Positions 1 to 64,000 of a stretch of DNA of 64,000 bases are shown here, one piece after another. The DNA is from Macrostomum lignano (Eukaryota), in contig NIVC01000659.1 in the NCBI GenBank assembly GCA_002269645.1, positions 1 through 64,000 of the forward strand. Reading direction: 5' to 3'. Both the position numbers and the translations under genes were made by a program. The notes beneath the pieces were generated by a model. The model saw only the letters and a program-made list of their open reading frames with translations, ran no database searches and was not told where the DNA came from. Position 1 is the stretch's first letter; the number at the start of each line of letters is the position of its first letter.

Positions 1-267
1 TCTGTTTCTTTGTCACCGTAATCTTCTTTAAAAGAATGGATTCACGCGGCTGTCACAGGCAGTTCAGCCAAAAAAAATAACTTTTTTGTTGCTTTGGAAT
101 GGACTTGGCTGAAAGCATGGCGCCCATTTGCAACATGGTGAACGTTTTCAGTGTTTGGCTTCACTGCAGACAGTCAGTCATCGGCAGGGAGGCCGGAACA
201 TGGCGTTCAAGACTGTGCCGCAGGAGGTAGACTTCGCTGTGGAAATACATCGCCTTGCTCGCGAGGG

Positions 268-1075
268 TGTCAGGATTGGCGCTACTTTTAGTGTCAGGAT
301 TGGCGCCAGATTTAGTGTGAGGATTGGCGCAACTTTCTAGTGTCAGGACTGGCGCCACTTTTAGTTTCAGAACTGGCGCCACATTTAGTGTGAGGATTGG
401 CGCCACTTTTAGTATCAGGACTGGTGCCACTTTAGGTGTCAGCATTGGTGCCACATTTGGTGTAAGGATTGGCGCCTCTTTTGGTGTCAGGCTTGGCGCC
501 ATTTTTCGTATCAGTATTGGCGTCATTTTTGTGTCAGTATTGGCGCCACTTTTAGTGACAGGATTGGCGCCACTTTTGGTGTCAGGATTGGCGCCACTTT
601 TAATGACAGGATTGGCGCCACTTTTGGTGTCAGTATTGGCGCCACTTTTAGTGACAGGATTGGCGCCACTTTTGGTGTCAGGATTGGCGCCACTTTTAAT
701 GACAGGATTGCGCCACTTTTAGTGACAGTATTGGCGCCACTTTTTGTGTCAGAATTGGCGCCACTTTTGGTGTGAGGATTGGCGCCACTTTTGGTGTCAG
801 GATTGGTGCCACTTTTGGTGACATGATTGGCGCCACTTTTTGTGTCAGAATTGGCGCCACTTTTGGTGTGAGGATTGGCGCCACTTTTGTGTCAGGATTG
901 GTGCCACTTTTGGTGACATGATTGGCGCCACTTTTGGTGTGAGGATTGGCGCCACTTTTGGTGTCAGGATTGGTGCCACTTTTGGTGTCAGAATTGGCGC
1001 CACTTTTGGTGTGAGGATTGGCGCCATTTTTGGTGTGAGGATTGGCGCCTCTTTTGGTGTGAGCAGAGGCGCCAT
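268..1075. repeat. 24-bp minisatellite (GTGTCAGGATTGGCGCCACTTTTG-like)
   Basis: Visible tandem units with a TTGGCGCC core; the 8-aa periodicity (TPKVAPIL) of the overlapping ORFs gives a 24-bp period. Confidence 0.95.
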
Positions 1076-2283
1076 CAAGAGTTACACGCAGACGGTTGCA
1101 GAGGGTGCTTCCAACTCCATAGTCAAGAAGATGTTGAGCGCCCTGGTCGGGAAGCTGGGCTCTGCCTCATATTATATTTTATTCTGTAAACTTCCGTGAG
1201 GGTGGCGGGCCACTTTTTCTATGAAACAGCGTCTGGGCCTTGTTTTTTATCAGTTTTCATTTAAGCGAAAGACTTATTTGACTGGCAATAAATATAAATC
1301 TCGTCTAGAAAGTGGATGGTTATTTCGTAGATAAGTCTGCTTTCCTCTGCGCGTTGTCAAAGAAAGAAGTTGCTTGTCTCAAATTTGGGTTTGTGTGGTT
1401 GCATAGCGCTGACGTCATCATAATATTTATGGCGCTTGTTTTACGAGCTATAGCTGCTTTGTTTAATTCTTCAAGATATTTTTCTGGCGTTTCTCTGAGT
1501 TTAGTTGCTAAGCGTGGCTGCAGAGTCTACCGCTGACAAGAAGAATGCCACAGTCACCTCACTCGCGTCTTGTGTGCACAGAAATTGGTCAGCCAGTGGG
1601 TTGTCATGACGATTGGAAAGCCAAAGAGCCGCTGTACACCCCGTGTGAGCATGGGTATGAGTGCATTCCTGCGTGTACATTATCAAGCAGGCAACAATTG
1701 CAGACCAAAAACCTGCAAACAATTGCTGTCAACACAGTCCAGCACAGGACACAGTGCTTGCTTATATCAATGTAGCATGCAGGTGCAGCATTTACCCACA
1801 GATCAAAGGGGCCGCACTCCAAGTTGAGTATAGGAGCGGCAGTGTGCAATAGTCACCATGCGATACGGGGATTCAGTCAGTTCTCAGAGGGAATTGTCTG
1901 GGGCTGGGTTTAATTCCGTATGGGAAGAATCGATAGGGGACTTGGGTTGCGCATTAACGCTAGTGGAGAAGGCAGTGCCATTGTGTGGCAATCAATGTGC
2001 GGGGTCAGTGTGTGTGTGTGTGTGTGTGTGTGCAGCATAGTATTTCTACTGCCATTCATAAGCTATTTCGGAACTCCAATAGCTCGACTTTACAGGCCAC
2101 AGCTTAAAAAATAGCAAAATGTAATAATGAGATTCATTTGGACTGTTTCTTGAGTCCTAATTTGACAATTAGCCACCTCGGACGCAGTGGCCATAAGGAG
2201 TAGGCATGGCGGCCAACTAATTTAATTTGTCAACTAAACTGGTGAGTGTGAGAACACAACTTAAAAACAAAAAATATAGTCTG

Positions 2284-2432
2284 TGGCGCTAAATTGGCGC
2301 TAAAATCCCAACAGTGGCGCTAAATTGGCGCTAAAATCTCAACAGTGGCGCTAAATTGGCGCTAAAATCTCGGCTGTATCGCTAACTTGGCGCAAAAATC
2401 CTAACAGTGGCGCTAAATTGGCGCTAAAATCT
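2284..2432. repeat. GGCGCTAAAT(T) short tandem array; reverse-complement-like copy at 3303-3385
   Basis: ggcgctaaattggcgctaaaat units here; ttttagcgccaatt / taagcgcc units at 3303-3385. Confidence 0.75.
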
Positions 2433-3607
2433 AGTTGAGAGAGCGGGCCAGTGTTTGAGACAGGAAAGGAGAGGGAATAGAGAAGAGAGAAAACGACAGA
2501 GCTGAGAAGAGACACAAGCCTTGAGCGGGCCGGATTGCTATTGTGAAGTTTCAAAGGACCCGAGGGCCGGATAGAGAGACTTTGCGGACCGGAGGTTGCT
2601 ATCTCTAGCGACTGAAGATCATGAAGAGCATGTCCTAAAGAATGGCAAATTTGGCACCATTTTTCCTATGATCTGTATGAAATAGAAATTCTGCAACAAA
2701 AAATTGTAATGATAAAATTAATCTAATATGGTCCCGGCTGACACCTCAATTACAAAATTCTTGACACTGTATTTGGGGAATTCTCTCTTGAAAGGAGACA
2801 CTGTGCATGCTCGGGGGGGTTCGGCAGGGTGGGTCATCAATCTTGGAAGCTGGGCGGGCAGCCAACTATTATAAAGATGAAGAGCCGTAGCCAATGCACC
2901 CGACATTTATGCCTCGGTAGATCGCTTTGGAAAGGATATCCCATCTCCATCATTTTGAGGATTTTGAGCACAACCAAGCCCTACTCAAGCCTACACTAGC
3001 CACATAGGTGCTCTCCGCCTTCCAGCTCTAGCGCTCATTCTTCATGCAAATTCCTTGGCCAAGCAGCGGGGGGGTATTTACGAAAATTATGCAAAACTGG
3101 AGCATCATCTATCATTTGTCCTTGGGAAGATTAATAGACTTTCTCTCCTGCATTCCTTCGGGTTCGAGCGGATCCAACGATTTCAGACAAAATCTGAGGG
3201 ATCTCAATCATTTTGTGGAGCGTCCGTAGTTTTTGCGCTGGCCGTTCTACGCTTTTCTATTTGAATATTGTTATTAGTGTTGGTATTATTATTATTATTG
3301 TTTAAGCGCCGGTTAAGCGCCAAATTTTAGCGCCAATTGAGCGCCAAATATTAGCGCCGGTTAAGCGCCAAATTTTAGCGCCGGTAAGGGGTCCCTGGCC
3401 ATTTTTACCTCCCCTAGATGGGTCCCCCATTGTAGTTGAGCCCCCAGCTAAAAATAATTAATTATTAATTCCTTACCTAATATATTATAAAACATAAAGT
3501 TTAGAGTACGGGAGATAAAGATTCTCAAAACAAACAATACAAACTATCATACTGTATTAGAATTTAATTAACAAAATAATACATAAATTTGCGTCCCGAC
3601 TAGGATA

Positions 3608-3790
3608 CAATCCTTGTTCTGGCGCTCCCTAATCCTTGTTCTGGCACTCCCTAATCCTTGTTCTGGCGCTCTCTAATCCTGGTTCTGCGCTCCCTAATCC
3701 TTGTTCTGACACTCTCTAATCCTTGTTCTGGCGCTCTCTAATCCTTATTCTGGCGCTCTCTAATCCTTGTTCTGGCGCTCTCTAATCAAC
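3608..3790. repeat. 22-bp minisatellite (TAATCCTTGTTCTGGCGCTCTC)
   Basis: About 8 visible tandem units. Confidence 0.9.
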
Positions 3791-4469
3791 CAACAAGCTT
3801 TGAAATAGATTCATTATTTGCTTAAAAAGATTCCAAATTACAGTTTTGTACAAAGCAGAATCAGTCTATTTATGCTAAGAAATAATTGCCCCTGGCTTAG
3901 TCTCTCATTGTTTGGGAAGAATTGGGAAGCTGCCGCCGCCACAGCAGCTCCAAGCCCCGAAACCCGGCCCGGGGGAAGCGGCACCCCCTGTTCGGGCAGT
4001 GTGTGCGGAAGCGTTGTTCATAGTGAAAATTTATGACCCTGTGTTATACCAACTCCTGGCTGCTGGAGCCTTGTTGTCGTTGCGGACTTGACAGAGAGAA
4101 TAAGGTGGCCGACCCCACCCCCCCCCCCCGATGAGGGATTGTGCGCTGCCCGCCGGGGTAACCAGCTGCAGGTTATAAATTATTGCTGCCCAAATACTCC
4201 TGGACCCTAGAGCTCCGGGATTTTCTGCTTGGAATTGCATTGGGTTTCTGCTTGTTTGGGGTGGGGGGGGGCAAGGGGATCTGGAAATACTTTGTGCTGG
4301 GGATATAATGAGCGGCTTTGGTTGTCTCTCTTGGAGGGTGCGGTGCAGGGAGTGCAACTGTTCGCGCTTCGAAAGCTTAACTGAGCACACGGAGTCGCCG
4401 CCCTCCGCTGAGGAGCTGATGCGGCAGAGAGACTGACGAGAGTTACTTGTTCTATGCTATATGGAAGAA

Positions 4470-5480
4470 CAACTCAGAGAATCACTCCTAGGGAAGAATG
4501 TCCAACTCGGAGAATCACTCCTAGGGAAGAATGTCCAACTCGGAGAATCACTCCTAGGGAAGAATGTCCAACTCGGAGAATCACTCCTAGGGAAGAATGT
4601 CCAACTCAGAGAATCACTCCTGGGGAAGAATGTCCAACTCAGAGAATCACTCCTAGGGAAGAATGTCCAACTCAGAGAATCACTCCTAGGGAAGAATGTC
4701 CAACTCGGAGAATCACTCCTAGGGAAGAATGTCCAACTCGGAGAATCACTCCTAGGTAAGAATGTCACTCAGAGAATCACTCTAAGTAAACAATGTCACT
4801 CGGAGAATCACTCCTAGGGAAGAATGTCACTCGGAGATTCACTCCTAGGGAAGAATGTCACTCAGAGAATCACTCCTAGAGAAAAATGTCCAACTCGGAG
4901 ATTCACTCCTAGGAAGAATGTCACTCAGAGAATCACTCCTAGAGAAAAATGTCCAACTCGGAGAATCACTCCTAGGAAAGAATGTCACTAAGAGAATCAC
5001 TCCTAGTTAACAATGTCACTCAGAGAATCACTCCTAGTTAACAATGTCACTCGGAGAATCACTCCTAGAGAAAAATGTCCAACTCGGAGAATCACTCCTA
5101 GAGAAAAATGTCCAACTCGGAGAATCACTCCTAGAGAAAAATGTCCAACTCGGAGAATCACTCCTAGAGAAAAATGTCCAACTCGGAGAATCACTCCTAG
5201 AGAAAAATGTCCAACTCGGAGAATCACTCCTAGGGAAGAATGTCACTCAGAGAATCATTCTAAGTAAACAATGTCACTCGGAGAATCACTCCTAGTAAAA
5301 AATGTCACTCGGAGAATCACTCCTAGGGAAGAATGTCACTGGGAGATTCACTCCTAGTGAAGAATGTCACTCAGAGAATCACTCCAAGTAAACAATGTCA
5401 TCAGAGAATCACTCCAAGTAAAAAATGTCACTCGGAGAATCACTCCTAGTAAAAAATGTCACTCGGAGAATCACTCATCG
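4470..5480. repeat. ~33-bp minisatellite (GGAGAATCACTCCTAGGGAAGAATGTCCAACTC)
   Basis: Tandem units; overlapping ORFs show 11-aa periodicity. Confidence 0.95.
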
Positions 5481-5794
5481 CTGCATCAATTCCATTCATT
5501 TTGCATCAACCAATCAGCTGTAGATTATTGAAAAAAAGGATAATATATATTTTAGAGTCCGATTGCACACGACACGGCTGCAGTTGCTATGGTAAGGGAG
5601 CTGTGCATCGAAGCTTTATGCATGGATATATATAAATGTATGTTTATTTGTTAGTCCATATATATATAGTTCAGTGGCGTCGATCTATAAAGTAATTTCG
5701 TATATAGGTGGAGCAATGCCATAAATTCACTGCCCCTCGTGTTAGGCAGATAGCAATAACCAAGTTATAGTTATGATGATGAAGCCAGACTCAC

Positions 5795-6104
5795 CTCCGC
5801 TTGCAGACGCTGTTCCGCAGTCCAGCTGCCCAACCAGGTGCTGGTGACTCGCGTCGCTGGCGACTGCTGCAGCAGTGGAAGCGGCAGCGGTGGCTGCAGT
5901 GACAGCTGGAGCAGCCTTGCCAGACTGTCCAGCAGCTCTGGACAGTGCAGCAGCGGTGGACTTGTTCGTGGCGGAGTTGTGCCGAGTCTCCAGCATCCAT
6001 GGATAGATCGGGTGATGCAGCATTCCAACTCCGCCTCCGTTCTGTTGTCTGACTCCGTGATGCTGGTGATGATGCTGCTGTTGGTGTCCGTGGACATTTG
6101 TCAT
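5795..6104 (-). CDS. Hox3: Hox gene exon with hexapeptide, Hox3-like; homeobox exon not found in the window (probably left of base 1)
   Basis: MTNVHGHQQQHHHQHH...HPIYPWMLETRHNSATNK... with IYPWM at 6008-5994, His/Gln- and Ala-rich tracts and a perfect donor AG|GTGAGT at 5795/5794 (phase 1). PWMLETRHNS resembles vertebrate group-3 IFPWMKESRQNS. At least 65 aa separate the hexapeptide from the intron, and miR-993 lies upstream. No WFQNRR-type sequence was found in 1-5794. The frame is open upstream of ATG 6104, so further 5' coding sequence is possible. Confidence 0.72.
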
Positions 6105-7244
6105 GATGTCTGACTTGGACGCAATAAAACTCGAGACTTTGACGATGAAATGTTCGCAGTTGCAGAATTCGGAGTTGCAGAGCCGCCGCCACTATTTTGG
6201 CAATTAGACCTCTAGAGATTGGGGAGTTTCTCCTCTTCGCCCCAGGGGCTAATGCGGCGGTGGGATCTGTGGGGTGGCGGGCAATGGGGAGGGGAGAGCG
6301 GCGCTTTGGTTGGCTGGGATGTGGAGCCTCTCCGAAATATCCCCTTTCCCTCGCTGCATATGGGTCCAGTCCAGGCTTAGCCAACAACACTCTGTCAGAA
6401 GCGGGCGGCGGCGGCGTGTCCAGAAGAGAAAAAGAGAGAGAGGGAGACAAGGAAAAATAATACGGCTTATTTTTGTCGGGCCGCTTCTAACTGGCCTTTG
6501 ATCTCTGTGCGTGTGTCTGTTGTGTGTGTCTGCATTTCTGATCCGATCTGAGCTTCAGAAGTTTAACTACCGCCAGCCCCAAGCTGCACCACCCGAAGCA
6601 AAGTGGCTGGCGGACCCCCCCCCGCCTCCCCCCCTCTCTCTCCCTATGCGGAAGTAGTAGTTTTTTTCGACTCGGCATTTCTGTAACAGACACCCCGTTG
6701 TGGTGCAATGTTAGATTGTGCGCAACTGCCCCAGCAAGCTGACTGTAGCGGCACTGCTAGATGTAGGTGTCCATCGAACCCATCTTTTTCCGATTGGATG
6801 CTCACAACAGAGGAAGGATGTGCTGGTTGGCTACTGGAAGAGATTAAGAAGTGTTTAGAAGTGTTGCGGAGAGAACATTCGGATCTGCATTCGATGGGGA
6901 GGGGGTTTAGGGACGGCGGAGCGGGGGGAGAGAGAAGGGGAGACTTGGTTGGGGATAACAGCGGGGTTCAGAGGAAGCGGCGGTCCCCCGCTGTTGCGAC
7001 GCCAAAAGCACAAAGTGGCCGCCACTCTTCCAGCTGACTTCGCTTGTCCAAATTATAATGTAATTTTGCATGCATAGCAGCTTTTACATGTAACTGACAA
7101 CTGCAGGATGGGTGAGCCTTTTTTTCCCAATGCCTTGTTCATATCGGGTTTAATTTTGCCTGTGCCTATGACAATCACACCTGTTTTTGTGTCCTCCACT
7201 GTTGAAAAAGGCTTTTGAAGCTGCTATATGAGTCTTGGAGATGA

Positions 7245-8770
7245 CCTGAGTCTTGAATATGACCTCTGAATCTTGAATATGACCGCTGAATCTTGAATAT
7301 GTCCTCTGAGTCTTGAATATGACCTCTGAGTCTTGAATATGACCTCTGAATCTTGAATATGACCTCTGAGTCTTGAATATGATCCCTGAGTCTTGAATAT
7401 GACCTCTGAGTCTTGAATATGACCTCTGAGTCTTGAATATGACCTCTGAGTCTTGAATATGATCCCTGAGTCTTGAATATGACCTCTGAGTCTTGAATAT
7501 GACCTCTGAGTCTTGAATATGACCTCTGAGTCTTGAATATGACCTCTGAGTCTTGAATATGACCTCTGAGTCTTGAATGTGACCTCTGAGTCTTGAATAT
7601 GACCTCTGGGTCTTGAATATGACCTCTGAGTCTTGAATATGACCTCTGAGTCTTGAATATGACCTCTGAGTCTTGAATATGACCTCTGAGTCTTGAATAT
7701 GACCTCTGAGTCTTGAATATGTCCTCTGAGTCTTGAATATGACCTCTGAGTCTTGAATATGACCTCTGAATCTTGAATATGACCTCTGAGTCTTGAATAT
7801 GATCCCTGAGTCTTGAATATGACCTCTGAGTCTTGAATATGACCTCTGAGTCTTGAATATGACCTCTGAGTCTTGAATATGATCCCTGAGTCTTGAATAT
7901 GACCTCTGAGTCTTGAATATGACCTCTGGTCTTGAATATGACCTCTGAGTCTTGAATATGACCTCTGAGTCTTGAATATGACCTCTGAGTCTTGAATATG
8001 ACCTCTGAGTCTTGAATATGACCTCTGAGTCTTGAATATGTCCTCTGAGTCTTGAATATGACCTCTGAGTCTTGAATATGACCTCTGAATCTTGAATATG
8101 ACCTCTGAGTCTTGAATATGATCCCTGAGTCTTGAATATGACCTCTGAGTCTTGAATATGACCTCTGAGTCTTGAATATGATCCCTGAGTCTTGAATGTG
8201 ACCTCTGAGTCTTGAATATGACCTCTGGGTCTTGAATATGACCTCTGAGTCTTGAATATGACCTCTGAGTCTTGAATATGACCTCTGAGTCTTGAATATG
8301 ACCTCTGAGTCTTGAATATGACCTCTGAGTCTTGAATATGTCCTCTGAGTCTTGAATATGACCTCTGAGTCTTGAATATGACCTCTGAATCTTGAATATG
8401 ACCTCTGAGTCTTGAATATGATCCCTGAGTCTTGAATATGACCTCTGAGTCTTGAATATGACCTCTGAGTCTTGAATATGACCTCTGAGTCTTGAATATG
8501 ATCCCTGAGTCTTGAATATGACCTCTGAGTCTTGAATATGACCTCTGAGTCTTGAATATGACCTCTGAGTCTTGAATATGACCTCTGAGTCTTGAATATG
8601 ACCTCTGAGTCTTGAATATGACCTCTGAGTCTTGAATATGACCTCTGAGTCTTGAATATGACCTCTGAGTCTTGAATATGATCCCTGAGTCTTGAATATG
8701 ACCTCTGGGTCTTGAATATGACCTCTGAGTCTTGAATATGACCCCTGAGTCTTGAATATGATCCTTGAGT
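7245..8770. repeat. 20-bp minisatellite (GACCTCTGAGTCTTGAATAT), ~75 copies
   Basis: Highly regular tandem array; explains the spurious 563-aa ORF 7150-8841. Confidence 0.97.
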
Positions 8771-9321
8771 CCTGAATAAGATTTCTGATTATTTAATATT
8801 ATCCTAAACTGAAATCCCCATTTGCAAACAACTAATCCCATAGTTCTAAATTAGAAACCATTTCCTGAAATCAGAACCGTTGCCATATCGTTATACAAAC
8901 TAGCTCGTAAATGAAGCTGCACTCCTTGAGCAAGTTCCTTTGCTTTCCTTTGCTTTACTTGACTTTCACCAAGATTTATAGTTGAATAAAAAGAGGCCAA
9001 GTTGCCCCAACCCCCATGATTCCCCATCAAAGCCTAATTTTTCTGACAAGGCAAAGGTGTCGGAGAGCAACTCTCAGTTCTAGTAGTGGGAAATCTATTT
9101 TGAATTCAAGTGGAAGTGATGGAGGTGTCAGAGCGGCTGAAGTGGTCTGCATTCACGCTCACAGTTCCACTTAAGTAAGTCTGTCTTGACTTCTTCCACG
9201 ACTGACTATAGCGGAGACCTTGCGCAAGGACCTCAGATAACTGGACTGTGGAAGCCAGTGCGGTAAAACAATCGAACCTCTTTATTGAGGTGCGAAATCC
9301 GGATTGGCTTCCAAACCCCTA

Positions 9322-9552
9322 CATTGTGAAGATTGTATAGTTTGTGAATATTGTACAGTTTGTGAAGATTCTATAGTTTGTGAAGATTGTACAGTTTGTG
9401 AAGATTCTATAGTTTGTGAATATTGTACAGTTTGTGAAGATTCTATAGTTTGTGAAGATTGTACAGTTTGTGAGGATTCTATAGTTTGTGAATATTGTAC
9501 AGTTTGTGAAGATTCTATAGTTTGTGAAGATTGTACAGTTTGTGAAGATTCT
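9322..9552. repeat. 18-bp minisatellite with alternating variants (36-bp higher-order unit)
   Basis: AGTTTGTGAAGATTCTAT alternates with AGTTTGTGAA(G/T)ATTGTAC. Confidence 0.92.
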
Positions 9553-10164
9553 CATTTTTGTATTTGGATTTAATTCAAAATATAACTCACATTCGATCCT
9601 GTGCCTTTTAAAACAACCGTTCGGATTGCTATCATATTAGTTTAAGTGACTTACGAGTGACTTGCAACATTCGAAGGACTCTCCAATATTGGAAATTGGC
9701 ATTATTATTGTTATACACGGTGTAAAGTCGCAGTTTGGTTCATTTCCAGATTGTAGATTAGGCCGAACATCCACTATTTAGATCTTTGAGTTCGATAAAT
9801 TTGACCGAGTCGATTCTACAACTCCATGTCAGCTGGGGAGAGCCAACAGATCTTTATCTGAGTGATCGATCAACCCGTGAGTGGATCATCACGGGTCATT
9901 GGCGTGCCAGGCAATGTAGACAGCCAAAACAAGTTCTATTGTTCTACAATACACTGAACAGGGCCGGTTAAAAAAAACAAACTACTGCTTGATTTCGGAT
10001 TCCTAAAAGTGGTTTTTTCCAGACGGAGGTAACGTGAAAAATGTCAATATGGTGATTAACACCTATGGGTATTACGATAAGACATTAATACTCGCTGTTA
10101 CGAACGTGTTTAAATAGCGTGTATATGACGCGTGACTTTGAGCGTCGTACAAAAACCACATTCT

Positions 10165-10530
10165 TCTCACTCTCTCCACTCCGATCCCCTCTCTCTTGTC
10201 CCTCTCTCCCGTCTCTCCCCTACCCTCTATCCTCTCCCGTCTCTCCTCTCCCCTCTCTCCCCTCCCCTCTATCCTCTCCCTCTCTTCTCTCCTCCCCTCT
10301 CCCCTCTCTCCTCTCCCCCTCTCTCTTCTCCCCTCTCTCCCCTCTCCTCTCTCCCCTCTCCTCTCACCTCCCTCCTCTCTTCTCCATTCTCTCCCCTCTC
10401 TCCCCTCTTCTCTCTCCTTACTCCTCTCTCCTCTCTCCTCTCTCCTCTCTCCTCTCTCCTCTCTCCTCTCTCCTCTCTCCTCTCTCCTCTCTCCTCTTTC
10501 CTATATCCTCTCTCCTCTTCTCTCTCGCGA
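10165..10530. repeat. CT-rich polypyrimidine low-complexity tract
   Basis: Almost exclusively C/T, with CTCCTCT motifs. Confidence 0.9.
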
Positions 10531-10789
10531 GTGCATACAGATTAAAGTAAGATTGCGTTTCTGTAAGGTTGAAGAAATATTGGTGTAGGTAAAGTTCGAT
10601 CCAGAATCAGATATTTTCAAATTGAAGAAGCATCAATATAGTAATCGTTTTTAGGCATTTTCGAATGCCTAAAATTTAGCGAACTCATGTCTCGAACGGA
10701 CTGCTACCACAAATTATATACTTTAGATTGCACACAAACGTATAATAAATGTTGCACAGTCTTCACGAAGACTTGGTCCCGCCCAACCA

Positions 10790-10797
10790 ATCAATCA
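10790..10797 (-). promoter_or_regulatory. Pbx/Exd-Hox composite site TGATTGAT (candidate auto/cross-regulatory element)
   Basis: ATCAATCA on the + strand, in a unique non-repetitive island 4.7 kb upstream of the Hox exon. An 8-mer can occur by chance. Confidence 0.3.
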
Positions 10798-11257
10798 TAT
10801 TGTGGACATTCGACCTACTAGTGGCCTCCACAATGGCTTTGAATTGATGGCAGGAGCGTGGCGGGTCAGGACTCAGCGGCAGGGGTGCTGGGGGGCCACG
10901 GATGGCCCAACGGAATTCTGAGCAGATACGCGAATGCGGCAATTATATACCCACTGTATGCTGATCAGGAAATCTCATCCTTCTTCTTCTGCTTCTGCTT
11001 CCGCGGGACGGACGCCGCCAGCCCTACCCACACATTTTCGTTTGGTAATATTTTTATGCAAATCAGACATGGCAATGGGCCTGTTTCATTTGTGCGTGAG
11101 ATTGCACAATACTCAAACTGGATTGGTGTTATGATGGTGGTATATCCATTCTAGCAAACCGCTAATTAGGAACATCTTCCGCAAACATTTTCTTGCAAAG
11201 ATGTCAGCTTACTTTCAGTTTTAAGCTTGTTGAAATTTTTGGGTCATTGTCCTTATT

Positions 11258-11955
11258 AAGGGTCATTCAGGTATTGGGTCATTCAGGTATTGGGTCATTC
11301 AGGTATTGGGTCATTCAGGTATTGGGTCATTCAGGTATTGGGTCATTCAGGTATTGGGGTCATTCAGGTATTGGGGTCATTCAGGTATTGGGGTCATTCA
11401 GGTATTGGGGTCATTCAGGTATTGGGGTCATTCAGGTATTGGGGTCATTCAGGTATTGGGGTCATTCAGGTATTGGGGTCATTCAGGTATTGGGGTCATT
11501 CAGGTATTGGGTCATTCAGGTATTGGGGTCATTCAGGTATTGGGGTCATTCAGGTATTGGGGTCATTCAGGTATTGGGGTCATTCAGGTATTGGGGTCAT
11601 TCAGGTATTGGGGTCATTCAGGTATTGGGGTCATTGAGTCGTTGGAGTCATTCAGGTATTGGGGTCATTCAGGTATTGGGATGATTCAGGTATTGGGGCC
11701 ATTCAGGTATTGGGTCATTCAGGTATTGGGGTCATTCAAGTATTGGGGTCATTCAGAGTATTGGGGCCATTGAGTCATTGAGGTCATTGGGGCATTGAGG
11801 TCATTTAGGTATTGGAGTTATTTAGGTAGTGGGGTCATTCGGGTATTGGGTCATTCAGGCATTGGGTCATTCAGGTATTGGAGTCATTGAGTCATTGGGG
11901 TCATTTAGGTATTGGGGTCATTTAGGTATTGGGGTCATTCAGATATTGGGGTCAT
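11258..11955. repeat. 17/18-bp minisatellite (GTCATTCAGGTATTGGG[G])
   Basis: Tandem array that degenerates towards its right end. Confidence 0.95.
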
Positions 11956-12219
11956 TGAGAACTTTTTGGAATTAGGAAACAATTAATTACTGCCACTGTT
12001 CTCTTTTCACAGTTCACAGACATGAAATGCGGAGATTGTTATCAAACTTCCAATCCGAAATAAATTGGGCTCTGAATTCACGCATGCAAAACTTGATAAT
12101 GGTTATTAAGTCATAAATCACTGCTCAATTCGGTGAGTAGATCTTTCGAGCTCGAACTGGATTCGTGGCGTTGCGACATGAATAATCTCAGATCTGAGTA
12201 GAAGCAACTATGATGATGC

Positions 12220-12880
<661 letters not shown>

Positions 12881-13136
12881 GCTCTCGCAGATTGGTACTT
12901 CTGCTTCTGCAAAGCAGACCCTCAAGCCTGCATCCCGCAGTTGCCAAGGAGGCATGCCAGTAAGCATCGGGATCGGATGGGTTCCGTCTCTTCCTTGCGT
13001 CTTCGCAGACCCTTCCTTCACAGCAGCAGCATATAAGGGAAGCTGGTCTCTAGCCTATAGATTAGAGACCTGTAAGGGATGGGCAGGCAGATAAAATATT
13101 TTATAATTTATGGCCCTATAGATGGGCCTCTTTCCA

Positions 13137-13137
13137 G

Positions 13138-13193
<56 letters not shown>

Positions 13194-13420
13194 CATGGCA
13201 ATGTGGCCATTCAAATCTCAAGAGGTAAGAGAGAGGGGGAGACAGAGGAGAGAGGGGAGACAGAGGAGAGAGGGGAGACAGAGGAGAGAGGGGGAGACAG
13301 AGGAGAGAGGGGAGACAGAGGAGAGAGGGGAGACAGAGGAGAGAGGGAAACAGAGGGAGACAAAGAAAAGAGGGAGATAGAGGTGAGAGAGATAGAGAGA
13401 GAGAGAGAGACAGAGGGAGA
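13137..13420. repeat. (GCCT)n microsatellite followed by a GA-rich tract
   Basis: Directly visible. Confidence 0.9.
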
Positions 13421-14156
13421 CATGGGAGAGTTGGGGAGGGGCAACCAAATTTGTTGCCAGACTTCGCCTCCAATCCAGATTTCAAGCTTGAAGAGTCCAT
13501 GGCATGGGCGCTACACTTTCTAGCAATGTCGTATTGATGATGGCTTCGGCTCTGGGCTAGAAGAAAACTGGTATCTCAGAGATATAAAAGGAGAAAACTG
13601 TTGCTGCCATGGGGGCCTTCGACTAATGCAATAATCAATCTTTGGGGGGGGGGGGAGGCTGCTGCTGCTGTGGCATCGGCGGCAGCTTTGAAGGCAGGAA
13701 TATTTATCTGTAGGGAGAGAAGGGCAGGGGGAGCCAAGGTGTAAGGAACTCCGGAACAATCAAGCCAAGGCCAAATGGCAAGTCTTTTCATCATTTGTGG
13801 CGACTTGTAAGACAAAGAGCGAGAGAGGTGCATATAGGGTTACCATGGAGCCGCATTGGACTAATTTATCAAGTTAATCAAATTTGTAAGCAATTAATTA
13901 TTATCAATAGGACTATTGCGCTGAAGATTTGACAGTCAACATATTCAATGGAGCATTCCGCATAGGTCCTCGTGATGCTTGACTTGACCGGCCTTAGTGA
14001 CGAGGCTCTTGCTGATGCTGCGGGGCAATTAGTGATATCCTGTTTCCAACGGCTGGTTGCGTGCGTGATAATGACCAGTGAAGTCGTGACGAAGTCAAAC
14101 TGACTGCATGTCTGCCATTCCATCGCACAGATTCGCTCTGATTCACGCCACTAGTT

Positions 14157-14560
14157 CTTCGGGTCTGAAGGTGTCACTTCGGGTCTGAGGGTGTCACTTC
14201 GGGTCTGAGGGTGTCACTTTGGGTCTGAGGGTGTCACTTCGGGTCTGAGGGTGTCACTTCGGGTGTGAGGGTGTCACTTCGGGTCTGAGGGTGTCACTTT
14301 GGGTCTGAGGGTGTCACTTCGGGTCTGAGGGTGTCACTTCGGGTCTGAGGGTGTCACTTCGGGTCTGAGGGTGTCACTTCGGATCTGAGGGTGTCACTTC
14401 GGATCTGAGGGTGTCACTTCGGGTCTGAGGGTGTCACTTCGGGTCTGAGGGTGTCACTTCGGGTCTGAGGGTGTCACTTCGGATCTGAGGGTGTCACTTC
14501 GGGTCTGAGGGTGTCACTTCGGGTCTGAGGGTGTCACTTCGGGTCTGAGGGTGTCATTTA
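14157..14560. repeat. 20-bp minisatellite (TTCGGGTCTGAGGGTGTCAC), ~20 copies
   Basis: Regular tandem array. Confidence 0.96.
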
Positions 14561-15363
14561 AAATATTAGGGTGCCCCTTCAAATCTGAGTGGTGCCATTT
14601 CAAATCTGAGTGGTGCCGTTTCAAATGTCAGTTTTTGTCGTGTTTAAACTTGAAGCCACAAAGTAAGCCCCATATACTATTAAAATTGTTCAATATAAGG
14701 TTCGGAGAGTACATGTATATACTGAGCGCAAGTGATGTCGCTTACCATTATATAATGGCCTGACTTGTGACTCTGAAGCCTTCCGGAAAAAAGGATGTAC
14801 AGCAAAAAGTGTATAAATAGATCTTTTTATAAACCAGCTGAAATTATACTATACTACTGGGTTCGCACTGTCGGCATTTTGCCTTTGATCTTTTGATCGT
14901 TCAAAGGGTTAGTTAGAATTGGTGATTTTTAATAATAGCCTCTGCAGTATCAGCCTGCCGCCGCCGATCCTGCTCAAAATGATAACGACTTCCACCCCTT
15001 TATCTGAGCAGCCGCTGTGGAGGGGTTGGGTTTAGTTGAAAGATTTACAACTCCATATATTATAAAATGATGAATGCTGGGCTAGTCAGGTCATTTATCT
15101 TTCAACCCTCGCTGCGACTGAGACAGCCAATGAGGCTTGCTGGCGGCATTGATTAAATAACAAAAAACTTCAAACTTCCCGAGAACTAAGGAAGGTCCTC
15201 AGCGAGCTTGAGACAATTGATTTCATGGGGCTTTTTGGGCGATTTATTTATTCCTCTCTGCTTTCCGAGATTTTGTCTAATCGTGTCCTAACTATGCTAC
15301 TGATTGCAGTAGCAATGCAGAAATTTGACCTTAATTATGTTTTAAGTGCAGAATTGCATAAAT

Positions 15364-15625
15364 CAGAGGTCGACAAAATTTTTAAGGAGAAAGAAGAGGC
15401 GAAGGAATAATTTGAACAAAGTACAAGAGAGGAGGCGAGAGGAGAGGAGAAATGAAATTGGAGATGAGAGAGGAGAGAAGAGAATAGAGAGGATATTAGA
15501 CAGAAGAGACCTGAGAAGAGACCTTGAGCGGACCGGATTGCTATTGTGAAGTTTCAAAGGACCCGAGGGTCATATAGAGAGGCTTCGCGGGCCGCGTGTT
15601 GGCCCTCGAAGTTTGCCAACCTCTG
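15364..15625. mobile_element. Possible hAT-type MITE remnant; internal part shared with ~2520-2590
   Basis: Left end CAGAGGTCGACAAAA; right end GTTTGCCAACCTCTG (reverse complement CAGAGGTTGGCAAAC). Shares GGATTGCTATTGTGAAGTTTCAAAGGACCCGAGGG with the 2.5-kb region. No clean 8-bp target-site duplication. Confidence 0.5.
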
Positions 15626-15859
15626 TCTGAATGCTGGTTTTAGAGATACAGTGAGTTTCTGTTCTATATAGAAAATATTTTTGAGTTCACTGGCATCCCA
15701 AGGCGGCCAGTCAAAGATGGAAAAGATGGCGTGGTGCCAGGGTGCCCACAACCCAACTAAAAATATTAATTAATTTATTATAAATATATATGACCCGGAA
15801 ATGCGGCTCTAATGAAGTAAAACAGCCGTTTGCGCACAAAAAAGACTGGAAGAAATTTG

Positions 15860-16355
15860 TACAACACAATTATCATAACACAAAACAATTACAACACAGC
15901 ACAGAAATGCCACAACACAACACAGAGATACAACAACACAACACATAAATACAACAACACAACACCTAAATACAACAACACAGAGATACAACAACACAAC
16001 ACCTAAATACAACAACACAACACAGAAATACAACAACACAACACAGAAATACAACAACACAACACATAAATACAACAACACAACACATAAATACAACAAC
16101 ACAACACATAAATACAACAACACAACACAGAAATACAACAACACAACACATAAATACAACAACACAACACATAAATACAACAACACAACACATAAATACA
16201 ACAACACAACACAGAGATACAACAACACAACACATAAATACAACAACACAACACAGAAAAACAACACAGAGATACAACAACACAACACATAAATACAACA
16301 ACACAACACAGAAAAACAACAGATATACAACAACACAACACCTAAATACAACACA
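15860..16355. repeat. CA-rich ~21-bp minisatellite (AAATACAACAACACAACACAT)
   Basis: Tandem array; source of the spurious Cys/Val-rich ORFs. Confidence 0.93.
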
Positions 16356-17280
16356 AAAACAACTGAAATAGCCTTCCGTTCAGTTCCAGACTACTATTTA
16401 GCACTCCACGATCTGAACAGTTTCAGTTCATAAGACAATTTTTATGTGACCCCTCACCGGCGCAGAGGGGGCGGCAACTCTCTCAGAACAGAACAACATT
16501 AAAAAGTTTGACCGCGGCGGCTCTGCGTGGTCGGTCGGGTTGGGGGGGCTGGGACTCGGCGGCTTCTCTCTCTGATCTTTTTTCTAAGAGCCATGCATAA
16601 CAGCAGCCACTGACTCAGCCGGGCCCGCAGTGGTCAGCCACCCCCTCCCCGCCGGCACCAAACCAGCCACGGGGGGGGGTTTGGGGGGTTGGGGGGGGGC
16701 AGTGGCCTGTTTCAGCGCGCCCCACAGCAGGTCGTAAAACCGAGAAAGCATCGATGGCCCGCCGCCAGTCAGGCAGCCAAGCCAAGTGCGTCCCACCACC
16801 CCACCCACACCAATTTTAACAACCTTTTCGCTGCGCCCAGGCCCAGCTTATATTATATGAGCTGCAAAGGCTAGCTGAGAGAGAGAGAGAGAGCTGGGAC
16901 GGGAGGAGGAGAAACGGCCTGCCTGACTTACTGCCGAACAACTCCTAGGGTGCATGATACTGATAGGTATTGACTGTGGTGTTTATTAAGAAAGAAAATT
17001 GATTTCTTCTTGGTTTAGAAGGTTGAAAACAAACTACTGCAAACACGTGCATTAATCAAAGCCTCGTTGTCTGTCAGCTACGAGCTACAGCTACAGCCCA
17101 GGTACCAGTACCACCGTGGACAGGTAAGTTGAGGCCATAACATTGTCATCGTCATGTCAACTCAAATTAGCTAACCTAACGAGTTTTATTTTTTTTAATA
17201 ATTGACCTCCGCCTCCAACAAAAGCAGTCATTATTGTGTCCTGTACATGCGAGCTGCTGACGCTGACGCTGACGCCTGAA

Positions 17281-17345
17281 TGGGCAGACCCGGAGACTAA
17301 TTCGGTTATTGATTGCTCAGAAGCTCGTTTCTACAGGTGCGCAGA
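17281..17345 (+). ncRNA. mir-993: miR-993 precursor (miR-10 superfamily, Hox-cluster microRNA); mature 3p about 17320-17341
   Basis: GAAGCTCGTTTCTACAGGT at 17320-17338 matches the conserved miR-993-3p (GAAGCUCGU(C/U)UCUACAGGUAUCU, from memory) over 19 nt including the seed. The upstream arm gives an imperfect stem by hand (GGAGAC with GTTTCT; TGGGCA..CC with GGTGCGCA). Confidence 0.85.
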
Positions 17346-18024
17346 CTGTGTTATTCAGCCGAGGACAGGTCCAGGTGTAACCTTTGCCCCTTTTACCCGC
17401 AGCCTTTGTTACCTGTGATACTATTGACGTATTGAGTGCCGGATCTCCCCACTATATATTTTTAATTCTACTCAAAATGTTAAAATTGATGTCGTGAGAC
17501 TTAGTCGACAATTGACATTCGTTAACACAAGCGTACTTTAAAAAGGCCAAAGCTTAAATCTACGCAAAAATTACATCCTGACAAGTTACCTTTTCCAGCT
17601 AGTCCTCCCGAATAAATTTAGCGAACATACCCCGCTATTTTTCCAAACCTAAAATATCATAAATATAAATTGAAAGAGTTTCCAATTCCATGCCATTCAA
17701 ACTTCCAATCAATTACGCTTGCATTATTGGCCTACGATTTCACAGATATTAGATTCTTAGAATAACTACTAGCAATCTAGTGCGGCCCCCCTTCGGGGCG
17801 CCCAATAAGCACGGAGCAAAAATAGTTAATGGAAAACAATTAAAAAAGCACATTTTCTTAAACACCAATTCCTTCTTAACTTTTAAAAATCACCTTATTC
17901 ATGTAAAATTGTCACGGACAATGATATTTGCTATGAATCTATTTTTTTCTAAAATTAACAAATATACAACAAAATATAACTTTCACAAAGATAACAGACA
18001 TTACCCCTAAATAGAAAATATTCC

Positions 18025-18650
18025 CAAGACAGCAAGCATCCCTCCAGATAGCAAGCACCCCCTCCAAAAGTAAGCAACCGCAGATAGCAAGCATCCCCTA
18101 ATACTCGTAGCAAGCATCCACCCAGATAGCGAGCATCCTGCAGACAGCAAGCATTTCCCAAATATTGTAGAATCATCCACCCAGATAGCAAGCATCTGCA
18201 GATAACAAGCATCCCCCAAATATTGTAGAAGCATCCACCCAGATAGCAAGCATCCCCCAAATATTGTAGAAGCATCCACCCAGATAGCAAGCATCTGCAG
18301 ATAGCAAGCATCCACCCAGACAGCAAGCATTTCCCAAATATTGTAGAAGCATCCACCCAAATAGCAAGCATCTGCAGATAACAAGCATCCCCCAAATATT
18401 GTAGAAGCATCCAGCTAGATAGCAAGCATCCCCCAAATATTGTAGAAGCATCCACCCAGACAGCAAGCATCCCCCAGATAGCAAGCATCCACCCAGACAG
18501 CAAGCATCCTGCAGATACCAAGCACCCCCCAGATATTGTAGAAGCATCCACCCAGACAGCAAGCATCTCCCAGATAGCAAGCATCCACCCAGACAGCAAG
18601 CATCCTGCAGATACCAAGCACCACCCAAATATTGCAGAAGCATCAACCCA
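18025..18650. repeat. Degenerate minisatellite (CAGATAGCAAGCATCC[A/C]CC)
   Basis: Tandem variants, inside the Helitron. Confidence 0.9.
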
Positions 18651-18699
18651 GTTAGTAAGAATCCATAAAAAGCAAACATCCCTAGATAGAAAGAATCCC

Positions 18700-20470
18700 A
18701 TACATATAGCCAAGCTTATCAAGCGCAGTAATCCTTTGTTTGCCAAGCGCAGTAATCATTGGTTTATCAAGTGCAGTAATCCTTGGCTTATCAAGTGAAG
18801 TAAGTTCTGGTCTATCAAGTGCAGTAATCCTTGGTTTATCAAGTGCAGTAAGTCTTGGTTTATCAAGTGCAGTAAGTCTTGGTCTATCAAGTGCAGAAAT
18901 CCTTGGTTTATCAAGTGCAGAAATCCTTGGTTTATAAAGTGCCGTAAGTCTTGGTTTATCCAATGCAGTAGTCCTTGGTTTATCAAGTGCAATAATCCTT
19001 GGTTAATCAAGTGCAGTAATCCTTGGTTTATCAAGTGCAGTAATCCTTGGTTTATCAAGTGCAGTAATCCTTGGTTTATCAAGTGCAGAAATCCTTGGCT
19101 TATCAAGTGCAGTAATCCTTGGTTTATCAAGTGCAGTAACCCTTTGTTTATCAAGCGCAGTAGTCCTTGGTTTATCAAGTGCAGTAATCCTTGGCTTATC
19201 GAGTGCAATAATCCTTGGCTTATCAAGTGCAATAATCCTTGGTTTATCAAGTGCAATAATCCTTGGTTTATCAAGCGCAGTAATCTTTGGCTTATCAAGT
19301 GCAATAATCCTTGGTTTATCAAGTGCAGTAATCCTTGGCCTATCAAGTGCAATAATCCTTGGTTTATCAAGCGCAGTAATCCTTGGCTTATCGAGTGCAA
19401 TAATCCTTGGCTTAGCAAGTGCAATAATCCTTGGTTTATCGAGTGCAGTAATCCTTGGCTTATCAAGTGCAGTAATCCTTGGTTTATCAAGTGCAGTAAG
19501 TCTTGGTTAATCTAGTGCAGTAATCCTTGGTTTATCAAGTGCAGTAACCCTTTGTTTATCAAGCGCAGTAGTCCTTGGCTTATCGAGTGCAATAATCCTT
19601 GGCTTATCAAGTGCAATAATCCTTGGTTTATCAAGTGCAATAATCCTTGGTTTATCAAACGCAGTAATCTTTGGCTTATCGAGTGCAATAATCCTTGGCT
19701 TATCAAGTGCAATAATCCTTGGTTTATCAAGTGCAATAATCCTTGGTTTATCAAGCGCAGTAATCTTTGGCTTATCAAGTGCAATAATCCTTGGTTTATC
19801 AAGTGCAGTAATCCTTGGCCTATCAAGTGCAATAATCCTTGGTTTATCAAGCGCAGTAATCCTTGGCTTATCGAGTGCAATAATCCTTGGCTTATCGAGT
19901 GCAATAATCCTTGGCTTATCCAGTGCAATAATCCTTGGTTTATCAAGTACAAAAATCCTTGGCTTATCAAGTGCAATAATCCTTGGTTTATCAAGTACAA
20001 TAATCCTTGGCTTATCAAGTGCAATAATCCTTGGTTTATCAAGTGCAATAATCCTTGGTTTATCAAGCGCAGTAATCTTTGGCTTATCGAGTGCAATAAT
20101 CCTTGGCTTATCAAGTGCAATAATCCTTGGTTTATCAAGTGCAATAATCCTTGGTTTATCAAGCGCAGTAATCTTTGGCTTATCAAGTGCAATAATCCTT
20201 GGTTTATCAAGTGCAGTAATCCTTGGCCTATCAAGTGCAATAATCCTTGGTTTATCAAGCGCAGTAATCCTTGGCTTATCGAGTGCAATAATCCTTGGCT
20301 TAGCAAGTGCAATAATCCTTGGTTTATCAAGTGCAGTAATCCTTGGCCTATCAAGTGCAATAATCCTTGGTTTATCAAGCGCAGTAATCCTTGGCTTATC
20401 GAGTGCAATAATCCTTGGCTTATCCAGTGCAGTAATCCTTGGTTTATCAAGTACAATAATCCTTGGCTTC
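18700..20470. repeat. 24-bp minisatellite (TATCAAGTGCAGTAATCCTTGGTT), ~70 copies
   Basis: Tandem array; source of the INQGLLHL-repeat ORFs. Confidence 0.97.
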
Positions 20471-20559
20471 TAATCCATAATCCAGGTCTTTTTAATTAGT
20501 TTTTTAATAAAAGCTTTCAATAAAAATTTATGCTACTTTTATTCTTTTATACACTACTA

Positions 20560-20616
20560 AGATTCGAACCCAGGTTGCTGCATTAGCAGTCCAGTGTGTT
20601 CACATCTAGGCTAGCT
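20560..20616 (-). other. tRNA-derived fragment (Ser-GCT-like), probable SINE head or pseudo-tRNA
   Basis: Minus strand reads TAGCCTAGATGTG...TGGACTGCTAATG...GGGTTCGAATCT: A box, GCT anticodon-loop-like motif and B box, but no complete cloverleaf. Confidence 0.45.
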
Positions 20617-22708
20617 CTCATTGAAATTGTAAATGAATTTGTAGCACTTATAATTCAACACTCACACCAAGTCAATAGAGTAAAAGTTACACGAGGCAGT
20701 TATGACATAATCAATTTCTTAGGCAAGTCAGTACCAGTGTCTATTAAAGTTAGCAATATGGTTACGCAAGATAAATCAAGTATTGTGCTATGCTTCCACA
20801 CTGCGTTTTCGATACTGTGACGTAATTCAATTCAGTGTCAAAATTCAGCCAGTACAGAGACGATAAATAAAAGCCTATTGTTATGATGCAATCTATTTCA
20901 GAATCAGAATTCAACCAGTCAGTTTTTTCTCTAGCATTCTTACAATGCATTTCAAGTCGAAAGAGCTGCTTGACCTTTGCAAAAAAGCATGTTTTTCGAA
21001 TATTTAATCCCTTTAGCATCGAGCAATTTCTTAGCCAAGATGCATGTACCATCACGGGCAAATTTCTGATCGAACAGTGCAAGTTCGAAGAAAATCGGTC
21101 CAGCCATTCAGGAGAAAATCGATTTCGTACAAGCAAGCAAGCAAGATTTTCATTTTTAGTATATGGACTAGCCATTAGCCCCCCCGCTGGGGGGCCTTAG
21201 AAATGACACCAAGTGGTTTTTATTTTGGTCCAATGGTAACCATAATTACCATTTCCATTAATCAAAAATTACTTTTTCTCATTTTTGCAAAAACAAACTC
21301 AGCACCACTCACCTTAACAACACTTTTCCAAGATTAGCACCGCTGCTCAGATTAGCACTATTCCCCCCAGATTAGCACCGCTCCTCAGATTAGCACTACT
21401 TCCCCCCAGATTAGCACTGCTCCTCAGATTAGCAATGCTCCTCAGATTAGCACTACTTCCCCCAAGATTAGCACTACTTCCCCCCCCCCCAGATTTGCAC
21501 TTCTCCCCCCAGATTAGCATCGCTCCTCAGATTAGCACCCCTACCCCTAAATTAGCACTCCACTCAGATTAGCAACACTTTGCCAAGACTTTGTCAGTAA
21601 TGGTCTCTGAAAATTAGCGCATACAATAGACTTGCACTGCTGTAGAAGATAAATGCAGTCCCAGAATAAGTAAATAAACATTTCGAAAAATCTGCATCAA
21701 TCTGCATTGGAGGTGACATCAATGTTGTCACAAGTTATGGGGATAAATTTTCTACTTCAATGCAGACTCGAATTGCCCACCATCTGCTTTGCCTCTACAA
21801 CGCGGCTATTTTCGAAGAGAAGCCTTTACTGCTCCCTTGAGAATTCTCATTCACCCCCCCCCCCAGCATTCTGCAGTTCTCCAAGCAAATATTTGAATTT
21901 TTAAGGTAAAATCCTTGAAGAATTTTGCAAGTTTAGAAAAAAACGCGATCAAATTTGGTTGAGGCATTCAGTATTAAATGCGTCATTCACAAACAGACAA
22001 ACAAGGTAGGACTTTTAGTATATTAGAAAATTATATATTAGCACTATTTCCCCAGATTAGCACCACTCCCCGGATTAGCACCATTCCCCCAAAAGTAGCA
22101 CCACTTCCTTAGATTAGCACTACTTCCCCCAGATTAGCACTACTTCCTCCAGATTAGCACTTCTTCCCACAGAACTTACATCACTGAAAGTTCTGTGCTT
22201 CTTCCCCCAGATTAGCACCACTCCCTCAGATTAGCACTATTAGCACCTCTCCCCCAGATTAGCACTATTAGCACCACTCCCCAAAAATTACCACCACTTC
22301 CCCGGATTAGCACCGCTCCCCAGATTAGTACCACTCCCCCAGATCAGCACCACCCCCAGATTAGCACCACTCCCCAAAAATTAGCAGAACTTCCCAAAAA
22401 TTAGCACAGTTTTATACAAAATTAGCACCGCTCCCCCAGATTAGCACCGCTCCTCAGATTAGCATTACTGAGCCCCCAAACTTCCCCCCCCAGATTAGCA
22501 CCACTACCCCTAATAATTAGCACTCCGCCCAGATTAGCAACACTTTGCCAAGATTAGCACTACTCCTCCAGATTAGCAACACTTTGCCAAGATTAGCACT
22601 ACTCCTCCAGATTAGCACCACTCTTCCAGATTAGTAATGCTCTCTGCAAATTAGCACATACAATAGATTGGCACTGATCTAAAAGATTAATGCAGTCCCA
22701 GAATAATA

Positions 22709-23472
22709 TAGCTTTTTGCAGTTTATTTGGGCTTATGCGCATTTAATTTAATCCAAGATACATTTGCCAATGTAACAGAGCTTATTGTCTATGGTAGAAA
22801 GGCTGCCACAGCGGCATTTAATTTAGTCCAACAAGCATCAATTTGGTCCAAATGCTTGTGAGCCAATGGCAAACTCTTGCCTTCTCGCAACCGCCTAAGG
22901 TTTGTTGCGCACCGCTGGAATGTCAGCGTCTGTACCAGCAATTTTCAGTCGCTTTTCCAGAGCTCTGCTGATAGTCCAAATCTGATAACCAACTGGAACT
23001 TTTCCTTCAACTTCTGCTGCATTTTCTGCTCCGTCAACAAAGGGTTCGTCTCAATTGCATTAAGTAGCAGTTGGAACTGAGTCTCTAGCAACTTGCCTTG
23101 GCGATTGCCACCTTTCACAGGCGACCTATGCCAGAAGTGGTTTCAACACGCTGATGGATGCTGTAAACCATCTTTCTTCTACAATATATTCAGCAACCTT
23201 GCAATGTCCTTTGGGTGTTCACCTCTGTTGATTGCTTTGACCACAAGCCAGTGGCATTCGTTCGACGACCTAGCATGGTTCACAATTATGGAGCTGATCT
23301 TGCTCCTCCGCGACAGTTGCAAATGAAGCTATGGACCAAATTGATGCTTGTTGGACTAAATTAAGTGCCGCTGTGGCAGCCTTTCTACCATAGACAATAA
23401 GCTCATTTACTTAGGCAAATCAATTTGGATTAAATTAAATGCACGTAAGCCCAAATGGGCTGCAAAAAGCTA
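22709..23472. mobile_element. Tc1/mariner/IS630-type non-autonomous element nested in a Helitron unit
   Basis: ~140-bp terminal inverted repeats (TAGCTTTTTGCAG...TGCAAAAAGCTA) flanked by TA on both sides. The internal minus strand holds decayed HTH-transposase-like peptides (LVVKAINRGEHPKDIARLLNI; LLLNAIETNPLLTEQKMQQKLKEKF). Confidence 0.8.
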
Positions 23473-24056
23473 TATCATTCAATGAAAATTTCAAAATTTC
23501 AAAGTTATAGGTATACTTTTCAGCTTCAATGCAGACTCCAATTGCCGACCATCTGCTTTGCCTCTACAACGCGGCTATTTTCGAAGAGAAGCCTATACTA
23601 TTCCCTCAAGAATTTTCATTCATCCCCAAGCATTCTGCAGTTCTCTCGGCTGGCTCCTCAGTCTCAGCAAACTTGCAATGATCCTTTCAACAATTTAAAA
23701 CATTTCTCAGCATTTAGTACGACTCATTAATCAGTGTTCGATACATATCGGCGGACTTTTGCACAACTCAGGATTTAGCTGTGCCTATGCCTTCAGCAGT
23801 TTAGCAGCATTGTCTGCATTTTAGCACTTTCATACTTTAAATGGAGCTAGGCAACACCCATTGATGAGATCAGCCAGACTTGAAGCAGTTTTACAAATCA
23901 AATTTGCTTAGTGGCTTGTGCCGATTAGCAAAAATAATTCATTGCTTTACTTAATAAAAAAATTTCCATCGCTATTAATCAATATTAATCGAAAGATGTT
24001 CTAATTAGTGGATGCATAAGTTACAAATAAATATAAATTAATTCAAATTTAATTGT

Positions 24057-24130
24057 TCGCAGCGAGGTGGACTCGAACCTGGGACCTTACGCCTAGCCTA
24101 AACCTGGTGCCTACATGCGGCTACTCCGCC
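24057..24130 (-). pseudogene. tRNA-Leu(TAG)-like pseudogene or SINE head
   Basis: Minus strand reads GGCGGAGTAGCCGCATGTAGG...TTTAGGCT...GGTTCGAGTCCACCTCGCTGCGA: A box, TAG anticodon loop, B box and a Leu-like 3' end; stems poorly paired. Confidence 0.5.
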
Positions 24131-24629
24131 TATTGATGGAAAGGCGAGAAAATCAGCCATATAAGCTTCGACACTGCAGTCAAATACATAGCAGTGATGG
24201 GCTGCTCAGTGCGCAGGCAGAGCCAATGCACAGTTGAGTGAAATCTATAAATAGCAATTGTCTATGCAGTCCGCCATTCAGCCAGGGTCAGAGGAATGTA
24301 CACACAGCCACTGAGCATTTTTTCTCTCCCTTGCACACTGTAGCCAGTATTGAAACTTAGAGAAAAAAGTTATGGCGCAATCTCAATTGGTGTTTCAATT
24401 CAGTCAGTCGAGATTTTGACCTTTTCTAGCCTCCCATTAAAAGCATAGGGAAAACTCGTTTTTCGAATATTTAATCCACTTAGCACGGAAGCAAATTTTT
24501 GAAAATTTTTAGGTACAATCCTTGAAAAATTTTGCAGGTTTAGAAAAAAACGCGATCAAATTTGGTTGAGGCATTCAGTATTAAATGCGTCATTCACAAA
24601 CAAACAAAGGTAGGACTTTTAGTATATTA

Positions 24630-27600
24630 CGAGGCCAACTCCTCCTCTGGAGGAGAAAGGGGAAGAATTCCCATCACCGGAACTCCATTCCCTGAAATGC
24701 CATTCCATGAAACCCATCATCCAACTCCTCTCCGCGAAACTGAACATCATCGAAATCCTCTCCGTAAAAGAGAACTCCATCAAACACCTCTCCGTGAAAC
24801 TGACATTCATCAAAATCCCCTCCGAGAAATAGAAATCCTCTCCGTGAAACTGGACTCCATGGAAATCCTCTCCGTGAAACTGACATCCATCAAAATCGTC
24901 TCCGCGAAACAGAAATTCTCTCCATTAAACTGGACTGAATCGAAATTTTCTCCGTAAAAAAGAATCAACTCTCAGGATTTAGTGGTTAGGGTTAGGGTTA
25001 GGGTTAGGGTTAGAGCTACAACGCAGCAGCGTGTTGAACCAATTGAATTAATTGAATGCGCAACCGATTTCACAGTCAGTCAGTATCAGTCTCGGTAAAA
25101 GTTAACAAAAAGATTGCGCAAACTAAATCAACCCTCCAATACACAGCGACTGACCCCCTTCCAATACGCAGTGGCAATTAAAAGTTGAACCCCCCCTCCC
25201 ACCAACTGTTGGGGGGTTGGTCGAACCCCCATTGAACTCCAAAATGAGTACACTGCCGAAAGTTAAAAGTATGGAAATCGTTTTTTAAATGCTGTGCTTT
25301 TTGTTTTCACATTTAAAGCAAACAACTTATATCCCCGAACTCAGTATTGCAAGATCTTTCCAGTAATATAAGTCTCTCCTCTGAAAGTTTAAAACTCGAG
25401 GAACAGTTAGCGCTTGAAATTTCCTGATTTAAAGCATTAAAGTATCGAGTGTACGTTCACAGCCTGCTAAAGAGGCTCGCAAGTTTATTCATTAAATTTT
25501 ACTGCCCAGCAAATACACATGGCTGCCTATTGAATGCCGCCGATAATAAAACCAATTAAATCTCGACACAGTCCTAGCTATCTCCTTACACTGTACAACT
25601 GCTATGTACACTCAGCCCAAGCCCAACCCCCCATTCCGGGGGAATCGTTAAATTTAATTGAACCCCCCAACACGCGGGGGTTTTGCATTTAACGCAGAAC
25701 ACGCGCACCCACCCCCCAAAACACAGCGACCCGCGGGCGGAGGTTGGGGTGGCTATTTTTACAAACAGACTGCAACCCCTCCACTGGAGAGGCAGAGTGG
25801 CCACAGAAGGGCCAAAGAAGGTTAGGAAATCAGTTTTCTGCTTTTTTAGGGATCTTAAAATGTAAAAATGAAAGATTAAAATTGCTATAAACCCAGTCCG
25901 GAAAATTTGCAGTTTACCCATATAAGTTTCAACGCTGACTTTCCAGTAGTTTAGGAGAAAAGTTGCAACATACGGACAAACAAACAAACATCGCACCAGT
26001 TTTAGTATTAACGAGGCCAACTCCTCCTTCGGAGAAGAAAGGGGAAGAACTCCAATCAGCGGAATTCCATTCCCTGAACTCCATCAGCGGAATCCCATTT
26101 TCCAACACCTCTCCGCGCAACAGAAATCGTCTCCGTGAAACTGAACACTATCGAAATCCTCTCCGTGAAACTGAACACCATCGAAATATTCTCCGCGAAA
26201 TAGAAATCCTCTCCGTGAAACTGGACTAAATCGAAATTTCTACGTCAAACAGCCCAGCTCTCAGAATTCATTGGTTAAGGTTAGGGTTAGGGTTAGAGCT
26301 ACACACAGCTGCGTGTTGAAAGACGCCGTAAAAACATTGAACCAATTAAATTGCGCAACTTATTTCTCAGGCAGTCAGTATCAGCCTCAGTTAAAGTTAA
26401 CAAAAAGATTGCGCAATCTAAATCAACCCTCAAATACACAGCAACCGACCCCCCTTCCAATACGCAGTGCAGCTAGAAATTGAACCCCCCCTCACCAACT
26501 ATTGGGGGGTCGGTCGAACCCCCATTGAACTCCAAAATGAGCAAAATCTTTGCAGAAAGCTAAAAGTATGAAAATCTTTTCTTGAATGCTGTGAATTTAA
26601 TTTTCATATTTAAAGCAAAAAACTTATATCCCCGAACTCATCGCAGCAAGATCTTTCCAGCAATATAAGTCTCTCCTCTCTAAGTTCAAAACTCGAGCAA
26701 CAGTTAGTGTTTGAAACTTTCTGATTTTAAGCATTGAAATATCGAGTGTACGTTCACTGCCTGCTAAAGATGCTCGCAAGTTTATGCATTAAAATGCACT
26801 GAATTTCACTGTGCAAAAAATACACAGGGCTTCCTGTTAAAAAACAGAACACAAATAGTTGCGCAATTGTCTATAAAGTCAGCCAGTGAGCCAGGGTCCA
26901 ATTGTACACACGCCGCCAATGAGAACGCGCCCATTCCCCCACAGGAGAGAAAATGCACTGGCGACATAGGAAAAAGTTGTGGCGTAATCACTCAAAATTT
27001 ATGCCAATTTTCAGCTCCGAGCAGAAAGAGGGGACAATTAAGATTATCAAAGGTCAAGACCGCCGTTTTCTGCTTTTTTAGGGATCTTAAAAATTGAAAA
27101 TGAAAGATTAAAATAGCCTAAAGCCATCCTCGGAAAATTTGCAGTTTTCCCATATAAGTTTCAACGCTGAGTTGCAAGTATTCTGGGAGGAGTTATGCAA
27201 CAAACGGACAAACAGACAAACAGACAAACATCGCACCACTTTTAGTATTAACGAGGCCAACTCCTCCTTCGGAGAAGAAAGGGGAAGAACTCCAATCAGC
27301 GGAATTCCATTCCCTGAACTCCATCAGCGGAATCCCATTTTCCAACACCTCTCCGCGCAACAGAAATCGTCTCCGTGAAACTGAACACTATCGAAATCCT
27401 CTCCGTGAAACTGAACACCATCGAAATATTCTCCGCGAAATAGAAATCCTCTCCGTGAAACTGGACTAAATCGAAATTTCTCCGTCAAACAGCCCAGCTC
27501 TCAGAATTCATTGGTTAGGGTTAGGGTTAGGGTTAGAGCTACACACAGCTGCGTGTTGAAAGGCGCCGTAAAAACATTGAACCAATTAAATTGCGCAACT

Positions 27601-30600
27601 TATTTCTCAGGCAGTCAGTATCAGCGTCGGTTAAAGTTAACAAAAAGATTGCGCAATCTAAATCAGCCCTCCAATACACAGCAACCGACCCCCTTCCAAT
27701 ACGCAGTGCAGCTAGAAATTGAACCCCCCCTACTAACTATTGGGGGGGGGGTCGGTCGAACCCCCATTGAACTCCAAAATGAGCACAATCTTTGCAGAAA
27801 GCTAAAAGTATGAAAATCTTTTCTTGAATGCTGTGAATTTAATTTTCATATTTAAAGCAAAAAACTTATATCCCCGAACTCATCGCAGCAAGATCTTTCC
27901 AGCAATATAAGTCTCTCCTCTCTAAGTTCAAAACTCGAGCAACAGTTAGTGTTTGAAACTTTCTGATTTTAAGCATTGAAATATCGAGTGTACGTTCACT
28001 GCCTGCTAAAGATGCTCGCAAGTTTATGCGTAAAAATGCACTGAATTTCACTGTGCAAAAAATACACAGGGCTGCCTGTTAAAAAACAGAACACAAATAG
28101 TTGCGCAATTGTCTATAAAGTCAGCCAGTGAGCCAGGGTCCGATTGTACACACGCCGCCAATGAGAACGCGCCCATTCCCCCACAGGAGAGAAAATGCAC
28201 TGGCGACATAGGAAAAAGTTGTGGCGTAATCACTCAAAATTTATGCCAATTTTCAGCTCCGAGCAGAAAAAGTGTCCAGAGAAGGTTAGGAAATCAGATT
28301 TCTGCTTTTTTAGGGATCTTAAAATTAAAAAATGAAAGATTAAAACAGCCTAAAGCCGATTCCGGAAAATTTGCAGTATTCCCATATAAGTTTCAACGCT
28401 GAGTTGCACGTAGTCTAGGAGGAGATATCCTACAAACAAACAGACAAACAAACAAACAAACAACGCACCAACTTTAGTATTAAGACGAGTGGAACTCCTC
28501 CTTCGGAGGAGAAAGGGGAAAAACTCCCATCACTGGAATTCTATTCCCTGAAATATCCATCAACTGAAATTCCATGTCTTTAACCCTATCTTTCAAATCG
28601 TCTCCAAATTCTTTACAAAATCTTTCAAAGACCATAGCTCAAAGACTCTCAAGTCTCTCATATCTCCTCTCTCCTCTCTCTCATCTCATCTCTACCCCTG
28701 CTCCCTTATTTATCTCTTCTCCCTCGTCTTTCGTCTGTACCTTCTCCTGTCTTCTGTCTCCTCTCTTCACTCTTATCTCTCCCTCTTCTCTCCTCTCTCA
28801 TATGTCATCTCTCCTTACTTATCTATCGTCTCTCTTAACCCTCTCTCTCTTCTCTTTTCTCTCCTATCTGCTTCTCATTTCTCATATCTCATATACGCTC
28901 TCACACTCTACTTTCTTGTCTCCCATCTTTCTTTCCTCCTTACCACTATCCCCTGTCTCTTCTCTTCTCTCTTTTCTATCCTCTCCATTCTCTTATCTCT
29001 CCTCTCCTCACTACTTTCCTTCTCTTAACTCTCTTATCTCTGATCTTTCATCTCTTTCCTCTCTCCTCTCTCTCTCTCTTCTCCTCTCGCTTCTCTCTCT
29101 TCTCTCTCGCCTCTCATCTATACTACCTTATTTATATTTTCTCCCTGGTCTTTCGTCTCTACTCTCTCCTGTCTCATTTCTCCCCTCTTTCTCCTCTCTT
29201 CTCTCTCCCCTCCTCTCTCATCTCTCATCCCTTATCTCACTCCTTCTTTCTCCTCTACTCTCCCCTCTTTTCTATTACCTCTGTACGCTCTTATCCCTCA
29301 TCTCTATTCTCTCTCCTATCATCTCTCTTGTCTCCCTCTGCTATCTCATATCTCTCCTCTCGTCTCCTCTCTTCTCTTCTCTTCTCTCTCCTTCGTTCCC
29401 GCCTTACTCACCTCTTCTCTCCCATCTGTCATGTCTAATCTCTCGTCTCATTTCTACTCTGTTTTCTACCATCTCATCTCATCTCTCTTCTCTTTTCATT
29501 CTTCTCTTTACTCTCTTCTCTGACTGATTGAAGATGCCAAATCTATCAAGATCTTCTCCGCGAAGCAGAAATCCTGTCCGTGCAACTGAAAACCATCGAA
29601 ATCCTCTCCGTGAAACTGGACTCCTTCGAAATCCTCTCCGTGAAACTGGACTCCTTCGAAATCCTCTCCGTGAAACTGGACTCCTTCGAAATCCTCTCCG
29701 TGAAACTGGACTCCTTCGAAATCCTCTCCGTGAAACTGGACTCCTTCGAAATCCTCTCCTTGAAACTTAAATCCATCAAAATCGTCTCCATAAAGCAGAA
29801 ATCAATCATTAATTATCTCCGCGAAACAGAAATCCTCTCCGTGAGGCTGAACATCATCAAAATCCTCTCCGTGAAACTGAACACCATCGAAATCCTCTCC
29901 ACGAAACAGAAATCCTCTCCGTCAAAATTAAAACATTGAAATCGTCTCCGCTAAACTGTACTCAATCGAATTTTTTCCGTCAAACAACTCAACTCTCCGG
30001 ATTCATTGGTTAGGGTTAGGGTTAGGGTTAGAACTACGCACAGCTTCGTGTTAAAAGGCACAGATAAAAATATTGAACTAATTGAATCAATTCATTGCGC
30101 AACCGATTTCACAGTCAGTCAGTATCAGCCTCAGGTAAAGTTAACAAAAACATTGCGCAATCTAAATCAACCCTCCAATACACAGCAGCAGTGAGAAGTT
30201 GAACCCTCCCCCCAACAATCTTTGCAGATTAAAGTACAATCTTTGCAGAAAGTTAAAAGTATGGAAATAGTTTTTCAAATGCTGTGCTTTTTCTTTTCAT
30301 ATTTAAAGCAAACAACTTATATCCCCGAACTCAGCGTTGCAAGATCTTGCCAGCAATATAAGTTTCTCCTCTCAAAGTTTAAAACTCGAGGAACAGTTAG
30401 CGTTTGAAACTGTCTGATTTATAGCATTGAAGTATCGAGTGTACGTTCACTGCCTGCTTGCAAGTTGATGCATTGAATTTCAATGTCCAACAAATACACA
30501 GGACTGCCCATTGAAAGGCAGGAAAACTTATCAGTAGCCATATCATTGCGCAATTATCTATAAAGTCAGCCAGTGAGCCAGGGTCCAAGTGTACACACGC

Positions 30601-30940
30601 AGCCACTGAGAACGCTCCCACCCCCCACTGGAAAGAAAATACACTACAGAGATAGGGAAAAGTTGTGGCGCAATCACTAAAAATTCATGCATTTTTCAGC
30701 TCCAAGCAGAAAGAGGGGACAATTAAGATTATCAAAGGTCAAGATTCAAGTTTTCTGCTTTTTTGAGGATCTTAGAAATTAAAATTTCAGAATTAAAATA
30801 GCCTATAGCCGACCTCGGATAATTTCCAATCTTCCCATATAAGTTTCAACGCTGAGTTGCCACTATTCAAGGAGGAGTTGTCGAAATGACAGACAGACAC
30901 ACAGACAGACAGACAAACAACACGTCAACTTTAGTATATA
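24630..30940 (-). mobile_element. Tandem non-autonomous Helitron units (1.2-1.4 kb, plus one 2.46-kb unit with a CT-rich block)
   Basis: Hairpin-CTCG|T junctions at 24630, 26012, 27252, 28486 and 30941, giving spacings of 1382, 1240, 1234 and 2455 bp. Each unit has an (ACAA/ACAG)n run near its 5' end and a (GGTTAG)n run. Confidence 0.85.
28570..29520. repeat. CT-rich low-complexity block (diverged paralog at 43190-44250)
   Basis: Directly visible; the two blocks share flanks and internal motifs. Confidence 0.9.
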
Positions 30941-31575
30941 CGAGGCCAACTCCTCCTTCGGAGGAGAAAGGGGAAGAACTCCCATCACCGGAATTCAAAT
31001 CCCTGAACTCCATCAGCTGAATCCCATGACCCAACTCAGTTTCAGTAAAAGTCTCACGAAGCGGTTGACATAATCAATTTCTTAGGCAGTCGGCATCAGT
31101 TTCAATTATGTGAACAAATGATTACTCAATCTAAATTAACCCTCCAATGCACACTCCCCGCCGATACTCAGCCTTCCCCCGGTTAATACACAGGGCTGCC
31201 TTTTGAAAGGCAACGATGATAAAACAAATTGAACAATAGATGGCGCAATCGTTATATCAGTCAGTCAGTATCAGTCTCACTTAACTTTAATATAAAGTTA
31301 CGCAATGTAAATCAACCCTCCAATGCACATTGGCAGTTAGAAATTGAACACCTTAACTTTATATTTGACCTATCCCAAAAATGAGTACAATCTGTGCTCT
31401 GATTAGAACTCCAACCCCTATAGAATCCTAGGTTTGAAGCTTAAGTTTGGCACATGTAGTAACTTAATGTTTTTTTAATTGCATGAAAAAACTGCACTTT
31501 CATAAGCGAGGCAAATATTGCAATGAAATTAAAGGCATAAAAATAAGCAAAGACATATTTACAGTATATTTTATT

Positions 31576-31986
31576 AGTCAACACAGTCCGAAAACAACTT
31601 GAAGAAATCGAAAAGCTGCAGAAAGCCACAGAGGGCACTTACAGTTTGAGCGCAATAATAACATCTGAATGATCAGGAGAAGCAATTATACCCAACAACA
31701 GTCAAAAGATCCACCCGCCAAGCAAAGATATTTGTATTCAAATTTTACTGTGCATTTTAAATGAGAAGTTGTCTAACTACACCGGATTTGTACTTGTGGA
31801 ACTTTTGACTGTTGCCGAGTGTAAAAGGGCACAACAGGAAGCAAAGATCAAGTCCATCTCGAAAGAAATTGTAACAGAGCAAAAAAGCAGCTGAAAGTAC
31901 TTGAAGCTACTGGCAAACACGAATACGAACTGGGAGTGCAAGGAGAAGGAATGCGACTGCTTGGTTACCCGAGTGCAAGAGAAGAC
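31576..31986 (+). pseudogene. Inverted, decayed paralog of the 147-aa coiled-coil ORF
   Basis: AGTCAACACAGTCCGAAAACAACTTGAAGAAATCGAAAAGCTGCAGAAAGCC (31576 onward) and GCACAACAGGAAGCAAAGATCAAGTCC...GCAAGAGAAGAC (31829-31986) align to the minus-strand ORF 32164-32607. The copy has frameshifts, a stop, no start codon and a ~180-bp insertion. Confidence 0.8.
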
Positions 31987-32163
31987 ATTTTTATTTTTAA
32001 TTTGTTAAATTATATTTTGCAAGTTTTAAAATTTTAAGTGTCCAAGATGTAGATTATTACTTGTTTTTTCTAGCTGATGGGTATCTATAAGCAGTCAGAA
32101 TTCCAGCAGAAAATATAAGTTAATTACAGATATTTAGTAAATAGAATACTTAGTCTGTTAAAC

Positions 32164-32607
32164 TTAGTCTGTTTCGCTCGCCTTCGCCGAGTCCGCTCCG
32201 GGCTGCGGCTCCACAGCCGGTCCGTCCGGGTGCTGAGCAGAGCCGTCGTCCCGACTGCAGAGTCGCTTCGCAGGTGGCTGGCCCGAAGCGGTGTCTTCGA
32301 CGCAGGCGAGCAAAGCAGCGTCCTCGTCTTGCAGGAAGGCAGCCAAGCGGTCGCACTCCTTCTTCTTGCTCTCCAGTTCGGCTTCGGTGTCTGCCAGTCG
32401 CTTCTTGTAGTGCTCCAGCTGCTGTCGTTGCTCCATTACAACTTCTTCGAGGGAGGACTTGAGCTTTGCTTCATGTTGTGCTGATTTGTGCTCCTCCTGA
32501 AGCATTTCAGATGTTTTTCTCACGAACAAACTGAAGTGCTGCTCCATGGCTTTCTGCAGCCTTTCGAATTTCTCCAGGTTGTTGTCGGACTGTGTTGACT
32601 TGGACAT
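32164..32607 (-). CDS. 147-aa intronless coiled-coil protein with a PPAKR NLS-like motif (Helitron cargo)
   Basis: Non-repetitive GC-rich ORF with a heptad-like E/K/Q/L composition; TATAAATA at 32685-32678, about 70 bp upstream of the ATG. Confidence 0.7.
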   Translation of the reverse strand: MSKSTQSDNNLEKFERLQKAMEQHFSLFVRKTSEMLQEEHKSAQHEAKLKSSLEEVVMEQRQQLEHYKKRLADTEAELESKKKECDRLAAFLQDEDAALLACVEDTASGQPPAKRLCSRDDGSAQHPDGPAVEPQPGADSAKASETD

Positions 32608-34029
32608 TTTTGACTTATATGCAATACAGTAGACTGTCGATTGATAACTGATAATTGGGGCTGAGTTTGCGATCTTGTATTTATAGGCGCGGTTTGGGGT
32701 GAGAACTGGTGTTTTTTGGTTTGGTGAGGTGTCTGCCAGATGGATTTATTCCAGTTCTCAAAAGACTTAGCACCTGCATTGGTGAGTGAATAAATTGTAT
32801 ATAAGCTGGTGTAGAGAGTCTCACAATTTAATTAGATTCATATGAACTGAAACCTTTCAATTTGACTTTAAATGTTGCGCAACACAGTTGATTTTGATCG
32901 CTCTAAAGTTACAGATTTCACATTAATGGTAAGCTTACTGAAAATGTTTTTGATTGGCTAAACTTTTAAGCGAGCTTTAAGTCTAGAGTACAATGTCTGG
33001 GGTTGACGGTTCTGGGTTTGGCAGTCTCAATAGTGTTAAATTCAAGTGCTCACTGCCAACTCAAGGAATATGATTCAGCGTTAGGGTGCGATTGCAGCTT
33101 AAAATGATCTGCTATGGCATTCTCTGTTTAGAGCTTAGAGTTCGTCGTCAGTCTAAAGTTGTGATAATCTAAAGTCTGTGATAGATGGTGCGCAAATCAT
33201 TAATTAAATGAATTCATTCTATAACAGCTGGTTGGCTACTCATTCTCTGCCGCTGCACTATAAGGCAGTTTAAATGTGCAAAACTGATTGGCTGCCCGTC
33301 AGCTATAGCAGTCACGCAGGCACTGTACATCTTAGTGAAAATGGTGGAAGAAGTACCAAAACTACTTTGTATAGCTGCACTGAGTTATAACTTCTTGACT
33401 TCTTCAAGTACTGATGTTGCTGCGTTCCTTTCACAGCTAGCTGAATACTCGTACTCGAATTCCTTCGCCTCTGTTGAATATAAAAAACTAATTCAAAGAC
33501 ATCATTGGGGGGTACGCAGGAAACGATCGAATAAATGGGATAGTCTCTTTGGCTAAGTACTTGTTAAGTTTAAATTTGTGAATTTTATGCCTTTCTATTA
33601 CTTATTGCTTGTTACTAATAGCCTATGATTGACAGCCTTGTTTGTATTCAGAATCCTGCGCACCCCGAGTACGGTATGGCATATATTTTTTAATAAGCAA
33701 ATGCATTTGTATTATAATAGGGGTGCAAGTAAAGGTGAAGAGAAAGTGGAAAGCAGTGGAAGAAACCGGATAACTGAACTGACAATATTAAATAAATAAA
33801 TAAATATTAACAAATGTAACAAAATATAGAGCTTAACATAAATAATTACGAACGGCAACTTTGTACATTAAAAAGATTCAGAAAAAATAAGTATGGCAAT
33901 TGAATCTAAATTGATAGGAGCCTGAGCATTCTTAAAAGCTCCCCCCCGTGTATGAAATTCATTTAGCAACTCTGTCAAGAAACAATTTTGCCACCACCTA
34001 ATCGTTTTTGTTAAAAATTTATCACTTAT

Positions 34030-34420
34030 AATTTGCGACACTCTCAATTTGGCACTCTCATAATTTATGACTCATATTTTATCCGACTCATAATTCGTCA
34101 CACTCAATTTGACAGCCTGAATTTGCACCCTCTTAAGTATTATCGCACTGAAATTTGTCACTCATAATTTTTCACTCCCACTCATGATTAATGACTCCTT
34201 CGCATAATTTTTCACCAACTCGCTATCATAATTTGTCACTCTCTCTTAACATTTTTCATTCACTCACTCACTAATAATTTGTTACTCGGTCTCATAATTT
34301 GTCACTTACTCACTCTCAAAATTTGTCAATTCTCTCATAATTTGTCACTCACTCTCATAATTTGTCACTCACTCTCATAATTTGTCACTCACTCTTCTAA
34401 TATGTCACTCAAACCTATAA
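34030..34420. repeat. Degenerate ~22-bp minisatellite (CTCATAATTTGTCACTCACT) 3' of RepHel
   Basis: Visible tandem variants. Confidence 0.8.
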
Positions 34421-34463
34421 ATTCTTTCATCCTGCCTATGATTCAGTTCAGTTCAGATAATAG

Positions 34464-37400
34464 TTAGTTCTGCTTGCCGATAAGCTGACGCAACACGATG
34501 TTTCTCGTACGTCCGCCTGGAGCCCGAACTTTAACGCCATCGGCACTCCGCGCACGACTCAGAGCCACGTAGAGCTGGCCATGCTGAAAGCAAGCTGTCG
34601 TCAGGTCGACAGCGTAGGTGCCCAGCGACTGGCCCTGGCTCTTGTGGATGGTCATGGCGAAGCACGGCCGGATCGGGAACTGCAGACGGCGGAAAACGAA
34701 CGGAACCTCTGTCGGACTCGGCTCCTGCGGGATCCGCGGGATGAACACCTGCCGCGAACGGTAGACGCCAGTGGTTACCTCCGCTAGCAGGACGTTGTCA
34801 CGCAGTTCGCGCAACAGCAGCCGAGTCCCATTGCACAGCAGCGGTGGGTCCAGATTCCTCATCATGACGACCGGCATGCCGACCTTCAGCTCCAGTCGGT
34901 GATGCGACATACCGCTGGGGTCCAGCCGGTTCAGCAGCTCCGGTGGAAAATTGGTCGCTGCCGTGTCGTCATTCGGAATCGAGTCGACAGATAAGTAGAG
35001 TCGGCTCTCACCGGGGAAGAGCGCTAAGCAGGCGGCGTTGGCCTCGTCCACCGTCCTGTTGAGTGGCGCCAGGATGCTCCGCTCCGCGAACATCTGGTCA
35101 CGCTGCGCACTCGGCTCAAAAGACGGGTAAACATGCCGAATGAGCTGCTCAGTGGTTGTGTCCTCGGGCAGAAGGATCTCGCTAGGCAAGGAGACCATGC
35201 CCTCAACGTCCTCTGGCAGCTCCCCGTTGCCAACCTGACGGTGAAAAAGTCGAATGAAATTTTACAATTTTGTCCTTCAATTCGCATGCTTAATGAGAGC
35301 ATAGAAACTCCAGAGATTCTCACCTGCATAAGAAAATCCGCGTAGCTTTGGAGAGCCGAGCCGCCCTCCAGCCGCAGATTCCTTGTGAGCTGGTGCTGCC
35401 GGAAGTGCGGCCACAGCACCGACCGATTCAGGCAGGCTTCGATCGTGTTGGCCTGGGTCCCTCCGGGCACAACAGCAAGCAACTGGCGAAAGTCGCCAGC
35501 CAGCACCAGCAGCGCTCCCCCGAACGGCTGCCCACCGTGCAGCAAATCCCGCAGAGTACGCTCGACGATCTCGAGGTCTTTGCGGTGCGTCATCGGAGCC
35601 TCGTCCCACACGATGAGGCGGGCGTTCCGCAGAATCTCCGCCAATTTGCTCCGCCTGCCGATGGAGCAGAAGGCGCTGTCCTGCCGTACAGCGCAGACGG
35701 GGATCTTGAACCTGCAGGCAGGTAACGCGAGGATTGTCAATTGAGAGGATAAATTAGGCATGCTTTTCTGTGCTTAAAAAAATAACAGTTTATAAAATGA
35801 TTTATGCAGACACAAAACTCACATCGAGTGGGCGGTCCGACCTCCGGGTAGAATAGTCGCCGCGATGCCCGATGACGCGACGGCAACAGCAATTTGACGC
35901 CTTGCTCGAACCGACTTCAGCAGAAGCGTGAGCAGGAACGTCTTGCCTGTGCCTCCAGGAGCGTCAATGAAATGCAGCCCGCCGCCACCGGCCGTCAGAT
36001 TGGACTGCACGGCCTCGAAGACAGCTCGCTGCTCGTCAGTCAGGGTAGCGACCACCGCGTCCACTTCAGACTGCAGCTCAGCAGCTTCTTGCGGCGTCGG
36101 CAGGCAGTCAGAAAGAAGCCGAGTCTGGATATTTAAATAAAGCTGTATTCAGTAATATATTAAAAGTTAAAAATATCAACAGTCAGTGCATAGCAGTGAG
36201 TTCATTTACTTGATCCGCTTCTGCCGGTGGTTCAGGAAGGCCGTAGGCAGACAGCTCGGATCCGCCCATCCGCTCCAGCCGCTTCTGCAGCGACCGCAGC
36301 ACTTCGGCCCTTGCAGCCTCGGCGCTCAAGCCCTGATGCAGCAGGTCGCCAGCCATCTCGCGGGAAAAATCCTCCCAGAGCTTCGCGGGGTCGCTGGGAT
36401 CGCCGTGCGCCAAAATTGCGGCAAAAAGTCGGCGCAGAGCAGCAGGCATCCGCGTCTGGGCAGCTTCGGACAGGCACAGCTGCCAGTGCCTGTCGTCTTC
36501 CAGAAGTCCGCGAGCCTGGCAGGCGGCCTTGAAGGTCGGCAGCAGGACTCCGTCAACTGTGCGCAGAGCCTCGAACGAAGTCGGGCCGCGCACATTCACC
36601 AGCAGCAGGCGCAGGTAGAAACAGTCGCCCATCCGTGGACTGACTGTGTAGATGCGGCCGATGTTGCTGGTCGTCAGAACATCGGCTGGCTGATCAGCAG
36701 CGACTCGGCCGCGACCTGCGCGATGCCACTGGTGCGCCCTGGGGTCCCAGGTGAAGTGCCGGGGCACCTCCTGGTACAGCAGACCTCGGGCGATTTCGTC
36801 ATGGCGACAGAGCTGGGCGGGTAGGAACAGGAAACTGGGCGGGTAGAAACAGGAAGGAGGAATAAATTGAACAAATTGCACTTCGCCTGCAAAACTCACA
36901 TCGAAGAAGGCGGTCAAAGTCGTGGCCTTGGGCGTAGCAGCAACAGCCTGAGCCGTCTCGTCAGTGAAAAAGACCCGCTGCTCGTCCTTAAGATGAACCG
37001 CGAGCCTGATCACAGGGGGGTATCGGCTGTGCACCTCGAAGCCCAGGATCGTATTGACCGCCTCCATTGGACCGATAAACCTGCCCAGTAGGTATTCGTC
37101 GATCTCGTCGATCTTGCGTCGCTTTGCGGAAGTCGCAGCAGCAGCAGCAGCAGTCCCAGTCGACGTGGACGGACCGGCGATCGCCAGTGGTCCTTCAGTG
37201 GCCGAATCAGCGCTGGCATTCGCAGCAGCCGCCGACTCCTTGCGGATCTGGTATGCTGCCATGTCGCTACCCTTGGTGATGTACTTCACCACGTACTTGA
37301 TGGCCCGAACTGTCGCGCAGATCTCGACATTCAGGTGACAGCGAAACTCGCGCAGCAGCGCTGGGCAGTACGGCACCACCCAGCGGTTGTCAAAGGTGAA

Positions 37401-40212
37401 CATCACCCTCTGACCGCCGCGCAGCTTTGCGAGCTTCGTCACCGTGAAGCCGCCCATCTCGACGGATCTGCGGCAGTAATGCGGGTAGCCATCCTCCTCC
37501 ACCTTCGTGGCGGCCAGGAACTCCCTCGGGTAGCGCTTGCTGCACCTGCCTTTCTCCATGCACGCCGCGGCAGAGTTGAGCTGCTGCCCACAGGGACCAT
37601 GCAGCATGTTCTCCGCCACCAGCTGATGCAGGTCGGCGTCGGCGACAGGGTCCGGGATCTCCGCGCTGATGACGGCGTCGTACTGATCCGGCTTCAGCTT
37701 GTTCGCCAGCCACAGCAGCGCGTGCACGTGGGGAAGACCTGGATGTGGATAAAATTTAATTTTATTAAAATTTACGAAATTATGGAGGCGACAGTTAATG
37801 CAACACTTAAATGTTAAAATTTTCAAAAGTTCACACAAATTTCACACTTGCCTCGCTTCTGGTACTCCAGCGAGCAGACTCGAGCCAGAGTATCTCCAAA
37901 CAGACTCTTCAGCCTGTTTAGGAAGGCCTTCTTTTTCAGCTCGAACACCCGGGCGGTAATGTCCGGCCGATCGACGGCAGTCTGCCCTGGAAGCAGCTCG
38001 GCCAGAATTTCCGGCCACTTCGGGTTGCATGTCATCGTCAGAAACAGGTCTGGGCGGCCAAAGGCGTGAACATACGCCATGGCATCCTGCTGACGCTCCA
38101 GACGGTACCGTGGACCTCCCACGTAGCTGGAAGTAAGAATGACACGCTTCCCGACTTCCTCCGGCCTGCCGTCGTCCTCGTGCAGCGCGTCTCGGAGACC
38201 CCGAAGACTTTCCGACACCAGATCCGTTTGGTGCTGCCGGATGTACGTAAGTCGCTCGGACTCGATCTTGGCAGCCTGGTCCACCAGGTACTGCTGGAAG
38301 AGCCGGCGACCGTACAGCAGGCTGTTAAACTGGCCTGGTCGCACCTGGATCAAGTAGGCGTAGTATTTCATCATGGTGATGCCTCGATCCTTCTTGAGCC
38401 CAATGTGCCAGCCGTCCTCGCCGTACGGAAGCAGCAGCACATACTCCAACGGATCGTAGGAGCGATGGGTCTCAGAGATCTCCTGGAGGCCTGTGGATAC
38501 AGTTGGGTGTTTTAATGTACACCTGAAAAGCCTGAATAGTGTTTTATTATCTAACTTTACAGTGCAACCCAAATTTTAAGTCTTATAACGCGCTTAAAGT
38601 ACTTACCACCACCTCTCAGACGCAAAACCACGCTCCGCCATTGCGCCTGAACTACGCCATCAGTATCGCCAAGGTCCGTCAGGATGCCGACCTCACTGCA
38701 CTCGGGCAAGTTGAAGCGTCGGACATGCTCCCCAGATGGGCGGGCATCGGGGTTGATCACGACCCTGGCGCTCTGCAGCTGCGGGTCGCTGCGCAGCAAG
38801 TCGACTGCGGACTTCAGGCTGCGCACGTAGCTGTTGCAGTCATGCAGAACAGCTTGCAGCTCCCGCAGCAAAGTGTCGTTCAGACCAGCCGTCCATTGCA
38901 GTCTGTTCTGCAGCTCTTGGTCCACAAAGAAGACCTGGCAGAACCTGGCCGCATCCCCCAGGTCCGGCAACAGGCTGCCGATCCGATGGTGCATCTGACC
39001 ATGGAGGATGAAGCTGGGGTTCCACCCGGGCTGCTCACGCTGCCTGGAACCAAGCGAGGTCATGTGGAGCGCGCCGTTGTACTTCCTGATGTCCTTCAGG
39101 AACTGTGAGCTGAACGGATGCTCGCCAGTCAGCAGCCGCTTCAGAACATCAGGCGGGTCTCGGCGCTGCTCCAGGACGGTCTGTCAGTGGAATGAAAAAA
39201 AAACTGAAGTAGCTTTTATGCGGAGACGGGCTACAGCAAATCATGCAACTGTCGATGACTCCATAGGTGGTCAGAGGCTTGATACAGTACAGAGGCATAA
39301 ATGAGGCAGCAATTCAAGTAAACTAAAACAATAAATATCAACTCACCTTTCCAGCATGGCAGCAAATGCTAGCTGGCTCGTCCTTCCAGCGTAGCCCGCT
39401 GCAGTGCGGACATTGGTGGTCCATGCGACCGAGCACATGTGGCTGGTGTGCCAGCTCCAGCAGTCTGTGGCAAAAAAGAAAGAGCATGAAAGACATGACT
39501 TGAAAATCCAGTTCTACATGCTGAAAGTTTAAAAAAACTCTTGAAGAATGAGCAGCCACACATAAGAATAGCAGAATGAAATATCAGAACCCTACCTGTC
39601 TCGGCGCCACTCTGCCTGTGCGTGTACACGACGGTCGTGGTCGTCAGCGGACTCAGCATCGCGATGCTGACTCTGGCGCTGCCGCTGCGCCTCCAGGCGA
39701 AGCTGATGGAGCGCCTCGTCCTCAGCTACACGGCTTTCGGCTGTGCGCTGCCGCTGCACCTCCAGCCGATGCTGACGGACCGCCTGGTCTTCGGCTTCAC
39801 GGCAATCGGCTGTGCGCTGCCGCTGCGCCTCCAGCCGATGCTGACGGACCGCCTGGTCTTCGGCTTCACGGCAATCGGCTGTGCGCTGCCGCTGCGCCTC
39901 CAGCCGATGCTGACGGACCGCCTGGTCTTCGGCTTCACGGCATTCGGCAGCACGCAACCGGTCGTGGTCCAGACGATGCTGGCCTTCCACCTCGCCTTCA
40001 GACTTACGACTTTCGGCTGTGTGAAGACGACTGGCCTCAAGACGATTTTGGTGCTGCATTTCGCTCTCAGCCTCGCGGCTCTCGGCCCTATGCTGCCGTT
40101 CCCGCTCAACGCGCGCTGCACGCTCATCGGGTGCCTCAGACGCCCTACGCTTCTTGGCATCTGATGCAGCGCGTGTAGACCGGGACAGGCTTCCTTTACC
40201 ACGTTTCGGCAT
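34464..40212 (-). CDS. Helitron RepHel (HUH replication initiator + PIF1-family helicase), 9 exons, ~1616 aa
   Basis: Exons: 40212-39596, 39464-39347, 39180-38607, 38490-37852, 37738-36900, 36812-36210, 36124-35823, 35711-35324, 35234-34464 (4851 nt, all phases compatible). Motifs: CPHC..CC, IRKYNGALHMTS, HGQMHHRIGSLLP, GRPDLFLTMTCNPKW, EYQKRGLPHVH, HGPC, KYVVKYITKG, DAPGGTGKT, SSGIAA, TAHSMFKIP, DEAPM, GDFRQ, CNGTRL, QFPIRPCFAMTIHKSQGQS, HGQLYVALSR. Confidence 0.95.
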
Positions 40213-41846
40213 TTTATTAAATAAGAAAATGGCGAGTAGCAAAAAATAAGTAAAATTAGGCAAACGGTATATGGAAAGAATTCGGAGAGTTCTATTATGA
40301 TATAGAAGGAAATGAAACTGAATTGAAAATTCGCATCATTAAGTAAGGGCCCAGTGTACAATCTTTTATCCATAAAAAGCATTAAAATAATGTGCACGCA
40401 GCTGATGAGCTGCCAAGCCAATGCAAGGGACTGACTGATTAAAATCGCCGATAAAAAACCTACTGAAATTTGTCACCCAACCCCCCCCCCCCAATACACT
40501 CAACTGATAGCTGGCTTAAATGTGCGAACGCAGCCCCCCAACTTTATCTATGCTGGTGTAATCGATTTCTCAGTCAGTCGGTATGAGTCTCAGTTAAAGT
40601 TTACAAAAATATTGCGCAATCTAAATCAACCCTCCAATACACAGCGACCGACCCCCACACAGTGTGCAGTTAGAAATTGAACCCCCTCCCCACTGTTGGG
40701 GGGTCGGTCGAACCCCCATTCAACCCCAGAATGAGTACAATCTTTGCAGAAAGTTAAAAGTATGGGATTTGTTTTTCAATCGCTGTGTTTTTTCTTTTCG
40801 CATTTAAAACAAACAACTTAATCCCCGAAATCAGGATTGCAAGATCTTTCCAGCAGTAAAAGTCTCTTCTCTCAAAGCTCAAAACTCGAGGAACAGTTTG
40901 CGTTTGAAATATCCCGTTTTAAAGCATTTGAAGTATTGAGTGTACGTTCACTGTCTGCTAAATAGGCTCGCAAGTTTATTCATTCATTTCACTGCGCGGC
41001 TATTACACAGGGCAGCCTATTGAAAGGCAGAGATAATAAAACAAATTGATGGCGCAATCCATTTCTCAGTCAGTCAGTAAGAGTCTCAGTTAAAATGATC
41101 GCGCAATCCAATTCAACCCTCCAATACGCAGCGACCGACCCCCCAATAGTGCACAGTGTGTAGTTAGAAATTCAACCCCCAACTTTATCTGTTACGTCTC
41201 ACAAAAATGAGCACAATCTTTAAAAAAAGTTAAAAGTATGAAAATCTTTTTTTAATGCTGTGCTTTTAGTTTTCATATATTTCAACTTTTCAAGCAAAAA
41301 AACTTATATCGCCGAACTCAGCGTTGCAAGACGCTGATATAAAGTCTCTCCTCTCAAAGTTTAAAATCCAAGCAACAATTAACGTTTTGATTTTCCTGAT
41401 TTAGAGCAATAAAGTTTTCAGTGTACATTTACTGCCTGCAACAGAGGGAGGCTCGCAAGTTTATGCATTGAATTTCACTGTCCGCCAGTGAGCCAGGGTG
41501 CAAAGTGTACACACGCAGCCACTGAGAACGCGACCATCCCCCCACTGGAGAGAAAATACACTGGCGACATAGGAAAAAGTTGTGGCGTAATCACTCAAAA
41601 TTTATGCATTTTTTCAGCTCCGAGCAGAAAAAGTGTCCAGAGAAGGTTAGGAAATCAGATTTCTGCTTTTTTAGGGATCTTAAAATTAAAAAATGAAAGA
41701 TTAAAACAGCCTAAAGCCGATTCCGGAAAATTTGCAGTATTCCCATATAAGTTTCAACGCTGAGTTGCACGTAGTCTAGGAGGAGATATCCTACAAACAA
41801 ACAGACAAACAAACAAACAAACAACGCACCAACTTTAGTATTAAGA

Positions 41847-44800
41847 CGAGGCCAACTCCTCCTTCGGAGAAGAAAGGGGAAGAACTCCAATCAGCGGAAT
41901 TCCATTCCCTGAACTCCATCAGCGGAATCCCATTTTCCAACACCTCTCCGCGCAACAGAAATCGTCTCCGTGAAACTGAACACTATCGAAATCCTCTCCG
42001 TGAAACTGAACACCATCGAAATATTCTCCGCGAAATAGAAATCCTCTCCGTGAAACTGGACTAAATCGAAATTTCTCCGTCAAACAGCCCAGCTCTCAGA
42101 ATTCATTGGTTAGGGTTAGGGTTAGGGTTAGAGCTACACACAGCTGCGTGTTGAAAGGCGCCGTAAAAACATTGAACCAATTAAATTGCGCAACTTATTT
42201 CTCAGGCAGTCAGTATCAGCGTCGGTTAAAGTTAACAAAAAGATTGCGCAATCTAAATCAGCCCTCCAATACACAGCAACCGACCCCCTTCCAATACGCA
42301 GTGCAGCTAGAAATTGAACCCCCCCTACTAACTATTGGGGGGGGGGGGTCGGTCGAACCCCCATTGAACTCCAAAATGAGCAAAATCTTTGCAGAAAGCT
42401 AAAAGTATGAAAATCTTTTCTTGAATGCTGTGAATTTAATTTTCATATTTAAAGCAAAAAACTTATATCCCCGAACTCATCGCAGCAAGATCTTTCCAGC
42501 AATATAAGTCTCTCCTCTCTAAGTTCAAAACTCGAGCAACAGTTAGTGTTTGAAACTTTCTGATTTTAAGCATTGAAATATCGAGTGTACGTTCACTGCC
42601 TGCTAAAGATGCTCGCAAGTTTATGCGTAAAAATGCACTGAATTTCACTGTGCAAAAAATACACAGGGCTGCCTGTTAAAAAACAGAACACAAATAGTTG
42701 CGCAATTGTCTATAAAGTCAGCCAGTGAGCCAGGGTCCGATTGTACACACGCCGCCAATGAGAACGCGCCCATTCCCCCACAGGAGAGAAAACGCACTGG
42801 CGACATAGGAAAAAGTTGTGGCGTAATCACTCAAAATTTATGCCAATTTTCAGCTCCGAGCAGAAAGAGGGGACAAATAAGATTATCAAAGGTCAGAATT
42901 GCTGCTTTCTGCTTTTTTAGGGATCTTAAAATTTAAAAATGAAAGATTAAAATAGCCTAAAGCCATCCTCGGAAAATTTGCAGTTTTCCCATATAAGTTT
43001 CAACGCTGAGTTGCAAGTATTCTAGGAGGAGTTATCGAACTGACATACATACAGACAAACAACGCACCACTTTTAGTATTAAGACGAGTGGAACTCCTCC
43101 TTCGGAGGAGAAAGGGGAAGAACTCCCATCACCGGAATTCCATTCCCTGAAATCCATCAGCTGAAACTCCACTTGAATCCCATCTTCCAAATCGTCTCCA
43201 AATTCTTTACAAAATCTTTGAAAGACCATAGCTCAAAGACTCTCACGTCTCTCATATCTCCTCTCTCTTCTATTCGCTATTATCGTGACTCTCTTCTCTC
43301 TCCTCTCTCTCATCTCATCTCTACCCGTACTCCCTTATTTATGTTTTATCCCTCGTCTTTCGTCTGTACCCTCTCCTGTCTCTTGTCTCCTCTCTTCTCT
43401 CATATCTCTCCTCTTCACTTCTGTCTCCTGTCTTCTCTCTTCTCTCTTATCTCTCCCTCTTCTCTCCTCTTTTATATGTCATCCCTATTCACTTATCTAT
43501 CGTCTCTCTTAACCCTCTCTCTCTTCTCTTTTCTTTCCACTCTGCTCTCATTTCTCATATCTCATATACGCTCTCACACTCCACTTACTTGTCTCCAATC
43601 TTTCTTTCCTCCTTTCCACTTTTCCCTGTCTCTTCTCTTCTCTCTTTTCTATCCTCTCCATTCTCTCTTTTCTCCTCCCCTTGCTCCTTTTATCTTCTCC
43701 CCTCTCTTCTCTAATCTCTTCTCTCTTCTCTCTTATGTTCTCACTCATCTCTTTTTATCGCATCTCTCATCTCTCCTCTCCTCACTACTTTCCTCTCTTA
43801 ACTCTCTTATCTATTTCATCTCTCTCCTCTCTCCTCTTTCTCTTCTCCTCTCGCTTCTTCTCTCGCTTCTCTCTCCTATCTCTCCTCTCATCTCTACTAC
43901 CGTATTTATATCTTCTAACTGGTCCTTCGTCTCTACTCTCTCCTTTCTCCTTTCTCCCCTCTTTTCTCCTTTCTTGTCTCTCCTGTCTCCCCTCCTCTCT
44001 CATCCCTCATCCCCTCATCTCACTCTTTCTTTCTCCTCTACTCTCCCCTCTCTTCTATTTTCTCTGTACGCTCTTATCCCTAATCTATTTTCTCTCCTCT
44101 CTCCTCTTTTCTACTCTCTCCCTCTTCGTTCCCGCCTAAATCCCCTCTTCTCTCCAATCTGTCATGTCTAATATCTCCACTTATTTCTACTCTGTTTTCT
44201 ATCATCTCATCTCTCTTCTGCTTTCATTCTTCTCTTTACTCTTTTCTCTGACTGATTGAAGATGCCAAATCCATCAAGATCCTCTCCGCGAAGCAGAAAT
44301 CCTGTCCGTGCAACTGAAAACCATCGAAATTCTCTCTTTTAAACTGGACTCAATCGAAATTTTCTCCGTCAAAAAAAATAAATATCAGGATTCATTGGTT
44401 AGGGTTATTGTTAGGGTTAGGGTTAGGGTTAAAGCTACACAGCTGCGTGTTCAAATAAAAATTGAACCAATTGAATCAATTGATTGCGCAACCGATTTCT
44501 CAGTCAGTCAGTATCAGTCTCAGTTAAAGTTAACAAAAAGATTGCGCAATCTAAATCAACCCTCCAGTACACAGAGACCGACCTCTTTTCAATACGCAGT
44601 AGCAGTTAGAAATTGAACGCCGAACTGTTGGGGGCATTGAACCAAAAAATGAGTACAATCTTTGCATAAAGCTAAAAGTATGGAAATAGTTTTTTTGATG
44701 CTGCTCTTTTAGTCTTTACATTTATAGCAAACAATTTATATCCTCGAACTCAGCGTTGCAAGATCTTTTCAGCAGTATAAGTATCTTCTCTTAAAGTTTA

Positions 44801-45804
44801 GAACTCGAAGAGCAGTTAGCGTTTGAAAGTTCCCGTTTTAAGGCATTGAAATATCGCGTGTACGTTCACTGCCTTCCAAAGAGGCTCGCAAATTTATTCA
44901 TTCATTACACAGGCTGGCTATTACACAGGGCAGCCTATTGAAAGGCACAGATAATAAAACAAATTGATGGCGCAACCGATTTCACAGTCAGTCAGTATCA
45001 GTCTCAGTTAAAGTTAAGAAAAACATTGCGCAATCTAAATCAACCCTCCAATACACAGCGCCCGACCGCCTTCCACTACGCAGTGGCAATTAGCAATTGA
45101 ACCCCCCAAATTTATCTCTGACCTATCGCAAAAATAAGTACAATCTTTGCAGCAAGTTAAAAGTAAAAGTAATAAAATCGTTTTTTGAATGCTGTGCTTT
45201 TAATTTTTACAGTTAAAGCAAACAACTTATATCCCTGAACTCAGCGTTGCAAGATCTTTCCAGCAATATAAGTCTCTCCTCTCAAAGTTCAAAAATCGAG
45301 CAACAGTTAGCATTTGAAACTTTCTGATTTAAAGCATTGAAATATCGAGTGTACGTTCACTGCCTGCTAGAGAGGCTCGCAAATTGATGCATTGAATTTC
45401 ACTGTCCGCCAGTTAGCTAGGGTCCAAGTGTACACACGCCGCCACTGAGAACGCTCCTATCCCCCACTGGAGAGAAAAAACACTGCCAAGTTAGCAAAAT
45501 TTTATGGCGCAATCACTTAAAATTCATGCAGATTTTCAGCTCCAAGCAGAAAGAGGGGACAATTAAGATTATCAAAGGTCAAGACCGCCGTTTTCTGCTT
45601 TTTTGAGGATCTTAGAAATTAAAATTTCAGAATTAAAATAGCCTATAGCCGACCTCGGATAATTTCCAATCTTCCCATATAAGTTTCAACGCTGAGTTGG
45701 CACTATTCAAGGAGGAGTTGTCGAAATGACAGACAGACATACAGACAGACATACAGACAGACATACAGACAGACAAACAACGCGTCAACTTTAGTATATA
45801 TAGA
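41847..45804 (-). mobile_element. Further tandem non-autonomous Helitron units (1238 bp and 2720 bp)
   Basis: Junctions at 41847 and 43085; 5' terminus A|TCTATATATACTAAAG at 45804. Near-identical to units in 26012-30940. Confidence 0.85.
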
Positions 45805-46304
45805 TAGAGAGAGAAGATTGCTCTCTCTCTAGAGCGTTATGGACAAACATACAAACAAACAAACAAATATTAGAGATTTAGTATATTTAGACAAGCAAGC
45901 AAGCAAGCAAGCATACAAACCTTAGAGATTTAGTATATTTAGATAAATTTTAACCGTCTGCTTTCCAGACAATTTTGAATCTTTTGGCGAAAACACGATC
46001 AAAATCGGTGAAGAATTGCAGTCTCTAGAGCGTTATGGACATTCAAGCATACAAACCTTAGAGATTTAGTATATTTAGATTAGATAGATAGAAGATTTTG
46101 AATCTTTTGGCGAAAACGCGATCAAAATCGGTGAAGAATTGCAATCTCTAGAGCGTTATGGACAAACATACAAACCTTAGAGATTTAGTATATTTAGATT
46201 TTGCATCTTTTGGCGAAAACGCGATGAAAATCGGTGAAGAATTGCTCACTCTAGAGCGTTATGGACAAACATACAAACCTTAGAGATTTAGTATATTTAG
46301 AAGA
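45805..46304 (-). mobile_element. Stack of five short Helitron 5'-end units (TCTAAATATACTAAATCTCTAA...)
   Basis: Repeated 5'-end motif with TC at 45891, 45943, 46079, 46198 and 46301, each followed by (TTTG/TATG)n-type runs. Confidence 0.7.
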
Positions 46305-47148
46305 TAGACTAGATAGGCCACTCAGCACATTTGCGTGTAAGCTACTTTCAGTTTAGTAGTAAGTTTAACTGAAGCATTTTAAATTTTAATGTATTTTTAA
46401 AGCCAAGGCTCAACCGCGCCTTTCTACACTATCCCTCCACAGTCCACCCCAAATTTTATTGCCTTTCTTGTAATACCAGGCTCCAGCCCAAAGCTGCCAT
46501 GTACATTTCAGTGCCAATGTACATTATGACTGAACCAATTAGCAAGTTGTTTGTGCCTGCATTCCTGCAAGCTAAACTTATCAAAGTCATCTCAGCTGCT
46601 TTAATTTTTATAGCTCGTAAAATAGCTTCTAGTTTATCTAAAATAGCCCAACTAGTTATTCTAGTATCTGTGTAATCGATTTTCAGTTTAATCAAAATTT
46701 GTTTATCCTTAGTAGTCTACTGAAAGTAGCGGTATAGTGAATTAGCTTTAAAATTTGCTTCAAGCGCAAGCCCATCAACAGTCATTTTTACGCTTTCCCG
46801 ATCGGCCAATGTATTTATTAGCAACGAAAGAAGAATAGTTCCAGTGGTATGTCCGTTGCTTTGTTACTAGGGGGGGGGGTGATCAGTGATTTCAGTGATC
46901 TGATCACACAGGGTCCGAGAATAAACTTAAGTAATCGATTTTTTCTCTTTTGTATTTTTCAATACTCCATTTTTAATCCCCGTATAATTTTTATACTGCA
47001 GCATTGCTTCCTTAGACAACGGCTTTTGCTTTCAAGAATATTTTACGTTTTAAATAGCTGCTAGAAGAATGCGATGGGAAAATACTGTTTGAGACAGTTC
47101 GAGCTTCTCAGAAGTGAAGCAGCTGTGAGTTTTCCCCTTTAATCGCAG

Positions 47149-47576
47149 TCACCCGCATCGGAGAAGAAATACAGAGAGTCAACGGCAATGACCTGCTTCC
47201 AGAAGATAACTCGCTGTTCAAATCTAATAGCCCAAGTGGTTCCAAAGACGAAGACTGCCTGAGACTGACAAACAACAGGGAGATGGCGGATAAAGCCTGC
47301 GACACTCGCCTCGGATTTGTATGCGAGTTTGCGAGTCAGAAAGTCCCAAACTCGACTGCCGGCACATGGAAGGTTGCCAATATTAAGCAAGAGCTGTACA
47401 AATCCAACTACTGCTTCAGCGATGTGCCAAAATGTGAGCAGCGCTATGAGGTGCACTGCAGCCGGCATGCGTACAACAGCAAGCTGAGAGCCTGCCGCCT
47501 GCTGCTGTTCACCGACGCTCAGGTGGAGGCGGAGATCGAGACGAGCGCCGACTGGGTCAAGTTCAGCGTGCACTGA
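47149..47576 (+). pseudogene. 5'-truncated C-type lectin/PAN-like paralog with internal compensating frameshifts
   Basis: QRVNGNDLLPEDNSLF...EDCL...ACDTRLGFVCEF...YNSKLRACRLLLFTDAQVEAEIETSADWVKFSVH aligns to the 51394-52146 protein. The segment VSSAMRCTAAGMR, homologous to VKNAMQCVAAGMR, lies in a shifted frame. Confidence 0.75.
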
Positions 47577-48921
47577 AAATTGAATTTTTATTTTGGCGTT
47601 TGACAACAATCAACATTTAGGTTGCTAAAGGTATAACAGAAGTAACAAAACAAGAAGCCTGACTTTTATGTATAAAAATGTCCGTAAACGTTAGAAAGAT
47701 GCATGTTTACGAATTGAGGCGCAACCAAAGAGAAACTGTATCAGGGATAAAGAATTGTGTCCCTTTCAATTTAACCTTCACTAACAAGGCTTGTTGATAG
47801 TTAGTCAATTCTGAACAAATGGGATGTCACTGTTAGTGTCAAATGCTCGTACATGTAAAAGTATAGAGAAGGCCTTTTTCAATATCATTGTTTTTTCTCA
47901 ATCTAAAAGAAAGTCTGTCCCAAATCCTATTGAAACCTTTCCGAAGAGCTATTATTTTTATGTACAAACACTGATGCTTGATGAGGAGTGAGGACGCACC
48001 TGAGGTCTCATCTCATTCTCTCTTGTACTCTTAGTAGGCTGGCTGAAGGATTATCTTAATTGTTTATTATATAGTAGCTTTGCTTAACTATTTTTTGTAA
48101 GTCGTAAATGAGCGTATTGCACTTTGTTTCTTTAGACTTGCTTCTAGCTCGTATAGAGGCTTCTCCCATTTAAAAAAGTTTTTGTGGTTTACGATCTGGC
48201 TGTTGCGAGGGCTTTCCCAAAGTAGTGTTACTTTTCTTTATATCTCTCGTTCTGATGATCCAAATAACATATAGTTTCGCACATTTTAGCGGCAATTCTC
48301 TTCTCCATATTATAATGTGAGCATCTTTCGTATTTTTGACATGCTCATTACTGTTTTTATCCTCCATTTTTATTATTTATGAACGCACACCTGTCAATTT
48401 CAAGTTTCTTAGGGGGTTAAAACATCGAACGAGCCATCTTGACGTAGCAGCAGCACCCTGTGATTGACTGGCTGACAGGGCTTCTTGACCTTCTCTATCG
48501 CGGATGCACCTGTTGTCTGATCCCTTGTTTAGTAGCTAAATTAGGCACTTCTGCTTTCAAGTGCTGAACTCAGAAGGTTAAATAATAAAGTGGAAATAAA
48601 CTACAATAATATTCCTCCTATCTTTGACATGTTGCACGCTCTACCAGCCGTCCCTTTTTGCAGACTTTGTTGAAATGTGTACGTGTACGAGTAGTTCGCT
48701 TGATGTTAAGTGTTGTAGAAACATCCAAATGAACTAATCACAAAAATATCATAGAAAATAAGCAGGCGCTGTTACTGTACGATGGAAAAAAACTGGAAAA
48801 AGGAAATATGTCAATACGACTACTGCCAGTAGCAATGCTGCTTGTCATTCCACAGAGCGAACTGTCAGCGTCGGCAGGAGCTTGGCGCAGTCAAAGAGGC
48901 TGTCCAGCCAGTCCAGGGACC

Positions 48922-64000: not shown

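Follow-up and report, generated by a model that had tools for sequence, protein, structure and literature searches.

A likely miR-993 orthologue upstream of a probable second Hox3-type gene in the flatworm Macrostomum lignano

Hox genes of flatworms are usually described as dispersed. The microRNA miR-993 (Mir-10-P4) is found in arthropods, annelids, and nematodes (dpu-mir-993, isc-mir-993, and dme-mir-993, MI0005854) and, in arthropods as in the Hox clusters of protostomes more broadly, is located between Hox3 and Dfd; an earlier note on the DNA studied here had placed miR-993 between Hox3 and Hox4/Dfd, 5' of Hox3, and the literature agrees for arthropod clusters (Pace et al. 2016; sea spider genome 2025). 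The window analyzed here, 64,000 nucleotides in length, belongs to the flatworm Macrostomum lignano or to a species very close to it, since one of its open reading frames is 98% identical over 622 amino acids to M. lignano protein BOX15_Mlig000053g1 and contig NIVC01000024.1 of M. lignano in GenBank runs colinear to it at 93 to 98% nucleotide identity. The earlier note had thought the locus notable if its host was a flatworm, and it is. The explanation that we favor, with a probability of about 0.72, is that the window holds part of a second Hox3-type gene with a miR-993 orthologue 11.2 kb upstream; the microRNA would lie on the 5' side of Hox3, as in the ancestral protostome cluster, suggesting surviving Hox-cluster microsynteny. 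The elements on the minus strand are as follows.

5795..6104, minus strand: coding part of exon 1 of a Hox3-type gene, with the ATG at 6104-6102 and 103 codons plus 1 nt, read directly from the sequence; predicted peptide MTNVHGHQQQHHHQHHGVRQQNGGGVGMLHHPIYPWMLETRHNSATNKS...DCGTASASG(G)
5973..6008, minus strand: hexapeptide and group-3-type flank IYPWMLETRHNS, by comparison with Hox2 to Hox5 flanks
5789..5794, minus strand: splice donor GTGAGT, intron phase 1, read directly from the sequence
1095..1160, minus strand: intronic segment followed by a phase-1 C/GT donor, translating to AQLPDQGAQHLLDYGVGSTLCN

From the ATG at 6104 up to the donor G/GTGAGT the reading frame is unbroken, and the exon ends at 5795 with a length of 310 nt, meaning that the following intron is in phase 1. 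YPWM at 6005-5994 on the minus strand is the sole occurrence in the six-frame translation of the window; a chance YPWM alone is expected in an estimated ~7% of windows of equal size. The hexapeptide of Hox proteins contacts the PBX/Exd cofactor. Compared pairwise by BLASTP with the published M. lignano Hox3 (MLig_HOX3_RNA1310_15265.1 [Currie et al. 2016]; BOX15_Mlig019909g2; UniProt A0A1I8FWG9), exon 1 is identical at 22 of 43 residues (E=4e-8) and beyond these is of low complexity and not alignable. The minus-strand YPWM exon claimed in the earlier note is thus borne out by an intact frame, a single YPWM, and a significant match.

The flank of exon 1 (IYPWM-LETRHNS) shares E, R, N, and S with the group-3 motif (K)E[ST]RQN[ST]; its T (for S) and H (for Q) are conservative changes, and L stands in place of the K, as M does in M. 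lignano Hox3 and V in sea urchin. Set against the group-3 flanks of Priapulus Hox3 (IYPWMKESRQNS), HoxA3 (IFPWMKESRQNT), sea urchin (IYPWMVESRQNT), and M. lignano Hox3 (IYPWMMETRGHS), the residues after the hexapeptide have the group-3 form x-E-[ST]-R-[QH]-N-[ST], unlike those of Hox2 (FPWMKEKKS), Hox4 (YPWMKKIHV), and Hox5 (YPWMRKLHI). Judged from these sequences, the flank motif is specific to paralogue group 3. The expectation of PWMKESRQN after the hexapeptide was therefore right as to type and wrong as to the exact residues, which are LETRHNS rather than KESRQN.

Exon 1 and M. lignano Hox3 have in common an MT.V start, the string HPIYPWM[LM]ETR, a linker of ~60 residues, and a phase-1 intron of at least ~5.7 kb, which in exon 1 as in Hox3 would stand directly before the homeodomain. 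In BOX15_Mlig019909g2 (paralogue B, L001) a phase-1 donor G/GTAAGT is followed by a 5.7-kb intron and an acceptor CAG/AC just before the homeodomain, a two-exon layout of Hox3 type with which the phase-1 donor at 5795 agrees. The start, the hexapeptide string, the intron phase, and the group-3 flank together uphold the Hox3-type identity that had been proposed for the exon. No nucleotide similarity could be detected between the exon 1 locus and that of BOX15_Mlig019909g2, which, with an identity of only 22/43 in the alignable part, excludes an allele or a product of recent genome duplication and suggests that the exon 1 gene is an older paralogue. Exon 1 is contained in no protein of a database of 5.8 billion sequences. 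By its sequence, it is predicted to encode the N-terminal arm, hexapeptide, and linker of a second, unannotated M. lignano Hox3-type gene.

No homeobox was found in the six-frame translation of the 64,000 nt, and the group assignment thus rests on exon 1 and, indirectly, on a gene model that is flawed. This model, A0A1I8FWG9, contains two identical homeobox copies. It matches the window exactly over the 22 amino acids of AQLPDQGAQHLLDYGVGSTLCN (1160-1095) and uses this segment as an exon with a phase-1 junction to a "type A" Hox3-type homeobox exon; the segment has no second copy in the window, in the paralogue B locus, or in locus L002. The homeobox of the model is identical to Priapulus Hox3 at 55/61 positions, compared to 44 to 46 of 61 for Hox2, Hox4, and Hox5. 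Through the 22-residue segment we infer a link between the exon 1 locus and the type A homeobox, and since the model joins DNA of the window to a Hox3-type homeobox exon, the homeobox of the exon 1 gene probably lies just left of the window. Exon 1 would then be spliced in phase 1, over an intron of >5.8 kb, to a homeobox exon beyond the left end.

The microRNA candidate lies on the opposite strand and points away from the Hox3-type gene.

17225..17350, plus strand: predicted pri/pre-miRNA hairpin of the miR-993 (Mir-10-P4) type, basal stem included, from the fold and a covariance model
17237..17259, plus strand: predicted 5p arm UGUCCUGUACAUGCGAGCUGCUG in the miR-10 family register, from the covariance alignment and pairing table
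17261..17315, plus strand: long terminal loop region, from sequence and fold
17320..17341, plus strand: predicted mature 3p GAAGCUCGUUUCUACAGGUGCG, seed AAGCUCG, its first 19 nt equal to arthropod miR-993-3p

The 19-mer GAAGCTCGTTTCTACAGGT at 17320-17338 (plus strand) is, without a mismatch, the first 19 nt of Parhyale and Daphnia mir-993 and of Dermatophagoides miR-993a-3p, the reference sequences being drawn from papers, and agrees at 19/19 positions with the mature 3p of Mir-10-P4 (GAAGCUCGU.UCUACAGGU.., seed AAGCUCG). No other site in the window matches with 3 or fewer mismatches, where shuffles predict 0.02, and the 19-mer lies 11,216 nt upstream of the Hox3-type ATG, so the plus-strand match that the earlier note had placed 11.2 kb 5' of the exon is exact. 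With the preceding UCAG (17316-17319), which is invariant in 14 of 15 arthropod hairpins, the identity to arthropod miR-993 extends to 23 nt.

The span 17281-17345 proposed earlier for the hairpin does not fold (z=+0.76); the true 5' arm lies outside it at 17237-17259. Instead, 17235-17262 pairs with 17316-17343 (−42 to −46 kcal/mol, z −2.6 to −2.8); the fold of 17225-17350 reaches −46.4 kcal/mol (z=−2.84), equaled by 1 of 200 shuffles, and 17 of the 22 nt of the predicted 3p are paired in the minimum-energy fold. In this repeat-rich window, 5.3% of random 22-mers find an equally stable upstream partner. A covariance model built from 15 arthropod mir-993 hairpins matches 17220-17345 (plus strand) over its full length with 21.9 bits (E=0.0013), its top match in the 113 kb searched. 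The alignment keeps 15 of 17 consensus pairs, with two mismatches in the consensus stem, and inserts 56 nt in the loop versus 13 in the consensus. At two positions a change in the 5p arm replaces a G:U wobble by a Watson-Crick pair while the opposite 3p nucleotide is unchanged, and by our own count ~16 of 23 positions of the 5p arm are identical to the arthropod 5p consensus UACCCUGUAGAUCCGGGCUUUUG. Rfam searches of the whole window at gathering scores and of 16500-18200 with E values up to 10 gave no mir-10 match. A repeat, (GCTGAC)x3, at 17256-17273 on the plus strand extends into the hairpin loop.

Overall, sequence, fold, and the arthropod mir-993 model support the miR-993 call, and 17225-17350 is likely to be the flatworm orthologue of the Hox-cluster miR-993. 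It resembles known miR-993 in the first 19 nt of the 3p and the UCAG, in a miR-10-like 5p arm in the same register, and in its position on the 5' side of a Hox3-type gene, but its 3p tail is GCG(C) rather than AUCU or UUC, its 5p seed region UGUCCUG rather than UACCCUG, and its 56-nt loop with a hexamer repeat and its flatworm host are unlike known miR-993 systems; fly and mosquito mir-993 (Drosophila and Anopheles) likewise have long loops, in precursors of 113 to 115 nt. If the locus works like the miR-10 family elsewhere, its primary transcript would form a hairpin with ~24 paired bases in the stem and a terminal loop of 56 nt and be cut by Drosha and Dicer, and the 3p strand GAAGCUCGUUUCUACAGGUG.., with seed AAGCUCG, would be loaded into Argonaute and repress mRNAs with CGAGCUU sites. 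Small RNAs of M. lignano identical to miRBase miR-993 have been reported at 6 to 103 rpm in a table that gives no locus, with the peak level in a library without fly-specific miRNAs and a Drosophila-type variant at 1.2 rpm or less (Zhou et al. 2015, Supplementary Table 2). The table demanded 100% identity to miRBase and the predicted 3p departs from every reference after nucleotide 19, meaning that another locus could supply the published reads.

Directly 5' of the Hox3-type gene, the microRNA stands as in the Hox3 - miR-993 - Dfd order of arthropod clusters (Pace et al. 2016; sea spider genome 2025), but in place of Hox4 there are, on its far side, satellites, a Helitron, and genes for C-type lectins, an orphan secreted protein, and an EF-hand protein. 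The 58 kb upstream of the exon hold non-Hox genes and repeats and no further Hox gene, and the six-frame translation of the remaining 47 kb beyond the hairpin contains no Hox4 or other homeobox. The window has a single Hox exon rather than the same-orientation Hox neighbors of an intact cluster. Of the retained cluster fragment that the earlier note had proposed, the gene-microRNA pair stands and the wider cluster does not, a second Hox gene being absent from the window. Near BOX15_Mlig019909g2, miR-993 was not found within 10 kb on either side.

How well does this reading hold against others? The hairpin might be a decaying relic in which loop expansion and arm mismatches block processing, the published reads coming from another locus; the 56-nt loop with (GCTGAC)x3, the two mismatches in the consensus stem, the diverged 3' tail, and the missing Rfam match would all agree with this, as would the miRBase entries matched by the reads, which end in ..GGUAUCU or ..GGUUUC and not in ..GGUGCG. 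We nevertheless regard a relic as unlikely. A run of 23 nt identical to arthropods after >500 million years is difficult to account for unless selection is ongoing, the 5p changes maintain or better the pairing, fly and mosquito loops are comparably long and long-looped invertebrate miRNAs are processed, and the constant ratio of "miR-993" to "miR-993a-3p" counts would fit shared-prefix reads such as the 19-mer. In contig NIVC01000024.1 the hairpin recurs with a single substitution, within the loop, and the unique flanks of the two copies diverge by ~3.7%; at ~96% similarity the copies are too close for proof of selection on the hairpin.

It is highly improbable that the functional transcript is instead the minus strand, in the direction of the Hox gene, with a miR-10-like 5p (C)ACCUGUAGAAACGAGCUUCUG, or that both strands are used as in iab-4/iab-8. 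Sense and antisense Hox microRNAs are known, and the minus strand both matches the same covariance model (17337-17240, 18.9 bits, E=0.009) and folds (−32.5 to −36.4 kcal/mol, z=−1.9), but the plus strand scores higher and is ~10 kcal/mol more stable (−42 versus −32.5 kcal/mol), the minus strand loses three G:U pairs to A/C mismatches, it is the 3p of miR-993, the arm that dominates in Mir-10-P4, that is matched exactly, and the published reads bear the names miR-993 and miR-993a-3p. Least credible of all is that the YPWM exon is part of a dead gene copy or of a homeobox gene outside group 3, with its Hox3 likeness confined to the hexapeptide region. The window without a homeobox, the absence of the exon from all protein databases searched, and the low-complexity, unalignable sequence outside the 43 residues could be read this way; against it, the intact frame, start codon, and consensus phase-1 donor match paralogue B, the flank motif appears group-3 specific, and the UniProt model connects window DNA lying downstream of the exon to a Hox3-type homeobox.

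If the second Hox3-type gene and miR-993 are a surviving ancestral pair, one may ask whether functional constraint rather than chance survival has held them together, which we consider possible but doubtful. The two divergent units might share a regulatory region, or miR-993 might act on mRNAs of the Hox3 paralogue or other Hox genes; the pair would then have stayed linked despite the break-up of the cluster, with only one Hox3 duplicate keeping the microRNA. In either case, a conserved microRNA beside its ancestral Hox neighbor in an early-branching flatworm would provide a fixed landmark for reconstructing this break-up, extend Mir-10-P4/miR-993 to a genomic locus in Platyhelminthes, and add a second, unannotated Hox3 paralogue to M. 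lignano. Since this species is open to transgenesis and RNAi knock-down, microRNA regulation of Hox genes would be testable in a flatworm.

Database matches of MLig_HOX3 outside Macrostomum are mostly Hox3 proteins, and both types of M. lignano Hox3 homeodomain are identical at 54 to 55 of 61 positions to Priapulus Hox3 and HoxA3, versus 43 to 47 of 61 for Hox2, Hox4, and Hox5. The published M. lignano Hox3 transcript may itself be a mix of two genes.

The locus is best described as a predicted flatworm Mir-10-P4 (the MirGeneDB name of miR-993) and a putative second Macrostomum lignano Hox3 paralogue that are still neighbours. Both belong to known kinds of gene and microRNA, and no new mechanism is involved. 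The earlier note, which had read the locus as a Hox3-miR-993 pair, was essentially right once the 5' arm of the hairpin is moved upstream. A six-frame scan finds the YPWM exon it described on the minus strand, and its 19-nt miR-993-3p match lies on the plus strand at 17320-17338; exon and 19-mer are 11,216 nt apart (about 11.2 kb in the note) on opposite strands, with the hairpin, as expected for miR-993, on the 5' side of the Hox3-type gene.

By direct sequence reading, the exon runs on the minus strand from an ATG at 6104 to a G/GTGAGT donor, ending at 5795, and its length of 310 nt makes the following intron phase 1. It encodes MTNVHGHQQQHHHQHHGVRQQNGGGVGMLHHPIYPWMLETRHNSATNKS...DCGTASASG(G). 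Translated in all six frames, the window has no YPWM other than that of this exon, and the homeobox motif WFQNRR is absent throughout. BLASTP against MLig_HOX3, the published transcript-derived protein (...NPMTGVQRNSQQHRAGMHQQHQQMLHGGLPHPIYPWMMETRGHS...; Currie et al. 2016, PMC4815179, Supplementary file 1), gives 22/43 identities (E=4e-8); both proteins begin with MT.V and carry HPIYPWM[LM]ETR. Among proteins retrieved with MLig_HOX3 as query, the flank following the hexapeptide distinguishes the paralogue groups:

Group 3: Priapulus Hox3 IYPWMKESRQNS; HoxA3 IFPWMKESRQNT; sea urchin IYPWMVESRQNT
Other groups: Hox4 YPWMKKIHV; Hox5 YPWMRKLHI; Hox2 FPWMKEKKS

The window exon has LETRHNS after the hexapeptide, which is the group-3 pattern, and its peptide identifies it as Hox3-type.

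BOX15_Mlig019909g2 (protein P0002, paralogue B, locus L001), the Hox3 gene already annotated in M. lignano, has a first exon ending G/GTAAGT in phase 1 and, 5.7 kb later, CAG/AC directly before the homeodomain; its donor equals the window donor at 5795 in phase and relative position. L001 has no miR-993 site, this other paralogue being without miR-993 within 10 kb on either side. Since L001 has no nucleotide similarity to the window except repeats, and the window peptide has no match among 5.8 billion database proteins, the window exon is, as far as sequence can tell, a second M. lignano Hox3 paralogue, older and unannotated. Two 7-mer CGAGCTT sites, complementary to the miR-993-3p seed, occur in L001 at 19236 and 20140, 2.3 and 3.2 kb past the stop codon of Hox3-B, where 0.22 would be expected per 4 kb; the count is exploratory only, and the sites may or may not fall within the 3'UTR.

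Two Hox3-type homeodomains are found in M. lignano:

Type A: ...MKFKKDQKVRDTELQ
Type B: ...ELANSLSLSERQ...MKYKKDQKLVREQ

They are identical at 56/61 positions, and both share 54-55/61 with Priapulus Hox3 and HoxA3 and 43-47/61 with Hox2, Hox4 and Hox5. In the UniProt gene model A0A1I8FWG9 (P0003), the peptide AQLPDQGAQHLLDYGVGSTLCN sits between two type-A homeobox exons. It is the exact translation of window 1160-1095 on the minus strand, where a phase-1 C/GT donor follows, and the segment has no further copy in the 113 kb compared (the window, L001 and L002, the latter from GenBank contig NIVC01000024.1). On the simplest reading, we infer that the donor at 5795 is truly spliced to the type-A homeobox, located immediately beyond the left edge of the window, the P0003 model itself being flawed. 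Its two homeobox exon copies are identical, and residues 1-22 of the 23-residue spacer come from DNA that is intronic in the window; the double homeobox is due to tandem duplication or else to an error of assembly or annotation in the older genome version of M. lignano. The published transcript MLig_HOX3_RNA1310_15265.1, compared with P0002 and P0003, follows paralogue B in its N-terminus and first homeodomain half and type A in its second homeodomain half and C-terminus, which suggests a chimeric de novo transcript built from two paralogues.

The 19-mer GAAGCTCGTTTCTACAGGT is the sole site in the window at up to 3 mismatches, and with 0.02 sites expected from shuffles a chance origin is rejected. 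It matches exactly the first 19 nt of Parhyale/Daphnia mir-993 (GAAGCTCGTTTCTACAGGTATCT) and Dermatophagoides miR-993a-3p (GAAGCUCGUUUCUACAGGUUUC); the literature references also included a Bombyx sequence (GAAGCUCGUCUCUACAGGUAUCU). The UCAG directly before it is also matched and is invariant in 14 of the 15 arthropod mir-993 hairpins used as references (Pace et al. 2016, Supplementary file 5).

Shuffled sequences fold as well as the hairpin span of the earlier note, 17281-17345 (z=+0.76), and spans beginning at or after 17255 were rejected on the same ground; the 5' arm lies further upstream. With upstream extension, 17235-17262 pairs with 17316-17343, and 17225-17229 forms an extra 5-bp basal stem with 17346-17350. 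This fold has an energy of -42 to -46.4 kcal/mol (z -2.6 to -2.8; 1-2 of 200 shuffles equally good), and 17 of the 22 nucleotides of the predicted 3p are paired. As a positional null, 22-mers were drawn at random from the window, which is rich in repeats; 5.3% of them have an upstream partner of equal stability. When the 15 arthropod hairpins are made into a covariance model and the window, L001 and L002 are searched with it, the model has its best match at 17220-17345 on the plus strand (21.9 bits, E=0.0013, model positions 1-86), aligning UGUCCUGUACAUGCGAGCUGCUG with the 5p consensus, inserting 56 nt in the loop and retaining 15 of 17 consensus pairs. On the 5p side, one G-to-A and one U-to-C change each replace a G:U wobble by a Watson-Crick pair while the 3p stays the same, as would be expected were the 3p the product under selection, which is what has been reported for Mir-10-P4; in annelids, the 3p arm of Mir-10-P4 is the one used. 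The model has a hit on the minus strand too (18.9 bits, E=0.009), whose fold is about 10 kcal/mol less stable. Rfam returns no match at gathering scores anywhere in the window, and around the site nothing from the mir-10 family at E<=10.

Long loops have precedents within the family, the Drosophila and Anopheles mir-993 precursors being 113-115 nt, and beyond it in cel-mir-229 (54-nt loop), dme-mir-989 (99-nt loop) and larger flatworm hairpins. A MAFFT alignment of the Macrostomum and arthropod hairpins placed the arthropod 5p arm on a loop segment and was dropped for the structure-aware covariance-model alignment. That segment, GGGCAGACCCGGAGAC at 17283-17298 on the plus strand, bears a loose likeness to the arthropod 5p arm (..CUGUAGAUCCGGGCU..) and is unpaired with the 3p; the likeness may be due to chance or be a remnant of an older arm. 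A second copy of the hairpin in L002 (18454-18579) differs by one base, in the loop. The unique flanking DNA of the two copies is about 3.7% different, which predicts an estimated 4.6 hairpin differences (P ~0.06), so the lower divergence of the hairpin is only suggestive.

Expression is addressed by published small-RNA data. Zhou et al. (2015; PMC4604429, Supplementary Table 2) list small RNAs of M. lignano that match miRBase entries at 100% identity, with miR-993 at 26.9, 6.2, 103.1, 7.95 and 34.3 reads per million in five libraries, miR-993a-3p at about half of that value in each, and miR-993-3p at 1.2 or less in every one. By the same table, the irradiated library is contaminated with vertebrate sequences and the library of regeneration day 3 with fly sequences; the miR-993 peak falls in a library with zero fly-specific miRNAs (PMC4604429). 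The miR-993-3p entry is taken to be the fly-type sequence, with C at position 10. Given the position of this peak and, to our knowledge, the lack of miR-993 in vertebrates, the reads are considered endogenous. Because the predicted 3p differs from all references beyond nucleotide 19 and the table gives no locus, we infer, rather than read directly, that these reads derive from the window hairpin.

In arthropods miR-993 typically lies between Hox3 and Dfd, as does Mir-10-P4 in a sea spider, and it has been reported from the Hox clusters of Capitella, Lottia and nematodes. The coordinate order in Table S1 of Pace et al. was discarded as an unreliable strand record for arthropod miR-993. None of the papers searched ties miR-993 or Mir-10-P4 to flatworms or a flatworm Hox gene. 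Past the hairpin the window has no Hox4; instead it carries satellites, a Helitron, C-type lectin genes, one orphan gene and one EF-hand gene. The repeats and non-Hox genes of the window are:

Mini- and microsatellite arrays: 266-1074, 4472-5476, 7229-8778, 11260-11956, 12240-12880, 14157-14556, 15891-16353, 18141-20466, 54868-55336, 56506-57585, 58035-58528, 60683-61466
Dispersed duplicated blocks flanking the Helitron (79-94% identity): 25812-28677 with 41480-43271; 40560-41823 with 44490-45755
34464-38572, minus strand: Helitron-like element
47118-47573, plus strand: partial inverted copy of the C-type lectin gene
48922-50916, minus strand: orphan gene
51394-52164, minus strand: C-type lectin gene
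About 61619-62699, plus strand: exons of an EF-hand (calmodulin-like) gene (Pfam EF-hand_7, E=6e-14)

The mini- and microsatellite arrays (periods 4, 17, 20, 21, 24, 33, 96 and 176) are unusually dense and occupy a large part of both the Hox3 intron and the 11-kb gap between exon and hairpin. The Helitron-like element has overlapping ORFs in different frames, including the C-terminal part of a Pif1-type helicase (Pfam Pif1_2B, E=2e-14), and its coding region seems broken by frameshifts. The two lectin copies, on either side of the orphan gene, both terminate in ...YNSKLRACRLLLFTDAQVEAEIET.ADWVKFSV.

The orphan gene encodes a protein of 622-664 aa that starts with a signal-peptide-like stretch and is internally duplicated, with two similar modules towards the C-terminus. 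The single-exon ORF of this gene (48925-50790, minus strand) is 98% identical over 622 aa to BOX15_Mlig000053g1, a hypothetical M. lignano protein that is its sole database relative at E<=0.001, and it matches no Pfam family. L002 carries BOX15_Mlig000053g1 and runs colinear with the window, nucleotide identity being 93-98%. These matches assign the window to M. lignano or a very close relative; it and L002 are probably different haplotypes, genome-duplication duplicates or different assemblies. In L002, the matches to window 46.5 kb and window 17.66 kb stand, in this order, only about 3.4 kb apart: roughly 29 kb of satellite arrays, duplicated blocks and Helitron (window 17660-46480) is replaced by about 3.4 kb (L002 14751-18138). 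Either haplotypes or duplicated genome copies differ here by a large structural change, or one of the assemblies is collapsed.
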